NCBI GenBank assembly: GCA_963699705.1
Contig: CAVOUW010000003.1
Location: 2,161,776 to 2,225,775 of the forward strand
DNA length: 64,000 nt
DNA from: an uncultured delta proteobacterium
GTDB taxonomy: Bacteria > Desulfobacterota > Binatia > Binatales > Binataceae
Direction: 5' to 3'
Part shown: positions 1-64,000 of the stretch, in pieces
Numbering within the stretch: position 1 is the first letter of the stretch
How the letters are laid out: each line of letters opens with the position of its first letter
Program-made: the position numbers and the translations under genes
The notes under the pieces: model-generated
What the model was told of the DNA's origin: nothing
What the model saw: only the letters and a program-made list of their open reading frames with translations
Databases searched by the model: none

Positions 1-672
1 GAGGTCGGGCGAGATTTTCACCAGCACCGGCCGCGCCGACTCGCCTGATTCTCCCAGCATCGCCGCGAACAGCTCGATCATTTTCTCCGGCGATTGCCAG
101 TTCCGCAGTCCGGGCGTATTCGGCGAGCTCACGTTGATCACGATGAAATCGGCCATCGGCCCGAGCCGTTTCATCAGCGCGCTGTAGTCGGCGGCGACCG
201 CCTCCGGCGGCGTATTGCTGTTCGGCCCGAAGTTGAGCCCGATCCGAATCTTGCCTCCCGCCTTGCGCATCCGCTCGATCCTCGGCGCGACCGCCTCCAT
301 CCCTTCGCTGGGAAACCCGAGCCGGTTGATGAGCGCGTGGCGGTCGGGGATTCGCCACAGACGCGGGATTTCATTTCCCGCCTGCGGACTCGGCGTGATC
401 GTGCCCAACTCGGCGAAGCCGAAGCCAAGCGTCTCCCACGCGCGAATCGCGATTGCGTCCTTGTCCATCCCGGCAGCGAGTCCGATCGGATTGCGAAAGT
501 CGGTCCCCCACATCTTGATCGCGAGCTCGGGCAGGTAGCGCGGCGGCGTAAACGGCGGCATCAGCGAGAGCGTCCGCAGAGTAAGGCGATGCGCATACTC
601 GGCGTCGAGGCGGAAAAGAACTTGCTTGAATAACTGCCGATAGGCGGCGTCGATTGCGGAAACAGCGCGCAT
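1..672 (-). CDS. pyrD: dihydroorotate dehydrogenase (quinone, class 2), N-terminal ~224 aa; the gene runs off the left edge
   Basis: Minus-strand translation from the ATG at 670..672 gives MRAVSAIDAAYRQLFKQVLFRLDAEYAHRLTLRTLSLMPPF...NRLGFPSEG...GLNFGPN...VINVSSPNTPGLR, which are class-2 DHODH motifs. It is absent from the ORF track because there is no stop inside the window. Confidence 0.8.
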   Translation of the reverse strand, partial: MRAVSAIDAAYRQLFKQVLFRLDAEYAHRLTLRTLSLMPPFTPPRYLPELAIKMWGTDFRNPIGLAAGMDKDAIAIRAWETLGFGFAELGTITPSPQAGNEIPRLWRIPDRHALINRLGFPSEGMEAVAPRIERMRKAGGKIRIGLNFGPNSNTPPEAVAADYSALMKRLGPMADFIVINVSSPNTPGLRNWQSPEKMIELFAAMLGESGESARPVLVKISPDL

Positions 673-854
673 GGGTCGACAGGCAATCTTGCAACGATGC
701 GCGGATAGCGCAATCGAAACCGATAGTGTGGATTAAACGCACGCGCCCCTGATGCAGTCGCACCGCGGCTTGGAATAAGATGATGGGTGCTGGCGGGGTC
801 GGGCGCCGGGCGATTTGCGGGAGGGGTCAGGAGAGCGTGGAAAATCAGGCGAAA

Positions 855-1664
855 ATGCAAGTCAAGTTGATCGACTACGCGCAGCAGCCGTTGGAAAAAC
901 TCTACGCGGCGTTCCGCACCTGCTACTCGTCCGACACGCCGATCGAAGTGTGGGAAAAAATTCGATCCGAGAAGATCACCCACGACAAAATTCGCGAGTT
1001 CATCACCGAGCGGCTGAAGACCGGCCATGCCTCCCCGCTCGAGCAGATTGTTTTCTGGTTCGGAATCGCCAACGTCTCGCGCTCGCTGTCGCATCAGTTC
1101 GTGCGTCATCGGATCGGCATCAGCTTCGAGCAGCAGAGTCAGCGCTACGTGAAATTCAAGCAGGACAAGCTCGCATTCGTGCTGCCGGATTCGTGGTCGC
1201 GCGCGGGGCTCGAGGATGAATTCTCCGACCTGCTTTCGAAGACGTCCGAGCTCTACGCCAAGGCGCTGAAGGCCGGGATTCCGGCGGAGGATGCGCGCTT
1301 CGTGCTGCCCAACGCCGCGCCGACCAATTTTCACGTGATGGTGAATTTCGCCGAGATGCTGCACATCTGCGACCTGCGGCTGTGCGTGCGCGCGCAATGG
1401 GAAATCCGCCGGATGGTCGCGATGATGCGCGCGGAAATCAAGCACGTGCTGCCGGAGATCGCGGTCTTCCTGCAACCGAAATGCGGCGAGAACCGGATGG
1501 GCTACTGCGACGAGTCGCTTGATGAATACCAGAAGTGCCCGCTGAGCAAGGTGCGTCCGCACAAGTCTAGCCTGTTCGATCTTTACGAGCGGTACGGCTC
1601 GCGCAAGGCGCAGGCGCTGGGCGAGGCCGAATATCGCGCGGTCGAGGAAAAAGAGCAGCTCTGA
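855..1664 (+). CDS. thyX: flavin-dependent thymidylate synthase ThyX
   Basis: MQVKLIDYAQQPLEKLYAAFRTCY... with the ThyX signature RHRIGISFEQQSQRY (RHR-x7-S). The ORF opens at 780, but ATG 855 aligns with ThyX N-termini. GTG 835 with an upstream AGGAGA is an alternative start. Confidence 0.85.
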   Translation: MQVKLIDYAQQPLEKLYAAFRTCYSSDTPIEVWEKIRSEKITHDKIREFITERLKTGHASPLEQIVFWFGIANVSRSLSHQFVRHRIGISFEQQSQRYVKFKQDKLAFVLPDSWSRAGLEDEFSDLLSKTSELYAKALKAGIPAEDARFVLPNAAPTNFHVMVNFAEMLHICDLRLCVRAQWEIRRMVAMMRAEIKHVLPEIAVFLQPKCGENRMGYCDESLDEYQKCPLSKVRPHKSSLFDLYERYGSRKAQALGEAEYRAVEEKEQL

Positions 1665-1679
1665 TTTTCCAGGTGCCGC

Positions 1680-2072
1680 GTGAGCGACCAAACATCGATC
1701 GACGACGCGATCGCTTCATTCAATCGAGGCGCGTACTTCGAAGCGGCGGAGATGTTCGAGACCGCGTCGCACGCGGCCGATGACGATCTGAAAGGTCTTA
1801 TCGTCGCGTTCAATCAAATCGCCGCGGCGCTTCATCTGCGCTTCGAGCGCGGCGGACGGCAGGCGTCGATTAACCTGATGTCGCAGGCGATGATCGCACT
1901 CGACGACATGAAGCCCGAGCGCGCCGGGGTTGACGTCGAGCGGCTATGCGCGGAGCTGGCGGCCTACACCGAAGAAGTGCGCGCGACTCCCCGCGACGAG
2001 CGCGACGGCCTCAAGCATCGCGCACGAATTTTCCTGGAGCGCCGCCGCGCGCCGAAGATCAACCGCGTCTGA
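1680..2072 (+). CDS. DUF309 domain protein
   Basis: GTG start. SFNRGAYFEAAEMFE...GLIVAFNQIAAALHLRFERGG matches the DUF309 (PF03745) consensus FNxGxYFEAHExxE...GLIqxAxAlxHxxrgn. Confidence 0.65.
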   Translation: MSDQTSIDDAIASFNRGAYFEAAEMFETASHAADDDLKGLIVAFNQIAAALHLRFERGGRQASINLMSQAMIALDDMKPERAGVDVERLCAELAAYTEEVRATPRDERDGLKHRARIFLERRRAPKINRV

Positions 2073-2077
2073 CCGCC

Positions 2078-2959
2078 ATGCAAATTACCCACGAGCAGAT
2101 CTCTGACGGACTCAAGCGGGCGCGCTACGTCACTAACGAGCGCGTCGAGACTGCGATCTTTCTCGCACTGGCGCTGGAAAAGCCGTTGCTGATCGAAGGT
2201 CCCGCCGGTGCGGGCAAGACCGAAGTCGCCAAGGTGCTCGCGGAAATTCTCCACACCGAGCTCATCCGCCTGCAATGTTACGAGGGACTCGACGAGGCGC
2301 GCGCGCTCTACGAATGGAATTATCAGAAACAACTTTTGCGGATGCAGGCCGACGAGCAGCAGGGCCTGCGATGGGAGGAACTGAGCGAGCACATTTTCTC
2401 GCGCGATTTTTTACTCGAGCGCCCGCTGCTCAAGGCGATCACGTCGCCGAGCCGGGTCGTCCTGCTGATCGACGAGGTCGATAAAGCCGACGAGGAGTTC
2501 GAGGCTTTTTTACTGGAGCTGCTTTCCGACTTCCAGGTGAGCGTTCCCGAACTGGGAACGTTGAAAGCGCGCGAGCGGCCGGCCGTGATTCTGACCTCGA
2601 ATCGCGCGCGCGAACTGTCGGAGGCGCTGCGCCGCCGATGCCTGCATCTGTTCATCGATTTTCCCGGGACCGAGCAGGAGCGGAAAATTATCGAGCTCAA
2701 GGTGCCCGAGCTCGATGCGAAGCTGGCGGCCGAGGCTGCGCGTTTTGTCGGCGCGATTCGCAAGCTCGGACTGCGCAAGCCTCCGTCGATTGCGGAGACG
2801 CTCGACTGGGCGCGCGCGCTGGTGCAGTTGGGCGTGCGCGAACTCGACACCGACGCGGTGCGCACGGCGCTCGGCGTGCTGCTCAAGCATGAAGACGATC
2901 GCGCAAAGGTGGAATCCAAAGCCTCAACGCTCGCGCCGCGCCGCAAGTCCGCTACGTAG
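2078..2959 (+). CDS. MoxR-family AAA+ ATPase (CoxD/CbbQ-like)
   Basis: MQITHEQISDGLKRARYVTNERVETAIFLALALEKPLLIEGPAGAGKT (Walker A), LLIDEVDKAD (Walker B). ATG 2078 sits inside the longer ORF 1946..2959. It is immediately followed by a VWA partner gene. Confidence 0.85.
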   Translation: MQITHEQISDGLKRARYVTNERVETAIFLALALEKPLLIEGPAGAGKTEVAKVLAEILHTELIRLQCYEGLDEARALYEWNYQKQLLRMQADEQQGLRWEELSEHIFSRDFLLERPLLKAITSPSRVVLLIDEVDKADEEFEAFLLELLSDFQVSVPELGTLKARERPAVILTSNRARELSEALRRRCLHLFIDFPGTEQERKIIELKVPELDAKLAAEAARFVGAIRKLGLRKPPSIAETLDWARALVQLGVRELDTDAVRTALGVLLKHEDDRAKVESKASTLAPRRKSAT

Positions 2960-2965
2960 ATTCGG

Positions 2966-4231
2966 ATGGCGCGGCTTCGCGATCAGCTGGTCAATTTTAT
3001 CGCGTCTCTGCGAGATGCGGGCGTCAGAATTTCGGTTGCGGAATCGATCGATGCGATGAATGCGGTCGCGGCGGTTGGGCTCGAGCGCGCGAGGATGCAT
3101 GAGGCGCTGGCGGCGGCGTTGATTAAGGACGAAGCTGACCGCGCAGTCTTCGACGAAGCGTTCGAGTCTTTTTTCAAAGCTAGTCGTACCAATCGCGGAG
3201 AGCATCCAGATCAACGCGGCGAGCAGGTTTCGGCTGCTGCGGGACGTGGCCGGCCGGGAGAAAATCCAACTCCGCGCGACGATGCGCAATTGCGAACGGA
3301 TCAGCCGCGTGACGGCGAGCAGTCAAGCGATCGCGATGAGAAAAGGTCGCCGTCAGAAGCGAAGCCGTCGAAGAAAACGAAGACAGCGCATCGTGATGAC
3401 GCGGAAGGCAAGGACGCTGATCGCAAATCCGATGAAGCGCGCGGCCGCGAAGAGCAGGATGGGGCGGACTCGCGCGAAGAGTCGCGCACGCCTGGTATCG
3501 ACGCGGCGCGCGTTGCGAGGCTCCGCGCGATCGAGCGCAGGCCGTTCGACAATTTCTCTGACCTGGACTACGACGAGGCGCGCGACGCGCTCGCGCCGCT
3601 GATTCGACGCTTCCGGATTCGCCTCGGACGCCGGCTGCGTCTCGCGAAGACCGGACGCATCGATTTTCGCCGCACGATTCGCGCGGCGATGCAGCGCGGC
3701 GGCGCGATGATCGATCTCAACTTCCGCGCGCGGCGCCCGCGGCATGTCGATCTCATGATCCTCGCCGACATCTCGGGTTCGGTCCGCTACGCCGCGCAGT
3801 TGATGCTCGAATTGATGGCGGGCGCGCGCGGATGCTTCCGCCGCGTCAGCAGTTTCGTTTACGTGGACCATCTGGCGGAGGCGGACTTCGAGCAGGGCCA
3901 CCTGGTTATGACGCCGGCGCTGGACCTGTATGCGCGATCGGATTTCGGCCGCGTGCTCGGCGAGCTGTGGAAGCGCCGGACCGGGTTGCTGACGCGCAGC
4001 ACGATCGTCGTGATCATGGGCGACGGCCGCAACAACCGCTTGCCCGCGCGCGCCGACGTAATCCGCGAGATCGCGCGTACCTGCCGCGCCGTAGTGTGGC
4101 TGAATCCCGAAGATCCTGCGCGCTGGGGTACCGGCGACAGCGCAATCAAACAATACGCACGCGAAGTGAAGCTGCTGGTACCGTCGCGAAACCTGCGCGA
4201 GCTGCAGCTCGGCCTGAGCGCGATCGGCTAG
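2966..4231 (+). CDS. VWA domain protein, CoxE-like (partner of the MoxR ATPase)
   Basis: C-terminal VWA with the MIDAS-like DLMILADISGSVRY and IVVIMGDGRNN. A central charged low-complexity linker (DRDEKRSPSEAKPSKKTKTAHRDDAEGKDADRKSDEARGREEQDG). The start lies 7 nt after the ATPase stop. Confidence 0.8.
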   Translation: MARLRDQLVNFIASLRDAGVRISVAESIDAMNAVAAVGLERARMHEALAAALIKDEADRAVFDEAFESFFKASRTNRGEHPDQRGEQVSAAAGRGRPGENPTPRDDAQLRTDQPRDGEQSSDRDEKRSPSEAKPSKKTKTAHRDDAEGKDADRKSDEARGREEQDGADSREESRTPGIDAARVARLRAIERRPFDNFSDLDYDEARDALAPLIRRFRIRLGRRLRLAKTGRIDFRRTIRAAMQRGGAMIDLNFRARRPRHVDLMILADISGSVRYAAQLMLELMAGARGCFRRVSSFVYVDHLAEADFEQGHLVMTPALDLYARSDFGRVLGELWKRRTGLLTRSTIVVIMGDGRNNRLPARADVIREIARTCRAVVWLNPEDPARWGTGDSAIKQYAREVKLLVPSRNLRELQLGLSAIG

Positions 4232-4237
4232 CGCCGA

Positions 4238-5743
4238 TCAGAAATCGAACAGCTCGCGCATCTTGGCGAGCAGCCATCGATGCGGGCCGCCTTTGCCGTC
4301 GAGCGCGTCGCCGGATGAGAGTTTTTCCAGGCGGTCGCGGTTTCGCGCGGCAATAATATCGCCGATGCTGGCGGCGGCGTCGGGATGCTCCTTGAAGAGG
4401 CGGGTGAAGCCCTCGCGGTCCATTTCGATCACTTCCACGTCGGTGAGCGCGCGCACGTTTGCGTTGCGCGGCTCTCCGGTCATCAGAGCCATCTCGCCGG
4501 TGACGACGCCGCGGCCAATCTCGGCGAGATGTCGAAGCTGGCCGTCGGCGGTATGACCGATGACTTCGGCCCGTCCGCTGCGCACGATGAACATCGACTC
4601 GCCGGGTTCGCCGATGCGCACCAGCATCTCGCCCGCGCCGAACTGGCGCACCGAGACAGTCGGCACCAGCATGCGAAGCTCGTCGTCGCTGAGACCGCGC
4701 AGCCAATCGACCTGGCGCAAGTCGGTTATCAGCTCGCGCTCGAACTGCGCGTCGGCCTTTTCGTCTTCATCGCGGCCGGCGTCGCGCACATGGACGGTGC
4801 GGGTCGGGAACGGAATCTCGATCGAATGCCGCCGCAGCGCGTACCAGAGGCTCGACGCGACGCGATCTTTGACGCGCTCCTGCGCGCCAAAATCCGCAAT
4901 CCAGTACTTGATCCGATATTGAATTGCGAAATCGCCGTAGCTATCTACCTGGACTTCCGGCGCCGGCTCGCGGAGCACTTGCGGCACGTCACGCAGCAGG
5001 GTCATCACGACCTCGCGCACGTGATTGGGCGGCACACCGTAGCTGATCCCGACCGTGATTTCGTCCCGCACAAAGCCGGTCGCGTAGTTGAACAGGGTGT
5101 CCTTGGCGATCACCGAGTTAGGAATCTCGAGACGCTCGTTGGCGCGGGTCACGATAGTGGTGGCGCGCCATGCGATTCCCTTGACCTGCCCGACGTGAGT
5201 GCCGCTGCGAATCCAGTCGCCCGGCTCGAACGGACGCCCCATCGAAAGCGACAGGCCGCTAAAGATGTTGCCGAGGGTTTCCTGCAGCGCAAAACCAAGG
5301 ACCGCCGCGAAGACCGTGGTGGTGGTCAGGATCGAAAGCGGCTGCACCCCGAAGTCGGTGTACAGCACCACCATCACGACCACGAACCACAACGTCAGCA
5401 TCAGCAGGTCCTTGCTGATGGTCGAGAAATGGACCTTGCCGCGGCGCGTGATCGAATCGACGAACTCGAGCACCAGCCGGATCACGCCGAACAGGAAAAT
5501 TACCAGCGCCGCGACCGCAACCTTCTGGCCGACCAACTCGTTGGGAATGAAGCGCGAGCCGGCGTCGATCAATGCGCTGCCCGACAGCAGCAGGAAGGTC
5601 GTGGCAGTTACCGCGCGCTTGCGCCGGCGCACGGCGAAGGCGCCCAGCAAGCCGATCAGCACGAGCACGCTTTCGAAAATCGTGCGTACGTCGCGCGGCA
5701 GCACGTCAATTTGCAGCATCGACTGAAGAGGCGTCGCCACCAT
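4238..5743 (-). CDS. MscS-family mechanosensitive channel fused to a C-terminal cyclic-nucleotide-binding domain
   Basis: N-terminal TM helices plus the MscS beta-domain (GDWIRSGTHVGQVKGIAWRATTIVTRANERLEIPNS). The C-terminal cNMP domain carries GEMALMTGEPRNANVRA. Confidence 0.85.
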   Translation of the reverse strand: MVATPLQSMLQIDVLPRDVRTIFESVLVLIGLLGAFAVRRRKRAVTATTFLLLSGSALIDAGSRFIPNELVGQKVAVAALVIFLFGVIRLVLEFVDSITRRGKVHFSTISKDLLMLTLWFVVVMVVLYTDFGVQPLSILTTTTVFAAVLGFALQETLGNIFSGLSLSMGRPFEPGDWIRSGTHVGQVKGIAWRATTIVTRANERLEIPNSVIAKDTLFNYATGFVRDEITVGISYGVPPNHVREVVMTLLRDVPQVLREPAPEVQVDSYGDFAIQYRIKYWIADFGAQERVKDRVASSLWYALRRHSIEIPFPTRTVHVRDAGRDEDEKADAQFERELITDLRQVDWLRGLSDDELRMLVPTVSVRQFGAGEMLVRIGEPGESMFIVRSGRAEVIGHTADGQLRHLAEIGRGVVTGEMALMTGEPRNANVRALTDVEVIEMDREGFTRLFKEHPDAAASIGDIIAARNRDRLEKLSSGDALDGKGGPHRWLLAKMRELFDF

Positions 5744-5746
5744 CGG

Positions 5747-6919
5747 TCAGATCCCCGCGGCCACCACGATTTCGTCGAGCAGTTTTATCGGATCGAAATA
5801 CTCGGCCGCTATCTCGCGGGCAACGCGCGCATGATGCGGATAGTCGGCATTGATTTGTGCGATCGCGTCCACCGCTTCGTCCGCTGTGTCGAATCCAAAG
5901 AGACCGGCACCGGTCGGGATGAATTTTTCAAACCCGGTCCGCTGGGTAACCACCGGACGTCCAGCGGCCAGGTAGCATACCGTGCGATCGCTGAACCATC
6001 CGGTGCGCGGCCGCACGTAGATGTCCTTGGCGACGGTGAACTCGCCGCGCGACCGGCTGATGTACTCGCGGTAGGCGTCGATATCGAGCGACATCGGCAC
6101 TACCGGCGTAATCGTGAAGCCGCCGGCAAGCGCGCGGTCGTAGTCGGGGCCGCTACTCAAGTTGGTGGCGAGCTCAATCGGCTGCTTCGCGCGCGCCGCA
6201 ACCTCGAGCATCTTGCGGAAATTCAAATGCTTCGACCAGTAGTACGTCTCGCCGGCAATTACCATGTCGTTGCCGTTATTCTGCCAGGTGCCGACAGTCG
6301 TGAACGCAGCCGGCTCCGCGGGGCCAACCCCCGGATGCCACTCGTCGAGATTTACCGGCGGACGCGTGGGATGCCAATCGCGGCCGCCCGTAGGGAGCAG
6401 GCAGTCCGGCGCGCCGATATTGTAGCAATACGTGAAAAGCAATTTGTGCGAATTCGCAAACGCCACCGCGGTCGGAATCTTCCGCGCCAGCTCGAGCTGC
6501 ACGACGCCGGGGTCGGTCTCGAGGTACACCAGGCAGCGGCTGCGCTGATGCTCCTCGCGCGGCTCGGTCGCGCCGCAAAGATTGATCACGGCGTCGGCGT
6601 CGCGAATCAATTCACCGCATCTTTCGCGCGACATGCCGACGTACTCTTCTTTCGCCGAATCGAAGAACGCCCAGCGGTCGCCGAAGCCATAGCGCTCGAG
6701 CACGCCGCCCAGCACCTTGAGATTTCGCGACGGATCCGGAGTGCTGGTTTCGATCGTCGGGTCGTAAACGTGAGCGCAGTGATCCTCGATATAGAAAACC
6801 TCGAGGCCGAGCTGCCGAAACCCGATCAGATGATGAAGCAATTGCCAGATTACCCCGGCGAACGGGTAACGCGCCGCCAGATGCAGCACGACGACTTTGC
6901 CCTTGCGCTTGCCGTTCAC
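5747..6919 (-). CDS. putative glycosyltransferase (GT-B fold, GT1/GT4-like)
   Basis: 390 aa. The C-terminal half (WFSDRTVCYLAAGRPVVTQRTGFEKFIPTGAGLFGF) resembles the nucleotide-sugar-binding domain of GT-B enzymes. The family is not firmly recognised. Confidence 0.5.
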   Translation of the reverse strand: MNGKRKGKVVVLHLAARYPFAGVIWQLLHHLIGFRQLGLEVFYIEDHCAHVYDPTIETSTPDPSRNLKVLGGVLERYGFGDRWAFFDSAKEEYVGMSRERCGELIRDADAVINLCGATEPREEHQRSRCLVYLETDPGVVQLELARKIPTAVAFANSHKLLFTYCYNIGAPDCLLPTGGRDWHPTRPPVNLDEWHPGVGPAEPAAFTTVGTWQNNGNDMVIAGETYYWSKHLNFRKMLEVAARAKQPIELATNLSSGPDYDRALAGGFTITPVVPMSLDIDAYREYISRSRGEFTVAKDIYVRPRTGWFSDRTVCYLAAGRPVVTQRTGFEKFIPTGAGLFGFDTADEAVDAIAQINADYPHHARVAREIAAEYFDPIKLLDEIVVAAGI

Positions 6920-6956
6920 CGTTTGGGTCGAGATCTTAGTCCGTGCTCCTGCGACA

Positions 6957-7598
6957 TCATAGTTGGCCGGCGCGGTCTGCGGCTATCCGCGCGAGCTCGT
7001 CGCGCAGCTTGAGCAGCGCAATCCGGCGCTGGCTGATTTGCGCCTCTTCCTCGTCGCCGAGTTCGCCCAGATAACAGTTGCGCCCGGGAATGACCAGCAC
7101 CGCGCGATACGGAAATCCGGCGCGAATTTTGGGATACGCTTGCGCGGCGATCACGCCCTCAATTGTGCCCTCCGCGGTCTTCTCGCGAATCATGCCGCCC
7201 GCTTCATGAATCAGCGCGAGGGTCGCACGAATTCGCGCCGTCCGCTGCGCCATCGGCACAGTTTTCATCCGGCGAATTACTTCAGCTACCAGCGCCTCGT
7301 CGGTATCGTCGCCACCCGAACCCAGCCATCGATGCGACCGCACTCCCGGCTCGCCGCCCAAAGCGTCGATCTCGAGGCCTCCATCGTCGGCCAGCGTCGC
7401 AATTCGCGCGCGATCGAAATAGTACCGCGCCTTGAGCAGCGCATTCTCGGTGAAGGTCGCGCCCGTCTCCTCAGGCGTCTCCGAAATTCCGGCTTCGGCG
7501 AGCGAAACGAGTTCGAGCTCGATCCCGAGGTCGCGGAGGATCAATCGATACTCAGAAAGTTTCGCGCGATTGGTAGTGGCGATCAGCAGCCGATTCAT
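6957..7598 (-). CDS. rdgB: non-canonical purine NTP pyrophosphatase RdgB/HAM1
   Basis: MNRLLIATTNRAKLSEYRLIL...FTENALLKARY matches RdgB. The start ATG at 7596..7598 sits inside the longer ORF 6957..7727. Confidence 0.8.
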   Translation of the reverse strand: MNRLLIATTNRAKLSEYRLILRDLGIELELVSLAEAGISETPEETGATFTENALLKARYYFDRARIATLADDGGLEIDALGGEPGVRSHRWLGSGGDDTDEALVAEVIRRMKTVPMAQRTARIRATLALIHEAGGMIREKTAEGTIEGVIAAQAYPKIRAGFPYRAVLVIPGRNCYLGELGDEEEAQISQRRIALLKLRDELARIAADRAGQL

Positions 7599-7606
7599 CG
7601 GCTCAT

Positions 7607-8773
7607 TTAACCCGAGGACTTGGGCTGATATGTGATCTTCAAAGAGGCGCGCTCGCGATGCTCCTCCAGTGCCAGCTCGATTAACCGATCGATCAGACGC
7701 TGCAACGGCAAGCCCGACGCCTCCCACAGCTTCGGATACATGCTGATGGAAGTGAAGCCGGGAATGGTATTCACCTCGTTGACGTAGATCTCGCGCAAGT
7801 CGCGACTCGCCAGAAAATCGACGCGCGACATTCCGCGCAGCGACAATGCCTTGAACGCCGCCACCGCCATTGCGCGCAACTTCTTGGCCTTGGCGGGCGG
7901 CAAGTCGGCAGGAATTTTCGTCGAGGAACCTTCGGGATCGACGTACTTCGATTCGTAATCGTAAAAATCGTGCGCACCCTTGACCAGCACCTCGCCGGGA
8001 ATCGACGCCTCGGGACGATCGTTGCCGAGCACGGCGACCTCGAACTCACGACCCTCGCATGAGGCCTCGATCAGCGCCTTGCGATCGTACTGAAAAGCGT
8101 CGTCGAGCGCGGCGTTTAGATCGGCGGCGCGCTTCACCTTGCTGATTCCGATCGACGATCCGAGCGCGTTGGGCTTGACGAACACAGGATACCCAAGTTT
8201 GCGCGCGAGCTTTGCCCCAAGCTGAGGAGTGTCGCGGTAATCGGCGCGCTCGATCGCAAAATATTTGACGACCGCCACGCCCGCATCGCGGAGCAGTCGC
8301 TTCTGCGCATCCTTGTCCATCCCAATCGCGGAGCCGAGCACGCCCGCACCCACGTACGCGATCCCCGCGAGCTCGAGCAGCCCCTGCACCGTGCCGTCCT
8401 CGCCGTAAGTCCCGTGCAACACCGGGAACACCACGTCGACGCCCGGAATCGCATCTTGTGCGCGCGTCACCTCGCCGCGCGCACCGTTGGCCGGCGTCGC
8501 GACCAGCGCCTGCCCCTCCGGATGCGGCAGCAGTGTCACCTGCGTACCTCCCGCACTAAGCGCAGCAAGATGAGGCGCCTTCTCCGCGAGCAGTTTCAGC
8601 GCATTGCGTTCGAGATACCATCGCCCGTCGCGCCCAATCCCAATCGGAACAATCTCGTAGCGCGCCGGATCCATCGCCGACATCACAGTCAGCGCCGATC
8701 GCAGCGAGATCTCATGCTCGCCCGATCGCCCGCCGAACAGCACGCCAACCCTGAGCCGTTTGTTTTCCGCCAT
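7607..8773 (-). CDS. ddl: D-alanine--D-alanine ligase
   Basis: MAENKRLRVGVLFGGRSGEHEISLRS...EVNTIPGFTSISMYPKLWEASGL. The ATG at 8771..8773 is the 23rd codon of the ORF. The upstream extension runs into an intergenic repeat. Confidence 0.85.
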   Translation of the reverse strand: MAENKRLRVGVLFGGRSGEHEISLRSALTVMSAMDPARYEIVPIGIGRDGRWYLERNALKLLAEKAPHLAALSAGGTQVTLLPHPEGQALVATPANGARGEVTRAQDAIPGVDVVFPVLHGTYGEDGTVQGLLELAGIAYVGAGVLGSAIGMDKDAQKRLLRDAGVAVVKYFAIERADYRDTPQLGAKLARKLGYPVFVKPNALGSSIGISKVKRAADLNAALDDAFQYDRKALIEASCEGREFEVAVLGNDRPEASIPGEVLVKGAHDFYDYESKYVDPEGSSTKIPADLPPAKAKKLRAMAVAAFKALSLRGMSRVDFLASRDLREIYVNEVNTIPGFTSISMYPKLWEASGLPLQRLIDRLIELALEEHRERASLKITYQPKSSG

Positions 8774-8816
8774 GTGCCCGCCCCGCCCCGAGAAGGAACT
8801 TGGGAACTGATTGTAT

Positions 8817-8873
8817 GTGAAACCCGCGGTGGGTTTCACGCTTCCTTCGGCAGGGGTGACCCCTGCACCCAGT
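8817..8873 (+). repeat. intergenic double-hairpin repeat, family 1, full copy A
   Basis: GTGAAACCCGCGGTGGGTTTCACGCTTCCTTCGGCAGGGGTGACCCCTGCACCCAGT. Hairpin 1 is GAAACCC/GGGTTTC and hairpin 2 is CAGGGGT/ACCCCTG. Near-identical copies are at 10729, 12186(rc) and 43377(rc). Confidence 0.8.
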
Positions 8874-9054
8874 AGAAAGAAATCGCAAAATGGCGAGGAC
8901 GCCCTTTTGCTCTAAGGTTCTCTTTCCGCGTGTGACAAAATCCCGCTCTTATCTAAATCACCCAGGTAAGCTGCCGGCGACTAAGTCGCCAGCAGCGGAC
9001 AACACCCCCAACTAGTTCGAACAGGGACGAAGTCCCGCATCTTTATCTTTTTAC

Positions 9055-9080
9055 ACTGGGTGCAGGGGTCACCTCTGCCG
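9055..9080 (-). repeat. family 1 repeat, half copy (hairpin-2 half) in inverted orientation
   Basis: ACTGGGTGCAGGGGTCACCTCTGCCG is the reverse complement of CGGCAGAGGTGACCCCTGCACCCAGT. Together with copy A it forms 26-bp inverted termini around about 180 bp. Confidence 0.65.
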
Positions 9081-9107
9081 CGGGTGCGGGGCGCGCAGCC
9101 CCGCGTC

Positions 9108-10565
9108 CTAGTGTCTGTAATTCGGCGCTTCCTTCGTAATAAACACGTCATGCACATGACTTTCGCGCATGCCCGCGTCGCTGACCTTCACGAACTTCGC
9201 CCGCTTGCGCAGCTCCGCCAGATTTGCCGCGCCCAGGTATCCCATTCCGGACTGCAGGCCGCCGACCAGCTGCTCGATATTCGACGCGAGCGACCCGCGA
9301 TGCGGCACGCGACCTTCGATTCCCTCCGGCACATGCTTGCCGTCGGTCACGTTGAGCTGCTGCCCGTAGCGGTCGCCTGTGCGCTCGTTCATCGCGCCGA
9401 GCGATCCCATCCCGCGATAAAGTTTGTACGTGCGCCCCTGGTAGAGAATCGTCTCGCCGGGACTTTCTTCTGAGCCCGCGAACAGCGACCCAATCATCAC
9501 GCTGTTAGCGCCGGCCGCAATCGCCTTGGTGATATCGCCTGAGAACCGGATTCCACCGTCTGCGATCACCGGGATATTGCGCGGCTCGGCGACCGCGATC
9601 GTATCCATGATAGCCGTGATCTGCGGCACGCCGACGCCTGAGATCACGCGCGTAGTGCAAATCGAACCCGGCCCCATCCCGACCCGGAGCGCATCGGCGC
9701 CCGCGTCGCACAGCGCCTTGGCCCCTTCGCTGGTCGCGACGTTTCCCGCAACCACTTCGACGCCGGGCCATTCGCTCTTGGTCGCTTTGATCGCATCGAT
9801 CACGTTCCGCGTATGCCCATGCGCGGTGTCGATACAAATCACATCGACGCCCGCACGCCTGAGCGCCGCCACGCGCGCCTCGCGCTCCGGACCGACGCCG
9901 ACCGCAGCGCCAACCCGCAGCCGCCCGAGCTGATCCTTGCTCGCATGCGGATGGCGAATCGCTTTGTCCATATCCTTAACTGTGATCAGCCCGCGCAGAC
10001 GATTCTGATCGTCGACCAGCGGCAGCTTCTCGATCCGATGCGCCTGCAGAAGCTCCTTGGCATGCTCGAGATCGATTCCCGGCCGCGCCGTGATCACTTT
10101 GCTCGTCATCACGTCGCGCACTTGCTTGTCGAGCCGCCGCTCGAAGCGCAGATCGCGATTAGTCAAAATCCCAACCAGCCGTCCGTCGGAAACCACCGGC
10201 AATCCCGAAATCCGAAAACGTTCCATCACCGCCAGCGCCTCGCCAATTTTCTGCTCGGGGCTGACGGTGATCGGATCGACGATCATCCCGGTTTCATATT
10301 TCTTGACCGTCTCGACCTCAGCCGCCTGCCCCTCGATCGAAAGATTGCGATGGATAAATCCAATGCCACCCATCTGCGCGATCGCAATCGCCGTGCGCGA
10401 TTCGGTAACGGTATCCATCGGACTCGAGACCAGCGGAATGCGCAGGCGGATCTTCGGCGTCAACGCAGTAGATACATCGCAATTGGATGGCAACAGGTCG
10501 GACGATTGAGGCAACAGCAGAACGTCATCAAAGGTAAGTGCTTCGCGAAGCTCCTGATGCGCCAT
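9108..10565 (-). CDS. guaB: IMP dehydrogenase
   Basis: [26 protein letters not shown]...two CBS domains...GIGFIHRN...[17 protein letters not shown] at 10563..10565 (codon 21 of the ORF). Confidence 0.9.
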
Positions 10566-10728
10566 AAAAATGTCCTCCTCAACTAGAAAATAAAAAAAGA
10601 GCCCGCGGTTTTTCCGCGGGCCCAATCCAGCCGTCAGTTGTTACACGCAGTCCGTTTAATCAGATGCGCCATAACCGACCCTAACAAGAGCCGCGCACCC
10701 GATCAATACGGGGATTAGGAGATTGAAA

Positions 10729-10784
10729 GTGAAACCCTCCGCGGGTTTCACGCTTCCGCGGCAGGGGTGACCCCTGCACCCAGT
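10729..10784 (+). repeat. family 1 repeat, full copy C
   Basis: GTGAAACCCTCCGCGGGTTTCACGCTTCCGCGGCAGGGGTGACCCCTGCACCCAGT, in the divergent region between guaB and the desaturase. Confidence 0.8.
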
Positions 10785-11009
10785 GAGTCGAGTTCGCGCG
10801 ACTAGCGGGAGCTTGATTAGAAACTTCGGGCGTTCGAGTATCACAGTCCGACTAGCCCCTCGCCTTCGACCAGATTTTCGGGACCGACCACCATCTCCGG
10901 GCTATAAGTTTTTGGATGGGCTCCATCATCAGTACGTTCGGGCTTGGGTTTTGGCGAGAACAAGCGGTCGAAGGGAGACATCGAGAGCATTCGCTGTCGA
11001 GATCGAGAT

Positions 11010-12179
11010 ATGAATTTTGGAGCCAATCGCAAACTCGGCTTTCGATGGGCTGGAGTCCCGATAGCTCTGGCCAGCGCGGTTGCCATATCGCTCGTGGCCT
11101 TGCTTTCCTTCGGAAGCTACGGCGCTGCGATGACTCTCGGGAGGGTTCGTCCGCTACGTAACGCGTATCAATTTCTCTCGAAGTCTTACGACCGGTTAAT
11201 CGATCAGATTGGCCATGAAGTTCTGCAGGACTCCAGAGATACGCCTGCGTTACGACTTATGGTTTCCCTTAGCCTTAGCGCCATACCAATTTTCCTGATC
11301 CAACTCGCTTTGGGAAAACCTCGAGTGCTGCTCGCGATCGCTTTCTACCTTTCCCTTTATGGTCTCAAGTTTCAGCGGTTTGTCAGGATGTTCAGCGCCA
11401 AACACCTGGAAGCGCATCGGCGCCAGGGCTACTTTTCGAAGAAGTACGATAAAGTCTTTGGCCGCTACTTCGAGTTCTTTCTGGGGTATCTCTATGGAAA
11501 CATTCCGGAACTCGATAGGACTGTTCATGTCCATCTCCATCATAGAGAGAATGGCGGATTCGATGACACCGCGGAGTCACGGGGCTACGATCGAACAAGT
11601 CGACTGGATTTCCTCCGGTATCTCTCTAACAACATTTGGACGGTTTTAGGGATTGCCCCATATACCTACTTTAAGGCCAGAGGCGATGAGGAGAACCGAA
11701 GACGCCTGTTATGGGGTATGGTGCGGTACTATGCCTACTTCGGAGCCGTCGTTATCTACGACTGGAGAATTGGGATCATGTTCGTGTTAGTTCCATTTCT
11801 CTGCATGAACTTTCTCACGGCAATAGTCGCATGGGTTCAGCACGCCTTTTACAACTCGGACCGGCCCGAGGACTATTTTGCGCATACCGTAACCGTTCTG
11901 GATGAGGTCAACTTCATGAACGAAGGATACCACCTATGTCATCACCACCGAGCTGGCCTGCATTGGACCGAGATGCCGGCCCATCTCGAGCGGCTTCGTG
12001 ACAGGATGAAAGAGTCTGGCTCCTTGGTGTTCCGCGATCTGGATTTTTTGGGACTCTTCTTTGAGTTGACCCTCCTTTGCAGAATGGATGTGCTTGCCGA
12101 GAAACTTGTCCCTTGGGAACCTATAAGTCACGAGCAGAGATTGGCGTTGCTGGCTAAGAGAACTGCGGTCGAGACTTAG
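11010..12179 (+). CDS. fatty acid desaturase family membrane protein (low-GC, likely acquired)
   Basis: His boxes HLEAHRRQG, HVHLHHREN and HLCHHHRAG with multiple TM segments. Local GC is about 50-55% against about 65% in neighbours. An alternative TTG start is at 10944. Confidence 0.7.
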   Translation: MNFGANRKLGFRWAGVPIALASAVAISLVALLSFGSYGAAMTLGRVRPLRNAYQFLSKSYDRLIDQIGHEVLQDSRDTPALRLMVSLSLSAIPIFLIQLALGKPRVLLAIAFYLSLYGLKFQRFVRMFSAKHLEAHRRQGYFSKKYDKVFGRYFEFFLGYLYGNIPELDRTVHVHLHHRENGGFDDTAESRGYDRTSRLDFLRYLSNNIWTVLGIAPYTYFKARGDEENRRRLLWGMVRYYAYFGAVVIYDWRIGIMFVLVPFLCMNFLTAIVAWVQHAFYNSDRPEDYFAHTVTVLDEVNFMNEGYHLCHHHRAGLHWTEMPAHLERLRDRMKESGSLVFRDLDFLGLFFELTLLCRMDVLAEKLVPWEPISHEQRLALLAKRTAVET

Positions 12180-12185
12180 CACGGG

Positions 12186-12244
12186 TGTAGGGGTCAACCC
12201 GCCGAAGGAAGCAGTGAAAAATGAAACCCACCGCGGGTTCTCAT
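12186..12244 (-). repeat. family 1 repeat, copy D (reverse orientation, degenerate)
   Basis: Its reverse complement is ATGAGAACCCGCGGTGGGTTTCAtttttcacTGCTTCCTTCGGCGGGTTGACCCCTACAC. It lies directly after the desaturase stop. Confidence 0.7.
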
Positions 12245-12264
12245 TTTATTAAGTTATTCCACGC

Positions 12265-13053
12265 TCACTTCCCGCACCAGACTGGTTTGCGCTTTTCCAG
12301 GAAGGCGCCGATTCCTTCTTGCGCGTCCGTTGCCATCGCGTTCTGGCTCATCACTTCTTTTGTGTAGTCGTATGCCTTCGCGGTATCGAGATCGATTTGC
12401 TCGTAAAACGCACGCTTGCCGATTCCGATGATTAGCGGGCTGGCTTCGACTATCTGCATCGCGAGTTTGCGGGTCTCTGCGATTAGCTCCGCGTCGGCCA
12501 CCACTCTGTTCGCGAGTCCCCATTCAGCTGCGATGCGCGCTTTTACTGGCTGCCCAGTCAGCAGCATCTCCATCGCATGCTTGCGTCCGACTGCGCGCGT
12601 CAGCGCGACCATCGGCGTCGAGCAGAACAGTCCGATCCTCACACCCGGCGTCGCGAAACTCGCGCTCTCACCCGCGATGACGAGGTCGCAGGTCGCCGCG
12701 AGCTGGCATCCTGCGGCGGTCGCGATCGCATGCACGCGCGCGATCACCGGCTGTGGAATTCTTTGAATCGTCAGCATTAACTGCGAGCACAGATCGAATT
12801 CATTGCGGTAGAATGCGAGGTCGCGCCCCTTCAGCTCGCCTAGGTCGTGGCCGGCCGAGAACGCCGGCCCGTTGCCGGCGATTATTACCGCGCGCGCATC
12901 GTTGCGTTTGCCAATCGCGACCAGAGCGTCGTTCAGCTCCGTCATCATCGCGGTGGACAGCGCGTTGCGCTTCTCCGGCCGGTTCATCGTGAGCGTGACG
13001 AGCCCGGCTTCTTCTTCGATGATCAAATTCTTCTGCCCGTTTTCATTCGCCAT
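12265..13053 (-). CDS. enoyl-CoA hydratase/isomerase (crotonase family)
   Basis: AVIIAGNGPAFSAGHDLGEL...IARVHAIATAAGCQLAATCDLVIAGESASFATPGVRIGL. ATG at 13051..13053. Confidence 0.85.
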   Translation of the reverse strand: MANENGQKNLIIEEEAGLVTLTMNRPEKRNALSTAMMTELNDALVAIGKRNDARAVIIAGNGPAFSAGHDLGELKGRDLAFYRNEFDLCSQLMLTIQRIPQPVIARVHAIATAAGCQLAATCDLVIAGESASFATPGVRIGLFCSTPMVALTRAVGRKHAMEMLLTGQPVKARIAAEWGLANRVVADAELIAETRKLAMQIVEASPLIIGIGKRAFYEQIDLDTAKAYDYTKEVMSQNAMATDAQEGIGAFLEKRKPVWCGK

Positions 13054-13083
13054 CGGTTTTCACCTGCCTTTGATTTCAGTCTC

Positions 13084-13914
13084 TCACTCGGGCGGTTCGT
13101 TTTTCCATTCCTCGGGATAGAGCAGCAGCAAGTCCTGGCCGAGCGCGCGCACCAGGAATCGCTGCGTCTCATTGATCGCACGTTCGAGCGCCCGCCCGCC
13201 AATCAGCCAATGCCCGCGCCCGCGAATCGTCGTCAGCTTGGCGCCGATCGACTCGGCGAATTTCGTGGTCTGTTGCAGCGGCGCGAAGATGTCCGAATCG
13301 CCGGTGACGACGAGGCGAGGCGCGGCCTTGTCCACTGCCGCGAATTCGATTGCACCGGTGATTACGTCGGTCGCGAGCGCGCCCGAATCGGGAATCATCG
13401 CCTTGATCAACCCGTCGCGCGTGAACGGATCGGAATCGGCGATCAGCTCGAACAGAATTCTCCCGCTCGGCGGTTTGATCGGCCGGCCGAGCATCATCGC
13501 GATGCGATTTCCGATTCCGCCGATGAGCGGTGTGCGAAAGCCCGGCACCAGCGGCGCATACGCGACCGACGCTTTTACTCGGCGATGCTCGCTGAGCTTG
13601 AGCGCGACCAAGCCGCCGACGCCATGACCGAGCACGACCGCGTCGCGGCCGATTCCCTCGATCGCTTCAGCTGCCAGCGCGGTCAAATCATTAAAGCGAA
13701 GTTTCTCGATCGGCGGCGTCGAGTCTTTGCCGAACACGGCGCGCAGATCAGGCACGAACACTTCCCATCCGATCGACGCGAGGTAGCCGACCACCAGCGC
13801 GAGATGCCGCGGCCTCGTGAAGAGTTCGGGCAGGACGATTATCGGCCACGCAAACTTGACCGGCTCGGGCAGCTCGCGCTGTGCGGGGATGCGGCCGAGT
13901 ACGAGGTCGTCCAC
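13084..13914 (-). CDS. alpha/beta-hydrolase fold protein with an atypical nucleophile elbow (GHGVGG)
   Basis: PIIVLPELF...VVLGHGVGGLVAL...VTGDSDIFAP...GRGHW. Asp and His are retained, but the expected Ser in G-H-S-x-G is Gly (codon ggc at 13621..13623). Confidence 0.7.
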   Translation of the reverse strand: MDDLVLGRIPAQRELPEPVKFAWPIIVLPELFTRPRHLALVVGYLASIGWEVFVPDLRAVFGKDSTPPIEKLRFNDLTALAAEAIEGIGRDAVVLGHGVGGLVALKLSEHRRVKASVAYAPLVPGFRTPLIGGIGNRIAMMLGRPIKPPSGRILFELIADSDPFTRDGLIKAMIPDSGALATDVITGAIEFAAVDKAAPRLVVTGDSDIFAPLQQTTKFAESIGAKLTTIRGRGHWLIGGRALERAINETQRFLVRALGQDLLLLYPEEWKNEPPE

Positions 13915-13926
13915 AGCAATGCCGGG

Positions 13927-15189
13927 TTAGGCGCCGCGCGACGCCGCCGCCATCAGGCGCGCGAATCGGAACGAGAGAGACGCAGCCTTCGGCGCCAGCA
14001 TTTGCGCGAACCTGACCATCTCGTCCGCCGCCCATTGTTCGCGGCTCGCCGCGCGATGCGCCAGGTGGCTGCCCTGGTCGAGTGGCAGCTCGCGCGACAC
14101 GCGAATGCTCGCGTTGTAGTACGGCATCAACTCGGCATCGCGCCGCCGCGTGAAGTCGCTCAGCATATCGACCGGAATCGCATTGCCACGGCCGCCGGAG
14201 AACCACTCGCGCGCGAGCTCTCCGACCATCCACGCGCTCATCAACGCCATCGAATGCCCCTGGCCGAACAGCGGATCGACGTGCAGGCCCGCGTCGCCGA
14301 TCAGAATCGCGCCGTCGGTGACCGGATCGCGCCAGGTGTTGTTGAGGATGCCCGAGGAAAATACTTTGCCCGCGATGGTCGCGCCTTCGAGCATCTTCCC
14401 GACTGCGAGCGAGCGAGCGAGTGCGCTTCGCAGATTCGATGCGAGGTCGGTTCGAAAGGTTTGCATCTTCGACGCGTCGAACGCGGTCGCCGCGACCGTG
14501 AGTCCGTTTTCGCATCGACAAAGCAGGTTGGCCTCGCCGGGTGCGGACTCGAATTCCGCGATCAGATCGTCGCCGAGATTTTTCCGCGAGACGCCTTCGA
14601 AGTACGCGTAGTAGTACGCGCGCGCGCACGGCACATCGACGCGCTTGAACGCGTCGATCCGCTCCGACGCGATCTGCGCGACCGAGCTGCGCATCCCGTC
14701 GGCGCCAATCGTCAGCGTCGCACGAAACTCGTGGACGCCCGACGCATCTTCGCCGCGAATTCCGACCACGGCGTTATCTTCGATCAGCAGATCGGTAACT
14801 CTGAAGCGTTCGCGAAACGTGACGCCTTCGAAACTCCGCGCCGCATCGATCATCGCCGCGTCCATCAACACGCGTCCGAGGCAAAGTCCGCGATCGTCCG
14901 CACCGTCGTGCATGAGTTCGGCGCTGTAATCGAAGTCGGGACCGACCGTGCGTGAGCGCGCGAAGCGTACGCCGCCCACGCGCTCGAGCATTTCGAGCAC
15001 GCCCATCCGCTCGAGCACTTTGGTTCCACCGCCGAGCACGATATGCGTCGAGAGCCGATCCGACGGGAACACATCTTTATCGACAAGCAGAACGCGGCGG
15101 CCGTCACGCGCAAGTAAAATTGCGGTCGCGCTGCCGGCGACGCGCGCGCCGACAATTATCACGTCAAAAGTTTTCGCTGACTCGGACAT
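13927..15189 (-). CDS. FAD-dependent oxidoreductase (geranylgeranyl-reductase/monooxygenase-like)
   Basis: MSESAKTFDVIIVGARVAGSATAILLARDGRRVLLVDKD (Rossmann GxGxxG/FAD). The ORF extends to 15246. ATG 15187..15189 is chosen as the start and the exact start is uncertain. Confidence 0.7.
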   Translation of the reverse strand: MSESAKTFDVIIVGARVAGSATAILLARDGRRVLLVDKDVFPSDRLSTHIVLGGGTKVLERMGVLEMLERVGGVRFARSRTVGPDFDYSAELMHDGADDRGLCLGRVLMDAAMIDAARSFEGVTFRERFRVTDLLIEDNAVVGIRGEDASGVHEFRATLTIGADGMRSSVAQIASERIDAFKRVDVPCARAYYYAYFEGVSRKNLGDDLIAEFESAPGEANLLCRCENGLTVAATAFDASKMQTFRTDLASNLRSALARSLAVGKMLEGATIAGKVFSSGILNNTWRDPVTDGAILIGDAGLHVDPLFGQGHSMALMSAWMVGELAREWFSGGRGNAIPVDMLSDFTRRRDAELMPYYNASIRVSRELPLDQGSHLAHRAASREQWAADEMVRFAQMLAPKAASLSFRFARLMAAASRGA

Positions 15190-15265
15190 CAAGCTTCGCG
15201 AGGCTTCGCGATCGACCTCTATCATGTTGAACGCGCGCGCCCGCAAGCAAGCGCCAGCATAAGGA

Positions 15266-15293
15266 AAGAGCCCCCTCTTTCGAAGGGGCTCTC
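15266..15293 (-). terminator. GC-rich hairpin (AGAGCCCC-loop-GGGGCTCT) downstream of the small basic ORF
   Basis: An 8-bp perfect stem at 15267..15274 / 15285..15292. It is followed on the minus strand by the T-rich CTTTCCTTAT. A second hairpin is CCTTCGGGG...CCCGAAGG at about 15356..15385. Confidence 0.35.
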
Positions 15294-15395
15294 CCGTGTT
15301 GCGAGGCCTTTCAGCCTCGGCTTATTCCAGCAGCAATCCCTGGCAGCCTTAGCCAGCCTTCGGGGTATTAGCCCGAAGGTAAACTCGTTAAATGA

Positions 15396-15500
15396 CTACT
15401 TCTTTTTGGTCTTTTTGGCAGGCTTCTTTTTTGCCATTTTGCTCTTCCGCATCGGTTTGGACTTGGTGGCCTTTTTGGCCCGTTTCTTCATTCCTGGCAT
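15396..15500 (-). CDS. 34-aa lysine-rich small basic protein (unlisted small ORF)
   Basis: MPGMKKRAKKATKSKPMRKSKMAKKKPAKKTKKK*. The ATG at 15498..15500 is preceded by a GGAGG Shine-Dalgarno (plus strand CCTCC at 15507..15511, 6 nt from the ATG) and followed by hairpins. It is flanked by an AT-rich intergenic region. Confidence 0.4.
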   Translation of the reverse strand: MPGMKKRAKKATKSKPMRKSKMAKKKPAKKTKKK

Positions 15501-15745
15501 AGGTACCTCCTCTTCCTAGGCTGCTGCTGGAGAAGCGCCTTTTCTTATAGATGAGAAGTCATCTCTCATCGGTTCGAGGCGATTATAGAAACATGTTATT
15601 CTCAAATCAAGGGCCCGAGCGGGATTTATAAAGAAATTTTAAAGTCGAAAGAGTGCAACTGAACCGGTCTGTTTCGGGTCTTTAGAATGACGTTCAAAAT
15701 TAGATGTCTTGAACTGAGACTGACGGTTGAATTAACATCGCTGGG

Positions 15746-16081
15746 ATGACCCGCTTAAGCTTTGTACTCCGCCGCGAGTGGCTCAGCCTAATCTTCGGCG
15801 GGGTGCTAGTGATGCTTATCTTAAGCGCGCTGCTGGGCAACCTGGGTCCGCGCGACCTCGTTGCCCTCCAGAGCCATCGTGCCGCGTTGGAGGCCCGCCG
15901 TAGTCAACTGGCGGCAGAGAATGCGATGTTCAGAACGCGCGTTCAGAAGCTTCGTTCAGATGACCACTATATCGAGCGCCTCATTCGCCGCGAACTCGGC
16001 TACGCGCGACCCGATGAACTCGTGTACAAGTTCGCCGACGATCCCGACACCGATCGCGACAATCAAAACTCTGCTCGCTAG
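15746..16081 (+). CDS. ftsB: septum formation initiator FtsB/DivIC-like
   Basis: N-terminal TM (LSLIFGGVLVMLILSALLG) followed by a coiled coil (LQSHRAALEARRSQLAAENAMFRTRVQKLRSDDHYIERLIRRELGY). Confidence 0.7.
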   Translation: MTRLSFVLRREWLSLIFGGVLVMLILSALLGNLGPRDLVALQSHRAALEARRSQLAAENAMFRTRVQKLRSDDHYIERLIRRELGYARPDELVYKFADDPDTDRDNQNSAR

Positions 16082-17412
16082 AAAATTGCGCTCGAGATCA
16101 ACCGGTACTCGCGCGCCTGGCGTTCCAGGTCTTCGCGGAAATCCGGATGCGCGATCGAGATCAGCGCGCGCGCCCGCTCCGGAACTGATTTGCCTTTCAG
16201 ATTGACGATCCCGTATTCGGTCACGACGTACATCACGTCGGTGCGCGGCGTCGTTACGATATTGCAGTCGTCGATTCGCGCGACGATTCTGCTCGCGCGC
16301 CGTCCCGCGCGTTCGTAAGTCGAAGCGAGGCACAGAAACGACTTGCCGTCGCGCGAGGCATATGCGCCGCGCACGAATTGCAGTTGTCCGCCGGTGCCGC
16401 TTATCTGCCGCGTCCCTGCAGATTCGGAGCACGCCTGTCCGGTGAGATCGATTTGCGCGGCGTTGCAAATCGAAATCACACGGTCGTTCTGCATGATGTG
16501 ATTCGGCAGGTTGGTGTAGTCCACCGGGCCTGCGAAACACGCCGTGTTGCGATCGAGAAAGTCGTACATCCGCTTCGATCCAGCCGCGAACGTGTACGTC
16601 ATCTGGTAGCGATTGGTCGCCTTGTGCGCGCCGGTGACTTTTCCGCTCTCGAACAGCGACACAATCGAATCGACGAACATCTCGGTATGCACGCCGAGGT
16701 CCTTGATCGGCGCCGTCGCGAGCAATTCGCAGACCGCATTAGGCATCGCGCCGATCCCAATCTGCACGCACGCGCCGCTGGGAATCTCGGGCGCGATCAG
16801 CTCCGCGACTTTTTGATCGACCGCGTTCGCCGCCGGATTCTTCAGCTCGGGCATCTCCGACGCGCCCGCATCGATCACGAACTCGACATCATCTATATGC
16901 ACCGCGTTCTCGATTCCGAAAACATACGGCACGCTCGCGTCGGTCTCGACGATCATCGTCCTGGCCTTTTCGCTGATCGCTTTGTGATACGTGATCGACG
17001 GGCCGAAGTTGAAAAAGCCGTGCTCGTCCATCGGCGCGGTCTTCAGAACCGCGAGGTCAACGTCGATGAAGCGGCGATAGTTGTCGGGCGCTTCGCCGAA
17101 GTTCATCGGAATATGATGTGCGAGACCGCGATCGTGCATCTTGCGGTCGAGCCCCGAGAAATACCACGACATGTAGGTGAGATGACGCTCGTCGGGATCC
17201 GCCTCGACCGCCGCGCGCGGACGCATCGCGAGGCATCCGCGAATCTTCACGCGCTCGAGCTCTGTCACGCGCGACGCTAGCGCGCGATCGAAAACGTCCG
17301 GCTGCCCAAGTCCAAACCCGTATTCGACCCAGTCGCCGGATTTGACGCGCGCCGCCGCGTCCTCGGCGGTGATTTTTTTACGTTTGAGTTCCCCCTGGTA
17401 AACATTCGCCAT
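16078..17412 (-). CDS. acetyl-CoA hydrolase/transferase family protein (4-hydroxybutyrate CoA-transferase-like)
   Basis: MANVYQGELKRKKITAEDAAARVKSGDWVEYGFGLGQPD...GIGAMPNAV...ISGTGGQLQFVRGA. ATG at 17410..17412 inside the longer ORF. Confidence 0.8.
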   Translation of the reverse strand: MANVYQGELKRKKITAEDAAARVKSGDWVEYGFGLGQPDVFDRALASRVTELERVKIRGCLAMRPRAAVEADPDERHLTYMSWYFSGLDRKMHDRGLAHHIPMNFGEAPDNYRRFIDVDLAVLKTAPMDEHGFFNFGPSITYHKAISEKARTMIVETDASVPYVFGIENAVHIDDVEFVIDAGASEMPELKNPAANAVDQKVAELIAPEIPSGACVQIGIGAMPNAVCELLATAPIKDLGVHTEMFVDSIVSLFESGKVTGAHKATNRYQMTYTFAAGSKRMYDFLDRNTACFAGPVDYTNLPNHIMQNDRVISICNAAQIDLTGQACSESAGTRQISGTGGQLQFVRGAYASRDGKSFLCLASTYERAGRRASRIVARIDDCNIVTTPRTDVMYVVTEYGIVNLKGKSVPERARALISIAHPDFREDLERQAREYRLISSAIF

Positions 17413-17575
17413 CAGTGCGTCCTCGTGTCGATTCCGATGATTCGCTTGACTGCGCGGTTGGCGTAAGATTCTCTTCAACCGGCGTACTCCAATCAATGCC
17501 AAGTATCGAACCAGTCACGCAAGCGCCCACCAGCCGATCGCGACGCGCGCCGTCTGACGCCACCGGGGGAATTTA

Positions 17576-18004
17576 ATGTACTTTGTTCGCGGCTTCGTTC
17601 TCGCTCTTCACATCTTCGGCGTGATCTTCTGGATGGGCGGACTTTTGATGGTCACCAGCCTGCTCGCGCGGGTACCCGAAGAAGTCGGACTGCCCAAGGA
17701 GCGTTTTCTCGGCGCCGCGCGCGGTTTGTTCGAATCCACGGTCAACCTCGGCGCCGCTGTCAGCATCATACTCGGCCTGCTGATGATTCTTTTGGATCCG
17801 ACGGTGCTGCAGCACGGATGGATCCTCGCGAAGTTGCTGCTGGTCGCAATCCTGCTTTTCTATCACGTGCGCTTTTATCGCCGGATCAAGTTCCTGGAGA
17901 ACAATCCGAGCAAATCATCGAGCCGCGAGTTCCGCGTCATCCACGGGATGGTAAGCGCGCTACTGATCGCAATCCTCGTACTGACAGTGCTCAAACCCTT
18001 CTAG
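17576..18004 (+). CDS. HemJ/CopD-like (UPF0093) small integral membrane protein
   Basis: 142 aa, 4 TM. LHIFGVIFWMGGLLMV...KLLLVAILLFYHVRFYRRI resembles the HemJ family. The assignment is tentative. Confidence 0.5.
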   Translation: MYFVRGFVLALHIFGVIFWMGGLLMVTSLLARVPEEVGLPKERFLGAARGLFESTVNLGAAVSIILGLLMILLDPTVLQHGWILAKLLLVAILLFYHVRFYRRIKFLENNPSKSSSREFRVIHGMVSALLIAILVLTVLKPF

Positions 18005-18007
18005 CGA

Positions 18008-18391
18008 TTAAGTCGGGCTCGCGATCGAAGCGTGAATATGCGCGATACACCAGCGTCCGTCGCGCTTGCGCAAAATGAAGCTGCGCCGATGCAAAGGACC
18101 CGGCAGCTTCAGATGAAACGTCACCAGCGCGATATCTCCGAACTCGCGCACGACCATTTCCTGCGGATCGATCCGGATTGGCGTCGGCATCTGCTTCAGA
18201 GCCTCGCTGATCGCCTTGAACTGCTCCATGATTGCCGCGCGGCCATCGAGCCTCGCCGGATACGTTCCCAACGGCGAGAACATTTGCGCGTCTTCCTCGA
18301 AGTACGGAGCGATTCTATCGAGATCGCGCGACTCGACCGCCCGAAAAAATCCATCAAGCGTCTCGCGGATGTCGGAATTTTCTTGGGCCAT
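18008..18391 (-). CDS. SnoaL-like/NTF2-family protein (DUF4440-like)
   Basis: 127 aa. LDGFFRAVESRDLDRIAPYFEEDAQMFSP...RKRDGRWCIAHIHAS is the ketosteroid-isomerase-like fold signature. Confidence 0.6.
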   Translation of the reverse strand: MAQENSDIRETLDGFFRAVESRDLDRIAPYFEEDAQMFSPLGTYPARLDGRAAIMEQFKAISEALKQMPTPIRIDPQEMVVREFGDIALVTFHLKLPGPLHRRSFILRKRDGRWCIAHIHASIASPT

Positions 18392-18404
18392 TTTTTTAAC
18401 TCTT

Positions 18405-19181
18405 CTAGAAATGATCTTTCAATTCGCGCGCCTTTGCGAAAATTGCGATCGGGTCGTCGCTCACCGATGGATCGCGCTGTTTCAGATGAGTGCGCAGCTC
18501 GGGGCTGTCGGTGCGCAGAAACGGGTTGGTCTGCTTCTCGTCGGCGATGGTCGAAGGCACCGTGAACTTGTTCTCTGCGCGTGCTTTCACGCTCCACTCA
18601 TACTTTTTTTTCAGCGCCGCGTTGTTCGGCTCGAGCGTCAGTGCGAAGCGCAGATTTTTTTCCGTGTATTCGTGACCGCAATAGACCTGCGTCGAGTCGG
18701 GCAGTGACGCGAGTTTCTTCAGCGACGCGACCATCGTTGCGGCTTTGCCCTCGAACACGCGGCCGCATCCGCCGACGAACATCGTGTCGCCGGTAAATAC
18801 CGCGCTGAGCGTCGGAAAATAGTAGGCGACGTGTCCGTTGGTATGCGCCGGGATTCCAATCACGCGGCCTTCGAGCGCGCCGATTCGCACCTTGTCGCCA
18901 TCTGTCAGTGGATTCGTCAGCGCGGGTATTTTCCCGCCTTCCGCACTTGCGCCGTAAATTTTGATCCCAGATATTTTCGACGCGATGTCGTTATTGCCGC
19001 CCGAATGATCGCCATGCCAATGCGTAGTCAGCACTGCGACGATTGTTGCGCCGTGCGATTTCGCCGCCGCGATCACTTTGTCGGCCTCGGCGCAATCGAC
19101 CACCGCGCATTCCTTGCTGCCGTCGTCGATCACCAGGTACGCGTAGTTATCCGATAGCTGGGGGACTGTGACGATAGCCAT
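18405..19181 (-). CDS. gloB: hydroxyacylglutathione hydrolase (glyoxalase II), MBL fold
   Basis: MAIVTVPQLSDNYAYLVIDDGSKECAVVDCAEAD...THWHGDHSGG...CGHEYT. ATG at 19179..19181. The ORF track extension to 19907 overlaps fabI in another frame and is not real. Confidence 0.8.
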   Translation of the reverse strand: MAIVTVPQLSDNYAYLVIDDGSKECAVVDCAEADKVIAAAKSHGATIVAVLTTHWHGDHSGGNNDIASKISGIKIYGASAEGGKIPALTNPLTDGDKVRIGALEGRVIGIPAHTNGHVAYYFPTLSAVFTGDTMFVGGCGRVFEGKAATMVASLKKLASLPDSTQVYCGHEYTEKNLRFALTLEPNNAALKKKYEWSVKARAENKFTVPSTIADEKQTNPFLRTDSPELRTHLKQRDPSVSDDPIAIFAKARELKDHF

Positions 19182-19195
19182 CGCGTTACTCCTTA

Positions 19196-19969
19196 CTAAA
19201 CGCCGACGATATTGTAGCCCACGTCCACGTAAAGCGTCTGGCCGGTGACGCCGCTGGAAAAATCGCTCAGCACCGCGGCCGCCATCTTGCCGACTTCTTC
19301 GATTTTCATCGCGCGCCGCAACGGCGATCGCTCCTCGACCTCGTGTTGCATCGAATGGAAGTCTCGAATCGCCGACGACGACAGCGTCCGCGCAGGGCCG
19401 GCGCTGAGCGCGTTGACACGAATATTCTTGGCCCCGAGATCCACCGACAGGTAGCGTACACAGGCTTCCAGAGCCGCCTTCGCCACTCCCATCATGTTGT
19501 AATTGGGGATCGCGCGGACCGCGCCGAGATAGCTGAGCGTCAGGATCGATCCGCCGCCGCGCGCTTCCATCAACGGTTCCGCCGCGCGCGCGAGCGCGAC
19601 CAGCGAGTAGGCGCTGATCTCGAGCGACTTTTTGAAATTCTCGCGAGTCACGGTCAGAAATCGATCGCGCAGATCTTCGCGCTCCGCAAATGCGACCGCA
19701 TGCACCAGCAGATCGAGTCCGTCCCATTTTTTCTTGAGCGCCGCGAACACCGACGCGATTTGCGTATCGTCGTTGACGTCGAGCTCGCCGATCACGTCCG
19801 CTTCGATCTGCGCCGCCAGCGGACGCACGCGCTTTTCGAGGATCTCGCCCTGGTAGGTCATCGCGATCTCGGCGCCTTCCGCCGCGAGCGTTTGTGCGAT
19901 CGACCATGCCAGGCTCTTGTCGTTCGCGACGCCGACGACCAACGCTCGTTTGCCTTCTACTATGCCCAT
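19196..19969 (-). CDS. fabI: enoyl-[acyl-carrier-protein] reductase (NADH)
   Basis: MGIVEGKRALVVGVANDKSLAWSIAQTLAAEGAEIAMTYQGE...YNMMGVAKAALEA...RVNALSAGP. Confidence 0.9.
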   Translation of the reverse strand: MGIVEGKRALVVGVANDKSLAWSIAQTLAAEGAEIAMTYQGEILEKRVRPLAAQIEADVIGELDVNDDTQIASVFAALKKKWDGLDLLVHAVAFAEREDLRDRFLTVTRENFKKSLEISAYSLVALARAAEPLMEARGGGSILTLSYLGAVRAIPNYNMMGVAKAALEACVRYLSVDLGAKNIRVNALSAGPARTLSSSAIRDFHSMQHEVEERSPLRRAMKIEEVGKMAAAVLSDFSSGVTGQTLYVDVGYNIVGV

Positions 19970-20010
19970 GGAAGTTCCTTGTCTGTGGAGGTGCGCGCGG
20001 GCCCGGATCT

Positions 20011-20784
20011 CTACAGCGTGATCTTCATACCGTCATAGCCCATTTCGAGCGCGATCTCATCCTCGCGGCTCAGCACTTCGCGTCCGAGATGTGTCAGCAC
20101 CATCCGCCGCACCTTGAACTTGTCGCGATTCTTCGCCAGCAGCGGATAGTTGAGATGAAACTTCAGATGCGCGCTCTCGAAGTACGTGCATTCGCACAGG
20201 AACAGATCGGCGCCGTCGCTGAGCTCCACCAGTTCATCATTCCATCCGCTGTCGCCCGAGAAAACTATCGATTTGCCGCCGCCGTCGACTCTCAACGACA
20301 GCGAAATGTCCGGCTTGGTATGCGGACTGCGAATCGCGCTCACCTTGAACTTGCCCAGTCGCGTCGATTTACCCGGCTCGAGCACCACGAACTTCAGTTT
20401 ATGTTTGATCTTGTCGAGCTCGAAATGCGGGAACATCGTGCGCATCAGCGACCACGTCCGCTCCTCGAGCTTGGCCGGCCCCGCGATGGTCAGCACCTTT
20501 TTGCGGCGCGTCTCCCACATGTAGTCGAGGATCAGAAACGGCAGGCCGCCAAAATGATCGCCGTGCAGATGACTGATCAGCAGCAAATCGAAACTGTCGG
20601 GCGCGACCCTGTTGCTCTTGAGCGCCTGCATCAAGCACGGTCCCGCTTCCATCAGGATTCGTCCCGCGGGCGCGTCGATCAGGTAGCCAGATTGTGAACG
20701 GCCAAAACTCGCGAACGCATCTCCGGTGCCCAACAGAGTGACGGTCGCCTTCGCACCATTCGATGTCGTAGGATTCTGATTCAT
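20011..20784 (-). CDS. MBL-fold metallo-hydrolase (RNase Z / beta-lactamase-like)
   Basis: TLLGTGDAFASFGRSQSGYLI...LLISHLHGDHFGGLPFLI...VFSGDSGWNDELVE. Confidence 0.75.
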   Translation of the reverse strand: MNQNPTTSNGAKATVTLLGTGDAFASFGRSQSGYLIDAPAGRILMEAGPCLMQALKSNRVAPDSFDLLLISHLHGDHFGGLPFLILDYMWETRRKKVLTIAGPAKLEERTWSLMRTMFPHFELDKIKHKLKFVVLEPGKSTRLGKFKVSAIRSPHTKPDISLSLRVDGGGKSIVFSGDSGWNDELVELSDGADLFLCECTYFESAHLKFHLNYPLLAKNRDKFKVRRMVLTHLGREVLSREDEIALEMGYDGMKITL

Positions 20785-20841
20785 TCAGGCGAGCTATGCT
20801 ATTATCATCAAGTGAGCCGCGCAAACGAGGGAGCGCCCGCG

Positions 20842-21789
20842 ATGAAACAGGTAAAAATCGGCGTCGGATTCGGACTTTGGCGGCTTGGGATGCCCTCGGC
20901 GGAAACCATCGCGCGCGTTGCGGAGCACGCCGAAGACTGGGGCCTCGATTCGTTCTGGCTCTCCGATCATTTGCTCGCACCGTCGCCGGAACTCGACGTC
21001 GTCGCGACCTTGTCGCTGCTGGCCTCGCGCACTTCGCGCATGAAACTCGGCCCGAGCGTACTGCTGCTCAACCTGCGTCACCCGCTGATGGTTGCGAAAT
21101 CGTTCGCGTCGCTCGACTACCTGTCGAACGGCCGCATGGTAATGGCGGTCGGCACCGGCGCCAATCTCAATGACTATGCGGCGTGCGGAATTCCAGTCGA
21201 GGGCCGCGGCAAGCGTCTCGACGAGGGCATCGAAGTACTGCGCACCGTTTGGCGCGATCGCGTCGCAAGCTATCATGGTCGCTTCTTCAACTTTGACAAC
21301 GTCACGATTGAGCCGCGTCCCGCCGCGCGCACCAACAATGATTTCGGCACGATGGATATCTGGGTCGGCGGCCGCTCCGACGCGGCGCTGAAACGCGCGG
21401 CGCGCCTGGCCGACGGCTTCTTCGCGTCGTTCCAGACTCCCGACGAATTCGGCGCGAGCATGGCGAAGATTCGCGACTATGCGGCCGGCTACGGTCGCGC
21501 CAACGCACACATCGAATCCGGATTGATCTTATTGTGCCGCATCTCGACGTCGCGTGCGCGCGCACTCGAAGAAATGCGCCCGATGCTGACCGCGATGGGC
21601 CGCGGCGCGGAGGCTTACCTCGAGCGCACGGTTTACGGCTCGCCCGACGACGTCATCGCGCGCCTCAGTGAATATGTTGCGAAGGGTCTCGACAAGTTTG
21701 TACTGTGGCCAATCGCGGCACCCGATGCGTGGCCGAAGCAAATCGAACTGGTCGGCCGCGAAATTGCCTCGCATTACGCCGCGGCCTGA
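20842..21789 (+). CDS. LLM-class (luciferase-like) flavin/F420-dependent oxidoreductase
   Basis: MKQVKIGVGFGLWRLGMPSAETIARVAEHAEDWGLDSFWLSDHL...GRMVMAVGTG. ATG 20842 lies inside the ORF that opens at GTG 20812. Confidence 0.8.
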   Translation: MKQVKIGVGFGLWRLGMPSAETIARVAEHAEDWGLDSFWLSDHLLAPSPELDVVATLSLLASRTSRMKLGPSVLLLNLRHPLMVAKSFASLDYLSNGRMVMAVGTGANLNDYAACGIPVEGRGKRLDEGIEVLRTVWRDRVASYHGRFFNFDNVTIEPRPAARTNNDFGTMDIWVGGRSDAALKRAARLADGFFASFQTPDEFGASMAKIRDYAAGYGRANAHIESGLILLCRISTSRARALEEMRPMLTAMGRGAEAYLERTVYGSPDDVIARLSEYVAKGLDKFVLWPIAAPDAWPKQIELVGREIASHYAAA

Positions 21790-22363
21790 AAATTTCGCGC
21801 GGACCGCAGTTGTCATCGCGCTCGCATTTGCGATCGCCGTTTTTTCAGGATGCGCCAAGTCTCCGCCAGTCACACGGCCGCCGAGCATCTATGCCAGCGC
21901 CGAGGATGTCGAGATAAACTTTCGCGACCGCACTTTCGTGCTCGGTGACAACAATGAAATCGCCGAAGTGCGCCCGCTCCGTTGGCGTAAGGACCAATTC
22001 CTCAAACTGCCATTCTGGTTCGGCGTCAACATTCTCGTGCCCGGCGTTAACGCGCCGAAGGAAGGCGACTTCTACGTCATCAGCGAAGCGACGCTCGAAA
22101 AGCCGCTCGACGCACCCGGCGAATGGATGATCGAAGCGGGCAGCTCGCTCGTCAAGCAGGAGACGGTCTTCGTCACGACCCGCACGCAATATACGGGTAC
22201 TGGAAAAATTCTGCCGACCATCGTGCAATACATGGGCAAACGCGAATTCAAACGCTCCGACGGCAAGACCGTGCAAATCCCCGTGCTGCGCGAGGTCTCG
22301 CTGCCGATGAAATGGACGCTCGGCGGCCATATCCCCGCCGACTACGCGAGATATCACACATGA
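21764..22363 (+). CDS. lipoprotein of unknown function (paralog 1)
   Basis: Proposed TTG start at 21764 gives LPRITPRPENFARTAVVIALAFAIAVFSGC (lipobox FSGC) and overlaps the LLM gene 3' end. It shares motifs with the next gene (WRKDQFLKLPFWFGVN, TRTQYTGTGKILPTIV, VPVLREVSLPMKW). Confidence 0.5.
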   Translation: MPRITPRPENFARTAVVIALAFAIAVFSGCAKSPPVTRPPSIYASAEDVEINFRDRTFVLGDNNEIAEVRPLRWRKDQFLKLPFWFGVNILVPGVNAPKEGDFYVISEATLEKPLDAPGEWMIEAGSSLVKQETVFVTTRTQYTGTGKILPTIVQYMGKREFKRSDGKTVQIPVLREVSLPMKWTLGGHIPADYARYHT

Positions 22364-23010
22364 CTCGCGCCAGAACCTACGTCGCCGCGATTGCAATGAC
22401 GCTGATGGCGCTCGCAATCGGATGCACTCCCGACAAAGCGCTCGATTTCGGCCCGGTCGGCGAAATCACCACGCCGCCCGAAGATCAGTTGAGCCGCGAC
22501 ATCATGCGCGATTTCGCCGGCCGCGATTTCAATCTCGACAACAACGATCACGAGGCGCACATCAGCCTCACCGATTGGAAGCCCGGCCGCCGCATCATCA
22601 TGCCGTACTGGCTCGGCGTGAACCCGCTCTACCCCGGGTTTTTGCGCCCAACCGTCGGACATCTATATGTGATGAGCCAATCGACGCTAGTCCGCCCACT
22701 CGGTAACCGCCCGCTCGGCAACAACCAAAACGAATACCTGATTCGCGCCGGCTCGAAACTCTTCAAGAGCGACACCGTCTTCGAAGCCACGCACACGCAC
22801 TACACCGACACCGGCGGAATGCTCCCGACGGTAGTCCGCTTCACCGGCACGCGAATAATCACCGTCCCTAAGGACGCCCCCGCCACAGGAACAATCACAG
22901 AAAAGGTCCCGGTGTTACGCGAAGTGTCGATGCCAATGCACACGGCGTCGGATCAGGATTTATCCGGCTACGCGAAGTTCGAAGCGGTCGCTGCTACTCG
23001 ATCGCCATAG
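22359..23010 (+). CDS. lipoprotein of unknown function (paralog 2)
   Basis: MTRARTYVAAIAMTLMALAIGC (lipobox AIGC). It overlaps paralog 1 by ATGA (22359..22363). Paralogous motifs: WKPGRRIIMPYWLGVN, THTHYTDTGGMLPTVV, VPVLREVSMPMHT. Confidence 0.6.
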
Positions 23011-23096
23011 CGCCTAAAGATTTTTCCTTCGTTTCTCAGATTATCCAAAATGAAGGAAAATAGTCCGTTCAACGAATTATCGGAGGAACTTGCCGC

Positions 23097-23519
<423 letters not shown>

Positions 23520-23524
23520 CGCCC

Positions 23525-25525
23525 TTACGTCTCTTCGGATTCCTGCAGCGTTGCGGTTTGCAGCAACTCTGCCGGGACGTCTTCGAGGAAGCGCGACACG
23601 CGGCCCATCACGAAGCCGAAGTTGCGGTCGAACATGTGTATCGGATACGACAGGTACAGCTCGTCGCGCGCCCGCGTGCTCGCGACGTACATCAGCCGCC
23701 GCTCCTCTTCGATCTCATCGTCGCCGACACTTTGCGGTCCCGGGAACCGTCCATCCGCGGCCCAGATCAGGAACACCACTTTCCACTCGAGTCCCTTGGC
23801 CGAATGAATCGTCGTCAGCGTCATGTGCTCATCTTCCGAATCGGTCGCGAGCACCCCGTCGAGCGAATCATTCGGCGGCTCGAGCGCCATATCCGCCAGC
23901 ATCTGCTCGAGGCTCTTGTAGCGCTCCGTGAGATTCTGAAAATGTTCGAGGTCGCGTTCGCGCTTGGGATAATCGTCGGCGTACGCCTCGCGCATCACGG
24001 GCAGATAGTATTCGAGCGTCATCGCGATCTGCTCGGGCGGCCGCTTTTCGCCCGCGCGCAATTCCGCCAGCAGCGTGCCCAGTCGCTTGAGGCCGCTCTC
24101 AGAGCCACCGCGAGCCTTTTCAGCGAATTTCGCTACCGCTGCCGCTGGATCGTCGGATGCAACCAGCATGTCGATCGTCCTCTCCGCCGTGCGATGGCCG
24201 ATACCCTTCACCAGCGTCAGCACGCGCAGCCATGACACCGCGTCCGCAGGATTCGCGATCACTCGCAGATGCGCCAGCACATCCTTGATATGCGCGGTTT
24301 CTATAAATTTGAATCCGCCACGCTTGATGAACGGGATGTCGCGCCGCTGCAGCTCGAGTTCCAGGTCGAAAGAATGAAAGCTCGATCGAAACAGCACCGC
24401 GATTTCGTTGAGCTCGACGCCTTCTTCGCGCAACTCGAGAATCCGTTGCGCGACGAATCGCGATTGCATGTGCTCGTCCTGCGCGCGCACCAGGAACGGC
24501 CGAAAGCCGCCCTCGCGCTGCGTGAACAGCGCCTTGGTGTATTTTTCACCGGCGCGCGAGATCACGTCATTTGCGACGTCGAGGATCCCCTGGATCGAGC
24601 GGTAGTTCTCTTCGAGCTTCACGATCTTCGCGCCCGGAAAAATCGTGGGGAAGTCCATGATGTTGCGGAAGTTGGCGCCGCGAAACGAGTAGATCGACTG
24701 CGCATCGTCGCCGACCGCCATCACGTTGCGATGATTCATCGCGAGCAGCCGCACCAGGTCGGCCTGTATCAGGTTGGTGTCCTGGTACTCATCGATCATG
24801 ATGTAGCGATAGCTGTCCGACAGCCGGCGGCGCACGTTCTCGTATTGCTCGAGCAACTCCGCCAGCCGATACAGCAGGTCGTCATAGTCGAGCAGCGCGC
24901 GCTCGCGTTTGTAGCTCTCGTAATTTTTCGCGAGCTCGAGAATTTCCGTCTCATGCTCACCGAGATGCGGAAAATCGATCTCGATCTCCTCTTCGAGCGC
25001 GCGCCGTTTGTTGCGCGCCATGCTGATCGTCTCGGCAATCGTGCTCTTCTTCGGAAACCGGCGCTCGCGCGACCCGAGTCCCATCCGCGTCCGGATCAGG
25101 TTGATCACGTCTTCCATGTCCGATCGATCAAGGATGGTGAAGTTGGGCTTGAGGCCCATCGGCGCGCCATGCCGCCGCAGCACGTTGTTCGCGAATGAAT
25201 GAAACGTCCCGCCCGCGACCGCGCCCGCACGATCTCCAACCAGTTGTTCTGCGCGACGCAACATCTCTTGCGCCGCACGCCGCGTGAACGTCAGCAGCAG
25301 AATCGCGCCCGGCGGCACGCCGCTCTCGATCAAGCGTGCGACCCGATAGATCAGCGTGCGAGTCTTGCCCGATCCCGCCCCCGCAACCACCAGTAGCGGC
25401 CCGTCGCGATGCGTCACGGCCGCAAGCTGCGCGGGATTCAGCAGCTCGGCGTACTTGATTTTGAAGTTGCGCTCGTCGGCCGGCAGCGCCGGCTTTTCGC
25501 GCAGGTAAATTACCTTGTCGGCCAC
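23525..25525 (-). CDS. UvrD/PcrA/Rep-family ATP-dependent DNA helicase
   Basis: ELLNPAQLAAVTHRDGPLLVVAGAGSGKTRTLIYRVARLI...helicase motifs through to the C-terminus. The in-frame GTG at 25523..25525 is preferred. The ORF's first ATG (25639) would overlap the upstream BON gene by 75 nt. Confidence 0.75.
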   Translation of the reverse strand: MADKVIYLREKPALPADERNFKIKYAELLNPAQLAAVTHRDGPLLVVAGAGSGKTRTLIYRVARLIESGVPPGAILLLTFTRRAAQEMLRRAEQLVGDRAGAVAGGTFHSFANNVLRRHGAPMGLKPNFTILDRSDMEDVINLIRTRMGLGSRERRFPKKSTIAETISMARNKRRALEEEIEIDFPHLGEHETEILELAKNYESYKRERALLDYDDLLYRLAELLEQYENVRRRLSDSYRYIMIDEYQDTNLIQADLVRLLAMNHRNVMAVGDDAQSIYSFRGANFRNIMDFPTIFPGAKIVKLEENYRSIQGILDVANDVISRAGEKYTKALFTQREGGFRPFLVRAQDEHMQSRFVAQRILELREEGVELNEIAVLFRSSFHSFDLELELQRRDIPFIKRGGFKFIETAHIKDVLAHLRVIANPADAVSWLRVLTLVKGIGHRTAERTIDMLVASDDPAAAVAKFAEKARGGSESGLKRLGTLLAELRAGEKRPPEQIAMTLEYYLPVMREAYADDYPKRERDLEHFQNLTERYKSLEQMLADMALEPPNDSLDGVLATDSEDEHMTLTTIHSAKGLEWKVVFLIWAADGRFPGPQSVGDDEIEEERRLMYVASTRARDELYLSYPIHMFDRNFGFVMGRVSRFLEDVPAELLQTATLQESEET

Positions 25526-25563
25526 GTCGAACGTGATCCTACCACGCCACGCGACGCGATTGC

Positions 25564-26016
25564 CTATGGCAGCATCGGCCCGCTGCCCGACGGCAGTTGC
25601 CCGCCGTTTTTGTAGATGCCTTGCATCGTCTTGTTCCACAGTTGGTCGGGACTGTTGGGCGATTGCGCACTCGATGCGGCCGCTGCCGATCCCTGAGGCG
25701 CGCGCAAATCCTCGACGTGCGGATCGAGCAGAATCTGGTCAACCAAATTGACGCTCGGATCGTTCAAGTACGCATTCGCGATTCGTTCCGCATCGTTGCG
25801 TCCAAACTGCGTCGCCACAAAGCCGGTGAGTATCAATTGTTTACTGCCACCCGGCGACGTCGAGAACTGCGCGGTGACCATCGGCAGCTCGTTCATGTGA
25901 AGATACTTCGTGAGCGCATCGCTGGTCCCCTGATCGATCACGTAATCCTGCCCCCGCGCGACACCGCACAGACTCATAACGATGATCACCGACATGAATG
26001 CTTTCACTCGTCGCAT
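25564..26016 (-). CDS. secreted BON-domain protein
   Basis: A signal peptide (MRRVKAFMSVIIVMSLCGVARG), then ELPMVTAQFSTSPGGSKQLILTGFVATQFGRNDAERIANAYL (BON-like), then a Ser/Ala/Pro-rich tail. The start is chosen at ATG 26014..26016. Confidence 0.5.
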   Translation of the reverse strand: MRRVKAFMSVIIVMSLCGVARGQDYVIDQGTSDALTKYLHMNELPMVTAQFSTSPGGSKQLILTGFVATQFGRNDAERIANAYLNDPSVNLVDQILLDPHVEDLRAPQGSAAAASSAQSPNSPDQLWNKTMQGIYKNGGQLPSGSGPMLP

Positions 26017-26109
26017 CACCATCCTCGACGATACCTGACGCGCTCGAAGAAAAGAAAACGCGGGCGTCATCTTCAACGCCCGCGCCTCTTTGTGTTTGCG
26101 ATTATCGGT

Positions 26110-27145
26110 TTACGGAACCTGGATCTGCTGAATCTGCGCAGTCTCTTTCTGCACTACCGCGGGAGGAAGCGGCGCGTACTTCAGGTCCGGCGCGTAGGTC
26201 TGTCCCTCGGTCAGCGCCCAGCCCAGGAACTTCTTGATCTGCTCGCCGACTTCCTTGTTGGTCTGCTTCTGATAAACCAGCAGCCACGTGAACGACGAGA
26301 TCGGGTACGCATCGGGGCCCGGCGCGTCCGTGATCGACACGCGGAAGTCCGCCGGCATGTTGCCCGCCGTTGACGCCGCCGCGGCCGTCACGCCCGCCAG
26401 GCTCGCGTCGACCCAGTTGCCCGCTTTGTTCTGGATCTGCGCGAATGGAATTTTGTTGTTGAGCGCGTAGATCAGCTCGACGTATCCGATCGAGCCGGGC
26501 GTCTGCTGCACCAGCGCCGTCACGCCCTCATTGCCCTTGCCGCCGAGTCCGGTCGGCCACTTGACCGCGGTGCCCTTGCCCGGATCCGACGCCCAGCTCG
26601 AGCTCACCTTCGAAAGGTAGTCGGTGAAAATATACGACGTGCCGCTGCCGTCCGACCGGTGGCATACGACGATGTCCTGCCCCGCCGGGATCTGCGCGCT
26701 CGGATTCAGCGCCCTGATCTTGTCGTCATCCCATTTCGTTATCTTGGCCGAGAAAATGTCCGCGATAACCGGACCCGTCAGCCGCAGCGTGCCGGTGAAG
26801 CCAGGCAGATTGTATGCGACCACGACCGCGCCCATCACGCTCGGGAAGTGCAGAATTTTTCCCGGCGCATCGGAAAGCTGTTGATCGGTCATCGGCGCGT
26901 CGCTCGCACCTAGATCAACCGTGCGATTCGACAGCATTCTGATTCCGCCGCCCGAACCAATCGATTGGTAGTTGAATTTGACCCCTGGATTTTCCTTCGC
27001 GTAAACGTCGAACCACTTGGAATAGATCGGATATGGGAACGTCGCGCCGGCGCCGTTGATTAATATGGTCGGCGAATCCGGATCGGCCGATTCCCGCAAT
27101 CGCAAGGAGTATGAAAAGGGCCAGAATGAGTCGTCGTTTGATCAT
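26110..27145 (-). pseudogene. pstS: phosphate ABC transporter substrate-binding protein PstS, apparently frameshifted within the signal-peptide region
   Basis: The mature PstS (ADPDSPTILINGAGATFPYPIYSKW...NYQSIGSGGG) is in the frame of ORF 26110..27105. The only signal peptide (MIKRRLILALFILLAIAGIG) is in the +1 frame of ORF 26915..27145. A TGA closes the PstS frame immediately upstream. Confidence 0.7.
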
Positions 27146-27383
27146 CTTTTGAACTTGCCTCGGTTAGTCGTGTCCGCTCCGCGAGTGGGGGTGCGGCGCG
27201 CAGAAGCTATGCACTGAACATTAACAGGGGATGAACCCGGCGTGTCGGCGAGTTGAAATCGTCCGCGTGGACCGCGATTCCCGTGGATAACCGCGCTTTG
27301 GCTGTAACCGTTTGCTTTTCTCGGCGTCGCTCGACGACAATTCAGATCGCCGTAACAATTCCGGTTCCTAAGCGTATTTTCCA

Positions 27384-28536
27384 ATGAGTAAATCACTCGA
27401 CGGAATCAACCTCGTCGAATTCGACTCCAACCTCGGCGCAGCTTACGCCGCGATGCTGCTCGCTGAAAACGGCGCGCACGCCATCAAAGTCGAGCCAATC
27501 GGCGGCTCGCGCCATCGCGTCACCCCGCACTTCCACGTCCTCAACCGCAGCAAGCGCGCGCTCGAGCTTGACCTCGACGATCCCGCATCACAGCCGCGCA
27601 TCGCCGATCTGATTCGATGGGCCGACATCGTCGTCACCGGCTTCACCCCGGCCCGCCTCAAACAACGGAATCTCGATCCAGAATCGATTCGCCGGATAAA
27701 TCCGCGCGCGATCGCGCTTGGCGTCCCTCCATTAGGCAGCCGCGGCCCCGACGCCGACTTCGACGCGAACGACGACCTTGTCGCGGCGCGCGGCGGAATC
27801 ACCGGCAGCCAATGGGCGCGCAGCGGCAATCCCGTCGCGCTGGTCTTTCCAGCGGCCAGTTATTCGGCCGGCGTGATGGCGGCGACCGCAGCGGTCGCAG
27901 CCCTCCTCGCGCGCGGTCGCGACGGAGGAGCAGGGCAGGCGGTCGAAGTGTCGCTTCTCGCCGGCGCCTTCTCGCTCCACACCGGCGGAATCCTGCGTCA
28001 CGAAAAAATGACGACGCTCTATCACGGGCCGCAGGATCCGCTCGGTCCGATTCCGGTTTATCGTCTGTTCGAAGCCGCCGACGGCAAATATCTGTTCGCC
28101 GCATGCGGCAACGCGACCTTCTGGGGCAAGTTTGCAATCGCAATCGATCGCCCCGATCTCGTCGGCGACCCGCGTTTCGAAAATGCGCCGTGGGGAATCG
28201 CGCAGGAACACTGGCAGCCGCTCAAGGACATCGTCGAGCCGATCATTCGCACCAAGTCGCGCGACCAATGGCTGAGCATCCTGCGCGAGGCCGACGTTCC
28301 ATGCGCTCCCGTGATGTCGCGTCACGAGTTTATCGATCACCCGCAGACGCGCTGCGCTCGGGATGCGCCATGAAATCGACGACCCCACTCTCGGCCGCAT
28401 GATTCAGATGGGCCTGCCGGTCTTTCTCAACGATACGCCCGGCGAAATCACCGGCGCGGCTCCGAAAAAGGGCGACGATCGCGCGGCCTTGCAATGGCTT
28501 CGAGAGCCAACCCGCGCCATCTCGCTAGAAATGTAA
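27384..28536 (+). pseudogene. CaiB/BaiF-family (class III) CoA-transferase, apparent 1-nt frameshift near the C-terminus
   Basis: The ORF stops at 28373 (…DHPQTRCARDAP*). The conserved C-terminal block continues in frame +1 (MRHEIDDPTLGRMIQMGLPVFLNDTPGEITGAAPKKGDDRAALQWL…EM*) to 28536. Removing one t at about 28351 restores …PQTRALGMRHEIDDPTLG. Confidence 0.7.
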
Positions 28537-28579
28537 GCCGCGTGTCGCTGAAAAAGGGCCTCCGCTCGATGGGGTCACG

Positions 28580-29710
28580 GTGCTCGACTTCGCCAGCTAC
28601 ATCGCCGGTTCGTACGGGCCAATGATCCTCGCGCAACTCGGCGCCAAAGTTATCAAGATCGAAAGCCTCGAGGGCGATTCGTTCCGCCATTTCGGCTTCG
28701 GCTTCCTCGGATGGAACCAGGGCAAGCGCGGCCTCGCACTGAATCTTACGACTGACCAGGGCCGCGAAATCATTCACGGACTCGCAGACAAAGCGGACAT
28801 CGTGGTCGAGAACCTGCGCCCGGGCCGGATGCGCAAGTTCGGCTTCGATTACGAAAGCCTCGCCGCGCGCAACCCGCGCATCATCTATATGTCGGTCAAC
28901 GCGTTCGGAAATCGCGGCCCCGAACACAATCAGCCCGGCTTCGATCCGCTGCTGCAGGCGCGCTCGGGCGTAATGGCGGCGCAGGGCGGCCATCACGGGC
29001 ATCCGGTGTACTTGACCTGCGCGATTTGCGATTACGGCGCCGCAATGCTCTCCGCGTTCGGATGCGTCCTCGCACTGCGTGCGCGCGAAATCACGGGACG
29101 CGGGCAATTCTGCGAGACCTCGCTCTTGCAATCCGCGATGGCGTTTCAGGCCGGCGAGTTCGCCTTCTATTCCGGCCGCCCCGACATGGAAAACGGCAGC
29201 TCTGAGAATCGCGGACGCTCCGCCGTTTCGCGCGCCTATCAATCGCGCGATGGCGAATGGCTATTCATCTCACTATCAAATGAAACTCAGTGGCTCGCGC
29301 TACTGACTATTCTGCCCGAACTGCGGAATACTAACTGGGATACGGCGCTAGCGGCTCCGAACGAAGGATCCCTCGCGACCGCACTGGCAGAGCAATTCGC
29401 CAGGCTCAATCGCGACGACGCACTCGCAGCGCTAAAGAAATCCGCAATCCCGGCGACACCGGTAAATCACACGCGCGAACTGTTCGATGATCCCCAGGTC
29501 GCCGCCAACGACCTGATCGCCGAGCTGTCCCATTCGGAATGGGGCCGCGTGAAGCAAACCGGGATGCTGACGAAGTTCTCCGCGACCCCCGGCAAGGTCG
29601 ATCGCGCCGCCCCGATGCTCGGCGAGCACACCGACGAGATCCTCCGCGAGTACCTCGGCTACTCGCCCGACCGAATCGCGAAGCTGCGCGCCGCCCACAT
29701 CATCAAGTGA
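28580..29710 (+). CDS. CaiB/BaiF-family (class III) CoA-transferase, second copy
   Basis: VLDFASYIAGSYGPMILAQLGAKVIKIES...GWNQGKRGLALNL. The listed GTG start truncates the conserved N-terminal GPLDGVTVLD motif (see findings). Confidence 0.8.
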   Translation: MLDFASYIAGSYGPMILAQLGAKVIKIESLEGDSFRHFGFGFLGWNQGKRGLALNLTTDQGREIIHGLADKADIVVENLRPGRMRKFGFDYESLAARNPRIIYMSVNAFGNRGPEHNQPGFDPLLQARSGVMAAQGGHHGHPVYLTCAICDYGAAMLSAFGCVLALRAREITGRGQFCETSLLQSAMAFQAGEFAFYSGRPDMENGSSENRGRSAVSRAYQSRDGEWLFISLSNETQWLALLTILPELRNTNWDTALAAPNEGSLATALAEQFARLNRDDALAALKKSAIPATPVNHTRELFDDPQVAANDLIAELSHSEWGRVKQTGMLTKFSATPGKVDRAAPMLGEHTDEILREYLGYSPDRIAKLRAAHIIK

Positions 29711-29721
29711 AAAAGTGATCG

Positions 29722-30264
29722 ATGGATCCTGAGGCGTCCGCCATCATCACGCCGCACCTGCTGGCCCGCGAAACCCTCCTCTGGTGCGGCCGCCCGCACG
29801 ACACGACCGCTCTTCGCTGGCGCGCCGGCATCGTCATCCTGGTAGGAATCGCGGCGCTCGCATTGCGATCGTTACCGCTCGACTCCGACCTCGCCGAGCG
29901 CGCCAACATCAATTCAATCCTCCTCGCAATCCTGGTGGTGGTCCTGATCGCAGAAGCGATGGTGTTCCATCGCTACCTGTCGAACACGTTCTACGGTGTA
30001 ACCAACCAACGCGTGATCATTGTCTCAGGGCTGCGCGAGCCAGAAATGATTGCGGTGTTTCTCGATCTGCTGAACACTCCGCAACTGCGCGTGCGTCGTA
30101 TCCGCGGCAATCTGGAATTGAGCCCGATGATTAGTCAGTCACCATTTCTGCCATTCGCCAACCCTAGTGTCGGACACGAATGCTATCGCCTGCTAGCCCT
30201 CGAGGACCCGCGACGAGTGTACGACCTCATCGTCGAATCCGCACACGCACTGAATAGTCAGTAG
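29722..30264 (+). CDS. bacterial PH-domain (bPH_2/YdbT-like) membrane protein
   Basis: Two TM helices, then YGVTNQRVIIVSGL (the YxxTNxRvi motif of bPH_2). Confidence 0.55.
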   Translation: MDPEASAIITPHLLARETLLWCGRPHDTTALRWRAGIVILVGIAALALRSLPLDSDLAERANINSILLAILVVVLIAEAMVFHRYLSNTFYGVTNQRVIIVSGLREPEMIAVFLDLLNTPQLRVRRIRGNLELSPMISQSPFLPFANPSVGHECYRLLALEDPRRVYDLIVESAHALNSQ

Positions 30265-30275
30265 CGACGTACTTA

Positions 30276-31373
30276 CTACACGATTCGCAAATAGTCAGGT
30301 GACGGCAGCGGCGGGAATTTTGCCGACGGCAGCGTCTGGTACCAATATGCTACCGACGCGATGTCGTCCTGGAGCGGCAGGAACTCGGCGCCCTTGCGCG
30401 GATCGCCCAGCCATCCGAGCGCCTGGATTGTCACCCGCAAATCCCGCGTGAACCTGATCGGGTCCGCGATATGCCATCGGTACATGCCGAATCTCTGCTG
30501 CGACGCGTACAGCCCGTCCGGCCGAATCACTTGCGCCAATCCTGCGTAGGGCGTGGTGAATTCGCGATAACCGCCGTTTTCCTTGCCGACGTCGAAATTG
30601 TACGAGCCGCAAAAATAATCCTCGGTGCCGGTGCCGCAGATCGTCGGAAACTCGGTATCGCCGTCGATGAAAAACTTGATCTCGCCTTCACCCCACCATC
30701 CGTTGTTGTTAACTCCCCACGCCATGTACGTGCCGACGTATTGCCCCCGCCCGGTTATCCCATCGACAATTGTGTAAACGGTTTTGTATGGCAGCGGATT
30801 GACGCGTCGGAACTGTGCATGGAAGTAGGCAGCGTCAGTAGCTACTTCAGTGAGTACATAGTTGATTTGATAAAATAGTATCATTGCCGTCTCGGCAGTA
30901 TTGGACATAGTAATCAGGCATCGCTTGCGAAATGGCATTTCCCAATAGCAATTGAACGCGCTGCCGGGATTTACGCACACCGCCAGCGACGAAACCTGCG
31001 CGTATTTGTTCCATCCACACGCGAAAAAATCTCCGACCGGACATTCCACCGACGGCTCCGGCGATCCGTCCCAGTAAATTCTGAGGATGCTCGAGCGCCA
31101 CTGTCCGGTCGGCGTCATCCAGATCTGCGCGATCGCGCCCGCGCCCGAAATATCGGCGAGTACTTTGACCTCGCCCGGCTCGATCACGACGTACGGCGCG
31201 ACCTTCCATCCGCGGCCGAGCTTTCGCGCCGGACTCTTGGCCAGGTCCGGCATTGCCATCGCACCTTTGCCCTTTTCGCCGGTCGGATTTTCGGGACTGA
31301 TCGATCGGCTCTCGGCATTTGAAAGTAGCGCGAGATTACCCAGGTGCATGCCGAGTCCGTTGAACGATGCCAT
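30276..31373 (-). CDS. DUF2961 (glycoside hydrolase family 172-like) protein
   Basis: MASFNGLGMHLGNLALLSNAESRSISPENPTGEKGKG...WGEGEIKFFIDGDTEFPTICGTGTEDYFCGSYNF is the DUF2961 signature. Confidence 0.75.
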   Translation of the reverse strand: MASFNGLGMHLGNLALLSNAESRSISPENPTGEKGKGAMAMPDLAKSPARKLGRGWKVAPYVVIEPGEVKVLADISGAGAIAQIWMTPTGQWRSSILRIYWDGSPEPSVECPVGDFFACGWNKYAQVSSLAVCVNPGSAFNCYWEMPFRKRCLITMSNTAETAMILFYQINYVLTEVATDAAYFHAQFRRVNPLPYKTVYTIVDGITGRGQYVGTYMAWGVNNNGWWGEGEIKFFIDGDTEFPTICGTGTEDYFCGSYNFDVGKENGGYREFTTPYAGLAQVIRPDGLYASQQRFGMYRWHIADPIRFTRDLRVTIQALGWLGDPRKGAEFLPLQDDIASVAYWYQTLPSAKFPPLPSPDYLRIV

Positions 31374-31446
31374 CGCGTGCGCCTCCTTGTGACGAGCCGC
31401 GCAATTCTAGTCAGGTCGCGTCGCGATGCGGAAGAAGTTCAGTCGC

Positions 31447-32409
31447 TTACAATTCGAGATCGACGGTCACGAAATCATGATCGGACACGCGGCGCATCAT
31501 GATCGGCGATCGCGGAGTGATCACCGCGGCCGTCCCGGCGATCGGATGGAGGTCGCGGACCGCGAGCCAATCAAGTTTTGGCCGCATCGATCGCGGAATC
31601 ACTCCGGAGAAGGTGAATGTCGGCCGATTCGCGACGTTGACGCCATCGATCTCGAGCCGATGCGCTCGCAGATGCTCGAACAGGGGCTCGTATGGCTGCG
31701 GCGCGCGAAACCGCGCGGGATTCGCGATCATCTCTCGCGCCGTCCAACGCAAATCATGCCAGCTCGACAGCTGAGTGGTCGTGGTATTCAAATCGCCGCC
31801 GAAAACGGCGCGCCCGGTGACCGGGAACGATTCGAGGTAAGTCGCCAGCTGACGCGCGCGCTCAGGCGGCGTGCATCGGCTATGCAGATGCGCGAGGCCG
31901 ACGGTCAATTCTCGACCGCCGAAATTGATTTTGGTGACGATTCCAGTCGGCGTTCCGACCCGCGACCAGTTCCGGTTGCGGCGCAACATGCGCGGCGTGC
32001 GCGGATTGTGCATCGCGACCGCGACCACATCATCGAATGGCACGGCGCTCAGGATCGCGTTGCCCAGGTACCCGCGGATTTCTCCGCTCTCGTTGATCAC
32101 GCCGAACTCGCGGACGTACGCGCAGCTCATCTCGAGCATCGATGCCATCTCCACCGCAACGTCGCGGCGCGCTGACGGCCTCGTCCCCTTCGCATTGACT
32201 TCGCACAAAAGGATGACGTCTGCGCCTTGCAGCGGCGGACGCTTCAGACATGCGACGATTTCGGGGAACCCTCTGCCCCCGGCCGCGTTGAGCAGCACGA
32301 CTCGCAGGCGCGATCCGGGCCGGCGCGCCGCGCGATTCACCACGATCGGCGGAAAAGGCGGTGCGAGCTTCGGGACAGCCGCGTTGAGATCGAGCGCGTC
32401 GCGATGCAT
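31447..32409 (-). CDS. endonuclease/exonuclease/phosphatase (EEP) family protein
   Basis: [11 protein letters not shown]...[10 protein letters not shown]...[10 protein letters not shown]...FGGDLNTT...[11 protein letters not shown]. Confidence 0.75.
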
Positions 32410-32418
32410 CGCCGGAAA

Positions 32419-34457
<2,039 letters not shown>

Positions 34458-34539
34458 CCGGTTCGGGCTTGCGCCCGGAATGACTGTCGGCGATTTTTTT
34501 CCTGGCTCATGAATCTCACATAATCCTATCTGCGTCCCG

Positions 34540-36365
34540 ATGCTCTGTCATACCGATCGAAACGACACCGTCGGATGGCAGAGGATGGAGCGCGCCAGTT
34601 ACAATTCGCTGCTATGGTCTCCGCATCCGCACCGCGCGACTCGATCGCATCGCAGCACGAATCGCACCGACGATTCGCGATTCCGCTTCTATGCCGGCGC
34701 CGTCCTCGTTCTCACTGCGATTCTTTTCTTCACGCGCCTCGGTGCGCGAGCGCTGTGGTCCTCGGAATTCCGATGGGCCGAAATCGCGCGCGAGATGCTC
34801 GTGACGCACAACTATTTCTGGCCGACGATCAACGGCCACGTCTATTACGACAAGCCGCTGGGCTCGTACTGGCTGGTAATTTTCTCGACACCGTTCACAG
34901 GAGGCCTCAACGAAGCGGCCACGCGTCTGCCCAGCGCGATCGCCGGACTGCTGGCGGTCGGCAATACTCATGCTGCTCGACGCGACGGCTCTACGACGCT
35001 CGCACCGCGATACTTTCCGGCGTCATCCTCGCGACCAGCTTCAGCTTCGTATTCTTTTCGCGCGACGCCAGCGCCGACGTCGAGACGATCGCCGGCGAAC
35101 TCGCGGCGCTGCTGCTCTTCAACTACAACGAGGAGCGCGGCACTGGAATCTGGATCGTCGGCCTGTGGCTTATCATGGCCGCGACGTCGCTCACCAAAGG
35201 CTTGCTCGGATTCGCGCTGCCGCTGCTGATGATTGGCGCATACTCATGCCTGCGCGACGGATGGGCACAATTGTTTCAGGAAGTTTCCCGAGGCTCACTC
35301 GCTGATCGAATACGGCGGCTCATCGATCGCAACCGATGGTTCTTCAACTGGTACACGATCGTTGGCATCGCGATCGGCGGCTTCGTTTACTACCTGCCGT
35401 TCGAAATCTCGGCGCGCATGATGGGCACGCAAAAGGGCCTCGCGATGGTTTATCGCGAGAACGTCGTGCGTTTTTTCCATCCTTTCGACCATCGCGGCCC
35501 TATCTACTTATACATCTACGTGATCTTCGGCCTGATGGCGCCATGGTCGGCGCTGTTGCCAGCCGCCCTGGTCGAAACGCACAGCTTGCGACGTGCCAAT
35601 GCCGAGCCGGCGCGCAGCGATCGATTCGCGCTGGTATATTTCTGGGCGACGTTCATATTTTTCACGCTGTCCGGATCGCGCCGCAGCTACTACATCCTGC
35701 CGATTCTGCCTGCCGCGGCGATGCTGGTCGCACGAACGCTCGCGTATCCCGGCGAACTACGCTCGACGTTCGCCCGCCGCTTGATGATTATCGGCTACGC
35801 GATCGTAGCGATCGCCGCTGTCGGAGGCATTATCCTGCTGATTCCGGCCTGGGCGGTTTTGCCGAGCCCTTATGACGCTCTGCCTGACCTGCCCGCGAAA
35901 TCCGCCTTCATAGTATTCTGGATTGTCTCAGTCGGCGCGGTCGTCTACGCGATTCGCAAATTCAGCCCATATCAAGTCGCAATTTCGATGGCGGCAATTT
36001 CCTACCTTGTGATGGCCTACATATATATCTTCGCGATGCCCGCTGCGGAGGCCTATCGGGGCGAAAAACCGTTCGGTTATGCGGTGCTGAACAAGATTGG
36101 CGGTTCCACGGATCACCTGGTCCTGTTCAAGACCGAGGGGCCGCTGTTCTATCTCAATCCGCCCAAGCCCCTGCCTGAGTTTGAAGACAAGCAGGACTTG
36201 CAGGATGCGATTGCGAATGGGGGCGCCAAATGGATGATTGTCCGCCGCCGCGACATGCCGAAGCTCGACACTGCGACGACGATTGAGCTTAGTGAGGCGT
36301 CATATCCGTGGGAGACCGATTACAATTTCCGGAATAAGGTGGTGCTGGTGAAGATCGGCAACTGA
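34540..36365 (+). pseudogene. GT39-family (ArnT/PMT-like) membrane glycosyltransferase, apparent frameshift(s) near codon 140
   Basis: N-terminus in frame 1 (RLGARALWSSEFRWAEIAREMLVTHNYFWPTINGHVYYDKPLGSYWLVIFSTPFTGGLNEAATRLPSAIAGLLAVG). The remainder is in frame 0 (…RRLYDARTAILSGVILATSFSFVFFSRDASADV… to 36365). A short ILMLL segment is readable only in frame 2 around 34960..34990. Confidence 0.65.
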
Positions 36366-36390
36366 GTCCGAAGGTCGTGCTGGATGCGAA

Positions 36391-36433
36391 GAACCTAACC
36401 CCTAACCCTTTCCCGAGCGGGAAGGGGAACCAG
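36391..36433 (+). repeat. family 2 GC-rich hairpin repeat (copy 1)
   Basis: GAACCTAACCCCTAACCCTTTCCCGAGCGGGAAGGGGAACCAG, with the stem CCCTTTCCCG/CGGGAAGGGG. It sits between the convergent GT39 and dnaN genes. Confidence 0.75.
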
Positions 36434-36450
36434 ATTTAAGGCATCGCTTG

Positions 36451-37593
36451 CTAGAGTCGCATCGGCATGACGACGTAGGTGTACTGCTGATCCGTCTCGG
36501 TTCTGATGACGCCGGGGCTGACGTCGTCGCTTAGTCCGAGTTCTACTGTCGAATCCGCTTCCTGCGAAATTACGCCGAGGGCTTGCTGTACGTATGACGC
36601 GTTGAATCCGATCGCGAATTCTTCGCTCTTGAAATCGACGTCGAGCGATTCGCTGGCTTCCCCGGTTTCGGGACTCGTCGATGAGACCGTCAGCGTCCCG
36701 GCCGATAGCGCGAATTTGACGCCGTGATATCGCTCGCTGGAGAAGATTGCCGCGCGTTTGATTGCCGCAAACAGCAGATCACGCTTTACCGTGATTTTGT
36801 ATTTCGACTGCTTGGGGATTACACCGCGATAGTCAGGAAATTCGCCTTCGACCAGCCGCATCGAGACTTCAGTCGCGCCGCGCTTCAAATACGCGAGCTG
36901 ACCTTCGAGGCTCAGGCGCACTTCCGGTTCGGTGCCGACATCCAGAATCTTGCGCAGTTCCGCGAGACCCTTTCGCGGAATGATCGCGCCGCTTGGCATC
37001 GCGAATCCCGGCACCTCGCGCTCGATCATCGCGAGGCGATGCCCATCGGTCGCGACCATCCGAACCGCTCCGGGAGCGTTGGACTCGACAAACACGCCGC
37101 TCAAGTTGTAGCGCGCTTCATCGGGACTGACCGCGAAGATCGTTTTGTCGATCATCTGGGCCAGCACTGTCGCTGGGATCGCCAGTTCGGCCTTGAGCTG
37201 TTTCTTCGCTGCGCCAGAATCCTTGCCGGTGCTCTGACTTGGCATCGCGGGGAAGCTGCGCGGATCGAGGCCCATCATTTTGAACTTCGCGCGCCCGCAT
37301 TTCAGCTCGACCCAATCGCCATCAAGCGTCGTCAGCGCGACTTCCTCGCCTTCGGTCTCGCGCACGATTTCAAAAAGTTTGCGCGCGTTGAGGGTCAGAC
37401 TTTTTTCCTTGCCGCTACACGCGACCTGGGTGCGAATTCCGACTTCGAGGTCGGTGGCGCTGAGCGTCAGCGCGTTTCCGTTTGGCTCGAGCAGGACGTG
37501 ACCGAGGATCGGAACCGTCGTGCGCCGTTCCACGATGCCCTGGACGAGTCCCAAACCGCTAAGCAGCGAAGCGCGCTCGATTGCGAGTCCCAT
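36451..37593 (-). CDS. dnaN: DNA polymerase III subunit beta (sliding clamp)
   Basis: MGLAIERASLLSGLGLVQGIVERRTTVPILGHVLLEPNGNALTLSATDLEVGI…three-domain clamp. About 380 aa. Confidence 0.9.
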   Translation of the reverse strand: MGLAIERASLLSGLGLVQGIVERRTTVPILGHVLLEPNGNALTLSATDLEVGIRTQVACSGKEKSLTLNARKLFEIVRETEGEEVALTTLDGDWVELKCGRAKFKMMGLDPRSFPAMPSQSTGKDSGAAKKQLKAELAIPATVLAQMIDKTIFAVSPDEARYNLSGVFVESNAPGAVRMVATDGHRLAMIEREVPGFAMPSGAIIPRKGLAELRKILDVGTEPEVRLSLEGQLAYLKRGATEVSMRLVEGEFPDYRGVIPKQSKYKITVKRDLLFAAIKRAAIFSSERYHGVKFALSAGTLTVSSTSPETGEASESLDVDFKSEEFAIGFNASYVQQALGVISQEADSTVELGLSDDVSPGVIRTETDQQYTYVVMPMRL

Positions 37594-37833
37594 GAATTGT
37601 TAGCCCGTCTTCCTATTCCGGATCTTTAGATCTCTAAAAAAGAATAGCAGTAATAGTAGGAGTTGTGGATTTGTTGATGGAGCCCGCAAGCGACCGAAAT
37701 TGAACGCCGATCGATCGCTGAAAAGCTGTCGGCGAAAAAACGGCTACTCGACAGGGCCGGCCGTCCGCGCACCGACCCTGTCGATAGCTCCAGGTTTATG
37801 CTCCCCTCGTCCACAGCCTCCCCCACAATCGAT

Positions 37834-39258
37834 TCACGCCGCATTCGCGCGGATCGATTTAAGCTCGCGCTCGATTTTCTCGATCGAGAGCCGAAAAGCC
37901 GAATCACTGGTCACGCGCCGCATGATCAGGTTGTACGCGTGAATCACCGTCGAATGGTCGCGCCCGAAATGTTCGCCGATGGTCGGAAACGAGCTGTCGG
38001 TCAGCTTGCGGCAGAGATACATCGCGACCTGGCGGCAGAATGCGATGTGCTGCGTGCGCTTCTTCGACTTCAAATCCGTCAGCCGGATATGGAAAAAATC
38101 CGCGACGGTTTTCTGGATCGATTCGACGTCGGGCTTCGCGTCGTGATTGCGAATCAAATCCTGTAGCGCCTGCCGCGCGAAGTCCACGGTGATTGCCGAT
38201 TGGTTGAGCGACGCGAGCGCCGCCAGCCGCGTCAGGCATCCCTCGAGCTCGCGAACATTCGACGAAACGCTCTGCGCGATATACATCGCGACTTCGGGCG
38301 CCAGTCGCAGGTTTTCGAGCACCGCCTTCTTCTGCACGATCGCGACGCGGGTCTCGAGGTCGGGCGGTGCGATGTCCGCGATCAAGCCCATCTCGAAGCG
38401 ATTGCGCAGCCGCTCCTCGAGCCCCGGAATTTCGCGCGGCACTTTGTCCGAGGTCAGGATGATCTGATGCCGTTCGGCATGGAGCGCGTTGAACGTGTGG
38501 AAGAATTCTTCCTGCGTGCGCTCGCGACCGGCCAGGAATTGCACGTCGTCGAGGATCAAAGTATCAACGCGTCGAAACTTTTCGCGAAACTCGTTCATTT
38601 TGTCGCGCCGCAGCGAGCCGATCAGCTCGTTCATGAAAATCTCGGCCGGCATGAACAGCACTTTCCGCGGCCGCTCGCCGACGGCGTAGATATGGTGCCC
38701 GATCGCGGTCACCAGGTGCGTCTTGCCCAGGCCGACCCCGCCGTAGATGAAAAGCGGGTTGTATTTTTCGCCCGGCTGATTGGCGACCGCCTGGGCCGCG
38801 GCATGCGCGAACTGATTGGCCGATCCCACCACGAACTCCGCAAAACTGTAGCGGGCGTTCAGGGTCGGATGACGATCTCCACGCGGCGCAGCCGCCGTGG
38901 TCGCGCGATTGGTCGCATACGCCTTGCCGTTACCGTTCCCGTTAGCATGGCCGTTGCCATTTGAATGGCCGTTGGCATGACCATTGGCCGGACGTTGTGG
39001 CGGCGTCACGGCCGCAGCATTCTCGCCCAGCGTCAGCCGCACCTCGATTTCGCCGCCGGCCTCGGCCGACAGCGCGGAGCGCATCATGCTCATGTAGCGA
39101 TCGTTGATCCAATCGCGAAAAAATCGGTTGGGCGCTTCGACCGTGACCGTCGAACCTTGATGAGCGACAAAATTAAGCGGCCCAATCCACGTCTCGTACC
39201 CGACCTGACCGAGCTCATCGCGCATACGGTCCGCAGCCCGCTGCCATAGTCCATTCAT
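37834..39258 (-). CDS. dnaA: chromosomal replication initiator protein DnaA
   Basis: [28 protein letters not shown]…[10 protein letters not shown] (Walker A)…DDVQFL…a C-terminal DNA-binding domain (HSTVIHA). ATG at 39256..39258 is preceded by GGGGGAA. The ORF opens at GTG 39276. Confidence 0.9.
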
Positions 39259-39345
39259 ATCGTTCCCCCTGACCACCCCGGAAGCCCAAGCCCGCTCCGG
39301 AAATTAGCGCGCCGGCATCGATCCGGCGCGAATTACGCACAGTCT

Positions 39346-39365
39346 TATCCACACCTGTGGATAAG
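39346..39365. promoter_or_regulatory. inverted pair of perfect DnaA boxes (TTATCCACA cc TGTGGATAA)
   Basis: Exact matches to the DnaA-box consensus at 39346..39354 and its reverse complement at 39357..39365, 88 nt upstream of dnaA. Confidence 0.75.
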
Positions 39366-39604
39366 CGGTTATTCCTTCGTTACAACCAACAATTTGACGG
39401 CACGACACGCCGGACTATCAACTCATCCGGGTTACGATCGGTTCTGTTAGGGTGAAAATTTTGTTCGACGATAGGGGCGATATACACGCGCTTCGGAGCC
39501 ATAGATCACGCGCCGCGAAATGAACCTGTCAGTGAAGATTGGTTCTTGTAAGTACGAAGTGTGCGGCCAAGTGAACGTGATAAACTTATTTCGTGGCGAG
39601 GACA

Positions 39605-39850
39605 AGTGCGCAAAAAAATTCGTCGCTATACGCGCGGAACGTAAAGGAAATTTCCCTGATCAGTGATCGCGCGCAGTGCGCACAAAATTTTGCATCGATC
39701 ATGCGATCGCGCATATCTGCTCTGGGAGCCATCATGCGCGATCGCAAATTTTCGCGTCTCGACGCAAATTTGTCACGCGATCGACGCGCGCGATCAAATT
39801 TTTCTTCGCGATCGAAAAAAAAATTTCGATCCCACGAGATCTTCGAGCAT
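39605..39850. repeat. AT-rich array of GATC-containing 13-mer-like repeats (candidate DNA-unwinding element of oriC)
   Basis: At least 6 copies of (C)GCGATCG(C/A)AAATTTT-like units (GTGCGCAAAAAAATTCG, GTGCGCACAAAATTTTGCATCGATC, GCGCGATCGCAAATTTTCG, GACGCAAATTTGTCACGCGATCG, GCGCGATCAAATTTTTC, GCGATCGAAAAAAAAATTTCGATCC). There are 8 GATC sites within about 150 bp. Confidence 0.55.
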
Positions 39851-39855
39851 TCGCG

Positions 39856-41154
39856 GTGACCTCACGAAAAAAATCAGATGAACTCGTCAAGCGCGCCAGT
39901 GTTAACATTCCTGGTGCGGTGAATTCTCCCGTGCGCGCGTGGAAGGCAGTTGGTGCTGCTCCAATTTTCATCGAGAGTGGCAACGGTGCAACAATCACTG
40001 ACGCCGACGGCAACAATTTTCTCGACTACGTTTGCTCCTACGGACCCGCGATTCTCGGACATGCTGATCCACGCGTCATGCGCGCGATCGCAGAGCAATC
40101 GCGATTGGGCTTGGGTTTCGGCGCGCCGACGCGGCTCGAAGTTGAGCTCGCCGAATTGATCTTGTCGTCGATCGAATGTGCACAAAAAGTAAGATTGGTT
40201 ACTTCGGGAACCGAAGCTGGTCTCACTGCGATCAGACTCGCGCGCGCCGCCACCGGTCGCGAGAACATAATTAAGTTTGACGGGTGCTATCACGGTCATA
40301 GTGACTCGATGCTGGTGCGCGCCGGTTCGGGCGGGATGACTCTTGGTCAACCCGACAGCGCTGGAGTTCCGGCCGCGCTCGCTGCGATGACGATGGTTGC
40401 GCGATATAACGCGATTGAAACGGTCGAAGGTTTATTTCGCGCCGCGCCTGGGAAAATCGCTGCCGTGATCGTCGAGCCCGTCGCCGCTAACATGGGCGTA
40501 GTAAATCCTGACCCGGGTTCACTGAAAGCGCTGGCCGAAATCGCTCACAACAACGGTGCGCTGCTGATCTGTGACGAAGTTATATCGGGGTTCCGACTCT
40601 GCTTCGGCTCCGTTGCCGAAAGCATGGGCATCGCGCCCGACTTGATCATGCTCGGAAAAATAATCGGCGGCGGGATGCCTGTGGGCGCGATCGCCGGCCC
40701 GTCGAAGATCATGGACCTGCTCGCGCCGGTCGGTCCGGTTTATCAAGCGGGCACATTGTCGGGAAATCCGCTTTCTGTTCGCGCCGGTCTCGAAACACTT
40801 CGCATCCTCAAAGACAGCAATCCATACGCCGCGCTTGACGACGCCGGCGCCCGACTCCAAGCCGGCCTCCGCGATGCTCTGAAAAAAACCGGACAGCCTG
40901 GATGCGTTAATCGCGCCGGCTCCCTACTGACGATGTTCCTCGGGCCCGAGCGGGTGCGCGACGCCGACGAAGCTCGCACGTCCGACGCCGCGAAGTTCGC
41001 TAAATTTTTCCATGGCATGATCGATCGCGGCATCAATATCCCGCCGTCGCAATTCGAAGCTATGTTCATCTCGACCGCACACACCAACACAGACATCGAC
41101 CGCACGATCGCTGCCGCCAACGAATCTCTGCGGGATCTCTCGCGAGCGACATGA
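39856..41154 (+). CDS. hemL: glutamate-1-semialdehyde 2,1-aminomutase
   Basis: (GTG)TSRKKSDELVKRASVNIPGAVNSPVRAWKAVGAAPIFIE…GTEAGLTAIRLARA…the PLP-lysine region GKIIGGGMPVGA. The start is uncertain (see findings). Confidence 0.85.
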   Translation: MTSRKKSDELVKRASVNIPGAVNSPVRAWKAVGAAPIFIESGNGATITDADGNNFLDYVCSYGPAILGHADPRVMRAIAEQSRLGLGFGAPTRLEVELAELILSSIECAQKVRLVTSGTEAGLTAIRLARAATGRENIIKFDGCYHGHSDSMLVRAGSGGMTLGQPDSAGVPAALAAMTMVARYNAIETVEGLFRAAPGKIAAVIVEPVAANMGVVNPDPGSLKALAEIAHNNGALLICDEVISGFRLCFGSVAESMGIAPDLIMLGKIIGGGMPVGAIAGPSKIMDLLAPVGPVYQAGTLSGNPLSVRAGLETLRILKDSNPYAALDDAGARLQAGLRDALKKTGQPGCVNRAGSLLTMFLGPERVRDADEARTSDAAKFAKFFHGMIDRGINIPPSQFEAMFISTAHTNTDIDRTIAAANESLRDLSRAT

Positions 41155-41213
41155 AAGCCGACTAGTGTTTTTCTTCACTGGTTGAGAATTCTCGAGGTCT
41201 TGAGGTCACAGCA

Positions 41214-41483
41214 ATGTGCCGAAACATCAAAACTCTTTTCAATTTCGAACCGCCGGTAACCGACGAAGAGGTTCGCGCCGCATCGCTCCAGTTCGTGCGC
41301 AAAATCAGCGGCTTCAACAAACCGTCGAAAGCAAATGAAGGTGCCTTCGCGGCCGCCCTCGACGAAATAGCCGGTGCATCCACTCGGCTTCTTCGCTCAC
41401 TTGAAACCAACGCACCATCGAGAAGTCGCGAGGAAGAAGCAGCAAAGGCGAAAGCCCGCGCTGCGGAAAGATTCGGTACCTGA
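41214..41483 (+). CDS. DUF2277 family protein
   Basis: MCRNIKTLFNFEPPVTDEEVRAASLQFVRKISGF is the canonical N-terminus of DUF2277 proteins. Confidence 0.7.
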   Translation: MCRNIKTLFNFEPPVTDEEVRAASLQFVRKISGFNKPSKANEGAFAAALDEIAGASTRLLRSLETNAPSRSREEEAAKAKARAAERFGT

Positions 41484-41503
41484 TCGCTCAAGGTGAATCA
41501 CGA

Positions 41504-41719
41504 TTGCCATTGATCCAGGGAAAATACGCGCGCCCGCTTGCGATGGCGCTTGAGATCCCGATGTCGCCAATCGCCGGCGGCATCTTCGGCCACTACATCG
41601 ACATGTACTTCCACACCGAGCCCTGGTTCACCGGAATTCTCGCGTTCGCGGGATTCATTCACTCAGTCGTGACTGTTATCAGGATCGCCAGGGAAGTTCC
41701 CCCGACTTCGCAAGGCTAG
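41504..41719 (+). CDS. atpZ: AtpZ/AtpI-like small membrane protein preceding the F0 genes
   Basis: 71 aa, 2 TM. TTG start with an AAGGTGA Shine-Dalgarno 8 nt upstream. It lies directly upstream of atpI-atpB-atpE. Confidence 0.5.
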   Translation: MPLIQGKYARPLAMALEIPMSPIAGGIFGHYIDMYFHTEPWFTGILAFAGFIHSVVTVIRIAREVPPTSQG

Positions 41720-41728
41720 CGACCCCGC

Positions 41729-42118
41729 GTGCGCAACGATCAGATTCCGACGATCCCGGCGATTCAGCGGATGAACGCGATTCTCGTCGCCGTCACCGCG
41801 GGTCTTCTATTTTTTTTCGATTCCACCGCCGCCGCAGTGGGATGTCTTCTCGGCGGCGCAGTCGTGATTGTGAATCTGTGGGTCCTCAGCCTGATCGGCG
41901 CGGCAATCCTTGCGGCCGCAGGCGCGGGAATCTCCGGCACCGCCGCGAAATTCGGCGTGATGGCGATACCGCTCAAGATGCTAATCGTGGTCGGCCTGGT
42001 CTTTCTGGTTTTCAGGCGCACGCACATTGATGGCGTAGGATTCGCCCTCGGAGTCTTGACTCAGATGACCGCGGCAATTATTGAAACCGGGCGTGCTTCG
42101 CTCCGCGGCTCCAGCTAA
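41729..42118 (+). CDS. atpI: ATP synthase protein I
   Basis: 129 aa, 4 TM. GTG start. Assigned by position before atpB. Confidence 0.6.
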   Translation: MRNDQIPTIPAIQRMNAILVAVTAGLLFFFDSTAAAVGCLLGGAVVIVNLWVLSLIGAAILAAAGAGISGTAAKFGVMAIPLKMLIVVGLVFLVFRRTHIDGVGFALGVLTQMTAAIIETGRASLRGSS

Positions 42119-42142
42119 GATCGCCGCGGCGGAGATAATTTT

Positions 42143-42838
42143 TTGCAGACCTCAATAAACTTTCTCGAAATAATCGGCGGCGGCAAAATCCCCGAAGTCC
42201 TGGTCGGCACCTGGCTGGTGATGGGAATCCTGCTGATTTTTGGCCTCCTTGCGCGTCGCTCACTGGCGGCAGCTGCTGATCCGATCGTCCCCGACGACCG
42301 GATCACCTTGCGCTCGGTCGCCGAGACGATCGTCGAATGGGCCGATGGCTTCGTTTCCGAAGTCACCCAGCTGCATCACTATCGCCAATTCGTCCCGTTC
42401 TTTGGCACCCTGTTCCTGTTCATCCTGCTCGCGAATTTTCTCGGGCTGGTGCCGGGGATGGAACCGCCGACCGCCGACTCCGATCTGACCTTCGCGCTCG
42501 GCACGATTTGTTTCGTTTACTACATCTACCAGGGGATGAAGGCGAACGGCGTCCTCGGCTACTTGCGCACCTATCTCGGCCCGATGCTCGCGATCGCACC
42601 GCTGATGCTGATGATCGAGATCGCCGACAACCTGTTTCGCCCGTTTTCGCTCGGCGTACGTCTTTACGCAAACATGTTTGCCGATCACATGGTGCTCGGC
42701 ATCTTCACCGGCTTGACCAAGTTATTCGTCCCGCTCGCCTTCCTGACGCTCGGCTCGATCGTATGCATCATCCAGGCGATGGTCTTCATGATCCTGTCGA
42801 TGGCGTATGTGCGGCTCGCGGTCGAGCACGAACATTAG
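42143..42838 (+). CDS. atpB: F0F1 ATP synthase subunit a
   Basis: LFLFILLANFLGLVPG…LMLMIEIADNLFRPFSLGVRLYANMFADHMVL carries the conserved Arg of subunit a. TTG start after GGAG. Confidence 0.9.
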   Translation: MQTSINFLEIIGGGKIPEVLVGTWLVMGILLIFGLLARRSLAAAADPIVPDDRITLRSVAETIVEWADGFVSEVTQLHHYRQFVPFFGTLFLFILLANFLGLVPGMEPPTADSDLTFALGTICFVYYIYQGMKANGVLGYLRTYLGPMLAIAPLMLMIEIADNLFRPFSLGVRLYANMFADHMVLGIFTGLTKLFVPLAFLTLGSIVCIIQAMVFMILSMAYVRLAVEHEH

Positions 42839-42966
42839 TCGAAACCCGAAAACAACAAATAGAGATTTCATGTGCCCGGGATTCCGCCCGGAAATTGTGG
42901 TGGTAGAGGAAAGAGAGGCGGCCGGTACTGGAACTTAGAGGCGCGCGAAACAAGGAGGAACGAGAA

Positions 42967-43311
42967 ATGGTTCGAAAGATTGGCAACGTCCTGGGATTTG
43001 TCACGCTCGCGATTGTCGCATCACCGCTGCTCGCGATGGCGCAGGAGGCCGCGGTCCCCGTGGTCCGCATGACGCAGTCACCGCTCAGCGTCGGATTGAT
43101 CGCGCTCGCCGCCAACCTGGGCGTCGGCATCGCAGCGTTCGGGAGCGCGCTCGGCCAGGGGCGCATGGCCGCATCGGCAATGGAATCGATCGGCCGCAAT
43201 CCGAACGCAGCCGGCCAGATTTTCACCCCGATGCTGCTCGGCCTCGCATTCATCGAAGCGCTGACCCTGTACGCGCTCGTGATCGGATTCCTGCTGCAGC
43301 TGAAAATCTGA
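42967..43311 (+). CDS. atpE: F0F1 ATP synthase subunit c with an N-terminal signal-peptide-like extension
   Basis: The core is GLIALAANLGVGIAAFGSALGQGRMAASAMESIGRNPNAAGQIFTPMLLGLAFIEALTLYALVIGFLL. The ATG 42967 has a strong AAGGAGG. The extra 34 aa are MVRKIGNVLGFVTLAIVASPLLAMAQEAAVPVVR. Confidence 0.85.
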   Translation: MVRKIGNVLGFVTLAIVASPLLAMAQEAAVPVVRMTQSPLSVGLIALAANLGVGIAAFGSALGQGRMAASAMESIGRNPNAAGQIFTPMLLGLAFIEALTLYALVIGFLLQLKI

Positions 43312-43337
43312 AGATTCGAGATGCGTTTCGGTACAAC

Positions 43338-43366
43338 GGGGCCCGAGACGGGCCCCGTTTCTTTTC
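43338..43366 (+). terminator. rho-independent terminator after atpE
   Basis: GGGGCCCG-AGA-CGGGCCCC followed by GTTTCTTTT, 27 nt after the atpE stop. Confidence 0.7.
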
Positions 43367-43376
43367 CTGTCACCAA

Positions 43377-43430
43377 GGTGCAGGGGTTACCCCTGCCGAA
43401 GGAAGTTTGAAACCCACCGCGGGTTTCAAA
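43377..43430 (-). repeat. family 1 repeat, copy E (reverse orientation)
   Basis: Its reverse complement is TTTGAAACCCGCGGTGGGTTTCAAACTTCCTTCGGCAGGGGTAACCCCTGCACC. It sits between the convergent atpE and Smr genes. Confidence 0.8.
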
Positions 43431-43452
43431 TTAAATTGCTAAAGTTCCACGC

Positions 43453-44259
43453 CTACCGTCTCTTCGCCCCTTGCAGAATATCGAATGGCGCGCGACTCTT
43501 CTCGCGCTTCAGCAAGACATACGTCGCACCTGCGCCGCCGTCCGCCGCTCGCGCGGTTGCGAATGCCAACACGTGACCGCCGATTGCGCCATGCGACAGC
43601 CATCCCGCCGACGCATGCTTGAGCACCGAATGCCCGTTCGGCGAGCGCAGACCGCGTCCGTGCACGACCAGCACCGCGCGCAGCCCTTTACGCACTGACT
43701 TGATGATGAATTCTTTCAGCGCTTCCTTGGCGTCACTCTGGATCATGCCGTGCATATCGAAATGATCCTGCATCGCGAACTCGCCACGGCGAAGCTGCGA
43801 CACCAGTCGCGGGTCCAGACCGACGCGGTAGCCCTCGACGTATTCGTCAGACTCGGTGATATCGAACGGCGCCTGTCCCGACACCAGGTCGGACAATAGA
43901 GCGACCACCTCCGCGTCCTCATCGACGATGGTGTGAGTCGTGGGAGGATCGAGCGGTATGCGCGCGTTGCGTTTGCCGTTCGCATGGAGCGGTCGCACGC
44001 CTTCGAACGCATGTCGCAGAAAAGATTCGTCGTCCAGCGGTTCTGCAACCGGGGCGGCGGGTTTCTCCACCACGGGCAACGGCGCAGGAACGTTGGGCTT
44101 GCTCGGCAATACCGACAGATCCCGCCCAGCCAGCATCTTCTTTAAATCTTTGAATGGTGACGAAAACACGCGCTCAGGCGCGGCCGTCGCCTTTTGTTCG
44201 CCGTCCGGCTCATCGTGACGTTGGCCACTTTTCGGGGCAGGCTTTCGCTTCTTTGCCAT
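43453..44259 (-). CDS. Smr-domain protein (MutS2-like Smr nuclease domain)
   Basis: A K/P-rich N-terminus. The C-terminal Smr domain is FDMHGMIQSDAKEALKEFIIKSVRKGLRAVLVVHGRG…VLKHASAGWL. Confidence 0.75.
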   Translation of the reverse strand: MAKKRKPAPKSGQRHDEPDGEQKATAAPERVFSSPFKDLKKMLAGRDLSVLPSKPNVPAPLPVVEKPAAPVAEPLDDESFLRHAFEGVRPLHANGKRNARIPLDPPTTHTIVDEDAEVVALLSDLVSGQAPFDITESDEYVEGYRVGLDPRLVSQLRRGEFAMQDHFDMHGMIQSDAKEALKEFIIKSVRKGLRAVLVVHGRGLRSPNGHSVLKHASAGWLSHGAIGGHVLAFATARAADGGAGATYVLLKREKSRAPFDILQGAKRR

Positions 44260-44448
44260 TAGAAAGAGCCGGAGGTTCAGGTAGATGACAGACTATGCTG
44301 AGGACACCTTGCGGTTCAAACTGGCGGTCGATCCCAAGCGCGCGCGACACAAAATCGAAAGCCGAAAATGATGCGCGTCAGGCGCGCATCGACTACACTT
44401 GCCCGCGTGTCGCGAACTGCTGCGAAGTCGTGAGGTGAGGATCCTCCT

Positions 44449-46983
44449 ATGCGCCGTGTCATCGTAATTGCCGCCGCAATTGTCGGAGCCATCGTGATTT
44501 TCGCCGGCGCGATCCTCTTCTACGCCGCCACCAACTTAAATTCGATTATCGCCGAGCGCCGCCAGACCATCCTCGACAAGGTCAGCACCGCGCTCGGCCG
44601 TCAGGTGCACGCCGACGACATCAAGGTGACCTTGGGTTGGGGAATCCTGGCCGACGTGACCGGCGTGCAGGTCGCCGACGACCCGGACATCTCGAAAAAA
44701 CCGTTTATCGAGGCGAGCAACGTTTACACCCGTCTGCAACTGATGCCGCTGCTGGCGCGCCGGATCGAAGTCACCGAGGTGGTCCTCGACAAACCGGTCA
44801 TCCGAATCGTCCAGACTCGCGACGGCACCTTCAATGTCTCGACTCTCGGCCGCAAAAAGGTCCACACCGAAGAGCAGTCGCAGCCCGGCGAGGGCGGCGG
44901 CGGGGGCGGCGAGAACCAGGAGTCGCCGATGGCGGAAGCGGGCAAGGCGCCCGCAACCCTCGGCTCGCTGCAGGTGCAGAACTTTTCGATCAACGACGGC
45001 ACTTTGACCTATGAGACGGAAGGCAAGCCGGAAAGCGCGACCGTCAACGCGATCAACCTCAAGCTGCGCGATTTCGTCTTCAACGCCCAGTTCACCATCG
45101 ACCTAACCTTCGCCGCGCTGAGCGATCAACAGAACTTCGATCTGTCGGCGACGATTGGCCCGCTGATCAACAACGGCGTGATCGATATCGACGTGATCCC
45201 CATCTCCGGCAAAGCCAAGGTCGGCCCGATTCTGCTGACGCAGTTAAAAACGATCCCGATGCTCGCGGACGTGATTCCGCCGAAGCTTTCGATTTCCGGC
45301 CCGATCGCCTTCGACGCCAGCGCTGACGGCACCGTTCACTCGATCAAATTCAACGCCTCGAGCGATTTGAGCGCGCCCGCAATCGCGTTTGGCGACACCT
45401 TCACCAAGCCCGCCGACACGCCGCTGAAAATTGATGCCGAGGGTTCGCGCACCGACTCGGTCGTGACGGTGACGCTCGCCAACATCACCGCCGGCGACCT
45501 GGAAGCCAAGGCGACGGATATCAAAATCGGCGGCGGCACGACCGCGGCGCACGTTGATAGCAACAATTTCGACATCGCTTCGCTTGCGAAAATGATTCCG
45601 GCGCTCGGCAAGTACAATGTCGCGGGCAAAACCGAGATTCATACCAGCGCGACGCTTGCGGACGGCAAGGTCTCCGCAGACGGCACGGTCGCGCTCGCCG
45701 GCGTCGGGTTGTCGATACCCGATCATAAGGCGCCGCCGTTGAGTAATCTAAGCGGGAACATCAAGCTCGAAGGAACTGGCGCCGACGTTGGACCGCTGAC
45801 GTTTAATATCGGCCCGCAGCAGGCGACGTTGAAGTCGCACATCGATCAGTTCCAGCCGCTGGTCATGAGCTACGAGCTGAATGCGGCCTCGGTGCGTCTC
45901 GCGGATCTCGTGCCCTCGCGTCCGCCCGACGAGGTTATCAACCAGCTTTTCGCCAAGGGTTCTGCCTCGACTGGCGCGAAGAACGTCAACACGATTGAGT
46001 CTCAAATCACTTCGCCGTCGGGCAACCTCGGCGGCGTTCCGTACCAGAACCTGGACTTGGCGGTGTCGCTGCAGGACAAATTCGCGCGCGTTGCCCGGCT
46101 CAAGCTGAAGGCGTTCTCGGGAGACATCGTCGCCACCGGAAGCACGCAACTCGAGCCCTCGGCGCCGATGCAAGCCTCGATCAGTTTCACCAATCTCGAT
46201 ATTCAGCAGGCGCTCGACTCGCAAAAATCCAAGGCCGCCGGCACTGTTCGCGGCACGCTCGGTGGAAATATCAAGGTCAGCGGAAAAACCGGCACGTTCG
46301 AGGAGATGAAGCCGACGCTCCGGGGCAACGGCAATCTCACGCTGACTAACGGCAAGCTGGTCGGCGTCAACGTCGGCGGACAGGCGCTCAGCAAGGTGCA
46401 GAACCTTCCCGCGATCGGCAACCTGGTGCCGGATGCCGTCGTCAAGAATCATCCGGAGCTTTTCAGCAATCCCGACACCGACATCCAGCTCGCGAGTCTG
46501 ACCTTCGTGCTCGAAGGTCCGCGAATCACGTCGCACGACATCAAGGTGCAGACCGTCGATTACAATCTGCTCGGCGACGGATGGTTCGACATGGACAAAA
46601 ATATCGATCTCGCCGCGCGAATCGTGCTCTCGCCACAATTCAGCAAGGAGCTGATCGAGCAGAAGAAGGAAGTCGCGTTCATCGCAAATAAGGACGGACA
46701 GATTGACGTCCCGTTGCAAGTCGTCGGCCAATTGCCCAAGCCGCAAGTGCTGCCCAACGTGACCGAACTGGCGCAACGCGCCGGAACTCACGCCATGCAG
46801 GCGCAAGGTCAGAAATATCTAGGCAAAGTCTTCGGCAAAAAAGGCCTGCCCGGAGGTTTGGACAAATTTCTCGGCGGCGGCTCCGGCAGCGACGGCTCAG
46901 GCAACGGGTCCGGCAACGGCAATGCCGGAGGCAACTCGAATCCACCGCCGAACCCACTGGACACTCTGAAAAAGTTGTTTTGA
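44449..46983 (+). CDS. AsmA-family outer-membrane biogenesis protein
   Basis: 844 aa. An N-terminal TM (VIVIAAAIVGAIVIFAGAILFYA), a long repetitive beta-rich body and an AsmA-like C-terminus. Confidence 0.8.
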   Translation: MRRVIVIAAAIVGAIVIFAGAILFYAATNLNSIIAERRQTILDKVSTALGRQVHADDIKVTLGWGILADVTGVQVADDPDISKKPFIEASNVYTRLQLMPLLARRIEVTEVVLDKPVIRIVQTRDGTFNVSTLGRKKVHTEEQSQPGEGGGGGGENQESPMAEAGKAPATLGSLQVQNFSINDGTLTYETEGKPESATVNAINLKLRDFVFNAQFTIDLTFAALSDQQNFDLSATIGPLINNGVIDIDVIPISGKAKVGPILLTQLKTIPMLADVIPPKLSISGPIAFDASADGTVHSIKFNASSDLSAPAIAFGDTFTKPADTPLKIDAEGSRTDSVVTVTLANITAGDLEAKATDIKIGGGTTAAHVDSNNFDIASLAKMIPALGKYNVAGKTEIHTSATLADGKVSADGTVALAGVGLSIPDHKAPPLSNLSGNIKLEGTGADVGPLTFNIGPQQATLKSHIDQFQPLVMSYELNAASVRLADLVPSRPPDEVINQLFAKGSASTGAKNVNTIESQITSPSGNLGGVPYQNLDLAVSLQDKFARVARLKLKAFSGDIVATGSTQLEPSAPMQASISFTNLDIQQALDSQKSKAAGTVRGTLGGNIKVSGKTGTFEEMKPTLRGNGNLTLTNGKLVGVNVGGQALSKVQNLPAIGNLVPDAVVKNHPELFSNPDTDIQLASLTFVLEGPRITSHDIKVQTVDYNLLGDGWFDMDKNIDLAARIVLSPQFSKELIEQKKEVAFIANKDGQIDVPLQVVGQLPKPQVLPNVTELAQRAGTHAMQAQGQKYLGKVFGKKGLPGGLDKFLGGGSGSDGSGNGSGNGNAGGNSNPPPNPLDTLKKLF

Positions 46984-46989
46984 TTTTTG

Positions 46990-47177
46990 TGTCATCCCGA
47001 GCGCAGCCGAGGGACCCCGGATCTTTCACGACGCCGGAAGATGCACCCTAACCACGCATCGAGAGATCTCTTTGGCACTCTCCCTCTTTAGGGAGCATCT
47101 CGATCGCTCCATGGTTGAGGGTGCGTCGGCGAGCGTTCAGAAAGATCCGGGGTCCCTCGGCTACGCTCGGGATGACA
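46990..47177. repeat. 188-bp nested palindromic (MITE-like) element
   Basis: 38-bp terminal inverted repeats TGTCATCCCGAGCGCAGCCGAGGGACCCCGGATCTTTC / GAAAGATCCGGGGTCCCTCGGCTACGCTCGGGATGACA (1 mismatch). Inner inverted repeats GCACCCTAACCA…TGGTTGAGGGTGC and a central CTCCCTctttAGGGAG. It lies between the convergent asmA and mutS2 genes. Confidence 0.8.
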
Positions 47178-47246
47178 CAAGAAAAAGATGGCACAAAAGA
47201 AAGATCACACCGGAAAACGGACTACAACGCGACGCCACCCACCGCA

Positions 47247-49583
47247 CTACAAATTCATCTGCACGATCGTTGCGCCCGCGCCACCATGATGCGGTTCGGC
47301 GCCGCGGAATGACGCGCAGTATGGCGACGTGCCCAGGTATTCGGCGACGGCCTTGCGCAGCGCGCCCGATCCAATCCCATGGACAATCCGCACTTCCGCG
47401 CGATTTGTCAGGAACGCATTGTCGAGGAACTCCTCGAGCTTGCGCAGTGCGTCCGTCGTGCGCATCCCAATCAGATTCAACTCGTTGCGCTCCTCGCCCT
47501 CGACGCTGTAAGTGACCGCCGCCTCCTTTGCCCGCGCCGGACGAAGTTCGGACACACTGGCCGCCGACCTGCGCAATCGCTCAGGTGCTACTTCGATCCT
47601 CAAACCGCCCCGGCTTATCACGGCGCGTCCCGGTTCGAGCACGATAAGTTCGCCGCGGATGTCGCCGACCTCGACGCTATCGCCGACCTTCAAAGGCGCG
47701 TCGGACTCAGATGCGCCTTCGGGCGCCGGCGCGAGGCTTTCGAGTTTCGCCGACGCCTGGGTGAGGAACCCTTTCAAGTCGGTGCGCGATTTCGTCCGCG
47801 ATTTTAGCTCGTCCATCAGCGCGGCACCGTCGCGCTTGATCTCCTCGATCAACTCTGCGACCTCAGCCCGCAGCCGTTTGCGTTCTAGCTCCACGCGCTC
47901 GCGAGTTTTTTCCGCTCTCTGCAAGACATCCTGCTCGGTCTGAGCCAGGTTCAGCTCGTGCTCGCGCAATTTTTCGAGCTGGGCATTGAGCTTCGCGCGC
48001 TCCGCGTCCAATCTCTTCAGCGTGTCGGTGAGCTCGATCGTCCCGGCGCCCATCGATTGCTCGGCGGCGCGGATTATTTCCTCGGGCAGCCCCAGCCGTC
48101 GCGCGACCGCGAGTCCGTAACTCTGCCCGATCGTATGCGGCTTCAAACGATACAACGGTGCGAGGTGTTCGGCGTCGAAATCCACTGCGGCCGCCTCGAA
48201 ACCGGCCTGCGAGTATGCGTGCAGTTTCACCGCGGTCGAATGCGTCGCGATCGCCAGCATGCAGCGCCGCGTCCCGAGATGGTCCATCAAGCCGATCGCC
48301 AGCGCCGCGCCTTCGGCCGGGTCGGTGCCCGCGCCCGGCTCGTCGAGAATCACCAGCGCCGGCTCGACCAGCGAACGGATTATCTCGGACAAGTTTGCGA
48401 TATGCCCAGAAAAGCTCGACAGGTTGGATTCGATAGACTGCTCGTCGCCGATATCGGCGAACACGCTGCGAAACACCGTCGCCTTGCTGCCGGCGAGCGC
48501 CGGAATCAGGAGGCCCGCCTGCGCCATCAACGACAGCAGACCGACCGTCTTGAGCGCGACCGTCTTGCCGCCGGTGTTCGGCCCCGAGATGACGATGCCG
48601 CGCTGGCCGGCGCCGATTTTCACGTCGATCGGAATCACGTCGCGGCCGCTGGTCATCAGCAGCGGATGCCGCGCGCCGATAAAATCGATTCCCTCATCGA
48701 CCAGCTGCGGCTCGACACATCGAAACCGCTCGGCGAAAAGCGCGCGCGCGTTGAGCGCGTCGATCGCGACCATTGCATCGAACGTGAGCTGCAACTCCGG
48801 CGCGTATCCGCCGACCATCGCGGTCAGCCGCGCGAGGATTCGCGTTTCTTCCGCCTCCGCCTCGCGCTCGAGCATCATTAGGCGGTTGTTCAGCTCGACC
48901 GCCCACATCGGCTCAACGAATAATGTTTCACCAGAAACGCTGCGGTCCTGCACGATTCCCTCGAACCGCTCCGAGTAGTTCAGCTTCATCGGCAGCACGA
49001 AGCGGCGGTTGCGAATCGTCACGAGGTAATCGGAAACGAACGATTCCATGCCCGACGCGTTGAGCGAACGCAGCAGCCGCGCTTCGAGTTCCGCGCGCTC
49101 ATCACGCAGCCGGCTGCGCAGCTTCTTCAGTTCAGGGCTCGCGTCGTCGAGTAGTGTGCCGTCGTCAGCCAGCGCACTTAGCATCGCGTCAGCGAGTTCC
49201 TTCGGCGCGAGCAGGTTATGTACGAGCGCCGCGACACTGGAAAAGCGCTCGACGCGCGATCGCAAAAATCCACTGACGTGTCGCGATCCCACGATAAAAT
49301 CGCGCACCTTCACCAGCGCTTCGCCGCCGAGAATCGCACCGACGCGCGCCGCCGCGAGCAGGTACGGCCGCTGATCGGTAAACTCGTTTATCGGAATCGA
49401 TCCGGCATGCGATCGCAGCTCGACCATCTCCGCGGTCGCGGTCAGCCGCCGCTGCACCTCGACTGTGTCGATCGACGGGCGCAACTCAGCAGTCGCCTCG
49501 CGCCCCGGTTCCGAGGCGCAAAGCTCCATGACGAGGTGAATCACCTTGTCGAATTCGAGTGCTTTCAGATCGCGTTCGCGCAT
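47247..49583 (-). CDS. mutS2: endonuclease MutS2
   Basis: 778 aa. GPNTGGKTVALKTVGL (Walker A), DEPGAGTDP, a long coiled-coil region and a C-terminal Smr (RIVHGIGSGALR). Confidence 0.9.
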   Translation of the reverse strand: MRERDLKALEFDKVIHLVMELCASEPGREATAELRPSIDTVEVQRRLTATAEMVELRSHAGSIPINEFTDQRPYLLAAARVGAILGGEALVKVRDFIVGSRHVSGFLRSRVERFSSVAALVHNLLAPKELADAMLSALADDGTLLDDASPELKKLRSRLRDERAELEARLLRSLNASGMESFVSDYLVTIRNRRFVLPMKLNYSERFEGIVQDRSVSGETLFVEPMWAVELNNRLMMLEREAEAEETRILARLTAMVGGYAPELQLTFDAMVAIDALNARALFAERFRCVEPQLVDEGIDFIGARHPLLMTSGRDVIPIDVKIGAGQRGIVISGPNTGGKTVALKTVGLLSLMAQAGLLIPALAGSKATVFRSVFADIGDEQSIESNLSSFSGHIANLSEIIRSLVEPALVILDEPGAGTDPAEGAALAIGLMDHLGTRRCMLAIATHSTAVKLHAYSQAGFEAAAVDFDAEHLAPLYRLKPHTIGQSYGLAVARRLGLPEEIIRAAEQSMGAGTIELTDTLKRLDAERAKLNAQLEKLREHELNLAQTEQDVLQRAEKTRERVELERKRLRAEVAELIEEIKRDGAALMDELKSRTKSRTDLKGFLTQASAKLESLAPAPEGASESDAPLKVGDSVEVGDIRGELIVLEPGRAVISRGGLRIEVAPERLRRSAASVSELRPARAKEAAVTYSVEGEERNELNLIGMRTTDALRKLEEFLDNAFLTNRAEVRIVHGIGSGALRKAVAEYLGTSPYCASFRGAEPHHGGAGATIVQMNL

Positions 49584-49650
49584 CGCTAATATCCAGCCAG
49601 CTTTCTAATATCTAGCCCAACTCTGGCCCTCAGGCATCAAGGATAACGAG

Positions 49651-51261
49651 ATGGATCGAATTGAATCGCGGCTGAACACCAACTCCGACGAGTTCCGCCG
49701 CAACCGCGACGCGATGGACGCGCTGATCAAGCGCCTGCGCGACAACATCGAGCGGATTCGCCAGGGCGGTCCTCCGTCCGCGCGCGAACGTCATGTTGAA
49801 CGCGGCAAGCTGCTCGCGCGCGACCGGGTCAAAAAATTGCTCGACCCCGGCAGTCCGTTCCTCGAACTGTCGCCGCTGGCCGCATTCAACATGTACGACG
49901 GCGACTCGCCGTCCGCGAGCATCATCACCGGCATCGGCAGAATCCACGGCCGCGAGGCGGTGATCGTCGCTAACGACGCGACCGTCAAAGGCGGCACGTA
50001 TTTTCCGATGACCGTGAAGAAGCATCTTCGCGCGCAGCAAATCGCCATCGAAAACATGCTGCCGTGCGTTTACCTGGTCGATTCCGGCGGCGCGTTTCTG
50101 CCGATGCAGTCCGAGATTTTTCCCGACGAGAGGCACTTCGGCCGCATCTTCTACAACCAGGCTCAGATGTCGGCGAAAGGCATCGCGCAGGTCGCGGTCG
50201 TGATGGGCAGTTGCACCGCGGGTGGCGCGTACGTGCCCGCGATGTGCGACGAAAATATAATTGTCCGCGAAGAAGGAACCATCTTCCTGGCCGGTCCGCC
50301 GCTGGTGCGCGCCGCGACCGGCGAGGAAGTGACCGCCGAGGAGCTCGGCGGCGGCGACGTACATACCAGACTGTCGGGCGTGAGCGATCATCTCGCCGAC
50401 GACGACGATCACGCGCTCCAGATTGCGCGCGCCATCTTCGAAAACCTCGGCCCTCGCACGCCCGCCGCAATCGAGCAAGACCCGCCCGAAGATCCGCACT
50501 ACGATCCCGCCGAACTCTACGGCATCATCCCAGTCGATACGCGCAAGCCCTACGATGTGCGCGAGGTGATCGCGCGGCTGGTCGATGGCAGCCGGATGCA
50601 CGAGTTCAAGGCCCGCTATGCGACCACTCTCGTCACCGGCTTCGCGCGAATCTACGGCTATCCTGTCGGCATCATCGCGAACAACGGCGTACTGTTCAGC
50701 GAATCGGCGCTCAAGGCCACCCATTTCATCGAGCTGTGCTGCGCGCGGCGCATCCCGCTGCTCTTCCTGCAAAACATCACCGGCTTCATCGTCGGCAAGC
50801 GCTACGAGCAGGGCGGCATCGCAAAGGACGGCGCCAAGATGGTCAACGCGGTCGCCAACGCGCAGGTCCCGAAGTTCACGGTGATCATCGGCGCGTCCAA
50901 CGGCGCAGGAAATTACGGGATGTGCGGGCGCGCGTACTCGCCGCGATTACTTTTCATGTGGCCGAACGCGCGCATCTCGGTGATGGGTGGTGAACAGGCG
51001 GCGAACACGCTGCTCACGGTGAAGCTCGATCAATTGAAGCGCGAAGGCGCGACCATGACCGACGCAGAGCAAAAAGAATTCCTCCGCCCGACGCTCGAGA
51101 AGTACGACCTAGAATCGAGCGTCTATTATTCCAGCGCGCGCCTATGGGACGACGGCGTCCTCGATCCCATCGAAACGCGCGCCGCGCTCGCGCTAGGCAT
51201 CGCGGCGTCGATGAACGCCCCAATCCCCACCCACGCAAATTTCGGCGTCTTCAGAATGTGA
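49651..51261 (+). CDS. acyl-CoA carboxylase carboxyltransferase (beta) subunit, methylcrotonyl-CoA carboxylase-like
   Basis: 536 aa with tandem carboxyltransferase domains. …VDSGGAF…GSCTAGGAY…ends with the MCC-beta-like HANFGVFRM. Confidence 0.85.
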
Positions 51262-51277
51262 GCGTTTTTTTCTTCTG

Positions 51278-51712
51278 TTATCCGCCGGATTGCCAAGATC
51301 GAATCGCTGGGATCGGATGGATCAACATTATGATGTTCAGGATGAGGCCGTCGCGAATCCACAGTGCAAGCGCCACTTCGAGCACGACGACTGTGATGAT
51401 GCTGACTCGGCGCGGCAGCCGGAACGCCAGCCCGAATCCCGCCATGCACGCGAGGATGTCGCACGTCGAGTTCATCACGCTGTCGCCGTAATAGTGAAGC
51501 GAGATCGTCGCTGCGCGATAGCGTTGGATGATCGTGTCGGTGTTCTCGACGATCTCCCACGCGGTTTCCACACCGAGCGCGATTAGCGCACGCACTCGTA
51601 CTGGTAGATTTCGCGCGACCAGCCACGTCAACGCGTAGAACAATACCCCATGCGTGATGTGGCTGAAGGTGTAGGGATCGGTCAGGTATTGCGAGTTGTG
51701 CGAGCTGTTCAC
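51278..51712 (-). CDS. DUF2585/UPF0314-like integral membrane protein
   Basis: 144 aa. GVETAWEIVENTDTIIQRYRAATISLHYYGDSVMNSTCDILAC. GTG start (plus-strand cac at 51710..51712). The family call is tentative. Confidence 0.5.
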   Translation of the reverse strand: MNSSHNSQYLTDPYTFSHITHGVLFYALTWLVARNLPVRVRALIALGVETAWEIVENTDTIIQRYRAATISLHYYGDSVMNSTCDILACMAGFGLAFRLPRRVSIITVVVLEVALALWIRDGLILNIIMLIHPIPAIRSWQSGG

Positions 51713-51845
51713 GTCGCCTGCCCAGACGCCGGGCTGACCGCCGATTCCCTGATTTTGCGGCCATTTATCAGTTCTACGGACGCCGCCAGCGCCATGATCG
51801 CGCCGCCGATCGCCCAGGATGCGGCTGCCGAGATGCGTATCTTCA

Positions 51846-52907
51846 TCAGCCCAGGAAATGCATTGCGATGATTGCGTTGGTCACTACGAATGACGCGGGG
51901 ATCAGCCAGCGCGAGTATTTGCGGATCTCGAGGCCCAGGTCGCGGCGGCGTTCCGAGCGATGGGTTACGTGGACTGTCATCAGTTCCACCACTGCGAGGA
52001 AAACGTAGATGTAGCACTCGAGGAAGAACGCATCGATGTAGGTCAGGTACGGTAGCCGCGGCATCGTCGCGGAAATCGCAAACGCGAACGCGATCACAGT
52101 CAGAATCGTCGTGACTGCGACTTGCACCTGGTTCGACAAGTCGGTGACCTCGATCCAGAACACCGCCCACGACAGGAACACCATCAGCAAGAGCGGCAGA
52201 AATACCTTCCATAAATAAAAGCTCGAGCGCCGCTGAACAGAAATCGCGAACCTGGCCTCCGGCACCGTCCGGCCGCCGTAGGTCGGAGCCACTCCTATTC
52301 GCGGCTCAACCGCTGCGACCCTCCACTGCGCCAGCGACGAGTAGCTCTCGAACTCGCTCGCCGTCCAGGTCGAGTGATCGCCCAGCCTGAACCTGATGTG
52401 AGGTCCATCGACCAGGAACGGGTGAATTATGATAACCAGCGACTGCCGGTCGAACGGGAATCGCCGGAGCGCGAACTTCGATGACAGCCCGACCTTGCAT
52501 CGCTCTGCATAGCGCACGGTGCCGTCGGGCGCGACGCGGATCGAAGTGTCGTAGCGCTCGCGCGGCGTGGCGGCGTTGATCATTTCGAGCTGCGGAATCC
52601 AGATTTGCCCGAATGAGTAGTTGCGCTCCTGATCGTCGGAACCGCTCGGCGTGAAGGCGAGCCGCGGATCGATCCATTTTGCGAACAGGTACGCGTCCAT
52701 CTGGAACTGCTCGTTCACTTCGTCGATCGACGAGATGTTCACGATGTGCAGTCCGATGTCGATGTCGAGCGGCTGTCCGTTGTAGGGCGGAGGTTGCAGG
52801 ATGGGATCGGTAGCGATGCCGGTCGGAGTTTGCGCCGCGCGCGACTCTACCGGCCACAACATTGCCGCGACAATCGCAAAAGCAAGCGCAACGATCCCCT
52901 GACACAT
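51846..52907 (-). CDS. prokaryotic pentameric ligand-gated ion channel (Cys-loop receptor superfamily, GLIC/ELIC-like)
   Basis: A signal peptide, a ~200-aa beta-rich extracellular domain, then the pLGIC M1 signature RRSSFYLWKVFLPLLLMVFLSWAVFWI, M2 QVQVAVTTILTVIAFAFAIS, M3 and a C-terminal M4. Confidence 0.75.
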   Translation of the reverse strand: MCQGIVALAFAIVAAMLWPVESRAAQTPTGIATDPILQPPPYNGQPLDIDIGLHIVNISSIDEVNEQFQMDAYLFAKWIDPRLAFTPSGSDDQERNYSFGQIWIPQLEMINAATPRERYDTSIRVAPDGTVRYAERCKVGLSSKFALRRFPFDRQSLVIIIHPFLVDGPHIRFRLGDHSTWTASEFESYSSLAQWRVAAVEPRIGVAPTYGGRTVPEARFAISVQRRSSFYLWKVFLPLLLMVFLSWAVFWIEVTDLSNQVQVAVTTILTVIAFAFAISATMPRLPYLTYIDAFFLECYIYVFLAVVELMTVHVTHRSERRRDLGLEIRKYSRWLIPASFVVTNAIIAMHFLG

Positions 52908-52913
52908 CCCGAC

Positions 52914-54398
52914 TCAGCCTTCCGGCGCCAGCATTTTGTCTGCGCGCACCAGCCGGTCGAACTCCTCTCCCGACAGCAGTTTCAGCGCGATCGCGGCCTC
53001 GCGCAGCGAGATATTTTCCGCATGCGCCTTCTTTGCGACTTTGGCCGCATTGTCATAGCCGATAGGTTCGCTCAGCGCCGTCACCAGCATCAATGAACTT
53101 TTGACGTTGCGCCGAAGCTGTTCGCGATTCGGCTCGATCCCCTCGACGCAGTACTTGCTGAACGACGCGCACGAATGCGCCAGCAGCATCGTCGAGTGCA
53201 GAAAGTTGTGGATGATGAGCGGTTTGAAAACGTTGAGCTCGAAATTTCCCTGCGATCCGGCCATCGTGATCGCCACATCGTTGCCGATCACCTGGATACA
53301 GACCATCGTCATCGCCTCGCTCTGCGTCGGGTTCACCTTGCCCGGCATGATCGACGAGCCCGGCTCATTCTCCGGCAAAATTAATTCCGCCAGGCCGGTG
53401 CGCGGTCCCGATCCCATCCAGCGAATGTCGTTGGCGATTTTCATCAGCGAGACCGCGAGCGTCTTGAGCGCTCCGGAAGCAGCCACCAGCGCGTCGTGAG
53501 CCGCGAGCGCCGCGAACTTGTTCGGCGCCGATTTGAATGGCAACCCAGTGTACTCCGCGATCTTTTTCGCGACGCGCTCCGCAAATTCGCGATGCGTATT
53601 GAGTCCGGTGCCGACCGCCGTGCCGCCAATAGCCAATTCCAGCAGGTCCGGCATCGCAACCTCGAGCCGTTTCAAGTCGTAGTCGAGCTGCGCGACGTAG
53701 CCCGAAAATTCCTGGCCAAGCGTCAGCGGCACCGCATCCATCAGATGCGTACGCCCGATTTTCACGATGTCGTCGAACGCTTTCGCCTTGCGCGCGAGCG
53801 CGTCGCGCAACTTTCGCACCGACGGAATCAGGTCGTGCGTGACTTCCTCAGCTGCCGCAATATGCATCGCGGTCGGAAACGTGTCGTTGGACGACTGCGA
53901 CATGTTGACGTCGTCGTTGGGATGAATCGGCTTCTTGCTGCCGAGCACGCCGCCCGCCATCTCGATCGCGCGATTCGAGATGACTTCGTTGGCGTTCATG
54001 TTGGTCTGCGTGCCGCTGCCGGTCTGCCAGATGCGCAGCGGAAAATGATCGTCGAGCTTGCCCGCGATCACTTCGTCCGCAGCCGCGCTCATCAGCCGCG
54101 CTTTGTCCGGCGGCAGCTTGCCGAGATCGCGATTAACTTCCGCCGCCGCCTTTTTCAAAATCCCGAATGCGCGCACCACTGACCGCGGCATCCGATCGAA
54201 TCCAATTGCGAAGTGCAGCAGCGACCGTTCCGTCTGCGCGCCCCAGTAGCGATCGTTGGCGACGTTGATAGCGCCCATGCTGTCCGACTCGACACGCTGC
54301 CCGGTCTGCGGCGTCTTGACCGTCACACTCGCCTTCGCGGTCGCGGCGCGCTTGGCGGCACTGGCCTTGCGCATCTTCGCGCTCGATTTTGATGCCAT
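52914..54398 (-). CDS. fumC: class II fumarate hydratase with a Lys/Ala-rich N-terminal extension
   Basis: The [16 protein letters not shown] signature and [25 protein letters not shown]. The first ~35 aa are [34 protein letters not shown]. Confidence 0.85.
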
Positions 54399-54627
54399 CT
54401 TCTATATACCTGCTCGATTTCCGATTCTTCGCGCCGAATATTCTAGCCCGCCTGCCTGCCGATCACAGCGCTTTTTCACCGTCACGATTCCCCCATCGCT
54501 GCCCTTTTCAGAGCCGCTGTGCCGATATAGGTTATGCGGCGTACTCCCGACAATAGGGTGTGCGATTTTAGATTCGTGACAATTTTCGAGATATTATAAG
54601 GACTCGATTCCAAGCGAGGCTGCAACC

Positions 54628-54987
54628 ATGCCCTGGACCATCACCCGTCTTTGCCGCGACTGCGTTGACACCGGATGCGTCAGCGTTTGCCCGGTCGATT
54701 GTATCTACGAATACGTCGGCCCCGACAAGGTAAAATTCCCCAACCAGCTCTACATCGATCCCGACGAATGTATCGATTGCGGCGCCTGCGAGCCCGAATG
54801 CCCATGGCAGGCGATTTTCGAAGAGCCCGCAGTTCCCGAGGTCCTCAAGGACGACATCCCGCTGAATCACGCGCTGCTTGAAATCAAAGACCAGTTTAAG
54901 GTGATGCCGTTCAAAAAGGTCGATCACCCAACCCCAGAGCAAGTAGCCGAAAACAAGAAAAAGTGGGGCGTCGACCCAAACAGCTGA
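54628..54987 (+). CDS. ferredoxin (7Fe FdxA-type, two Cys clusters) with a C-terminal extension
   Basis: [20 protein letters not shown] and [16 protein letters not shown]. Confidence 0.8.
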
Positions 54988-55056
54988 CGCTGCGGTTCGA
55001 ACACAATTCAAACCCAATTGTCCCCGTGCCCTCGGCGCAGTGGTGACTCCAAAAAT

Positions 55057-55099
55057 CTGGTTCCCCTTCCCGCGCGGGAAGGGGTTAGGGGTTAGGTTC
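55057..55099 (-). repeat. family 2 GC-rich hairpin repeat (copy 2, reverse orientation)
   Basis: CTGGTTCCCCTTCCCGCGCGGGAAGGGGTTAGGGGTTAGGTTC is the reverse complement of the copy at 36391. It sits between the convergent ferredoxin and hypothetical genes. Confidence 0.75.
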
Positions 55100-55342
55100 T
55101 CGGGCGTTAGCGATCCTCCCACTCCCTTCAAGGAAGCTGCGCCCAACCTCCGTCAGATCAACAATCAATTCGCGCCCGACAATATGCCGACGCGCAATAA
55201 ATCCCCGCTCGTTCGCATCCTCCCAAACCGTCAACCTCGGGCACGACGTGCGCCAAACCTCCATCACTTCTGAGTAAGGTCGCGGCCGTGCCGCTATCCA
55301 CTCCAGAAAATCCAAAATCAGCGGTGCGAGCGTGTCGCTCAT
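55085..55342 (-). CDS. hypothetical protein (last gene of a prx-dsbA operon)
   Basis: 85 aa, MSDTLAPLILDFLEWIAARPRPYSEVMEVWRTSCPRL…. Its 3' end runs into the family-2 repeat. Confidence 0.4.
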   Translation of the reverse strand: MSDTLAPLILDFLEWIAARPRPYSEVMEVWRTSCPRLTVWEDANERGFIARRHIVGRELIVDLTEVGRSFLEGSGRIANAREPNP

Positions 55343-55345
55343 CCG

Positions 55346-55876
55346 CTAGACGGCCTCCTCAATCGCCGCCATCAACGACTCAAGATCGAACGGCCCGTCG
55401 TGACGCGCGCCGTTAATGAAAAACGTCGGCGTGCCGTTCACTCCGCTCCTCACCCCGCTGCTAAAATCCTCGCGCACCCGCTCGGCGTGAGTATGCGCCT
55501 CCATCTCTTTGACGAATCGCGGCACGTCGAGCCGCAGCTTCTTGGCATATCGCACCAAATCTTCATCATCGAGCGCGTCCTGATTTTCGTACAGCAGATC
55601 ATGCATCTCCCAGAACTTGCCCTGCGCTCCCGCCGCCTCCGCAGCTTCCGCAGCGTGCTCGGCGTGAGGATGCGCCTCGGCTAGCGGAAAATTCCGAAAA
55701 ACGAAGCGCAGCTGATCGCCCAGCCGCTTTTGCAGCGCCTTGGTTACCGGATACGCTTCACCGCAGTAGGGGCATTCGTAATCTCCATATTCGACGATCG
55801 TGACCGGCGCTTTCGCGGGACCCTGCACGTGATCGTTCGCGCCGACCGGTGGCTTAAGTTTCGCAGATGGACTCAT
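55346..55876 (-). CDS. DsbA-family thiol-disulfide oxidoreductase
   Basis: VTIVEYGDYECPYCGEAYPV (CxxC) …GTPTFFING. ATG at 55874..55876 is preceded by AGGAG. The ORF opens further upstream at 55972. Confidence 0.75.
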   Translation of the reverse strand: MSPSAKLKPPVGANDHVQGPAKAPVTIVEYGDYECPYCGEAYPVTKALQKRLGDQLRFVFRNFPLAEAHPHAEHAAEAAEAAGAQGKFWEMHDLLYENQDALDDEDLVRYAKKLRLDVPRFVKEMEAHTHAERVREDFSSGVRSGVNGTPTFFINGARHDGPFDLESLMAAIEEAV

Positions 55877-55887
55877 CGGCCCGGCTC

Positions 55888-56373
55888 CTACTTTTTCGCC
55901 GCGAGCGTTTCGAGTGCCTCGAGTATTCCGTCGGCGCCGGGATTGACCCCGACCGGAGACAGGTAGCTCCACGCAATCGTCCCCTTCGGATCGATTACGA
56001 ACAGCGCTCGCTCACAGACGCCTTCGTGCTCGCGATACGCGCCGTACTTTCGTGCGACCGCACCCTTGGGCTCGAAATCCGCCAGCAGCGGAAAGTGCAA
56101 CTTGCGATTCTGCGCGAACGCATCATGGCACCAGGAGCCATCGACCGAGATTCCGACGATCGCCGCCTTGAATTTGTGGAACTCGGGCAGCACCTCATTG
56201 TAGAGCGCCATCTGATCGCCGCACACCGGACTCCAATCCGCCGGGTAGAACGCAAGGATCAAAGGCGCGCCGCGGAAATCGCTCAGCGAGACGAGTTGGT
56301 CGGGCGTGCTATGCAGCGAAAACTCCGGCGCCGCGGTGCCGGGACTAAGTATCTTGCTGGTGTTGTCGGCCAT
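55888..56373 (-). CDS. peroxiredoxin (AhpC/TSA/redoxin family)
   Basis: LILAFYPADWSPVCGDQMALYNEVLPEF…GISVDGSWCHDAF. Confidence 0.8.
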   Translation of the reverse strand: MADNTSKILSPGTAAPEFSLHSTPDQLVSLSDFRGAPLILAFYPADWSPVCGDQMALYNEVLPEFHKFKAAIVGISVDGSWCHDAFAQNRKLHFPLLADFEPKGAVARKYGAYREHEGVCERALFVIDPKGTIAWSYLSPVGVNPGADGILEALETLAAKK

Positions 56374-56595
56374 GATGTGACCCTCCTTGAATTTCCGGCA
56401 GGTCGAAGACTTGTTCGCAGATCGCCGATGCTAATCCCAGCGCGTTTCTGAGACAAACCGGTCACTCGACGAAGCCGGTACTTGCTCGGCTGCACTAGCC
56501 CAAGTATAAAGCCCGATCAGCCTCTTCAGGCGGTTATGTTCGTCCGCACATCGATAACACCAACCCGCAAGTACGCGGCGCTATCCTGACTGCCG

Positions 56596-57360
56596 GTGAC
56601 TGCTGGAGCGATGCATGAATCCCGCTCCACGCCATCGCCGATCGATCGTTACAGCCTCGCGAGCCTGCTGATCTATTTCGCGCTGTCGCTATTTTTTTTC
56701 GGCCGCTCGCTCGCAGGTCATCTTTCGAACGCGCATCTGGGTACCGGTCCCGACCCATCCGTCATGATCTGGATGCTGGTGTGGTGGTCGCATGCTATCG
56801 AGCACCGCTTGAACGTATTTATGACGCACGCGATCTGGGCGCCGTCCGGTTTCAACCTGGCCTGGGCAACCTGTATCCCGCTGGCTGCGTGGATCGCGCT
56901 GCCACTCACTCGCATCTTCGGGCCCGTCGTAAGTTACAATCTGCTGTGCCTGCTCGCCCCGGCACTGGCGAGTTGGACGGCGTTTATCCTCTGCCGCTAC
57001 CTGACCAACAGCTATTGGCCCGCGCTCCTTGGCGGCTACATATTCGGCTTCTCCTCATACATGCTCGGCCAGATGTACGGGAATTTGCCCCATCTCCTGG
57101 TATTCCCGGTTCCTCTGGCCGTATATTTAGTCGCGCGCAAACTTGCCGCAGACATAAAGACCGCGACCTTCGTAATGCTGCTGGCAATGGTTCTGGCGAT
57201 GCAGTTCCTGCTCACGATCGAAATCGTCGCGACCATGACGATGTTCGGCGCGATGGCGCTAGCGCTCGCAATATCATTTACCTCAGGCGATCTGAGAAGC
57301 CGTGTCTTGCGACTGATCGGTCCGATCCTCGCAAGTTATGCGATCGCAATCGCATGGTGA
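56596..57360 (+). CDS. polytopic membrane protein (N-terminal module of a two-part envelope protein)
   Basis: 254 aa, ~7 TM. GTG start. It ends in the GTGA/ATGGTGA overlap with the next ORF. Confidence 0.45.
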   Translation: MTAGAMHESRSTPSPIDRYSLASLLIYFALSLFFFGRSLAGHLSNAHLGTGPDPSVMIWMLVWWSHAIEHRLNVFMTHAIWAPSGFNLAWATCIPLAAWIALPLTRIFGPVVSYNLLCLLAPALASWTAFILCRYLTNSYWPALLGGYIFGFSSYMLGQMYGNLPHLLVFPVPLAVYLVARKLAADIKTATFVMLLAMVLAMQFLLTIEIVATMTMFGAMALALAISFTSGDLRSRVLRLIGPILASYAIAIAW

Positions 57361-58772
57361 GTCCCTATCTCTATTACCTCTTCGCCTTCGGATTTCCCCA
57401 CGGCCCGATGTGGTCGCTCGCGACGTTCTCCGGCGATCTGCTCAACTTCGTAGTGCCGACTAATTTGAACGTCCTCGGCCATATCGGCGCCTTCGAATCG
57501 ATCTCCAACAATTTCGCCGGCAACATCTACGAGGCCGCGGGATATCTAGGACTTCCACTCATACTGATCGCGATCATTTTCGCGCGCTATCACTGGCGCG
57601 AGCCGCTGGGCAAGTTGCTGATCGATTCGCTGGTGATCATTTGCGTCCTGTCACTGGGTCCTCTGCTTCACCTGGCAGGGAAGCCTTCAATCGGCCTGCC
57701 AGGAAAGTTGCTCGCGCGGTTGCCGATCCTTGAAAATGCGTTACCCGCGCGGTTCATGCTCTATGCTTTTCTGGATCTATCGATCTTAACTTCAATCTGG
57801 CTGGCCACCAGCTCCGCAAAAACAGTTTCGAAGTACGCAATTGCAGTTCTCGCGGCCTTGTTTCTGATGCCGAATCTCTCCGCGACCTCCTGGAGTGCGC
57901 CGATCGATACGCCGCCCTTCTTTTTGAACGGGCTCTACCGGAACTACCTGGCTCCCGACGAGACTGTGGTCATCCTGCCCTACGGGCTCAGAGGCAACAG
58001 CCTGCTCTGGCAGGCCCAGACCGACATTTATTTTCGCATGGCGGGCGGCTATACGGGCGTCATGCCTCCCGATTTCGAAAGTTGGCCGATTGTCGATGCG
58101 ATGTACGCTGGAGCTTACCTTCCCGACCCAGAAAATCAGTTGAAGGCGTTCCTCGCCAATCATGACGTAAGCGCGGTCATCGTCAGCGACAATGAAAAGG
58201 ACGCATGGCGGCCTCTGCTCGCCACCTTGGAAGTTACACCAATCGATGTCGGCGGCGTGGCACTCTACAAAATTCCACCTCTCAACCTTGCCGCTTATAA
58301 AGGTCAGACTCCGCTTAATTTGGAGCGCCAGGCCGATTCGACTCGCTTCGACGCTCTTATCGTCGCCGCCAACAAGTATCTCCAACGCACCGGCTCTCTC
58401 GACGGTCTCACTCCGCACGTGGCCGATAGCCTCGGCCTGATTCCCGCCGGTTGGCTCGTAGGTCCGCCGCTGCCGCCCTACTATTGGAGTCAGGGTTCGG
58501 AGCTTCGCCGCGACAAGGGTCTCTGGCTAGGTCCATGGCGCGACGGTCAAGCGAGCATCGGGTTGGAAGGTTCCTATGCCGCGATCAAACCGCTGATCGA
58601 CAAGTATCGCGCCTCGGCCAGCCAGATTTATTTTCCCTATCCAGATCAGTTCTCCGAGACTTCGCAGAAAGACGGCTCAGCGCTTCTGGTGATAGTCTTC
58701 GACCGCGAGCAATTGTCACGTGCAGCCGCTCAAATTGAAGCGTCCCCTTCAAGGCCGCGGGACGCCACGTGA
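57357..58772 (+). CDS. membrane protein with a large C-terminal periplasmic domain (C-terminal module, or a frameshifted continuation of the previous ORF)
   Basis: (M)VSPYLYYLFAFGFPHGPMWSLATFSGDLLNFVVPTNLN…4-5 TM, then about 300 aa soluble. Possible starts are GTG 57357 and ATG 57354. The ORF track extends it to 56781 in a non-coding frame. Confidence 0.45.
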   Translation: MSPYLYYLFAFGFPHGPMWSLATFSGDLLNFVVPTNLNVLGHIGAFESISNNFAGNIYEAAGYLGLPLILIAIIFARYHWREPLGKLLIDSLVIICVLSLGPLLHLAGKPSIGLPGKLLARLPILENALPARFMLYAFLDLSILTSIWLATSSAKTVSKYAIAVLAALFLMPNLSATSWSAPIDTPPFFLNGLYRNYLAPDETVVILPYGLRGNSLLWQAQTDIYFRMAGGYTGVMPPDFESWPIVDAMYAGAYLPDPENQLKAFLANHDVSAVIVSDNEKDAWRPLLATLEVTPIDVGGVALYKIPPLNLAAYKGQTPLNLERQADSTRFDALIVAANKYLQRTGSLDGLTPHVADSLGLIPAGWLVGPPLPPYYWSQGSELRRDKGLWLGPWRDGQASIGLEGSYAAIKPLIDKYRASASQIYFPYPDQFSETSQKDGSALLVIVFDREQLSRAAAQIEASPSRPRDAT

Positions 58773-59907
58773 GCGCGCTTCCTAAAGATTACCGTCCAAC
58801 TCTCGACGGATGGCGCGCGATAGCCATCCTGCTCGTGATGTTCGAGCATTGCGGCGGCGCCTTGTTCGAGCCGGGCGGTCGATTTCCCAATCCGACCTGG
58901 TTCGGAATCAGCCAGCACGGCGTATTCGGGGTTGACCTGTTCTTTGGTATCAGCGGGCTACTGATTTGCGGCCGCTTGCTCGACGAGAACGACAAAACCG
59001 GCGGGATAAGTCTTCGCAGCTTTTACACCCGGCGCGTGTTCCGAATTATTCCACCCGCATTCGCGTACCTTGCGACCATCGCCGTGCTCGCGATAATCGG
59101 CGTCATCGTATGTGACTCCGCGAGAATGGCTCGCCAGTCTGTTCTTTTCCCGCAACTACATCCTGATGCCAAAGGACGCCGGATGGTACACCGGACATTT
59201 CTGGTCGCTCGCCGTCGAGGAACATTTCTATCTCATCTGGCCGGCCGCGCTGATAGCACTCGGCAGTAGCCGCGCGCGGCGTTTCACGCCATGGCTGGCG
59301 ATCGCCGTCGCGCTATGGCGAGTGGTGGACTACGTCTATTTCCACGGACAAATCTGGCCCGGCGTCCTATCGAATCTCATATATGAGAGGACGGATACGC
59401 GCTTCGATGCTCTATTGTGGGGATGCTGGATCGCACTGATTGCTCGCGATCCGGCTTTCCGTGACGCTTACACGAAACCTCGGTGCGGGACTCATCATAG
59501 GACTTCTGCTATCGGCGCTGATCGCATTGCTCGCGCTGAATCCTCCGTTGCAGACGGGCGTCGAGGGTTTCCTGGTGCCCGCCATCCTGATCGGCACGGT
59601 TCTCAATCCCGGACTGTTGCTAAGCCGAATTCTCGAAACCTCACCGATGCGCTGGATAGGACGGATTTCCTACAGCCTCTACATCTGGCAGCAGCTTTTC
59701 CTCGGGACCATTCGCCGTCCGCTGCCGCTCGGAGTGCTGCAGGAATTTCCACTGAATATTGTCGCGGTATTCGTCTGCGCCGCCACGAGCTACTACCTGC
59801 TCGAGCGCCCACTGGTCCGCATCGGACATTCGTTGTCCGCCAGATTTCAAACTCCACAAATCCAGCCGAGCGCTCTTGTTCCGCTCTCCAGAAGGGAGAG
59901 GGGTTAG
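58769..59907 (+). pseudogene. acyltransferase family 3 (OafA/YrhL-like) membrane protein, two apparent frameshifts
   Basis: Frame 2: LDGWRAIAILLVMFEHCG…GVDLFFGISGLLI…RRVFRIIPP. Frame 0: WLASLFFSRNYILMPKDAGWYTGHFWSLAVEEHFYLIWP. Frame 1: IGRISYSLYIWQQLFLG…YYLLERP. All three acyltransferase-3 signature blocks are present but in three different frames (junctions at about 59105..59130 and 59455..59475). Confidence 0.65.
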
Positions 59908-59914
59908 GGGAGAG

Positions 59915-60361
59915 TTACTGCGTAATCACCATCGCGGCGGTGCGCGTGAGCGGGATTGTCACCGACGAAACCAGGTTCGTCAGCGGTGGAAAATTGTAGC
60001 TGACGCTTACGGTTACTTTGCTCCCGGGCTTGTTGTCCGGAGACCAGGTCGTGGTGACGGTCATCGAGCTCGTGGTCAGCACTCCGACGACGAGAGCCTT
60101 CACGTAATTCGTAACATCCGTCGAGGACACGACAGTTGTCGCGGTCGAGCCATGAACTGTCGCATAGCGAACTGCCTGCTGCGCGCTGTAACAGACGAAG
60201 TCGTAGCAATAGAGCGCCAGCGCGAAGTTGATGATCCCGAAAAACAGCGTCAGGCACGGCGTGATCACCAGCGCGAACTCCGCCATCGCCTGCGCCGGAT
60301 GCGATCGCCCCGCAGCGTCGCGTAATCGTCGCCACCCCTGCTTGAAGCCGCCGCGCTTCAT
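59915..60361 (-). CDS. TadE/TadF-like pilus assembly (minor pilin) protein
   Basis: MKRGGFKQGWRRLRDAAGRSHPAQAMAEFALVITPCLTLFFGIINFALALY is the TadE-like N-terminal motif. ATG at 60359..60361 overlaps the upstream stop (ATGA). Confidence 0.7.
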   Translation of the reverse strand: MKRGGFKQGWRRLRDAAGRSHPAQAMAEFALVITPCLTLFFGIINFALALYCYDFVCYSAQQAVRYATVHGSTATTVVSSTDVTNYVKALVVGVLTTSSMTVTTTWSPDNKPGSKVTVSVSYNFPPLTNLVSSVTIPLTRTAAMVITQ

Positions 60362-60819
60362 TGCACCACTCGCATGACAGCTTTGCCCGGCACCGTGATC
60401 GCCGGCAGGATTCCCATGAAGTTGATCAGCGGCGAATACGACGCGCTGGTATTGACCTGCGTGTACAGCAACCGATGGCTCCCTGAGCAGTCGGTCGCGA
60501 GGCAGGTTGACGCGCTTCCGTCCGAGCATTTGCAGAAATGAGACGCGACCGCGATCATCCCGCTGAGATTAGGTGCGTCGTTGGTCGCCGCCGCCTGCAT
60601 TCCCGCGTTGTCGGCCGCCGTCGAAAGATTCTGCGCACCATACTGGACGCCGGCCCGCGCCGCGTTCGCAACTGAAATCGCGATGTAGAACGCGCGCCCG
60701 GTTTCCACCACCACCAGGAACATCATCAGCAACAGCGGCAGACTGAGCGCGAGCTCCACCGACGCCTGCGCGCGACTGCTACGCCGCCGCATCCGCCTCG
60801 ATGTACGCAGCGCGTTCAT
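60358..60819 (-). CDS. TadE-like pilus assembly protein
   Basis: RRRSSRAQASVELALSLPLLLMMFLVVVETGRAFYIAISVANAARAG. Overlaps tadG by ATGA. Confidence 0.7.
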   Translation of the reverse strand: MNALRTSRRMRRRSSRAQASVELALSLPLLLMMFLVVVETGRAFYIAISVANAARAGVQYGAQNLSTAADNAGMQAAATNDAPNLSGMIAVASHFCKCSDGSASTCLATDCSGSHRLLYTQVNTSASYSPLINFMGILPAITVPGKAVMRVVQ

Positions 60820-62066
60820 TCGGCCAGCACCGCTCCTTTAATCGGTGAGCCGCCCGTCAGCGACGAATAGTTGCTGCCAATCGACGAGTTGCCGCTGACG
60901 CTCAGTTGATTCGCCACTACAATGCTGTAGCCGCTGGTGCTGCTGTTTCCGCCGAAGGTAACCGTTGTCGTCGGGAAGTAGAGCGCCCCATCGAAAGTCG
61001 AAGTGGAATTTCCGGTGATCGTGCTGCCTGCGGCAGTGCCCGGGATCGAGCGATCCTGAAAAAACAGGATTCCCACCAGCGGCCCCGAAGTCGGCGCGCT
61101 TAGGTTTGCTGTGCTGGTGCCGCTGAACGAAATTGCCCCGTATCCTCCCGTCCCCGTCGTGTTGTAAAAGGTGATCCCCGTGCCGGTCATTGTCGTGTTG
61201 GAGTTTATGCTCATTCCCCCACCGGCCAGCACGTAAGTTCCCGCGTTGAAATTCAGCACCGCATTCCCGTGGATCGTGATGCCGCCACAGTAGGTGCCGG
61301 AGTAGAGCTGGTAGGGACTGGCGCTGGTGCCGTTGTTTCCGCTCAGCGAAAAATTGGTGTGCGCACATGAGCCGACCGTCGGCGCAGAGACGTAGGCCAG
61401 CGGATCGGACGCCGCTATCACCCCGGTCTTCGGCGTCGGCGTTAGGCTCGTGCTGCCGCCGGCGCTGTATCCTCCAACCACACCGATGGTCGGCGCAGTG
61501 ATCGAGACGTTGCCCACTACCGACAAACCAGTCGAGGAACTCGAGTCCACCAGCAATCCGCAGCCGCTGTTAACGGTGACATTGCCGTTGGCCGAGAACG
61601 CCCCCGATGCGGACGGATTCAACACGTAAATGCAGTTCGGACCGTTGCCCTCATAAGCAACCGCGCGCGCCGATACCGTCATCGTGCTGACTCCGAGCAC
61701 GCGCAGAAAATAGGTCGGCTCGGGCTTGCTGACGGTCGCCTCGACGTAGGCTGAGTTCGCCGCGTTCGGTCCGGTACTGGGCGGATTGTTAATCGCCACC
61801 GTGACACTGCTGGCGCCGTCGGTGTATCCATTGCTGGCCGCGTCCGCTTTGCCCGCGACCACCTGGTCGCCATAGGCCAATTCCTCTGAACCCGCCATCG
61901 CTGCGCTATCCGCCGCCGTCTGCATCATGTTCTTTTGATGCTGCATGAAGCTGAAGTCGGTGACGACGCCGATCATTCCGATCATCGCGATCAGCGAGAC
62001 GCAGATCAGCACTATCGCCTGTCCGCGACCACTCGCCGCTAACGCCATCTTGTTCTTTGTATTCAT
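60816..62066 (-). CDS. TadG-like protein (Tad_N domain plus a Gly/Ser/Thr-rich beta-helical body)
   Basis: GQAIVLICVSLIAMIGMIGVVTDFSFMQHQKNMMQTAADSAAMAGSEEL (Tad_N), then a repetitive GxGxT/S-rich region. Confidence 0.7.
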   Translation of the reverse strand: MNTKNKMALAASGRGQAIVLICVSLIAMIGMIGVVTDFSFMQHQKNMMQTAADSAAMAGSEELAYGDQVVAGKADAASNGYTDGASSVTVAINNPPSTGPNAANSAYVEATVSKPEPTYFLRVLGVSTMTVSARAVAYEGNGPNCIYVLNPSASGAFSANGNVTVNSGCGLLVDSSSSTGLSVVGNVSITAPTIGVVGGYSAGGSTSLTPTPKTGVIAASDPLAYVSAPTVGSCAHTNFSLSGNNGTSASPYQLYSGTYCGGITIHGNAVLNFNAGTYVLAGGGMSINSNTTMTGTGITFYNTTGTGGYGAISFSGTSTANLSAPTSGPLVGILFFQDRSIPGTAAGSTITGNSTSTFDGALYFPTTTVTFGGNSSTSGYSIVVANQLSVSGNSSIGSNYSSLTGGSPIKGAVLAE

Positions 62067-63298
62067 TCGGCCAGTATGGTTCCCCTTATCGGCGAGCCGC
62101 CGGTTAACGAGCTGTAGTTGCTGCCAATAGTCGAATTGCCGCTCAGCGAGATCATGTCGGCGACCACGATGTTGTAGCCGTTGAGGCTGCTGCTGCCGCT
62201 GTAGGTGAGCGTTGTGGTCGGGAAGTACAGCGCGCCGTCGAAGGTCGAAGTCGAATTCCCGCTCACCGTGCTGCCATCAGCACTGCTTGGTATTGAGCGA
62301 TCCTGAAAAAACAGGATTCCCGTCAGCGGTCCCGAGGTCGGCGCGCTGAAATTCGCGGTCGAACCTCCGGTCAGGTTGATCGCCTTGTAACCGCCGGTTC
62401 CAGTGGTGTTGTAAAAAGTAATCCCGGTTCCCGCCATCGTCGGGCCGCCATTGGTGGTGAGCCCGCCACCCGCGAGTACATAAGTCCCTGCATTGAAATT
62501 CGTGTAGCCATTGCTGATCTTGATGCCGCCGCAATACGTCCCCGGATAAAGCTGGTAGTAAGTTGTGCTGGATCCGTTGTTGTTCACCGAAAAATTGGTA
62601 TGGGCGCATGATCCGACCGTCGGCGCCTGCACGTAGGCCAGCGGATCGGACGCCGCTATCACTCCGGTCTTCGGCGTCGGCGTAAAGCTCGCGCTCCCGC
62701 CAGACGTGTAGCCGCCGACCACGCCGATCGCCGGCGCCGTAATTGTGGCGCTGCCGCTGAGCGTCAAGGCAGTCGAGGAGTTGGAATCGATCATCACGCC
62801 GCATCCGCTCGAGACGCTCGAGCTGCCGCTGCCCGACAACGCGCTCGACGCCGTCGGATCCATCACGTAGATGCAGTTGGGGCCGTTGCCTTCGTACGCG
62901 ACCGCGCGCACCGACACGGTCATCGTGTTGATTCCAATCACGCTCAGAAAATACGTCGGCTCGGGCTTGCTGATAGTCGCCTCGACGTACGCCGTGTTTG
63001 AAGTATTCGGTCCGGTGCTCGGTGGATTGTTGATCGCTATCGTCACGCTGCCGGCGCCGTCGGTGTATCCATTTTTCGCCGCGTCAGTCTTCCCCGCCGC
63101 CACCTGGTCGCCGTAACTCAGCTCCTCCGCGCCCGCCATCGCCGCGCTATCCGCCGCCGTCTGCATCATGTTTCGTTGATGCTGCAAAAAGCTGAAGTCG
63201 GCGACGACCGCGATCATTCCCATCAGCGCAAACACCGCGACGCACACCAGCAGCATCACCTGCCCGCTCGGATTCGCGGACACCGTAAGCACTTTCAT
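62063..63298 (-). CDS. TadG-like protein, tandem paralog of the preceding gene
   Basis: MKVLTVSANPSGQVMLLVCVAVFALMGMIAVVADFSFLQHQRNMMQTAADSAAMAGAEEL. Over 70% identical to the neighbour throughout. ATG at 63296..63298. The ORF opens at 63394. Confidence 0.7.
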   Translation of the reverse strand: MKVLTVSANPSGQVMLLVCVAVFALMGMIAVVADFSFLQHQRNMMQTAADSAAMAGAEELSYGDQVAAGKTDAAKNGYTDGAGSVTIAINNPPSTGPNTSNTAYVEATISKPEPTYFLSVIGINTMTVSVRAVAYEGNGPNCIYVMDPTASSALSGSGSSSVSSGCGVMIDSNSSTALTLSGSATITAPAIGVVGGYTSGGSASFTPTPKTGVIAASDPLAYVQAPTVGSCAHTNFSVNNNGSSTTYYQLYPGTYCGGIKISNGYTNFNAGTYVLAGGGLTTNGGPTMAGTGITFYNTTGTGGYKAINLTGGSTANFSAPTSGPLTGILFFQDRSIPSSADGSTVSGNSTSTFDGALYFPTTTLTYSGSSSLNGYNIVVADMISLSGNSTIGSNYSSLTGGSPIRGTILAE

Positions 63299-64000
63299 TG
63301 CGCCACCCCGCGCAAGTGCTTTGGGATCGGCTGGCGTATAGCTGCTGCGCATTTTCGATTCTGCTCCAAGGGAACAGAGCACCGCCCGTGCCATCCGATT
63401 CCCCCGCCAAATCGCATCGCGCAGGCACCCACGTGTCTCAGGCTGACTCCGAAGTGTCCGGTTGTGATGCTGGCTGAGAAACTAACGTTCGTTAGACATG
63501 CGTGACAACTGGGGTAAAATCCGCACCGAACTGCGATCAGTCCTGCTTATGCAGATTTGAGCTAACGCTGCTTACAGCGACATACACCTTGCTCTTTGGA
63601 ACTGCATCGAAAACAGCATAAGTCCCATCAGCACAATAATACTAATGTTCTTACGCGTCGCCGATCGAAAAGGCTCGAGCGCTGCGGCCTCCACTACCGT
63701 GAAATGCCGAAACAGTCGGCCACTGCTCAGCACTTTTCACAGATCAGCCGCTAGTATCGGTACTTAAACGATCGTTCAAGTGACTAAAAGGTATTCAATA
63801 GTCGTTCTTTTCGGGCGCACCAGGGATCGACAAACCAGACGCCAGTTCATTAATAAAACTAATTCACTAGTGCTACCAAATCGCGGCACGCGACAAATGT
63901 CATTGACGATTTTGAGCCAGCGGCTCTAATGTCGGATCAGGGAAAAGACCGCGGCCATGAGCCGCTCGGGAGGCTATCGTATGCGTAGGCAGAAAACTTT

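What the first reader, a model, noticed from the sequence alone, without database searches (positions are those of the whole stretch)
26110..27145. pstS: signal peptide and mature domain are in different frames
The only plausible secretion signal (MIKRRLILALFILLAIAGIG, ATG at 27143) is +1 relative to the mature PstS frame (…ADPDSPTILINGAGATFPYPIYSKWF…). A TGA closes the PstS frame right at the signal-peptide ATG. The alternative TTG start gives a signal-less periplasmic binding protein, which would be non-functional.
Basis: seen in the sequence. Interest (0 to 1): 0.5.

Follow-up and report, generated by a model that had tools for sequence, protein, structure and literature searches.

The report
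pstS split by one extra base
The phosphate-binding protein gene pstS really is split between two reading frames here, but the cause is a single extra base that no related genome has, one of ten such extra bases in an 8-kb patch, so it is most likely a sequencing or assembly error.

Summary
ATG 27145 opens a conserved Sec signal peptide (MIKRRLILALFILLAIAGIGRSGFA|D). The mature PstS domain lies in the +1 frame, which is closed upstream by the TGA of ATGA. The first in-frame start is TTG 27105.

More than 120 close homologues (Candidatus Binatus/Binataceae, 341-344 aa, up to 96% identical) encode signal and mature domain in one frame. About 50 related genomic loci align with the window carrying exactly one extra base, in codon 27 (27065/27066). 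Deleting it gives GFADQLINGAGATF, as in the nearest relatives.

The gene is otherwise intact:
- it matches the TIGR00975 PstS equivalog;
- the ligand-binding motifs are present;
- dN/dS is 0.08, the same as between intact orthologues.

The lesion is not isolated. Nine more single-base insertions break three neighbouring conserved genes between 28.3 and 35.0 kb. Removing only those bases restores full-length proteins. No coding-region frameshift was found at 18-27 kb or 39-51 kb. Two public Nanopore-only MAGs carry similar insertions at other pstS positions.

Best reading: a local consensus error (about 0.85). A very recent real mutation (about 0.1) cannot be excluded without reads. Programmed frameshifting is rejected. 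Interest is low.

The parts
27067..27145 (-). pstS codons 1-26: Sec-type signal peptide MIKRRLILALFILLAIAGIGRSGFA|D, starting at ATG 27145-27143. The C at 27067 belongs to codon 27.
   Evidence: sequence and frames; 25/26 residues identical to P0001-P0005; aligns with the signal and cleavage region of the E. coli PstS precursor (SVFA|EAS... against SGFA|DQL...).
27065..27066 (-). The surplus base: one of T27065 or A27066 (minus-strand reading GAC-CATA-TTA), inside codon 27. It moves the mature domain into the +1 frame.
   Evidence: a gap at this column in all 12 relatives; private insertion against 14 loci; against L081; exactly one gap in 1036 nt against L086/L087; deleting T27065 gives GFADQLING (as in P0005/P0008/P0009) and deleting A27066 gives GFADLLING (as in L001 and others).
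26110..27064 (-). pstS codons 28-344 plus stop: the mature phosphate-binding domain, intact.
   Evidence: PBP_like_2, 1.7e-41. TIGR00975 PstS equivalog, 392.6 bits (cut-off 205), profile 1-314/315. E. coli PstS structures, 1e-83 to 1e-85; dN/dS 0.07-0.08.
27142..27144 (-). TGA that closes the PstS frame. It overlaps the signal-peptide ATG (ATGA) and is a chance consequence of the shifted frame.
27103..27105 (-). TTG, the first start codon in the shifted PstS frame, inside the signal-peptide coding segment. It has no Shine-Dalgarno-like sequence before it and is not used as a start in any homologue.
   Evidence: all homologues start at the upstream ATG.
27158..27161 (-). GAGG, a Shine-Dalgarno-like motif 12 nt upstream of ATG 27145, conserved in relatives (CGAGGCAAGxTCAAAAG-ATG).
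   Evidence: upstream 30 nt of about 40 loci.
26055..26088 (-). Intrinsic-terminator-like hairpin (15 pairs, then a T-run) 22 nt after the pstS stop. pstS appears to be monocistronic.
28353..28353 (+). Single-base insertion (GCGC[T]GCGC) in the fused double CoA-transferase III gene (27384-29707), first frame break.
28532..28532 (+). Single-base insertion in the same CoA-transferase gene, second frame break. Removing both restores 774 aa against 773 aa in L081.
32456..32456 (-). Single-base insertion near the 3' end of the DUF255/Thioredox_DsbH gene (32426-34510).
32633..32633 (-). Single-base insertion in the DUF255 gene.
34465..34491 (-). Two single-base insertions (34465 and 34491) within the first 20 codons of the DUF255 gene. 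Removing all four insertions restores 695 aa (695 in L081; 666 identical).
34664..34979 (+). Three single-base insertions (34664, 34960, 34979) in the PMT-family glycosyltransferase gene (34614-36365). As written, about 105 codons are read out of frame. Removing the three bases restores 582 aa (582 in L081) and raises N-terminal identity from 164 to 238 of 258.
   Evidence: (coding potential switches frame).

Best explanation
The locus is an ordinary, intact, monocistronic pstS gene for a periplasmic phosphate-binding protein with a Sec signal peptide, from a Candidatus Binatus-like bacterium. In the window it appears split because one surplus base (T27065 or A27066) sits in codon 27, just after the signal-peptidase site. 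That base most likely entered during sequencing or consensus building. It belongs to a local low-quality patch (about 27.0-35.0 kb) with at least ten single-base insertions inside four conserved genes, plus one at 27303 in the pstS/CoA-transferase intergenic spacer. In the organism, the protein is expected to be made as one 344-aa precursor, exported by Sec, cleaved after GFA, and to bind phosphate like E. coli PstS. Shown: the extra base, its absence from all relatives, the intactness of everything else, and the cluster of like lesions. Inferred: that the cluster is technical rather than mutational.
For: (1) All of the best 120 homologues (341-344 aa, up to 96% identity) cover 98-100% of the one-base-repaired protein, and the 16 sequences inspected carry MIKRRL...GFAD[Q/M/L]L[I/V]NGAGATF in one frame.
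(2) DNA alignments with 12-14 syntenic Binatus loci and with closer metagenome contigs (92-94% nt identity) show exactly one extra base in the window. Deleting it reproduces the relatives' residues.
(3) The repaired gene has no other lesion. It matches TIGR00975 at 392.6 bits and aligns with the E. coli PstS precursor across the cleavage site and the binding motifs. Its dN/dS is 0.08 against L087/L085, equal to intact-intact pairs at 0.085-0.089. The signal segment is still 25/26 identical to relatives.
(4) Nine more single-base insertions break the neighbouring CoA-transferase (2), DUF255 (4) and PMT (3) genes. Removing only those bases restores 774, 695 and 582 aa, against 773, 695 and 582 aa in L081.
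(5) All ten coding lesions are insertions. One-base deletions of the window occur only in intergenic DNA, so the insertion class has not been filtered by selection.
(6) The lesions are confined to one patch. No frame breaks occur at 18-27 kb or 39-50.8 kb. Elsewhere Pfam matches are full length for most genes examined, though several ORFs had no Pfam match and three candidate frame switches were not resolved.
(7) The public Nanopore-only MAGs L049 and L051 carry private one-base insertions at other pstS positions, while the short-read-style contigs compared (JGI, k141/k127) have none. The MFD MAGs are Flye plus one round of Medaka (PMC12313526). Nanopore consensus indels are a known cause of frameshifted gene calls (PMC9262707).
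Against: No reads, coverage or quality values are available, and the source assembly was not found on record, so its sequencing technology is unknown. Most of the ten insertions are not in homopolymers, which is not the classic Nanopore error context. A real, very recent frameshift would look identical in a single consensus sequence.
Confidence: 0.85

Rival explanations
1. Real, very recent pseudogenisation. A one-base insertion in this strain uncoupled the signal peptide from the mature domain, so at best a cytoplasmic, useless PstS is made from TTG 27105 and the orphan pstS is being lost.
For: The sequence as given says so. pstS here is an orphan copy without pstCAB in the window or in relatives' flanks, so it could be dispensable if another pst locus exists elsewhere.
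Against: dN/dS is 0.08, the same as intact orthologues, and the now 'unused' signal segment is still conserved. There is no second lesion in pstS. Nine like insertions would also have to be real in three neighbouring genes, with no nonsense codon or deletion and a perfect restoration on removal. Every related genome with a clean assembly keeps the gene intact in the same position. An all-insertion spectrum runs against the deletion bias usual for bacterial mutation (own knowledge).
Confidence: 0.1
2. A locally hypermutated or decaying 8-kb segment. For example, a mutator episode or a non-functional duplicated/transferred segment accumulates real insertions, pstS being one casualty.
For: The ten insertions are tightly clustered at 27.0-35.0 kb, while the flanks are clean.
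Against: The patch is fully syntenic with relatives and shows no excess amino-acid divergence after repair: 90-96% identity and normal dN/dS for pstS. No known mutational process gives only +1 insertions in mixed sequence contexts. Public long-read MAGs show the same syndrome.
Confidence: 0.04
3. Programmed +1 ribosomal frameshifting or transcriptional slippage joins the signal peptide to the mature domain during expression.
For: The geometry fits: the 0-frame ORF carries the start and signal, the +1 frame carries the rest, and the two frames overlap.
Against: The site (GCC GAC CAT ATT AAT) has no shift-prone motif, no 0-frame stop or hungry codon at the shift point, and no homopolymer run for slippage. 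The frameshift is absent from every orthologue, all of which are in one frame. Recoding sites are normally conserved (own knowledge; prfB is an example).
Confidence: 0.01

Closest known systems
PstS, the periplasmic phosphate-binding protein of the PstSCAB ABC importer (NCBIfam TIGR00975; E. coli PstS, PDB 1IXH/9K3S)
   Same: After removal of one base the product is a 344-aa precursor with a Sec signal and a cleavage site aligned to that of E. coli PstS. The match is full length (392.6 bits against a cut-off of 205). The GAGATF, SIGSGGG, GASDAP and RSDGSGTS motifs, which hold the phosphate ligands in E. coli PstS, are conserved.
   Different: As written, the signal and the mature domain are in different frames. 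The gene is an orphan: monocistronic with its own terminator and no pstC/pstA/pstB within the 64-kb window, in a conserved position between a UvrD-like helicase and a double CoA-transferase gene in Binatus genomes.
Consensus indel errors in long-read (Nanopore-only) metagenome-assembled genomes, which fragment gene calls
   Same: Several single-base indels break otherwise conserved genes, are absent from relatives, cluster locally, and restore full-length proteins when removed. Public Nanopore-only Binatus MAGs (L049, L051) show the same in this very gene (PMC9262707; PMC12313526).
   Different: The classic description is of homopolymer-associated indels. Here at most 2 of 10 extend a run. The technology behind the window is unknown.
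Programmed +1 frameshift genes such as prfB (release factor 2)
   Same: Only the layout: a short 0-frame ORF followed by a long +1 ORF.
   Different: There is no shift site, no regulatory logic and no conservation in orthologues.

Membership tests
PstS (TIGR00975 equivalog / PBP_like_2) | Full-length match to the family model above the curated cut-off | tested here: met
   392.6 bits against a cut-off of 205, profile 1-314/315, residues 29-341 of the repaired protein. PF12849, 1.7e-41, on the ORF as written.
PstS (TIGR00975 equivalog / PBP_like_2) | N-terminal export signal in frame with the binding domain | tested here: not met
   as written the signal is in frame 0 and the domain in frame +1. 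The feature is met after deleting one base, as in all homologues.
PstS (TIGR00975 equivalog / PBP_like_2) | Phosphate-ligand residues of E. coli PstS (Thr10, Phe11, Ser38, Asp56, Arg135, Ser139, Gly140, Thr141; residue list from my own knowledge of the 1IXH literature) | tested here: met
   alignment: GAGATFP, IGSGGG, GASDAP and R-x-DGSGTS are conserved against the E. coli sequence.
PstS (TIGR00975 equivalog / PBP_like_2) | Genomic linkage to pstC, pstA and pstB | tested here: not met
   no permease or ATPase genes of a pst operon among the window ORFs examined; none in the 21-kb relative locus. The rest of the genome is not available.
Assembly/consensus indel artefact | The lesion is absent from all orthologues and its removal restores the consensus protein | tested here: met
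Assembly/consensus indel artefact | Further lesions of the same kind in neighbouring conserved genes, with no other sign of decay | tested here: met
   nine further +1 insertions in three genes, all restored on removal; dN/dS unchanged.
Assembly/consensus indel artefact | Reads or quality values contradict the consensus at the site | not testable with these tools
   No reads are available, and the source assembly is not on record.
True pseudogene | Relaxed selection or additional disabling mutations | tested here: not met
   dN/dS 0.08, equal to intact pairs; no internal stop after removal of one base.
Programmed ribosomal frameshift / transcriptional slippage | A shift-prone motif at the junction and conservation of the two-frame layout in orthologues | tested here: not met
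   no slippery or homopolymer sequence; all orthologues are in a single frame.

The most novel reading that the evidence does not exclude
The extra base is real. A Binatus population has very recently disabled export of its conserved orphan PstS, together with nine other genuine +1 insertions in an 8-kb segment. That would point to a local, insertion-only mutational process or to ongoing loss of this segment.
Probability: 0.08. Interest if true: 0.3.

Novelty: not a real feature. Interest (0 to 1): 0.06.

Why it matters
The main value is as a quality flag. Window 27.0-35.0 kb carries at least ten single-base insertions that break four genes, so gene calls and any 'pseudogene' or 'truncated protein' finding in that stretch should not be taken as biology. 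If the frameshift were real, it would be an ordinary recent pseudogene of an accessory phosphate-binding protein, of limited interest. The check also shows that comparison with relatives can locate and repair such lesions to the base.

Tried and rejected
- Looking up the source assembly by exact protein (the pstS ORF as written, and FabI) found nothing. The sequencing technology of the window therefore stays unknown.
- My intrinsic coding-potential scan flagged many same-strand frame switches. Pfam showed most to be ordinary adjacent genes: SnoaL/HAGH/FabI, Ham1/Ddl, DsbA/AhpC and luciferase/h212/h215. The scan over-calls, and only the sites confirmed against relatives are reported.
- Candidate switches at about 2040, about 57290 and 58.8-60.0 kb remain unverified because no close relative was fetched for those regions.
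- The stop-to-stop ORF tblastn was noisy, because spurious antisense ORFs are common in 60% GC DNA. It was replaced by comparison with called genes of L081.
- Programmed frameshifting and transcriptional slippage were considered and rejected (no motif, no conservation).
- No shared motif or homopolymer context was found for the inserted bases.

Full report
**1. Observation**

On the minus strand, ATG 27145-27143 opens MIKRRLILALFILLAIAGIGRSGFADHINQRRRRDV... (a 76-aa ORF). The PstS reading frame (...ADPDSPTILINGAGATFPYPIYSKWF...) is +1 relative to it. That frame is closed by TGA 27144-27142, which overlaps the ATG. Its first start codon is TTG 27105, giving the 331-aa ORF 26110-27105.

**2. What the gene is**

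The long ORF matches PBP_like_2 and SBP_bac_1. After the repair described below, the product matches the NCBIfam PstS equivalog TIGR00975 at 392.6 bits (cut-off 205), over profile positions 1-314 of 315, beginning at residue 29.

It also aligns with E. coli PstS structures at E = 1e-83 to 1e-85. That alignment includes the precursor's signal and cleavage region: SVFA|EASLTGAGATF in E. coli against SGFA|DQLINGAGATF here. The segments that hold the phosphate ligands in E. coli PstS are conserved (GAGATF, IGSGGG, GASDAP, R-x-DGSGTS). The residue list is from my own knowledge of that structure.

A terminator-like hairpin follows the stop codon. A conserved GAGG lies 12 nt before the ATG.

**3. Homologues**

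A search with the one-base-repaired protein returned thousands of hits. The best 120 are 341-344 aa, cover 98-100% of the query and are up to 96% identical. Sources name them Candidatus Binatus, Binataceae or 'delta proteobacterium' MAGs. The 16 sequences I inspected carry signal and mature domain in one frame: MIKRRLILALFIILAIAGIGRSGFAD[Q/M/L]L[I/V]NGAGATF. None starts at a position equivalent to the TTG.

**4. Locating the lesion**

- Eighty genomic loci were fetched. The gene sits in conserved synteny: UvrD-like helicase, a 158-170-aa protein, pstS, then a divergent double CoA-transferase gene. Nucleotide identity across this region is 82-87%.
- Closer metagenome contigs were found through P0009, P0001 and P0002: L081-L087, 92-94% identical over pstS.
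- In every alignment the window has exactly one extra base, in codon 27. The window reads GAC-CATA-TTA-ATC where relatives read, for example, GAC-ATG-TTA-ATC.
- Against L086/L087 the 1036-nt gene aligns with a single gap.
- Deleting T27065 gives GFADQLINGAGATF, as in P0005/P0008/P0009. Deleting A27066 gives GFADLLING, as in L001 and others.
- The lesion lies at mature residue 2, directly after the predicted signal-peptidase site.

**5. Is the gene decaying?**

No sign of decay was found.
- The repaired gene has only its terminal stop.
- Nei-Gojobori dN/dS against L087 and L085 is 0.084 and 0.080. Intact-intact control pairs give 0.085 and 0.089.
- The signal-coding segment would be useless if translation started at the TTG, yet it is still 25/26 identical to the closest relatives.

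Any real frameshift would therefore have to be very recent.

**6. The neighbourhood decides the question**

Proteins of the close relative L081 were compared with the window. Nearly all called genes between 18.1 and 35.4 kb align full length in one frame. Besides the window's gene-content gaps, there are four exceptions:
- pstS.
- The 773-aa double CoA_transf_3 gene, which falls into three frames.
- The 695-aa DUF255/Thioredox_DsbH gene, seen in two frames in this comparison; its first 20 codons hold two further breaks.
- The PMT-family glycosyltransferase, which aligned in a single frame but at only 59% identity despite about 91% nucleotide identity.

Base-level alignment shows single-base insertions in the window at these positions:

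| Gene | Insertion positions |
|---|---|
| CoA-transferase | 28353, 28532 |
| DUF255 | 32456, 32633, 34465, 34491 |
| PMT | 34664, 34960, 34979 |
| Intergenic | 27303, 20794 |

Removing only the coding insertions restores the following:

| Gene | Repaired length | L081 length | Identity |
|---|---|---|---|
| CoA-transferase | 774 aa | 773 aa | 697 identical |
| DUF255 | 695 aa | 695 aa | 666 identical |
| PMT | 582 aa | 582 aa | N-terminal 164/258 rises to 238/258 |

The same sites are private to the window against 14 GTDB species representatives. All ten coding lesions are insertions. The window's one-base deletions lie only in intergenic DNA. Natural indels filtered by selection would show the deletions' pattern; the insertion class ignores coding boundaries.

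**7. Extent of the patch**

- Between 18 and 27 kb no gene is frameshifted.
- A metagenome contig syntenic with 39.0-50.8 kb (L119) shows every gene in a single frame there.
- Pfam matches for most other large ORFs of the window are full length: IMPDH, Ddl, DnaA, DnaN, fumarase, carboxyltransferase and others.
- The insertions are thus concentrated in about 8 kb (27.0-35.0 kb), with pstS at the patch's edge.
- Three weaker candidate frame switches from my coding-potential scan (about 2040, about 57290 and 58.8-60.0 kb) could not be checked against relatives.

**8. Precedent in public data**

Among the fetched Binatus loci, two MAGs labelled MFD...bin carry private one-base insertions in this same gene, at other positions. 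L049 has them at gene nt 63, also inside the signal peptide, and at nt 748. L051 has one at nt 320. L049 has further ones in the helicase and CoA-transferase genes. None of the other loci compared carried such insertions, including the JGI and k141/k127 contigs.

The MFD MAGs are Nanopore-only assemblies (Flye plus one round of Medaka; PMC12313526). Residual consensus indels that frameshift gene calls are a documented property of such data, especially below about 40x coverage (PMC9262707).

I could not establish the window's own source. Most of its insertions are not homopolymer extensions. The attribution to a particular technology is therefore inference.

**9. Alternatives**

- A real recent frameshift cannot be excluded from a consensus sequence alone. 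It would, however, need nine companion insertions in neighbouring conserved genes to be real as well, with no other damage.
- Programmed +1 frameshifting or transcriptional slippage is rejected. The junction (GCC GAC CAT ATT AAT) has no shift-prone or homopolymeric motif, and no orthologue shares the two-frame layout.

**10. Verdict**

The biological reading, a broken and signal-less PstS, is most likely wrong.

| Explanation | Estimated probability |
|---|---|
| One-base consensus error within a locally error-rich patch | about 0.85 |
| Real recent mutation | about 0.10 |
| Local real hypermutation or decay | about 0.04 |
| Programmed recoding | about 0.01 or less |

Interest is low. The useful output is the list of eleven suspect bases: ten inside genes, plus 27303 in the spacer upstream of pstS.

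Noticed in passing
window 27384-29707 (+): A fused gene with two CoA-transferase family III domains (773 aa in relatives) is conserved next to pstS in Binatus genomes. In the window it is cut into three frames by insertions at 28353 and 28532.
   Followed up: yes
window 32426-34510 (-) and 34614-36365 (+): The DUF255/Thioredox_DsbH gene has four single-base insertions and the PMT-family glycosyltransferase has three. The PMT ORF stays open (583 aa), so the damage is invisible to ORF finding, and about 105 codons are read out of frame.
   Followed up: yes
window 36451-39276 (-), spacer about 39277-39675: dnaN (36451-37593) and dnaA (37834-39276) lie here, so the window probably spans the chromosomal replication origin region. 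DnaA boxes and GC skew were not examined.
   Followed up: no
window 51846-52907 (-): A 353-aa protein with Neur_chan_LBD and Neur_chan_memb domains, i.e. a prokaryotic pentameric ligand-gated ion-channel homologue.
   Followed up: no
window about 22963, 23519-23531 and 30227-30276, against L081: The close relative L081 carries extra genes that the window lacks: a 1230-bp block (358-aa protein), about 736 bp (243-aa protein) and about 1.7 kb (amidase plus a 72-aa protein). This is gene-content variation at conserved junctions.
   Followed up: partly
L002 and L005 (both MAG MFD00731.bin.1.188): One public MAG holds two syntenic copies of the whole pstS neighbourhood on different contigs, both aligning to the window across the whole region, at about 82% (L002) and 85% (L005) nucleotide identity. 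This suggests a bin mixing two related populations, or a large duplication.
   Followed up: no
L049 (CAVUUH010000034.1, MFD00964.bin.2.3): This public MAG has at least six private one-base insertions in 13 kb: two in the UvrD-like helicase, two in pstS, one in the CoA-transferase gene and one at window-equivalent position 31066. It is the same syndrome as in the window.
   Followed up: partly
window 25564-26076 (-): A 158-170-aa predicted secreted protein with no Pfam or NCBIfam match is conserved directly downstream of pstS in all Binatus loci. It overlaps the start of the UvrD-like helicase gene by about 75 nt.
   Followed up: no
window about 2040, about 57290 and 58769-59999: The coding-potential scan shows same-strand frame switches that might be further frameshifts or simply adjacent genes. 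ORFs 56596-57360 and 56781-58772 have no Pfam match.
   Followed up: partly
window 60816-63394 (-): Two adjacent TadE/G-like (Tad, Tad_C) genes, part of a Flp/Tad pilus cluster.
   Followed up: no

What the first reader, a model, noticed from the sequence alone, without database searches (positions are those of the whole stretch)
27384..28582. Tandem CaiB/BaiF CoA-transferases, both with indel-type defects (one at an A5 homopolymer)
Copy 1 loses frame about 9 codons before its stop. Deleting one t near 28351 gives …DHPQTRALGMRHEIDDPTLGRMIQMGLPVF…, a typical family-III C-terminus. Copy 2 begins at GTG 28580, which cuts the conserved GPLDGVTVLD N-terminal motif. Adding one A to the AAAAA run at 28551..28555 yields GTG(28542) MSLKKGPPLDGVTVLDFASYIAG…, a canonical N-terminus. 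Two adjacent paralogs with independent lesions are notable.
Basis: seen in the sequence. Interest (0 to 1): 0.5.

Follow-up and report, generated by a model that had tools for sequence, protein, structure and literature searches.

The report
One fused CoA-transferase gene, assembly-type frameshifts
The two "damaged neighbouring genes" are one conserved two-domain CoA-transferase gene interrupted by two stray single-T insertions, in a Nanopore-only metagenome contig that carries many such insertions, so this is most likely sequencing noise and not gene decay.

Summary
Both pieces are family III CoA-transferases (PF02515). They are not two genes. In 58 of 58 testable Binataceae genomes the region is one intact ORF of 768–785 codons: domain 1, a linker, then domain 2.

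In the window this gene (27384–29710) changes frame twice, each time by an extra T:
- **Site 1, T 28353.**
- **Site 2, T 28534.** It lies in the linker and creates ATG-TAA. It is not at the A5 run. The A5 run has normal length, and the frame through it (PRVAEKGPPLDG) matches the orthologs' linker.

T 28534 is absent from a 99.3%-identical sibling contig. It is one of at least 11 window-private 1-nt insertions in 27 kb. Others break the PBP, DsbH-like and PMT genes, and an acyltransferase gene elsewhere shows the same pattern. The siblings come from a Nanopore-only project (Flye plus one Medaka round).

T 28353 is shared with the sibling, and sequence context does not explain it. It may be real (about 0.3). 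dN/dS of 0.12–0.19 argues against an old pseudogene.

Verdict: observation partly confirmed, "two paralogs with independent lesions" not supported, low interest.

The parts
27384..28352 (+). Domain 1 of the fused CoA-transferase (residues 1-323), window frame 0, from ATG 27384
   Evidence: PF02515 profile 1-324. tblastn to L001/L002 residues 1-322 at 88-90% identity. Colinear with intact 768-785-aa orthologs.
28353..28353 (+). Site 1: extra T inside the alternating-CG tract (ACGCGC[T]GCGCTC). It shifts the frame +1.
   Evidence: Absent from L001-L003, L086-L088 and all orthologs that carry the tract. Present in the 99.3% sibling L004. Not explained by sequence context.
28371..28373 (+). Premature TGA in the domain-1 frame, a consequence of site 1
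28363..28365 (+). ATG (Met327, conserved in 57/59 sequences) lying 8 nt upstream of the premature TGA. It would be the restart codon if the T were real.
   Evidence: The restart function is inference only.
28354..28533 (+). C-terminal tail of domain 1 plus the start of the linker (residues 324-383), window frame 1
   Evidence: tblastn to L001 323-376 at 91% identity in frame 1. Restores PF02515 profile positions 324-365.
28534..28534 (+). Site 2: extra T after ATG 28531-33. It creates TAA and shifts the frame +1. Private to this contig.
   Evidence: Absent from L004/L083, L001-L003 and L086. In L004 the tail, linker and domain 2 form one open frame.
28535..29710 (+). Rest of the linker (KPRVAEKG) and domain 2 (PPLDGVTVLDF...AAHIIK) with stop, window frame 2
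   Evidence: PF02515 1-366. tblastn from 28541 at 91% identity. 100% aa identity to L004 over domain-2 residues 396-600. Invariant GFDPLLQARSG motif.
28551..28555 (+). A5 run, not a lesion. It encodes part of the conserved linker E-K. The adjacent GGG 28556-58 is an in-frame codion-length difference between strains.
   Evidence: Same A5 length in L002, L004 and L086. 3-nt (in-frame) indel only.

Best explanation
**The gene.** Window 27384-29710 encodes one protein of about 774 aa made of two family III CoA-transferase modules (31% identical) joined by a linker of about 15 residues. It is effectively a covalently linked version of the dimer that this enzyme family normally forms. Domain 2 has an invariant catalytic-Asp motif. 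In domain 1 the equivalent position varies between D and E. The substrate is unknown.

**The lesions.** As assembled, the gene is interrupted by two single-T insertions, at 28353 and 28534, each shifting the frame +1 (0 to 1 to 2). The most likely cause is consensus error in a Nanopore-only metagenome assembly, with the real gene intact.

**What is shown**
- The fused architecture.
- The exact positions of both extra bases.
- The private status of T 28534.
- The abundance of similar private insertions elsewhere in the contig.

**What is inferred**
- That T 28353, which a sibling assembly shares, is also technical.
- That the window's 3.27-Mb source contig comes from the same Nanopore-only project as its siblings.
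For: - **Fusion is the native state.** The closest homologs run continuously through both domains. Of 77 Binataceae loci, 58 of 58 testable are stop-free ORFs of 768-785 aa, including the full-length short-read MAGs. JGI contigs at 93-95% aa identity encode 772-775 aa.
- **Site 2 is private to the window.** In the 99.3% sibling L004 the tail, linker and domain 2 are one frame.
- **The window carries many private insertions.** There are at least 11 private +1 insertions and no private 1-nt deletions in 27 kb, versus 2 in the sibling. They hit the PBP gene (27065), the DsbH-like gene (34469, 32631, 32454), the PMT gene (34662, 34960, 34978) and intergenic DNA, with no depletion in coding sequence. 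An Acyl_transf_3 gene at 58.8-59.8 kb is spread over three frames in the same +1/+1 manner.
- **Relatives show the same noise.** Each relative from the same ENA series has its own private 1-nt insertions in this very gene. Other relatives' proteins from ENA assemblies end out of frame at unrelated positions.
- **The platform fits.** That series is the Microflora Danica long-read set (L003 = L073 = MFD01138.bin.1.15). It used R10.4.1 flow cells, Guppy SUP, Flye and one Medaka round with no short-read polishing (PMC12313526).
- **No sign of decay.** dN/dS of the window's gene versus other species is 0.12-0.14 overall (0.10-0.32 by segment), versus 0.12 overall (0.11-0.22 by segment) in the intact-versus-intact control. 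Window versus L004 in domain 1 gives 0.19.
- **The shared T resembles a private error.** Its context (GC[T]GCGC) is like the private insertion at 34469 (GGC[T]TGCGC).
Against: - T 28353 is the same base at the same position in two assemblies whose surrounding 2.5 kb differs by 2.7%. Random error cannot do that.
- Fifteen Nanopore assemblies from the same project carry the ACGCGCGCGCT tract without the insertion.
- The window itself reads about 40 other (CG)n tracts cleanly, including an identical 11-mer at 31852. No systematic-error mechanism is therefore demonstrated.
- Phylogeny is compatible with a clade-specific real mutation.
- I could not see reads, and no independent copy of this strain exists in the collections.
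Confidence: 0.6

Rival explanations
1. T 28353 is a genuine, lineage-specific frameshift inherited by both the window strain and L004, while T 28534 is still an artefact. The fused gene is then split inside domain 1 into a 329-aa N-fragment and a 448-aa fragment (tail of domain 1, linker, domain 2). The second fragment starts at the conserved ATG 28363, which overlaps the new TGA by 8 nt. It could be made by termination-reinitiation and reassemble with the N-fragment. Alternatively the gene is a very young pseudogene.
For: - The identical T occurs in two alleles that differ at dS 0.11.
- The context and motif controls are negative.
- The window and L004 are each other's nearest relatives in domain 1, with no T-less sequence nested between them.
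- Purifying selection persists between the two T-bearing alleles (dN/dS 0.19), and a fully open downstream frame of 449 codons exists in L004. Both fit a still-functional split.
- Two other assemblies break at this same tract, hinting at a fragile spot.
Against: - All 58 other species and 7 close JGI relatives are unsplit.
- Both T-bearing assemblies are error-prone Nanopore consensuses, and their independence is unverified. One sequencing run contains alleles of both.
- No contig encodes the predicted split products.
- Low dN/dS and an open downstream frame are equally what an artefact predicts.
- There is no recognisable Shine-Dalgarno sequence before ATG 28363 (sequence inspection).
Confidence: 0.3
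2. Both T insertions are real, and the gene is a decaying pseudogene in this strain.
For: Two lesions fall in one gene. The block 26095-28582 is the most divergent stretch between the window and L004.
Against: - T 28534 is absent from the 99.3% sibling.
- Equivalent private insertions hit several unrelated neighbouring genes at about 1 per 2.5 kb, which is implausible biologically.
- dN/dS is 0.12-0.19, and there are no other stops.
Confidence: 0.05
3. One reading: two separate tandem paralogous genes, with copy 2 starting at GTG 28542 and having lost one A from an A6 run.
For: Adding an A yields a plausible MSLKKGPPLDG... N-terminus and a full PF02515 match.
Against: - The frame upstream of the A run is already homologous to the orthologs' linker.
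- The A-run length equals that in relatives.
- No ortholog has a stop or start there. 58/58 are fused.
Confidence: 0.02
4. Programmed +1 ribosomal frameshifting at one or both sites.
For: Both shifts are +1 and the downstream frames are intact.
Against: - No ortholog (0/58) needs a shift at either site.
- Site 2 is strain-private.
- I see no conserved slippery or stall motif, and T 28534 creates an immediate TAA.
Confidence: 0.01

Closest known systems
Family III CoA-transferases (Pfam PF02515: Frc/YfdW formyl-CoA transferase, CaiB, BaiF, SUGCT)
   Same: Both domains give full-length PF02515 matches (E 6e-75 and 2e-104 after repair). They align end to end with solved enzymes such as 10uh, 9br6, 4ed9 and 1pqy. 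Domain 2 keeps the Asp motif invariantly.
   Different: - Two modules sit in one chain of about 774 aa. All 35 PDB hits are single-module chains of 359-456 aa.
- No NCBIfam equivalog cut-off is reached, so the substrate is unassigned.
- The Asp position in domain 1 is D/E-variable.
Benzylsuccinate CoA-transferase BbsEF (PDB 9fn0), built from two paralogous family III subunits
   Same: Two different family III modules work together. Both BbsE-like and BbsF-like chains are hit by each domain.
   Different: Here the two modules are fused by a linker instead of being separate subunits. Similarity is distant (E 1e-11 to 1e-40). There is no benzylsuccinate-pathway gene context.
Residual indel errors of Nanopore-only metagenome assemblies (Flye + Medaka; Microflora Danica long-read MAGs, PMC12313526)
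   Same: The siblings come from that project. Private single-base indels break genes at random positions in every sibling. The window shows at least 11 private insertions in 27 kb.
   Different: The window's errors are all insertions and are mostly not in homopolymers. One of them (28353) is shared by two assemblies and is not reproduced in 15 other assemblies with the same context.

Membership tests
CoA-transferase family III (PF02515) | Whole-domain match above Pfam's gathering score | tested here: met
   219-350 bits against a cut-off of 23.3. Repaired domain 1 covers profile positions 1-365 of 366 and domain 2 covers 1-366.
CoA-transferase family III (PF02515) | Catalytic Asp in the G-[FY]-D-x-x-x-Q-A motif (Asp169 of O. 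formigenes Frc, from established knowledge) | tested here: met
   - Domain 2: GFDPLLQARSG, with D520 invariant in 59/59 sequences.
- Domain 1: the aligned position D130 is D in 46 and E in 13 of 59. It is met in the window but is not a strictly conserved Asp across orthologs.
CoA-transferase family III (PF02515) | Interlocked-dimer fold | not tested
   No structure was predicted. The repaired fused sequence is not admissible to the structure tool. This feature is inferred only from end-to-end alignment with solved members.
Named equivalogs (Frc TIGR03253, CaiB NF002914, YfdE NF008511, succinate-glutarate CoA-transferase NF052585, mesaconate CoA-transferase NF041294) | Whole-protein score at or above NCBIfam's curated cut-off | tested here: not met
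   the best score is 305.6 bits against a cut-off of 750. All seven models fall below their cut-offs.
Fused two-domain CoA_transf_3 orthologs of Binataceae | Colinear alignment over both domains and the linker, in conserved synteny (PBP upstream; a roughly 180-aa gene downstream, with GH172 beyond it in the nearer relatives) | tested here: met
   Residues 1-774 match at up to 89% identity in full-length loci (91-93% in partial ones).
Fused two-domain CoA_transf_3 orthologs of Binataceae | Single uninterrupted ORF of about 770-785 codons | tested here: not met
   In the window as assembled, the gene is in three frames. It is met in 58/58 orthologs. The failure is attributed to two inserted T's.
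Genuine pseudogene | Lesion reproduced in independent data from the same lineage | tested here: inconclusive
   Site 1 is shared with L004, but the independence of the two assemblies is unverified. Site 2 is not shared. No other same-strain copy exists.
Genuine pseudogene | Relaxed selection (dN/dS approaching 1, secondary stops) | tested here: not met
   0.12-0.14 against other species and 0.19 against L004 in domain 1. There are no extra stops once the two T's are removed.
Programmed ribosomal frameshift | Frameshift site conserved among orthologs | tested here: not met
   0/58 orthologs require a shift. Site 2 is strain-private.

The most novel reading that the evidence does not exclude
The T at 28353 is real. 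In this Binatus lineage a fused, interlocked two-module CoA-transferase has undergone fission inside module 1. The last roughly 55 residues of module 1 are now delivered as an N-terminal extension of module 2, translated from the conserved ATG 28363 that overlaps the new stop codon. The two pieces still assemble into a working enzyme, which would explain the continued purifying selection between the two T-bearing alleles. The alternating-CG tract at this site would then be a recurrent breakage or mutation hotspot, since two other assemblies lose colinearity at the same place.
Probability: 0.15. Interest if true: 0.4.

Novelty: not a real feature. Interest (0 to 1): 0.12.

Why it matters
Mainly as a caution. 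Gene calls on Nanopore-only MAGs split this conserved enzyme of about 774 aa into 329-aa and 376-aa "genes", and both fragments are already deposited in protein collections. The same happens to neighbouring genes.

The underlying gene has modest interest in its own right. It is a covalent tandem of two family III CoA-transferase modules, conserved across Binataceae and present in a Chloroflexota MAG. No tandem chain appears among the 35 solved structures it hits, and its substrate is unassigned.

If the shared T at 28353 proved real, it would be a small natural experiment in splitting an interlocked enzyme within a domain.

Tried and rejected
Rejected.
- **Uniformly error-ridden window.** Pfam scans of about 45 ORFs showed most genes are full length. 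Breaks were found only in the CoA-transferase, PBP, DsbH-like, PMT and Acyl_transf_3 genes.
- **Context-driven systematic miscall of the (CG)n tract.** Rejected by 15 clean Nanopore loci and about 40 clean tracts in the window itself.
- **C/T polymorphism rendered as "CT" by the consensus.** I found no CGT allele among relatives, so this stays speculative.
- **T-less sequence nested inside the window+L004 clade.** None was found, so the test is uninformative.
- **JGI metagenome scan for the site-1 context with or without the extra base.** It returned only T-less alleles from other species.
- **Exact look-ups of the repaired and split-ORF products.** None is on record.
- **Short Logan contigs from run ERR10755948.** They match the window or L004 alleles but do not cover either site.
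- **Paper supplements.** None are held, so the sample and run links could not be made.
- **Recollected mycobacterial tandem CaiB/BaiF protein (Rv1866).** The literature search found nothing, so it is not used.
- **RNA genes.** No tRNA or Rfam element lies in the window.

Full report
**1. What is in the sequence.**
- On the + strand, ATG 27384 opens a 329-codon ORF that ends at TGA 28371-73.
- Its product matches Pfam PF02515 (CoA-transferase family III), but only over profile positions 1-324 of 366.
- The missing C-terminus lies in the next frame, up to TAA 28534-36.
- A third frame is open from 28529 and encodes a second complete PF02515 module ending at 29710. Its first canonical start is GTG 28580, which removes the first six profile positions.
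- The coding frames therefore run 0, then 1, then 2, which means two successive +1 shifts.

**2. It is one gene, not two.**
- A search with "copy 2" returned closest relatives of 556-681 aa. These run from domain 1 through a linker (...LQWLREPTRDSSQQTDLRVTGKPPLDG...) straight into domain 2.
- A scan of one genome per GTDB species gave 77 Binataceae/Candidatus Binatus loci.
- 58 of 58 loci that could be tested hold a stop-free ORF of 768-785 codons. These include full-length short-read MAGs such as UBA7539 "Ca. Binatus soli", palsa_1114, SPRUCE, SMAG and ilm_asm bins, plus one Chloroflexota MAG.
- JGI metagenome contigs at 93-95% aa identity encode 772-775 aa.
- The two modules are 31% identical to each other.

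**3. Where the second break really is.**
- In the window, the copy-2 frame upstream of GTG 28580 reads KCKPRVAEKGPPLDG. This aligns with the orthologs' linker ...(L/P)RV(T/A)EK-PPLDG, and tblastn homology in that frame begins at 28541/28544, upstream of the A5 run.
- The A run has the same five A's in L002, L004 and L086. The neighbouring GGG (28556-58) is part of an in-frame, codon-length (3-nt) difference from relatives.
- The frame change is an extra T at 28534, directly after ATG 28531-33, and it creates TAA.
- Removing both T's gives a 774-aa protein with no stops.

**4. Are the lesions real? Site 2.**
- The exact GH172 neighbour protein led to L004 (ENA ERZ25039470 contig_137), which is 99.3% identical to the window over 21 kb.
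- L004 lacks T 28534. There the tail, linker and domain 2 form one frame (...LREPTRASQLKMEVRVTEKGRPPLDGVTVLDF...).
- Against L004 and its extension L083, the window has 11 private single-base insertions and no private single-base deletions in 27.3 kb: 23087, 27065, 27350, 28534, 32454, 32631, 34469, 34662, 34960, 34978 and 44234. The sibling has 2.
- These insertions break or garble four genes, with no depletion in coding sequence: the PBP gene (signal peptide out of frame), the DsbH-like thioredoxin gene, the PMT glycosyltransferase gene (three insertions, net +3) and the CoA-transferase linker.
- Outside the compared span, an Acyl_transf_3 gene at 58.8-59.8 kb is spread over three frames in the same +1/+1 fashion.
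- Most other genes give full-length Pfam matches.
- In a four-way DNA alignment of this gene, every assembly has its own private insertions: L003 at about 28272, L002 at about 28982, and L001 at about 29348 and 29401. Relatives' gene calls show split UvrD, GH172 and PMT genes.
- These contigs belong to the Microflora Danica long-read project. L003 is the same contig as L073, MFD01138.bin.1.15 contig_9436. The project used R10.4.1 flow cells, Guppy SUP, Flye and one Medaka round with no short-read polishing (PMC12313526).
- The window's own 329-aa and 376-aa products occur on a single 3,267,514-nt NCBI/ENA contig. That this contig belongs to the same project is an inference.
- T 28534 is thus best read as a consensus error.

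**5. Site 1 is less clear.**
- L004 carries the same T at 28353 and reads the same ...TRCARDAP*.
- The T lies inside a block (26095-28582) where the two contigs differ by about 2.7%. Coincident random error is therefore excluded.
- A context-specific miscall is not supported. Fifteen Nanopore loci from the same project carry the ACGCGCGCGCT tract, nine of them with the identical 14-mer, and none has an insertion.
- The window itself has about 40 intact (CG)n tracts, including the same 11-mer at 31852.
- The window and L004 are nearest neighbours in domain 1 (96.3% aa). The T-less sequences P0100, P0135 and P0127 are at 95.0-95.3%, so a clade-specific real mutation is possible.
- Several points argue against a real, old inactivation:
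  - dN/dS between the two T-bearing alleles is 0.19 in domain 1 (25.5 synonymous against 15.5 non-synonymous changes).
  - Against other species it is 0.12-0.14 overall (0.10-0.32 by segment), versus 0.12 overall (0.11-0.22 by segment) for two intact orthologs.
  - The downstream frame is fully open.
- The independence of the two assemblies is not established. Short Logan contigs from one run (ERR10755948) carry the window allele at one variant site and L004 alleles at two others.
- The mosaic of near-identical and 2-3% divergent blocks is what a consensus over two co-occurring strains would also produce.
- No independent copy of this strain was found.
- My estimate is about 0.6 that T 28353 is technical and about 0.3 that it is real.

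**6. How the gene most likely works (inference).**
- Family III CoA-transferases act as interlocked dimers with an active-site Asp. This is established knowledge, with solved examples among the hits.
- Here two diverged modules are joined in one chain, analogous to the two-paralog BbsEF enzyme (9fn0) but fused.
- Domain 2 has an invariant GFDPLLQARSG motif (D520 in 59/59). Domain 1's aligned position is D in 46 and E in 13. Domain 2 is therefore probably the main catalytic module.
- No NCBIfam equivalog cut-off is met, and the neighbours give no pathway clue (PBP, a 180-aa protein of unknown function, GH172). The substrate is unknown.

**7. Rivals.**
- **The T at 28353 is real (0.3).** The gene is then split into a 329-aa fragment and a 448-aa fragment. 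The second starts at ATG 28363 (Met327, conserved in 57/59), which lies 8 nt before the new TGA. The gene would be either a functional fission or a very young pseudogene.
- **Both T's are real (0.05).** This is contradicted by the sibling contig and by the equivalent damage in unrelated genes.
Refuted.
- **Programmed frameshifting (0.01).** There is no conservation in 58 orthologs.

**8. Verdict.** The "feature" is most likely not biological. Interest is low (0.12). Read pile-ups at the two sites would settle it.

Noticed in passing
window 28345-28364; L089:10954-10975; L085:1-120: The alternating-CG tract at site 1 shows three independent discontinuities.
- The T shared by the window and L004.
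- L089 (ERZ25039491 contig_46689) is syntenic up to ...CTCGGGAT and then runs more than 10 kb into unrelated genes (SQS_PSY, amino oxidase, PilZ, radical SAM).
- L085 (JBAWCX010000111.1) begins with 100 nt of unrelated DNA and joins the gene exactly at CAGACGCGCGCGCTCGGG.

This is either a fragile or mutable spot, or a place where assemblies fail.
   Followed up: partly
window 26110-27145 (-), insertion at 27065: The PstS-like PBP_like_2 gene has its signal peptide (ORF 26915..27145) out of frame with its body, because of a window-private extra base. The sibling L004 and L001-L003 encode an intact 341-344 aa protein.
   Followed up: yes
window 32429-34510 (-): 34469, 32631, 32454: The DsbH-like thioredoxin gene (678-695 aa in relatives) carries three window-private +1 insertions. 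Its last 67 residues are in another frame, while the wrong frame stays open and overlaps the next gene.
   Followed up: yes
window 34593-36362 (+): 34662, 34960, 34978: The PMT-family glycosyltransferase gene has three private +1 insertions (net +3). The ORF looks intact, but about 105 residues are read out of frame. A gene caller would not flag this.
   Followed up: partly
window 58769-59800 (+): The Acyl_transf_3 domain is spread over three successive frames (profile positions 4-95, 115-180 and 214-319). That implies two more +1 shifts in a region not covered by the sibling contig.
   Followed up: partly
window 20277-47594 vs L004/L083: Divergence from the 99.3% sibling is mosaic. There are blocks of 2-3% difference (22.6-23.1, 24.2-24.9, 26.1-28.6 and 34.4-35.5 kb) between blocks that are nearly identical. 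This points to recombination between strains or to a consensus that switches between co-occurring strains. About half of the private insertions sit next to SNP clusters.
   Followed up: partly
window residues 125-141 and 516-534 of the repaired protein (27756-27806; 28931-28987): The two modules are asymmetric. Domain 2's catalytic-Asp motif is invariant in 59 sequences. Domain 1's aligned Asp is replaced by Glu in 13 of 59, and its motif is loosely conserved. Domain 1 may be a degenerate or regulatory partner.
   Followed up: partly
window 36400-36405: A 6-nt unit (GGGTTA) differs in copy number between the window/L004 and a short Logan contig from run ERR10755948 (L084).
   Followed up: no
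window 36454-39303 (-): dnaN and dnaA lie here, so the window spans the probable chromosomal origin region. I did not examine the origin itself.
   Followed up: no
P0008, P0012, P0129, P0140 (proteins from four different contigs): Several gene calls of 463-467 aa start at the same internal residue (M/V of ...PV(M/L)(S/T)R(H/Q)EF...), about 16 codons before site 1. For L003 this follows from a private insertion about 40 nt upstream. For the three short JGI contigs the cause (contig edge or start-codon choice) was not checked.
   Followed up: no

What the first reader, a model, noticed from the sequence alone, without database searches (positions are those of the whole stretch)
39259..39855. Candidate oriC: perfect DnaA-box palindrome plus an E. 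coli-like GATC-rich AT 13-mer array
Directly upstream of dnaA (with dnaN downstream) lies TTATCCACAccTGTGGATAA, two consensus DnaA boxes in inverted orientation. About 250 bp further on sits an AT-rich block built of repeated GATC(G/A)(C)AAATTTT-like units, with 8 GATC in about 150 bp. This is reminiscent of the GATCTnTTnTTTT 13-mers of the enterobacterial DUE. GATC clustering at an origin outside Gammaproteobacteria would suggest Dam-like methylation and sequestration control, or an unrelated GATC-binding factor.
Basis: partly seen in the sequence, partly recalled or inferred. Interest (0 to 1): 0.6.

Follow-up and report, generated by a model that had tools for sequence, protein, structure and literature searches.

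The report
DnaA-box spacer beside a likely origin
The stretch upstream of dnaA in this uncultured soil bacterium (Candidatus Binatus) really holds a conserved DnaA-binding palindrome and a GATC-rich block, but the textbook DNA-opening element lies 1.6 kb away between dnaA and dnaN, and strand composition does not confirm that replication starts here.

Summary
The window's only two perfect DnaA boxes form the palindrome at 39345-39364. The block 39640-39855 holds 10 GATC against 3.1 expected, the densest cluster in 64 kb.

The genome is Candidatus Binatus (Binataceae). In ten relatives the palindrome plus a third adjacent box is invariant. Only one GATC column is near-invariant, and the AT-rich core 39790-39830 is missing outside the genus. 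The block has no DnaA-trio, is not the least stable DNA, and lies about 290 bp or more from the boxes.

The canonical unwinding module sits in the dnaA-dnaN spacer, read on the minus strand: two boxes 8 nt apart, ACTC, CTA CTA TTA CTG CTA, then the window's least stable 50-mer. It is the only such match in 64 kb.

So the finding is most likely the upstream DnaA-box half of a dnaA-flanking origin and/or the dnaA operator, next to hemL control DNA.

One caveat is serious. Third-codon-position GC skew has the same sign on both sides of dnaA for at least 25 kb. In 60 comparison loci, all 27 with such a module show a switch.

Dam or SeqA could not be tested.

The parts
39259..39855 (.). dnaA-hemL divergent spacer (the finding): conserved non-coding control region
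   Evidence: Alignable across 10 Binataceae genomes whose DnaA is 72-100% identical. Indels are not multiples of 3.
39333..39341 (+). Weak DnaA box TTACGCACA (2 mismatches), 3 bp from the perfect box and in the same orientation
   Evidence: AATTACGCACA is conserved in most relatives.
39345..39353 (+). Perfect DnaA box TTATCCACA (left arm of the palindrome)
   Evidence: Unchanged in 9 of 10 sequences; L002 carries one mismatch in this arm.
39356..39364 (-). Perfect DnaA box (TGTGGATAA on the + strand; right arm)
   Evidence: L001 carries one mismatch in this arm.
39413..39421 (+). CTATCAACT, with the core TATCAAC invariant in all 10 sequences. Possible low-affinity DnaA box (3 mismatches; the C6A variant also replaces a palindrome arm in L001).
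   Evidence: The assignment as a DnaA box is inference.
39577..39606 (+). Conserved blocks GTGATAAAC (resembles an extended -10, TGnTAAACT, facing hemL) and GACAAG. No factor assigned.
   Evidence: The promoter reading is inference; the consensus scan did not call it.
39640..39855 (.). GATC/AAATTT-rich block directly upstream of hemL. GATC at 39658, 39665, 39697, 39705, 39740, 39779, 39792, 39810, 39828 and 39838. A(n)T(n) tracts centred at 39650, 39687, 39749, 39768, 39799 and 39820.
   Evidence: No conserved RNA fold. No Rfam match.
39719..39745 (.). Conserved dyad GCTC-NNN-GAGC followed by CATCnTGCGCGATCGC. It carries the one near-invariant GATC (39740, 8 of 10).
   Evidence: The stem never varies, so it is neutral evidence for an RNA hairpin. 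The one-base centre in some relatives fits a DNA dyad better (inference).
39790..39830 (.). Most AT-rich core of the block (GATCAAATTTTTCTTCGCGATCGAAAAAAAAATTTCGATC). Present only in the genus-level relatives.
   Evidence: gapped in L092, L091, L094, L001, L002. (best 50-mer of the spacer is in the top 0.46% of the window, not the least stable).
39856..41154 (+). hemL (glutamate-1-semialdehyde 2,1-aminomutase), GTG start
   Evidence: TIGR00713, 545.7 bits against a 527.3 cutoff, profile covered from position 1. Relatives have ATG at the aligned codon.
37834..39258 (-). dnaA
   Evidence: TIGR00362. Identical to P0001.
37664..37680 (-). Tandem DnaA boxes CCATCAACA (37672-37680) and AAATCCACA (37664-37672), starting 8 nt apart. 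This is the spacing of the box pair next to the trios in Firmicutes.
   Evidence: for example L015 and L038 have the same TTxTCxACA / AAATCCACA pair.
37636..37663 (-). 4-nt spacer ACTC, then DnaA-trio-type repeats CTA CTA TTA CTG CTA (TTC TTT TTT)
   Evidence: only hit in 64 kb, none in 30 shuffles. (identical in 4 relatives, a variant in L094). Compare the C. difficile trio quoted in PMC7561715.
37622..37671 (.). Least stable 50-mer of the whole window: the candidate DNA unwinding element. Contains AGATCT at 37628-37633.
   Evidence: rank 1 of 50-bp windows. (AGATC[T/A/C] kept in all 10 relatives).
36451..37593 (-). dnaN
   Evidence: TIGR00663.

Best explanation
The 597-bp dnaA-hemL spacer of this Candidatus Binatus genome is a conserved control region with two separable parts.

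(1) The dnaA-proximal end carries three packed DnaA boxes, TTACGCACA-n3-TTATCCACA-n2-TGTGGATAA, 87-118 bp upstream of the dnaA ATG. A fourth invariant near-box lies 68 bp further on. DnaA is inferred to bind here. This would repress or tune its own promoter. It would also serve as the upstream box cluster of a dnaA-flanking, two-part origin of the Bacillus, Clostridioides or Helicobacter kind.

(2) The hemL-proximal GATC/AAATTT block is not the unwinding element. It is most likely bent, protein-bound control DNA for hemL, or an accessory element, built from A(n)T(n) tracts, a conserved dyad and GC-rich CGATCG linkers.

The element that fits DnaA-driven opening lies in the dnaA-dnaN spacer. It has two boxes 8 nt apart, a 4-nt spacer, DnaA-trio repeats, then the least stable DNA of the window. 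DnaA bound to the boxes would extend as an oligomer onto the trio strand and melt the adjacent AT-rich DNA.

Shown: the sequence elements, their statistics and their conservation. Inferred: DnaA binding, unwinding, and any origin activity. Origin activity remains open because strand composition does not switch here.
For: - These are the only perfect DnaA boxes in 64 kb and in each 13-21 kb relative locus.
- The three-box cluster and TATCAAC are invariant across DnaA identities of 72-100%.
- The box-plus-trio scan hits only 37672(-) in the window and nothing in 30 shuffles.
- The module is identical in L082, L085, L086 and L089, and L094 has a variant. It aligns in all 10 sequences.
- Calibration: in 80 diverse dnaA loci the same scan hits 7.3 times per 10 kb of strand in the 450 bp after dnaA, against 0.15 elsewhere. 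47 of 51 of those hits are on the dnaA strand, with the same 8-nt box offset and 4-nt spacer.
- 37622-37671 is the least stable 50-mer of the window.
- The published criteria for the module are met (PMC8287927; PMC7561715).
- In relative L098, the rpmH-rnpA-yidD-yidC-jag cluster and the hemL-atp genes run away from dnaA-dnaN, the classical origin gene layout.
- The GATC block lacks a trio, lacks a conserved RNA fold, and loses its AT core outside the genus.
Against: - Strand-independent third-position GC skew is negative on the + strand both left (-0.09, 26 genes) and right (-0.126, 17 genes) of dnaA. Both differ from zero at P<0.001 and do not differ from each other.
- No relative shows a negative-to-positive switch.
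- The skew is still negative 19 kb beyond dnaA in L098. It is about -0.06 at a site 400 kb away on the 3.24-Mb contig.
- In 60 comparison loci, all 27 with a box-plus-trio module after dnaA show the switch within 6 kb. The 'same sign on both sides' pattern seen here is shared by Enterobacterales, whose origin is displaced from dnaA.
- The upstream cluster has only 3-4 boxes, which dnaA autoregulation alone would explain.
- No promoter was confidently placed.
Confidence: 0.5

Rival explanations
1. The origin lies elsewhere, upstream of dnaA on the hemL side and at least 25 kb away, as in Enterobacterales. The spacer would then hold only the dnaA operator or promoter and the hemL promoter. The dnaA-dnaN box-plus-trio module would be a retained relic or a dnaN control site. 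The GATC cluster would parallel the GATC-rich dnaA promoter region of E. coli rather than an origin.
For: - GC3 skew has a uniform sign across 7-64 kb, whatever the gene strand. The same holds in relatives and 19 kb further out.
- The 'both flanks positive in dnaA orientation' class of the 60-locus calibration contains Pantoea and Erwinia.
- Upstream-of-dnaA GATC clusters rank highest in Erwinia, Binataceae L002 and Pantoea.
- From prior knowledge: the E. coli dnaA promoter is GATC-rich and is sequestered by SeqA.
Against: - None of the 16 calibration loci without a switch has a box-plus-trio module, while the Binatus genomes keep a canonical one.
- That module coincides with the least stable DNA of the window.
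- No other DnaA-box cluster was seen in 64 kb or near rpmH in L085.
- Gene orientation diverges at dnaA.
Confidence: 0.33
2. The spacer is a self-contained oriC whose unwinding element is the GATC-rich 13-mer-like array. Initiation would be controlled by Dam-like GATC methylation and sequestration, or by another GATC-binding factor.
For: - The GATC excess is real: 10 against 3.1, P<2e-4.
- The excess is present in 7 of the 10 sequences compared.
- It is stronger than in the Dam-positive Enterobacterales loci of the calibration set.
- Loose 13-mer matches are about 7-fold enriched in the spacer.
- GATC also recurs in the dnaA-dnaN unwinding region, 1-4 per roughly 80 bp, with AGATC invariant.
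Against: - Only one GATC column is kept in at least 8 of 10 sequences; most are lineage-specific.
- Units lie in both orientations and form no tandem array.
- The block is about 290 bp or more from the boxes, has no trio and is not the least stable DNA.
- The AT core is absent outside the genus.
- GATC in the window as a whole is at 0.91 of its trinucleotide-based expectation, with no methylation or restriction signature.
- No adenine-methyltransferase motif ORF is present in about 300 kb examined.
- There is no skew switch.
Confidence: 0.07

Closest known systems
Two-part (bipartite) origins flanking dnaA with a basal unwinding system: B. subtilis incAB/incC, C. difficile oriC1/oriC2, H. pylori oriC1/oriC2
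   Same: - A DnaA-box cluster lies upstream of dnaA.
- Downstream, before dnaN and on the dnaA strand, lie tandem boxes 8 nt apart, a 4-nt spacer, CTA/TTA trios and then AT-rich DNA.
- The trio sequence CTCCTACTATTACTGCTA is close to the C. difficile CACCTACTACTATTACTACTA.
   Different: - The upstream cluster has only 3-4 boxes, against 9-19 in clostridial oriC1 (PMC7561715).
- The upstream neighbour is hemL, not rpmH.
- The genome is 60% G+C and from an uncultured phylum.
- No GC-skew switch accompanies the module, unlike all 27 comparison loci that carry it.
- Function is untested.
E. coli-type oriC with GATC-bearing 13-mers and Dam/SeqA sequestration
   Same: - A dense GATC cluster: 10 in 184 bp, against 11 in 245 bp in E. 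coli (the E. coli figure is from prior knowledge).
- GATC is joined to A/T runs.
- AGATCT occurs at the edge of the block and in the dnaA-dnaN unwinding region.
   Different: - There are no three same-sense tandem 13-mers next to a strong box.
- GATC positions are poorly conserved.
- Most sites are CGATCG in GC-rich linkers.
- Dam and SeqA are not demonstrated.
dnaA autoregulatory operator (DnaA boxes in the dnaA promoter region). In E. coli this region is also GATC-rich and sequestered.
   Same: High-affinity boxes lie within about 120 bp of the dnaA start and are invariant across relatives. A GATC cluster lies upstream of dnaA, and the skew has the same sign on both sides of dnaA.
   Different: The GATC block lies 400-600 bp from dnaA and abuts hemL. 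No promoter was mapped. A canonical unwinding module is present next to dnaA, which E. coli lacks.

Membership tests
DnaA-dependent chromosomal origin (oriC), applied to 39259-39855 | Cluster of at least 3 DnaA boxes with mean spacing under 100 bp (Mackiewicz criterion as quoted in PMC7561715) | tested here: met
   There are 2 perfect boxes and 1 two-mismatch box within 32 bp, plus a 3-mismatch invariant site 68 bp away. It is the highest-scoring box cluster of the window, but a minimal one.
DnaA-dependent chromosomal origin (oriC), applied to 39259-39855 | AT-rich unwinding element adjacent to the boxes | tested here: not met
   The AT/GATC block starts about 290 bp from the boxes. Its best 50-mer is only in the top 0.46% of the window for instability. 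Its core is absent in 5 of 10 relatives.
DnaA-dependent chromosomal origin (oriC), applied to 39259-39855 | Location at the origin-type (negative to positive) GC-skew switch | tested here: not met
   GC and GC3 skew are negative on both sides over 7-64 kb. The same holds in relatives. The full replicon was not available, so where the global minimum lies is unknown.
DnaA-dependent chromosomal origin (oriC), applied to 39259-39855 | Origin-proximal gene context (dnaA, dnaN, rpmH-rnpA-yidC) | tested here: met
   dnaA and dnaN are adjacent. The rpmH-rnpA-yidD-yidC-jag cluster lies 7-11 kb away in relative L085/L098 but is not in this window.
Basal unwinding system (DnaA box + spacer + DnaA-trios; PMC8287927), applied to the dnaA-dnaN spacer 37594-37833 | DnaA box with at most 2 mismatches, optional second box with at most 4, spacer of 0-16 bp, at least 3 trios with a central A (T on the box strand) | tested here: met
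   AAATCCACA has 2 mismatches and CCATCAACA has 3. The spacer is 4 nt. Eight consecutive NTN triplets follow, and 4 of the first 5 are CTA or TTA.
Basal unwinding system (DnaA box + spacer + DnaA-trios; PMC8287927), applied to the dnaA-dnaN spacer 37594-37833 | AT-rich, easily melted DNA immediately beyond the trios | tested here: met
   37622-37671 is the least stable 50-mer in 64 kb. The module region is 62% A+T.
Basal unwinding system (DnaA box + spacer + DnaA-trios; PMC8287927), applied to the dnaA-dnaN spacer 37594-37833 | DnaA- and trio-dependent strand separation | not testable with these tools
   This needs purified DnaA and a strand-separation or P1 nuclease assay.
Basal unwinding system, applied to the finding itself (39259-39855) | Box + spacer + trios | tested here: not met
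   The scan found no hit. The only loose run, TTA TTC CTT after the palindrome, is not conserved in L082, L086 or L089.
Dam/SeqA-controlled enterobacterial-type origin | Statistically enriched GATC cluster | tested here: met
   10 observed against 3.1 expected, with none of 5000 shuffles reaching 10. It is the window maximum.
Dam/SeqA-controlled enterobacterial-type origin | GATC positions conserved among relatives | tested here: not met
   Occupancy is 8/10 at 39740, 6/10 at 39705, 5/10 at 39697, and 4/10 or less at the rest.
Dam/SeqA-controlled enterobacterial-type origin | Three same-sense 13-mers GATCTnTTnTTTT flanking a strong DnaA box | tested here: not met
   Matches carry only 2-3 mismatches, lie on both strands and are not tandem.
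Dam/SeqA-controlled enterobacterial-type origin | Genome encodes a GATC adenine methyltransferase and a hemimethylated-GATC binder | not testable with these tools
   No (D/N)PPY ORF with a methyltransferase motif I occurs in the window or in about 230 kb of related loci.
dnaA autoregulatory operator | High-affinity DnaA boxes overlapping or next to the dnaA promoter | tested here: inconclusive
   The boxes lie 87-118 bp upstream of the ATG and are invariant. No consensus promoter was found between them and dnaA.

The most novel reading that the evidence does not exclude
Binataceae, a lineage far from Gammaproteobacteria, might use GATC methylation to time initiation or dnaA expression. Supporting hints: a GATC cluster upstream of dnaA as strong as or stronger than in Dam-positive Enterobacterales; an invariant AGATC inside the dnaA-dnaN unwinding region; and a dnaA locus that, as in E. 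coli, does not sit at the strand-composition switch. A linked oddity is a fully canonical unwinding module kept next to dnaA without the skew switch that accompanied it in all 27 comparison loci that carry such a module.
Probability: 0.1. Interest if true: 0.7.

Novelty: new member of a known kind. Interest (0 to 1): 0.35.

Why it matters
Nothing is published on replication origins in Binatota, a widespread phylum of uncultured soil bacteria (one search found no relevant paper).

This analysis gives a concrete, testable map:
- a three-box DnaA operator upstream of dnaA;
- a Firmicutes-like box-plus-trio unwinding module between dnaA and dnaN.

This extends the 'ancestral unwinding module' idea to another phylum.

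It also flags a real conflict. In this clade, the module and strand-composition skew disagree, which did not happen in any of 27 comparison loci. If that holds on the full replicon, one of three things is true. The origin moved while its unwinding module was kept, or skew here is not set by replication from this site, or the hemL-side flank has an unusual history.

The GATC cluster matters only if methylation is shown. The long-read data behind these MAGs could settle that directly.

Tried and rejected
Replaced by a protein search plus contig look-ups.
- Whole-replicon skew: the 3.27-Mb contig carrying the identical DnaA could not be read. The 211-kb contig starts about 30 bp before the window, so no extension to the left was possible. 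The look-up of a right-end protein found no record.
- Walking by mnmE and yidC homologues: this gave one distant sample (400 kb away, skew about -0.06) and a 19-kb extension in a relative. Neither showed a switch.
- Tandem repeat array: none found.
- Known RNA or a structured hemL leader: no Rfam hit at gathering threshold. The only other match was a sub-threshold AsdA hit inside dnaA. The consensus fold was -1.6 kcal/mol with no covariation.
- CtrA sites, GANTC sites and IHF sites: none in the spacer. Fis-like pattern: 2 matches.
- Terminator-like hairpin at 39779-39795: not conserved in L085.
- Promoter-like site at 39776-39748 (-): its -35 hexamer is not conserved.
- GATC avoidance or excess across the window as a methylation signature: the observed/expected ratio is 0.91 from trinucleotide composition, which is uninformative.
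- Positive-skew stretch at 0.75-6.95 kb as a terminus or origin: it covers only five genes, and the gene before it is negative again. It reads as a local segment rather than a replichore boundary.

Full report
**What is there**

The window comes from a Candidatus Binatus genome (Binataceae, phylum Binatota).
- Its DnaA is identical to cluster P0001, which is held on contigs of 3.27 Mb and 211 kb.
- Close homologues are named Candidatus Binatus or Binataceae by their sources.
- Genes: dnaN 36451-37593 (-), dnaA 37834-39258 (-), hemL 39856-41154 (+, GTG start). hemL scores above the TIGR00713 cutoff and is covered from profile position 1.
- The finding's coordinates are exactly the divergent dnaA-hemL spacer.

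**Check of the observation**

- TTATCCACAccTGTGGATAA lies at 39345-39364. These are the only two perfect DnaA boxes in 64 kb.
- GATC is common in this genome: 603 copies, one per 106 bp.
- Even so, the 10 copies in 39658-39841 are the window maximum; the next best 200-bp window has 8.
- The block exceeds its own dinucleotide shuffles: 3.1 expected, and none of 5000 shuffles reached 10.
- AAATTT is more clustered still, with 6 of the window's 16 copies in 216 bp.
- The block is not a tandem array. Its GATC-A(n)T(n) units lie in both orientations.
- The E. coli 13-mer pattern matches only at 2-3 mismatches on both strands. The spacer holds about 7 such matches against about 1 expected.

**Comparative evidence**

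I fetched the locus from nine other Binataceae genomes whose DnaA is 72-94% identical and aligned the spacer.

Invariant or nearly invariant elements:
- TTACGCACA-n3-TTATCCACA-n2-TGTGGATAA. The first 9-mer is a third box with 2 mismatches.
- TATCAAC at 39414.
- GTGATAAAC, GACAAG and AAAGGAAATTT.
- A dyad GCTC-NNN-GAGC followed by CATC..GCGATC.

The box pair is also the only perfect DnaA box in each relative's 13-21 kb.

The GATC excess in the hemL-proximal block recurs in 7 of the 10 sequences at P<0.03, with counts of 3-7 in the relatives. Only the column at 39740 is occupied in 8 of 10; 39705 and 39697 are occupied in 6 and 5.

The most AT-rich core (39790-39830) is simply absent from the five more distant genomes.

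No conserved RNA structure or Rfam family explains the conservation.

**Where the unwinding element more likely is**

A duplex-stability scan put the least stable 50-mer of the whole window at 37622-37671, inside the 240-bp dnaA-dnaN spacer. The best 50-mer of the finding's spacer is only in the top 0.46%.

Read on the dnaA strand, the dnaA-dnaN spacer is CCATCAACA/AAATCCACA (two boxes starting 8 nt apart), then ACTC, then CTA CTA TTA CTG CTA TTC TTT TTT, then AGAGATCTAAAGATCC.

This meets the published definition of the basal unwinding system:
- box with at most 2 mismatches, spacer of 0-16 bp, at least three trios with a central A (PMC8287927);
- it closely resembles the C. difficile trio 5'-CACCTACTACTATTACTACTATGA-3', which also lies in a dnaA-dnaN spacer (PMC7561715).

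A stricter scan required 4 of 5 triplets to match [CT]T[AT].
- It finds this site and nothing else on either strand of the 64 kb, and nothing in 30 shuffles.
- The module is identical in four relatives, and L094 has a variant. It aligns in all ten sequences, with AGATC kept in every one.

As calibration, I ran the same scan on 80 diverse dnaA loci.
- It hits 7.3 times per 10 kb of strand in the 450 bp after dnaA, against 0.15 elsewhere.
- 47 of 51 of those hits lie on the dnaA strand.
- They show the same 8-nt box offset and 4-nt spacer.

The finding's own spacer has no such module.

**The strand-composition problem**

- Plain skew is negative from about 5 kb to 64 kb, with no inflection at 39.5 kb.
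- Per-gene third-position skew, expressed on the + strand, is negative for genes of both orientations. It therefore reflects a strand property, not a coding property.
- It is -0.09 for 26 genes left of dnaA and -0.126 for 17 genes to the right. Both differ from zero at P<0.001, and they do not differ from each other.
- No relative shows a negative-to-positive step.
- The skew stays negative 19 kb beyond dnaA in L098. There, hemL, the atp genes and rpmH-rnpA-yidD-yidC-jag all run away from dnaA.
- A sample 400 kb away on the 3.24-Mb contig is still weakly negative, about -0.06.

In 60 comparison loci, 44 show the origin-type switch within 6 kb of dnaA.
- All 27 with a box-plus-trio module after dnaA do so.
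- None of the 16 without a switch has the module (Fisher P=1e-5).
- The 'same sign on both sides' class includes Pantoea and Erwinia. Their origin is known, from prior knowledge, to lie about 40 kb upstream of dnaA.

The Binatus genomes are therefore outliers: a canonical module with no switch. I could not obtain the full replicon, so this stays unresolved.

**The GATC question**

- Over the whole window, GATC is at 0.91 of its trinucleotide-based expectation. It is neither avoided nor favoured.
- Most sites in the block are CGATCG within GC-rich linkers between A(n)T(n) tracts.
- Among 76 diverse loci, the strongest GATC clusters upstream of dnaA are in Erwinia, Binataceae L002 and Pantoea. 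The window's cluster (Poisson P=3e-5) is stronger than any of these.
- This is a genuine resemblance to Dam-positive bacteria. In E. coli, however, such a cluster marks the dnaA promoter as well as oriC (prior knowledge).
- No adenine-methyltransferase-motif ORF is present in the roughly 300 kb I could read. That is weak evidence for a 3.3-Mb genome.

**Verdict**

- The spacer's conserved three-box cluster is very likely a DnaA-binding site. It could be the dnaA operator, the upstream half of a dnaA-flanking origin, or both.
- The GATC/AAATTT block is not a convincing unwinding element. It is better read as bent, protein-bound control DNA next to hemL.
- The best unwinding candidate is the box-plus-trio module in the dnaA-dnaN spacer.
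- Whether this dnaA-flanking region fires is about an even bet, because skew disagrees.
- As a kind of system it is a new member of a known one. The skew conflict and the GATC cluster are the two points worth following on the complete genomes and their long-read methylation data.

Noticed in passing
window 37594-37833 (dnaA-dnaN spacer): A canonical DnaA box pair, DnaA-trio repeats and the least stable DNA of the window. This lies outside the finding's coordinates and is the better candidate for origin unwinding.
   Followed up: yes
window 8804-8870 (-), 9065-9084 (+), 10721-10786 (-), 43377-43431 (+); L085 3322-3396: A roughly 55-nt intergenic repeat with two hairpins (GCAGGGGTCACCCCTGC ... 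GTGAAACCCnnnnnGGGTTTCAC). It looks REP- or MITE-like. One copy sits at the synteny breakpoint after atpE.
   Followed up: partly
window 750-6950: This is the only stretch with positive third-position GC skew on the + strand (five genes, thyX to a mechanosensitive channel gene). The gene before it and everything after it are negative. It looks like a small inverted or foreign segment.
   Followed up: partly
L085/L098 versus window ~43365: In a relative whose DnaA is 94% identical, mnmE and rpmH-rnpA-yidD-yidC-jag follow atpE, 5-11 kb from dnaA. These genes are absent from the 64-kb window. On the 3.24-Mb contig, mnmE lies about 400 kb from dnaA. The region next to dnaA has therefore been rearranged within the genus.
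   Followed up: partly
window 39719-39745: A dyad GCTC-NNN-GAGC followed by CATCnTGCGCGATCGC is conserved in all ten Binataceae. It has no known binding factor, and it holds the one near-invariant GATC.
   Followed up: partly
window 39856 versus L081 gene call: The public gene call for hemL on the identical contig (358 aa) starts about 220 bp too late. The conserved N-terminus and the TIGR00713 alignment point to the GTG at 39856 (432 aa).
   Followed up: yes
window 38663-38745 (+): A sub-threshold Rfam match to AsdA, the antisense RNA of Salmonella dnaA (23 bits against a gathering score of 52). It most likely reflects conservation of the dnaA coding sequence.
   Followed up: no
L085 331-2035 / L098 10001-11705: yidC is split into three ORFs in this long-read contig. 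This suggests frameshift errors or a pseudogene.
   Followed up: no

What the first reader, a model, noticed from the sequence alone, without database searches (positions are those of the whole stretch)
46990..47177. 188-bp element with nested inverted repeats between asmA and mutS2
38-bp near-perfect terminal inverted repeats (TGTCATCCCGAGCGCAGCCGAGGGACCCCGGATCTTTC) enclose inner inverted repeats and a central CTCCCTctttAGGGAG. The whole unit can fold into one long imperfect hairpin. It is either a MITE or a structured ncRNA. The terminal-repeat sequence resembles a class of abundant but uncharacterised repeats in soil-bacterial genomes, which often get mis-annotated as short hypothetical proteins (here as …DPGSLGYARDDT… in ORFs 46679..47029 and 47072..47515).
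Basis: partly seen in the sequence, partly recalled or inferred. Interest (0 to 1): 0.5.

Follow-up and report, generated by a model that had tools for sequence, protein, structure and literature searches.

The report
Paired Ssn-nuclease target repeats (SRM doublet)
The 188-bp palindrome between asmA and mutS2 is a head-to-head pair of a known repeat, the DNA motif recognised by the small Ssn family of single-strand DNA nucleases; it is a new example of a system described in 2025, not a new kind of element.

Summary
Window 46984-47183 is a long imperfect palindrome. Its 38-nt ends differ at one base, and it folds far better than shuffles on both strands.

It is not a private palindrome. The arm occurs in 16 stretches from at least 11 different Candidatus Binatus/Binataceae MAGs, as solo arms, as ~190-bp inverted doublets, and as ~510-bp units. 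In the 510-bp units the same two arms enclose a 96-aa GIY-YIG gene.

In 80 metagenome loci encoding relatives of that gene, the arm core (GTCATCCYGAGCGNAGC) is about 29-fold enriched within 400 bp of the gene.

The protein is 51% identical to the Neisseria gonorrhoeae SsnA orthologue, which is flanked by canonical NTS repeats. This is the published Ssn/SRM system (Chenal 2025, PMC11893778); the repeats belong to the CGTC/TGTC-tagged REP superfamily (Di Nocera 2013, PMC3733652).

The window element is an ORF-less, REPIN/MITE-like doublet. It has no target-site duplication, no Rfam match and no strand asymmetry.

The arms miss the published SRM search string by one base, and a single arm folds only weakly.

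Verdict: new member of a known kind; modest interest.

The parts
46984..47183 (.). Whole element: a head-to-head (tags outward) doublet of two SRM-type repeats with an imperfectly palindromic interior
   Evidence: Inverted arms of 66 nt at 85% complementarity. Folds at z about -15 as RNA on both strands and as ssDNA. Homologous doublets occur in L006, L008, L010, L012 and L014.
46986..47029 (+). Left arm. About 44 nt are conserved in the family (TTGT-GTCATCCCGAGCG-N-AGCCGAGGGACCCCGGATCTTT). The SRM core is at 46990-47016.
   Evidence: At least 90% conserved over 29 distinct arm copies, except the N position. Exact core match. One substitution away from the published SRM search string.
47138..47181 (-). 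Right arm: the same 44-nt unit on the minus strand. The SRM core is at 47151-47177, with T at the variable N position.
47030..47137 (.). Interior: a variable, imperfectly palindromic spacer whose two halves differ. The apical stem-loop CTCCCT-cttt-AGGGAG is at 47080-47095.
   Evidence: Shared only with L008, at 72.5%. The left and right halves are distinct, and that asymmetry is kept in L008. No ssn remnant was found (tblastn).
47187..47198 (-). Partial extra copy of the 5' tag region (GATGGCACAAAA, the reverse complement of TTTTGTGCCATC), just outside the right arm
   Evidence: Inverted-repeat pair I4. Similar partial tag copies lie outside arms in L002, L007, L011 and L016. Unexplained.
44449..46983 (+). 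Context: AsmA-family gene. Its stop codon directly abuts the element.
   Evidence: Pfam AsmA/DUF748/YhdP.
47247..49583 (-). Context: mutS2, convergent with asmA. It has a weak terminator-like site of its own at 47252-47222.
   Evidence: Pfam MutS_V plus Smr. 93% identical to Binatus MutS2 proteins. Terminator scan.

Best explanation
The element is a head-to-head pair of Ssn-related motifs (SRM, NTS-like; CGTC/TGTC-tagged REP superfamily). These are the repeats recognised, as single-stranded DNA, by the roughly 95-aa single-domain GIY-YIG nucleases of the Ssn family. In related Candidatus Binatus genomes the same two arms enclose the ssn gene itself (SRM-ssn-SRM). The window copy is an ORF-less, REPIN/NIME/MITE-like doublet of that module. 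It sits in the tolerated spacer between two convergent genes and has probably been inherited vertically there for a long time.

How it would work is inferred from the Neisseria enzyme. When the locus is single-stranded (replication, repair, incoming transforming or conjugative DNA), each strand carries one arm in the cleavable orientation at its 5' end. Ssn binds the interrupted palindrome and the C after it, and nicks a few nucleotides 5' of the GTC tag, at the two outer borders of the unit. The consequence would be restriction or trimming of ssDNA, and possibly spread of the unit.

Shown here: family membership of the arms, their physical association with ssn genes, homology of that protein to Neisseria SsnA, and the existence of an ORF-less derivative beside a full unit in one MAG. 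Inferred: cleavage by a Binatus Ssn, any mobility, and any effect on asmA or mutS2 transcripts.
For: - Arm distribution: the arm 34-mer occurs in 16 stretches from at least 11 different Binatus/Binataceae MAGs. Copies are solo arms, ~190-bp doublets and ~510-bp units.
- Arms flank a nuclease gene: in L001, L015 and L016 the arms flank a 96-aa ORF. It matches Pfam GIY-YIG at E 1.5e-16.
- Association in a wider sample: across 80 metagenome loci with relatives of that ORF, the core motif occurs at 2.05/kb within 400 bp of the gene and 0.072/kb further away. 51/80 loci have at least one nearby motif and 29/80 have one on both sides. A reversed control motif gave 0 hits against 141. The paper reports 71% and 42% (PMC11893778).
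- Homology to SsnA: the Binatus protein is 51% identical (E 7e-28) to a 94-aa N. gonorrhoeae ORF that carries Y6, Y17 and E64 and is flanked by canonical NTS pairs. Y11, Y21 and E68 are invariant in the alignment.
- Arm features: TGTC tag, AT/CCC...GGG interrupted palindrome, then C. The only variable core base is the N of GCG-N-AGC. These are the positions the paper found to matter for cleavage and binding.
- ORF-less derivative: the L012 doublet equals the L015 unit minus its 333-bp ssn middle. Both are in the same MAG, on different contigs, with unrelated flanks.
- Constraint on arms: in the orthologous doublets L014 and L006 the arms have only 1-2 differences each. The interior differs at many more positions, and the 2.2-kb aligned region is 87% identical overall.
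Against: - The published degenerate SRM string gives 0 hits in the window. The arms need one substitution to match it.
- A single arm is predicted to fold only weakly as ssDNA (-2.2 to -2.7 kcal/mol, no better than shuffles). The Neisseria NTS folds at -8.9 kcal/mol, z -3.9.
- In ssDNA the doublet would fold arm against arm. That would make the motifs double-stranded, a form SsnA does not cut.
- No ssn gene lies in the 64-kb window, and the copy number in this genome is unknown.
- No empty site with clean borders was found.
- No Binatus Ssn has been assayed.
Confidence: 0.8

Rival explanations
1. A classical MITE: a deletion derivative of an insertion sequence, moved by a DDE-type transposase that binds the terminal inverted repeats and makes a target-site duplication.
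For: Long terminal inverted repeats, small size, intergenic position, dispersed copies in unrelated contexts. An ORF-carrying relative with the same ends exists.
Against: No direct flank duplication in 8 units: the longest shared flank words are 3-4 nt in seven of them, and the window's 7-nt GAAAAAG sits at unequal offsets. The only gene enclosed by the arms is a 96-aa single-domain GIY-YIG nuclease. Among 88 ORFs within 1.5 kb of arms no family recurs in more than 3, and the 25 families listed (of 69 found) are all housekeeping. Orthologous copies are old and conserved rather than recent.
Confidence: 0.04
2. Mainly an RNA element: a structured ncRNA, or a bidirectional terminator or 3'-end stabilising hairpin for the convergent asmA and mutS2 transcripts.
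For: Very stable hairpin on both strands. It lies directly after the asmA stop codon and between convergent genes. L014 and L006 sit in the same kind of position. REPs in general are enriched in such positions and are thought to be transcribed (PMC3733652).
Against: No Rfam family at gathering or permissive thresholds. No T-run follows the hairpin on either strand, and the terminator scan does not call it. Arms occur as solo copies, direct repeats, tandem arrays and in both orientations relative to genes. With three sequences, only 6 of 72 pairs show a two-sided change, all in the poorly aligned centre. Neisseria SsnA does not bind RNA. A secondary effect on mRNA 3' ends is not excluded.
Confidence: 0.1
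3. A REPIN in the strict sense: a REP doublet mobilised by a RAYT (a Y1 tyrosine transposase of the IS200/IS605 type).
For: Same architecture as REPINs: two inverted REP-like units forming a long hairpin, vertically inherited, with the arms more conserved than the spacer (PMC3337134 abstract).
Against: The tag is TGTC, not GTAG. CGTC/TGTC REPs were reported to lack an associated tyrosine transposase (PMC3733652). The gene flanked by these arms is GIY-YIG. No recurrent transposase was found near arms; however, only the top 25 of 69 families were listed, so a single RAYT cannot be excluded.
Confidence: 0.03
4. A private local palindrome with no relatives.
For: Only one copy lies in the 64-kb window.
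Against: Homologous arms and doublets occur in many genomes and contexts.
Confidence: 0

Closest known systems
NTS/SRM repeats with the SsnA (Ssn family, cd10448) GIY-YIG ssDNA nuclease: Chenal et al., Nat Commun 2025 (PMC11893778)
   Same: - 5' HGTC tag, followed by a palindrome starting AT, with a C after the palindrome.
- Repeats flank a roughly 95-aa single-domain GIY-YIG gene. The association frequency here (64% any, 36% both sides) is close to the published 71% and 42%.
- The protein is 51% identical to the gonococcal SsnA orthologue, with the catalytic Tyr/Tyr/Glu conserved.
- Repeats also occur as inverted pairs of about 180 bp next to ssnA in Neisseria.
   Different: - Host phylum is Binatota, as judged from the MAG titles.
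- The palindrome is interrupted (TCCC-GA-GC-GNA-GC-C-GA-GGGA) and predicted to be weak.
- The arm carries an extra conserved 3' extension (CCCCGGATCTTT), giving about 44 conserved nt.
- It misses the published search string by one base.
- In Binatus the gene lies inside a doublet (up+/dn-), whereas the gonococcal gene lies between doublets.
- No biochemical or genetic data exist for this lineage.
CGTC/TGTC-tagged REP superfamily and its head-to-head dimers, including Neisseria dRS3: Di Nocera et al. 2013 (PMC3733652)
   Same: Unpaired terminal CGTC or TGTC tag. A/T at the first stem positions in the non-Binatus variants (ATCCC...GGGAT). A short C-rich tail. Predominantly head-to-head dimers. 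Location between convergent ORFs.
   Different: The described families have clean 8-9 bp stems and 4-5 nt loops. Here the stem is 4-5 bp plus an interrupted inner part. That paper found no associated enzyme.
REPIN-RAYT systems (Bertels and Rainey 2011; PMC3116915, PMC3337134)
   Same: Doublets of inverted short palindromic repeats forming a long hairpin. A small nuclease-type gene is flanked by the same repeats. Inheritance is vertical and arm sequences persist.
   Different: The enzyme is a GIY-YIG nuclease, not a HUH/Y1 transposase. The tag is TGTC, not GTAG. Mobility is not demonstrated for either the Neisseria or the Binatus system.
Bacterial MITEs
   Same: Size, terminal inverted repeats, intergenic location, and derivation from a longer ORF-carrying unit by internal deletion (L012 against L015).
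   Different: No target-site duplication. No DDE transposase partner.

Membership tests
SRM / NTS-like repeats (Ssn-related motifs, PMC11893778) | Oriented, unpaired 5' tag HGTC followed by W-Y at the start of the palindrome | tested here: met
   TGTC-AT in both window arms and in all 29 distinct arms.
SRM / NTS-like repeats (Ssn-related motifs, PMC11893778) | Match to the published degenerate search string HGTCWYN(0-2)YYVSBRHN(0-5)WNVSBRGN(0-2)RNCYNB | tested here: not met
   0 hits in the window, while the canonical NTS matches as a positive control. Both arms match with exactly one substitution: an A where the string requires B.
SRM / NTS-like repeats (Ssn-related motifs, PMC11893778) | Each unit forms a hairpin (20-50 nt inverted repeat) | tested here: inconclusive
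   A single arm folds at -2.2 to -2.7 kcal/mol as ssDNA, no better than shuffles; the NTS folds at -8.9, z -3.9. A 4-5 bp outer stem plus a GC-GNA-GC inner hairpin can be drawn, and the only variable base is the middle loop base. The energy model does not credit G-A pairs.
SRM / NTS-like repeats (Ssn-related motifs, PMC11893778) | Cytosine immediately 3' of the palindrome (most important base for SsnA binding) | tested here: met
   GGGA-CC in Binatus arms and GGGAT-C in other taxa.
SRM / NTS-like repeats (Ssn-related motifs, PMC11893778) | Physical association with ssn genes, often on both sides | tested here: met
   L001, L015 and L016. 51/80 and 29/80 loci; about 29-fold local enrichment; reversed control 0 against 141.
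SRM / NTS-like repeats (Ssn-related motifs, PMC11893778) | Strand-specific cleavage of ssDNA a few nt 5' of the motif by the cognate Ssn | not testable with these tools
   Needs a nuclease assay.
SRM / NTS-like repeats (Ssn-related motifs, PMC11893778) | Many copies per genome, in a genome that also encodes Ssn | tested here: inconclusive
   One doublet in 64 kb and no ssn gene in the window. There are 1-2 stretches with an exact 34-mer match per MAG. Whole genomes could not be scanned.
Ssn nuclease family (cd10448), for the protein enclosed by the arms in L001/L015/L016 | Single-domain GIY-YIG protein of about 94-100 aa | tested here: met
   96 aa; PF01541 covers residues 8-80, E 1.5e-16.
Ssn nuclease family (cd10448), for the protein enclosed by the arms in L001/L015/L016 | Homology to characterised Neisseria SsnA, with Y6/Y17/E64 equivalents | tested here: met
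   51% identity over 85 aa, E 7e-28, to the 94-aa gonococcal ORF flanked by NTS. Y11, Y21 and E68 are invariant in 16 homologues.
Ssn nuclease family (cd10448), for the protein enclosed by the arms in L001/L015/L016 | CDD assignment to cd10448 rather than UPF0213 or other GIY-YIG groups | not testable with these tools
   No CDD is available. The nearest solved structure is UPF0213 BH0048, at only E 3e-4.
CGTC-tagged REP superfamily (PMC3733652) | Terminal CGTC (or TGTC/CCTC) tag, and head-to-head dimers predominant | tested here: met
   TGTC tag. All 8 paired units in the Binatus loci are tags-outward pairs; the other loci carry solo arms or same-orientation arrays.
CGTC-tagged REP superfamily (PMC3733652) | Stem of 8-9 bp and loop of 4-5 nt | tested here: not met
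   The outer stem is only 4-5 bp and is interrupted.
Classical MITE | Target-site duplication of fixed length | tested here: not met
   8 units examined, no consistent direct flank repeat.
Classical MITE | Same ends as an autonomous element that encodes a transposase | tested here: inconclusive
   The same ends enclose ssn, but Ssn is not a demonstrated transposase.
REPIN-RAYT | GTAG-tagged REPs and a flanked Y1 transposase gene | tested here: not met
   The tag is TGTC. The flanked gene is GIY-YIG. No recurrent transposase was found among 88 neighbouring ORFs.
Any Rfam RNA family | Covariance-model match | tested here: not met
   No hit at gathering score in the window; only chance-level hits at E up to 10.

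The most novel reading that the evidence does not exclude
The SRM-ssn-SRM unit is a still-active mobile element in which the 96-aa GIY-YIG nuclease acts as a single-strand DNA transposase, and ORF-less doublets such as the one in this window are its non-autonomous MITE/REPIN-like passengers. The Ssn paper raises the IS-like architecture only as a hypothesis. Observations here that fit, but do not prove it:
- A full unit and a derivative that has lost the 333 bp spanning the ssn ORF sit on different contigs of one MAG.
- Doublets of one subfamily lie in unrelated contexts.
- The cleavable orientation on each strand places both predicted nicks at the outer borders of the unit.
- Partial tag duplications occur just outside the arms.
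Probability: 0.2. Interest if true: 0.7.

Novelty: new member of a known kind. Interest (0 to 1): 0.3.

Why it matters
For annotation, this resolves a recurrent feature of Binatus and other soil-bacterial genomes. The KDPGSLG(C/Y)ARDDT-type short ORFs are read-through of SRM repeats and should not be called genes.

For biology, it extends the Ssn/SRM pairing to the uncultured phylum Binatota. This variant has a weak, interrupted palindrome and a longer conserved arm, and it escapes the published search string. Counts of SRM-bearing genomes made with that string are therefore probably underestimates.

The L012/L015 pair gives a concrete case for testing whether these units move.

Each new nuclease-motif pair is also a candidate site-specific ssDNA cutter, which is the applied interest of the family.

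Tried and rejected
- Rfam, at gathering and permissive thresholds: nothing.
- Other copies in the window: none. Loose 13-mer matches are at chance level.
- An empty site at the orthologous asmA-mutS2 spacer in five Binatus relatives: the spacer is too diverged for clean borders.
  - B. soli (L036/L037) has a 30-bp spacer with no element and a shorter AsmA tail.
  - L034/L035 carry a 54-nt hairpin, CGTCATCCTGA...AGGATGACG.
  - L033 keeps a decayed right arm.
- Target-site duplication: none.
- A full-length parent for the window's own subfamily: not found. The interior matches only L008.
- Covariation in the long hairpin: with three homologous doublets, only 6 of 72 pairs show two-sided changes, all in the poorly aligned centre. 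This is not informative.
- P0026 'on 24 contigs' as a sign of many copies: it is the same locus recovered in many samples.
- Literature searches combining GIY-YIG with MITE, repetitive extragenic palindromic, YhbQ, or REPIN/RAYT: nothing relevant. COG2827 alone gave only one tangential paper, noting three small COG2827 genes in Caulobacter. 'CGTC' plus 'GIY-YIG' found the Ssn paper.
- My interim idea of an unreported GIY-YIG analogue of REPIN-RAYT: dropped as a novelty claim, because the Ssn paper already reports the association and the IS-like architecture.
- Recurrent transposases near arms: none among the listed families.
- PDB: only a distant UPF0213 match.

Full report
**Observation.**
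- Window 46984-47049 and 47118-47183 are inverted arms of 66 nt, 85% complementary.
- The outer 38 nt (46990-47027, and the reverse complement of 47140-47177) differ at one base.
- The centre holds CTCCCT-cttt-AGGGAG at 47080-47095.
- The 200-nt unit folds at -140.5 and -139 kcal/mol as RNA on the two strands, z about -15, and at -82.7 kcal/mol as ssDNA, z -15.3.
- It lies between the stop codon of an AsmA-family gene (44449-46983, +) and the 3' end of mutS2 (47247-49583, -).
They translate the arms as KDPGSLGCARDDT and KDPGSLGYARDDT and overlap the real genes on the opposite strand.

**It is a repeat family, not a private palindrome.** Only this one doublet is in the window, and Rfam has nothing.
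- The exact 34-mer of the arm occurs in 16 stretches of species-representative genomes, all Candidatus Binatus/Binataceae or 'delta proteobacterium' MAGs.
- The window's MutS2 is 93% identical to Binatus proteins.
- blastn and motif mapping show that the conserved unit is the arm. It occurs in three arrangements:
  - solo arms: L002, L003, L004, L005, L007, L009, L011, L013;
  - inverted pairs about 190 bp apart: L006, L008, L010, L012, L014, like the window;
  - inverted pairs about 510 bp apart: L001, L015.
- Over 29 distinct arms, about 44 nt are at least 90% conserved: TTGT-GTCATCCCGAGCG-N-AGCCGAGGGACCCCGGATCTTT. The only variable core base is N.
- Caveat: one arm per locus was selected by the exact search pattern. 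The partner arms were not.

**The arms flank a small nuclease gene.**
- In L001 and L015 the 510-bp units enclose a 96-aa ORF. In L016 the same gene is flanked by tandemly triplicated ends.
- The ORF matches Pfam GIY-YIG, residues 8-80, E 1.5e-16. It has more than 1,800 homologues, including ones from Acidobacteriota and Gemmatimonadota.
- I took 80 metagenome loci encoding relatives at 51-76% identity. The arm core GTCATCCYGAGCGNAGC (up to 2 mismatches) occurs at 2.05 per kb within 400 bp of the gene and 0.072 per kb further away.
- 51/80 loci have at least one nearby motif and 29/80 have one on both sides.
- The most frequent orientations are plus upstream (37) and minus downstream (37), i.e. 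tags outward. 16 loci have that pairing as the motifs nearest the gene.
- A reversed control motif gave 0 hits against 141.

**What is known.**
- Di Nocera et al. 2013 (PMC3733652) defined a superfamily of REPs with an unpaired CGTC (often TGTC) tag. Their stems begin with A-T pairs, they have a short C-rich tail, and they occur mostly as head-to-head dimers. No associated transposase was found.
- Chenal et al. 2025 (PMC11893778) showed that the Neisseria member (NTS, an extended dRS3) and its relatives (SRMs) flank a 94-aa single-domain GIY-YIG gene, ssnA.
  - SsnA binds the motif only as ssDNA and cuts a few nucleotides 5' of it, in a strand-specific way. It does not act on dsDNA or RNA.
  - The three bases before the palindrome matter for cutting, and the C after it matters for binding.
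  - The system lowers transformation by NTS-bearing DNA.
  - The authors note that NTS-ssnA-NTS looks like an insertion sequence.

**Tests of membership.**
- Protein: tblastn of the Binatus protein against PLSDB hit a gonococcal chromosome filed as a plasmid.
  - The ORF there is 94 aa with Y6, Y17 and E64, the residues mutated in the paper.
  - It is flanked by canonical NTS repeats arranged as plus/minus pairs 75-155 bp apart.
  - It is 51% identical to the Binatus protein, E 7e-28. The equivalent Tyr, Tyr and Glu are invariant in 16 homologues.
- Arms, features met: the TGTC tag, the AT start, CCC...GGG, and the following C.
- Arms, features not met:
  - The published degenerate SRM string does not match. 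It gives 0 hits in the window, with a positive control on the NTS, and the arms are one substitution away.
  - A single arm is predicted to fold only weakly (-2.2 to -2.7 kcal/mol, no better than shuffles) against -8.9 kcal/mol for the NTS.
- I therefore file the arms as a variant SRM, and the associated protein as an Ssn family member. CDD assignment was not testable.

**History of this locus.**
- Binatus soli has a 30-bp asmA-mutS2 spacer with no element, and a shorter AsmA tail (L036/L037).
- Two relatives carry a 54-nt hairpin with the same GTCATCC/GGATGAC ends (L034/L035).
- The closest relative keeps a decayed right arm next to an unrelated repeat (L033).
- There is no clean empty site and no target-site duplication. 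Across 8 units the longest direct flank match is 3-4 nt in seven of them.
- Elsewhere, L014 and L006 carry an orthologous doublet. Its arms have only 1-2 differences each, its interior differs at many more positions, and the 2.2-kb aligned region is 87% identical overall.
- These copies look old, vertically inherited and constrained in the arms.
- There is also evidence that units spread or duplicate:
  - The L012 doublet equals the two ends of the L015 unit (88-89% identity) without the 333-bp middle that holds ssn. Both are in the same MAG, on different contigs, with unrelated flanks.
  - The window, L008 and L010 doublets share a subfamily but not their context.

**Mechanism.**
- Shown:
  - the arms belong to the repeat class that flanks ssn genes;
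  - the enclosed protein is a close homologue of a biochemically characterised ssDNA nuclease;
  - ORF-less doublets coexist with full units.
- Inferred from the Neisseria work: when single-stranded, each strand of the doublet carries one arm in the cleavable orientation at its 5' side. A Binatus Ssn would then nick just outside both borders of the unit.
- Open question: in ssDNA the two arms pair with each other far more strongly than each folds alone. That would make the motifs double-stranded and, by the published specificity, not cuttable. Doublets may therefore be protected forms or replication intermediates rather than substrates.
- A secondary role as an RNA hairpin at the 3' ends of the two convergent mRNAs is possible. 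It is unsupported: there is no T-run and no terminator call.

**Rivals.**
- A DDE-type MITE is disfavoured. There is no duplication. Among 88 ORFs within 1.5 kb of arms no family recurs in more than 3, and the 25 families listed (of 69 found) are all housekeeping.
- A RAYT-driven REPIN is disfavoured. The tag is wrong and the flanked gene is GIY-YIG.
- An ncRNA has no positive evidence.
- A private palindrome is refuted.

**Verdict.** However, the class was described in 2013 and given its enzyme in 2025. This is a new member of a known kind, in a phylum where it had not been examined, and in a variant that escapes the published search string. Interest 0.3. The most novel reading still open is that Ssn units are active ssDNA transposons with doublets as passengers. 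I give this a probability of about 0.2.

Noticed in passing
window 43372-43436: Two adjacent small hairpins (GCAGGGGTTACCCCTGC and TTTGAAACCCACCGCGGGTTTCAAA) between two minus-strand ORFs. They are 90-93% identical to stretches in L006 301-357, L011 6000-6052 and L013 5255-5314, so this is another conserved Binatus intergenic repeat or terminator module.
   Followed up: no
L033 3870-3930; also L005 and L002 near their arms: A second, unrelated repeat family (..CCCTCACCTACCG-CCGCG-CGG..CTCTCCCGTAAGGTAACGGGCGAGG..) shares intergenic spacers with the SRM arms, including the orthologous asmA-mutS2 spacer of the closest relative.
   Followed up: no
L016 5239-6499: The ssn unit has both ends tandemly triplicated: three 175-bp copies of the 3' end plus arm, and three 210-bp copies of the arm plus the first ~27 codons of ssn. 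This is either an assembly artefact or repeated local duplication at the unit borders.
   Followed up: partly
L054 (68-bp period, 4 copies), L065 3480-4000 (79-bp period, 6 copies), L106, L127 (119-bp period, 5 copies): Tandem arrays of the SRM core in one orientation lie directly beside ssn genes in metagenome contigs. In L065 each unit is an SRM plus an AT-rich spacer.
   Followed up: partly
window 47187-47198; L002 upstream of 5014; L007 upstream of 3942; L011; L016 6490-6590: Short partial copies of the 5' tag region (TTGTGYCATC, sometimes with CCCGAG) are iterated just outside the arms, where Ssn would be expected to cut. They could be footprints of repeated nick repair. Unexplained.
   Followed up: partly
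window 34460-34486 (-): CAGTCATTCCGGGCGCAAGCCCGAACC is a solitary hairpin with an AGTC-AT start that resembles an SRM. It does not match the published string, and loose 13-mer matches in the window are at chance level.
   Followed up: no
L034 3955-4008 and L035 (orthologous asmA-mutS2 spacer): A 54-nt hairpin CGTCATCCTGACGG...GGAAGGATGACG sits where the window has the 188-bp doublet. It could be an internally deleted remnant or a different SRM variant.
   Followed up: partly
window 46873-46918: The AsmA C-terminus carries a Gly/Ser/Asn-rich tail encoded by a 12-15-nt imperfect tandem repeat. The tail is absent from the Binatus soli orthologue, which ends about 33 residues earlier.
   Followed up: no
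L128 (NZ_CP119140.1 1880787-1884041): PLSDB holds complete N. gonorrhoeae chromosomes (2.17 Mb) labelled as plasmids. This was useful here as a source of the ssnA locus, but it is a database mislabel.
   Followed up: no
L017 2904-2945 and 3297-3340: In this Binatus-like contig the two arms flanking ssn are in direct rather than inverted orientation, with a third decayed arm further downstream. The architecture around ssn is therefore not fixed.
   Followed up: no
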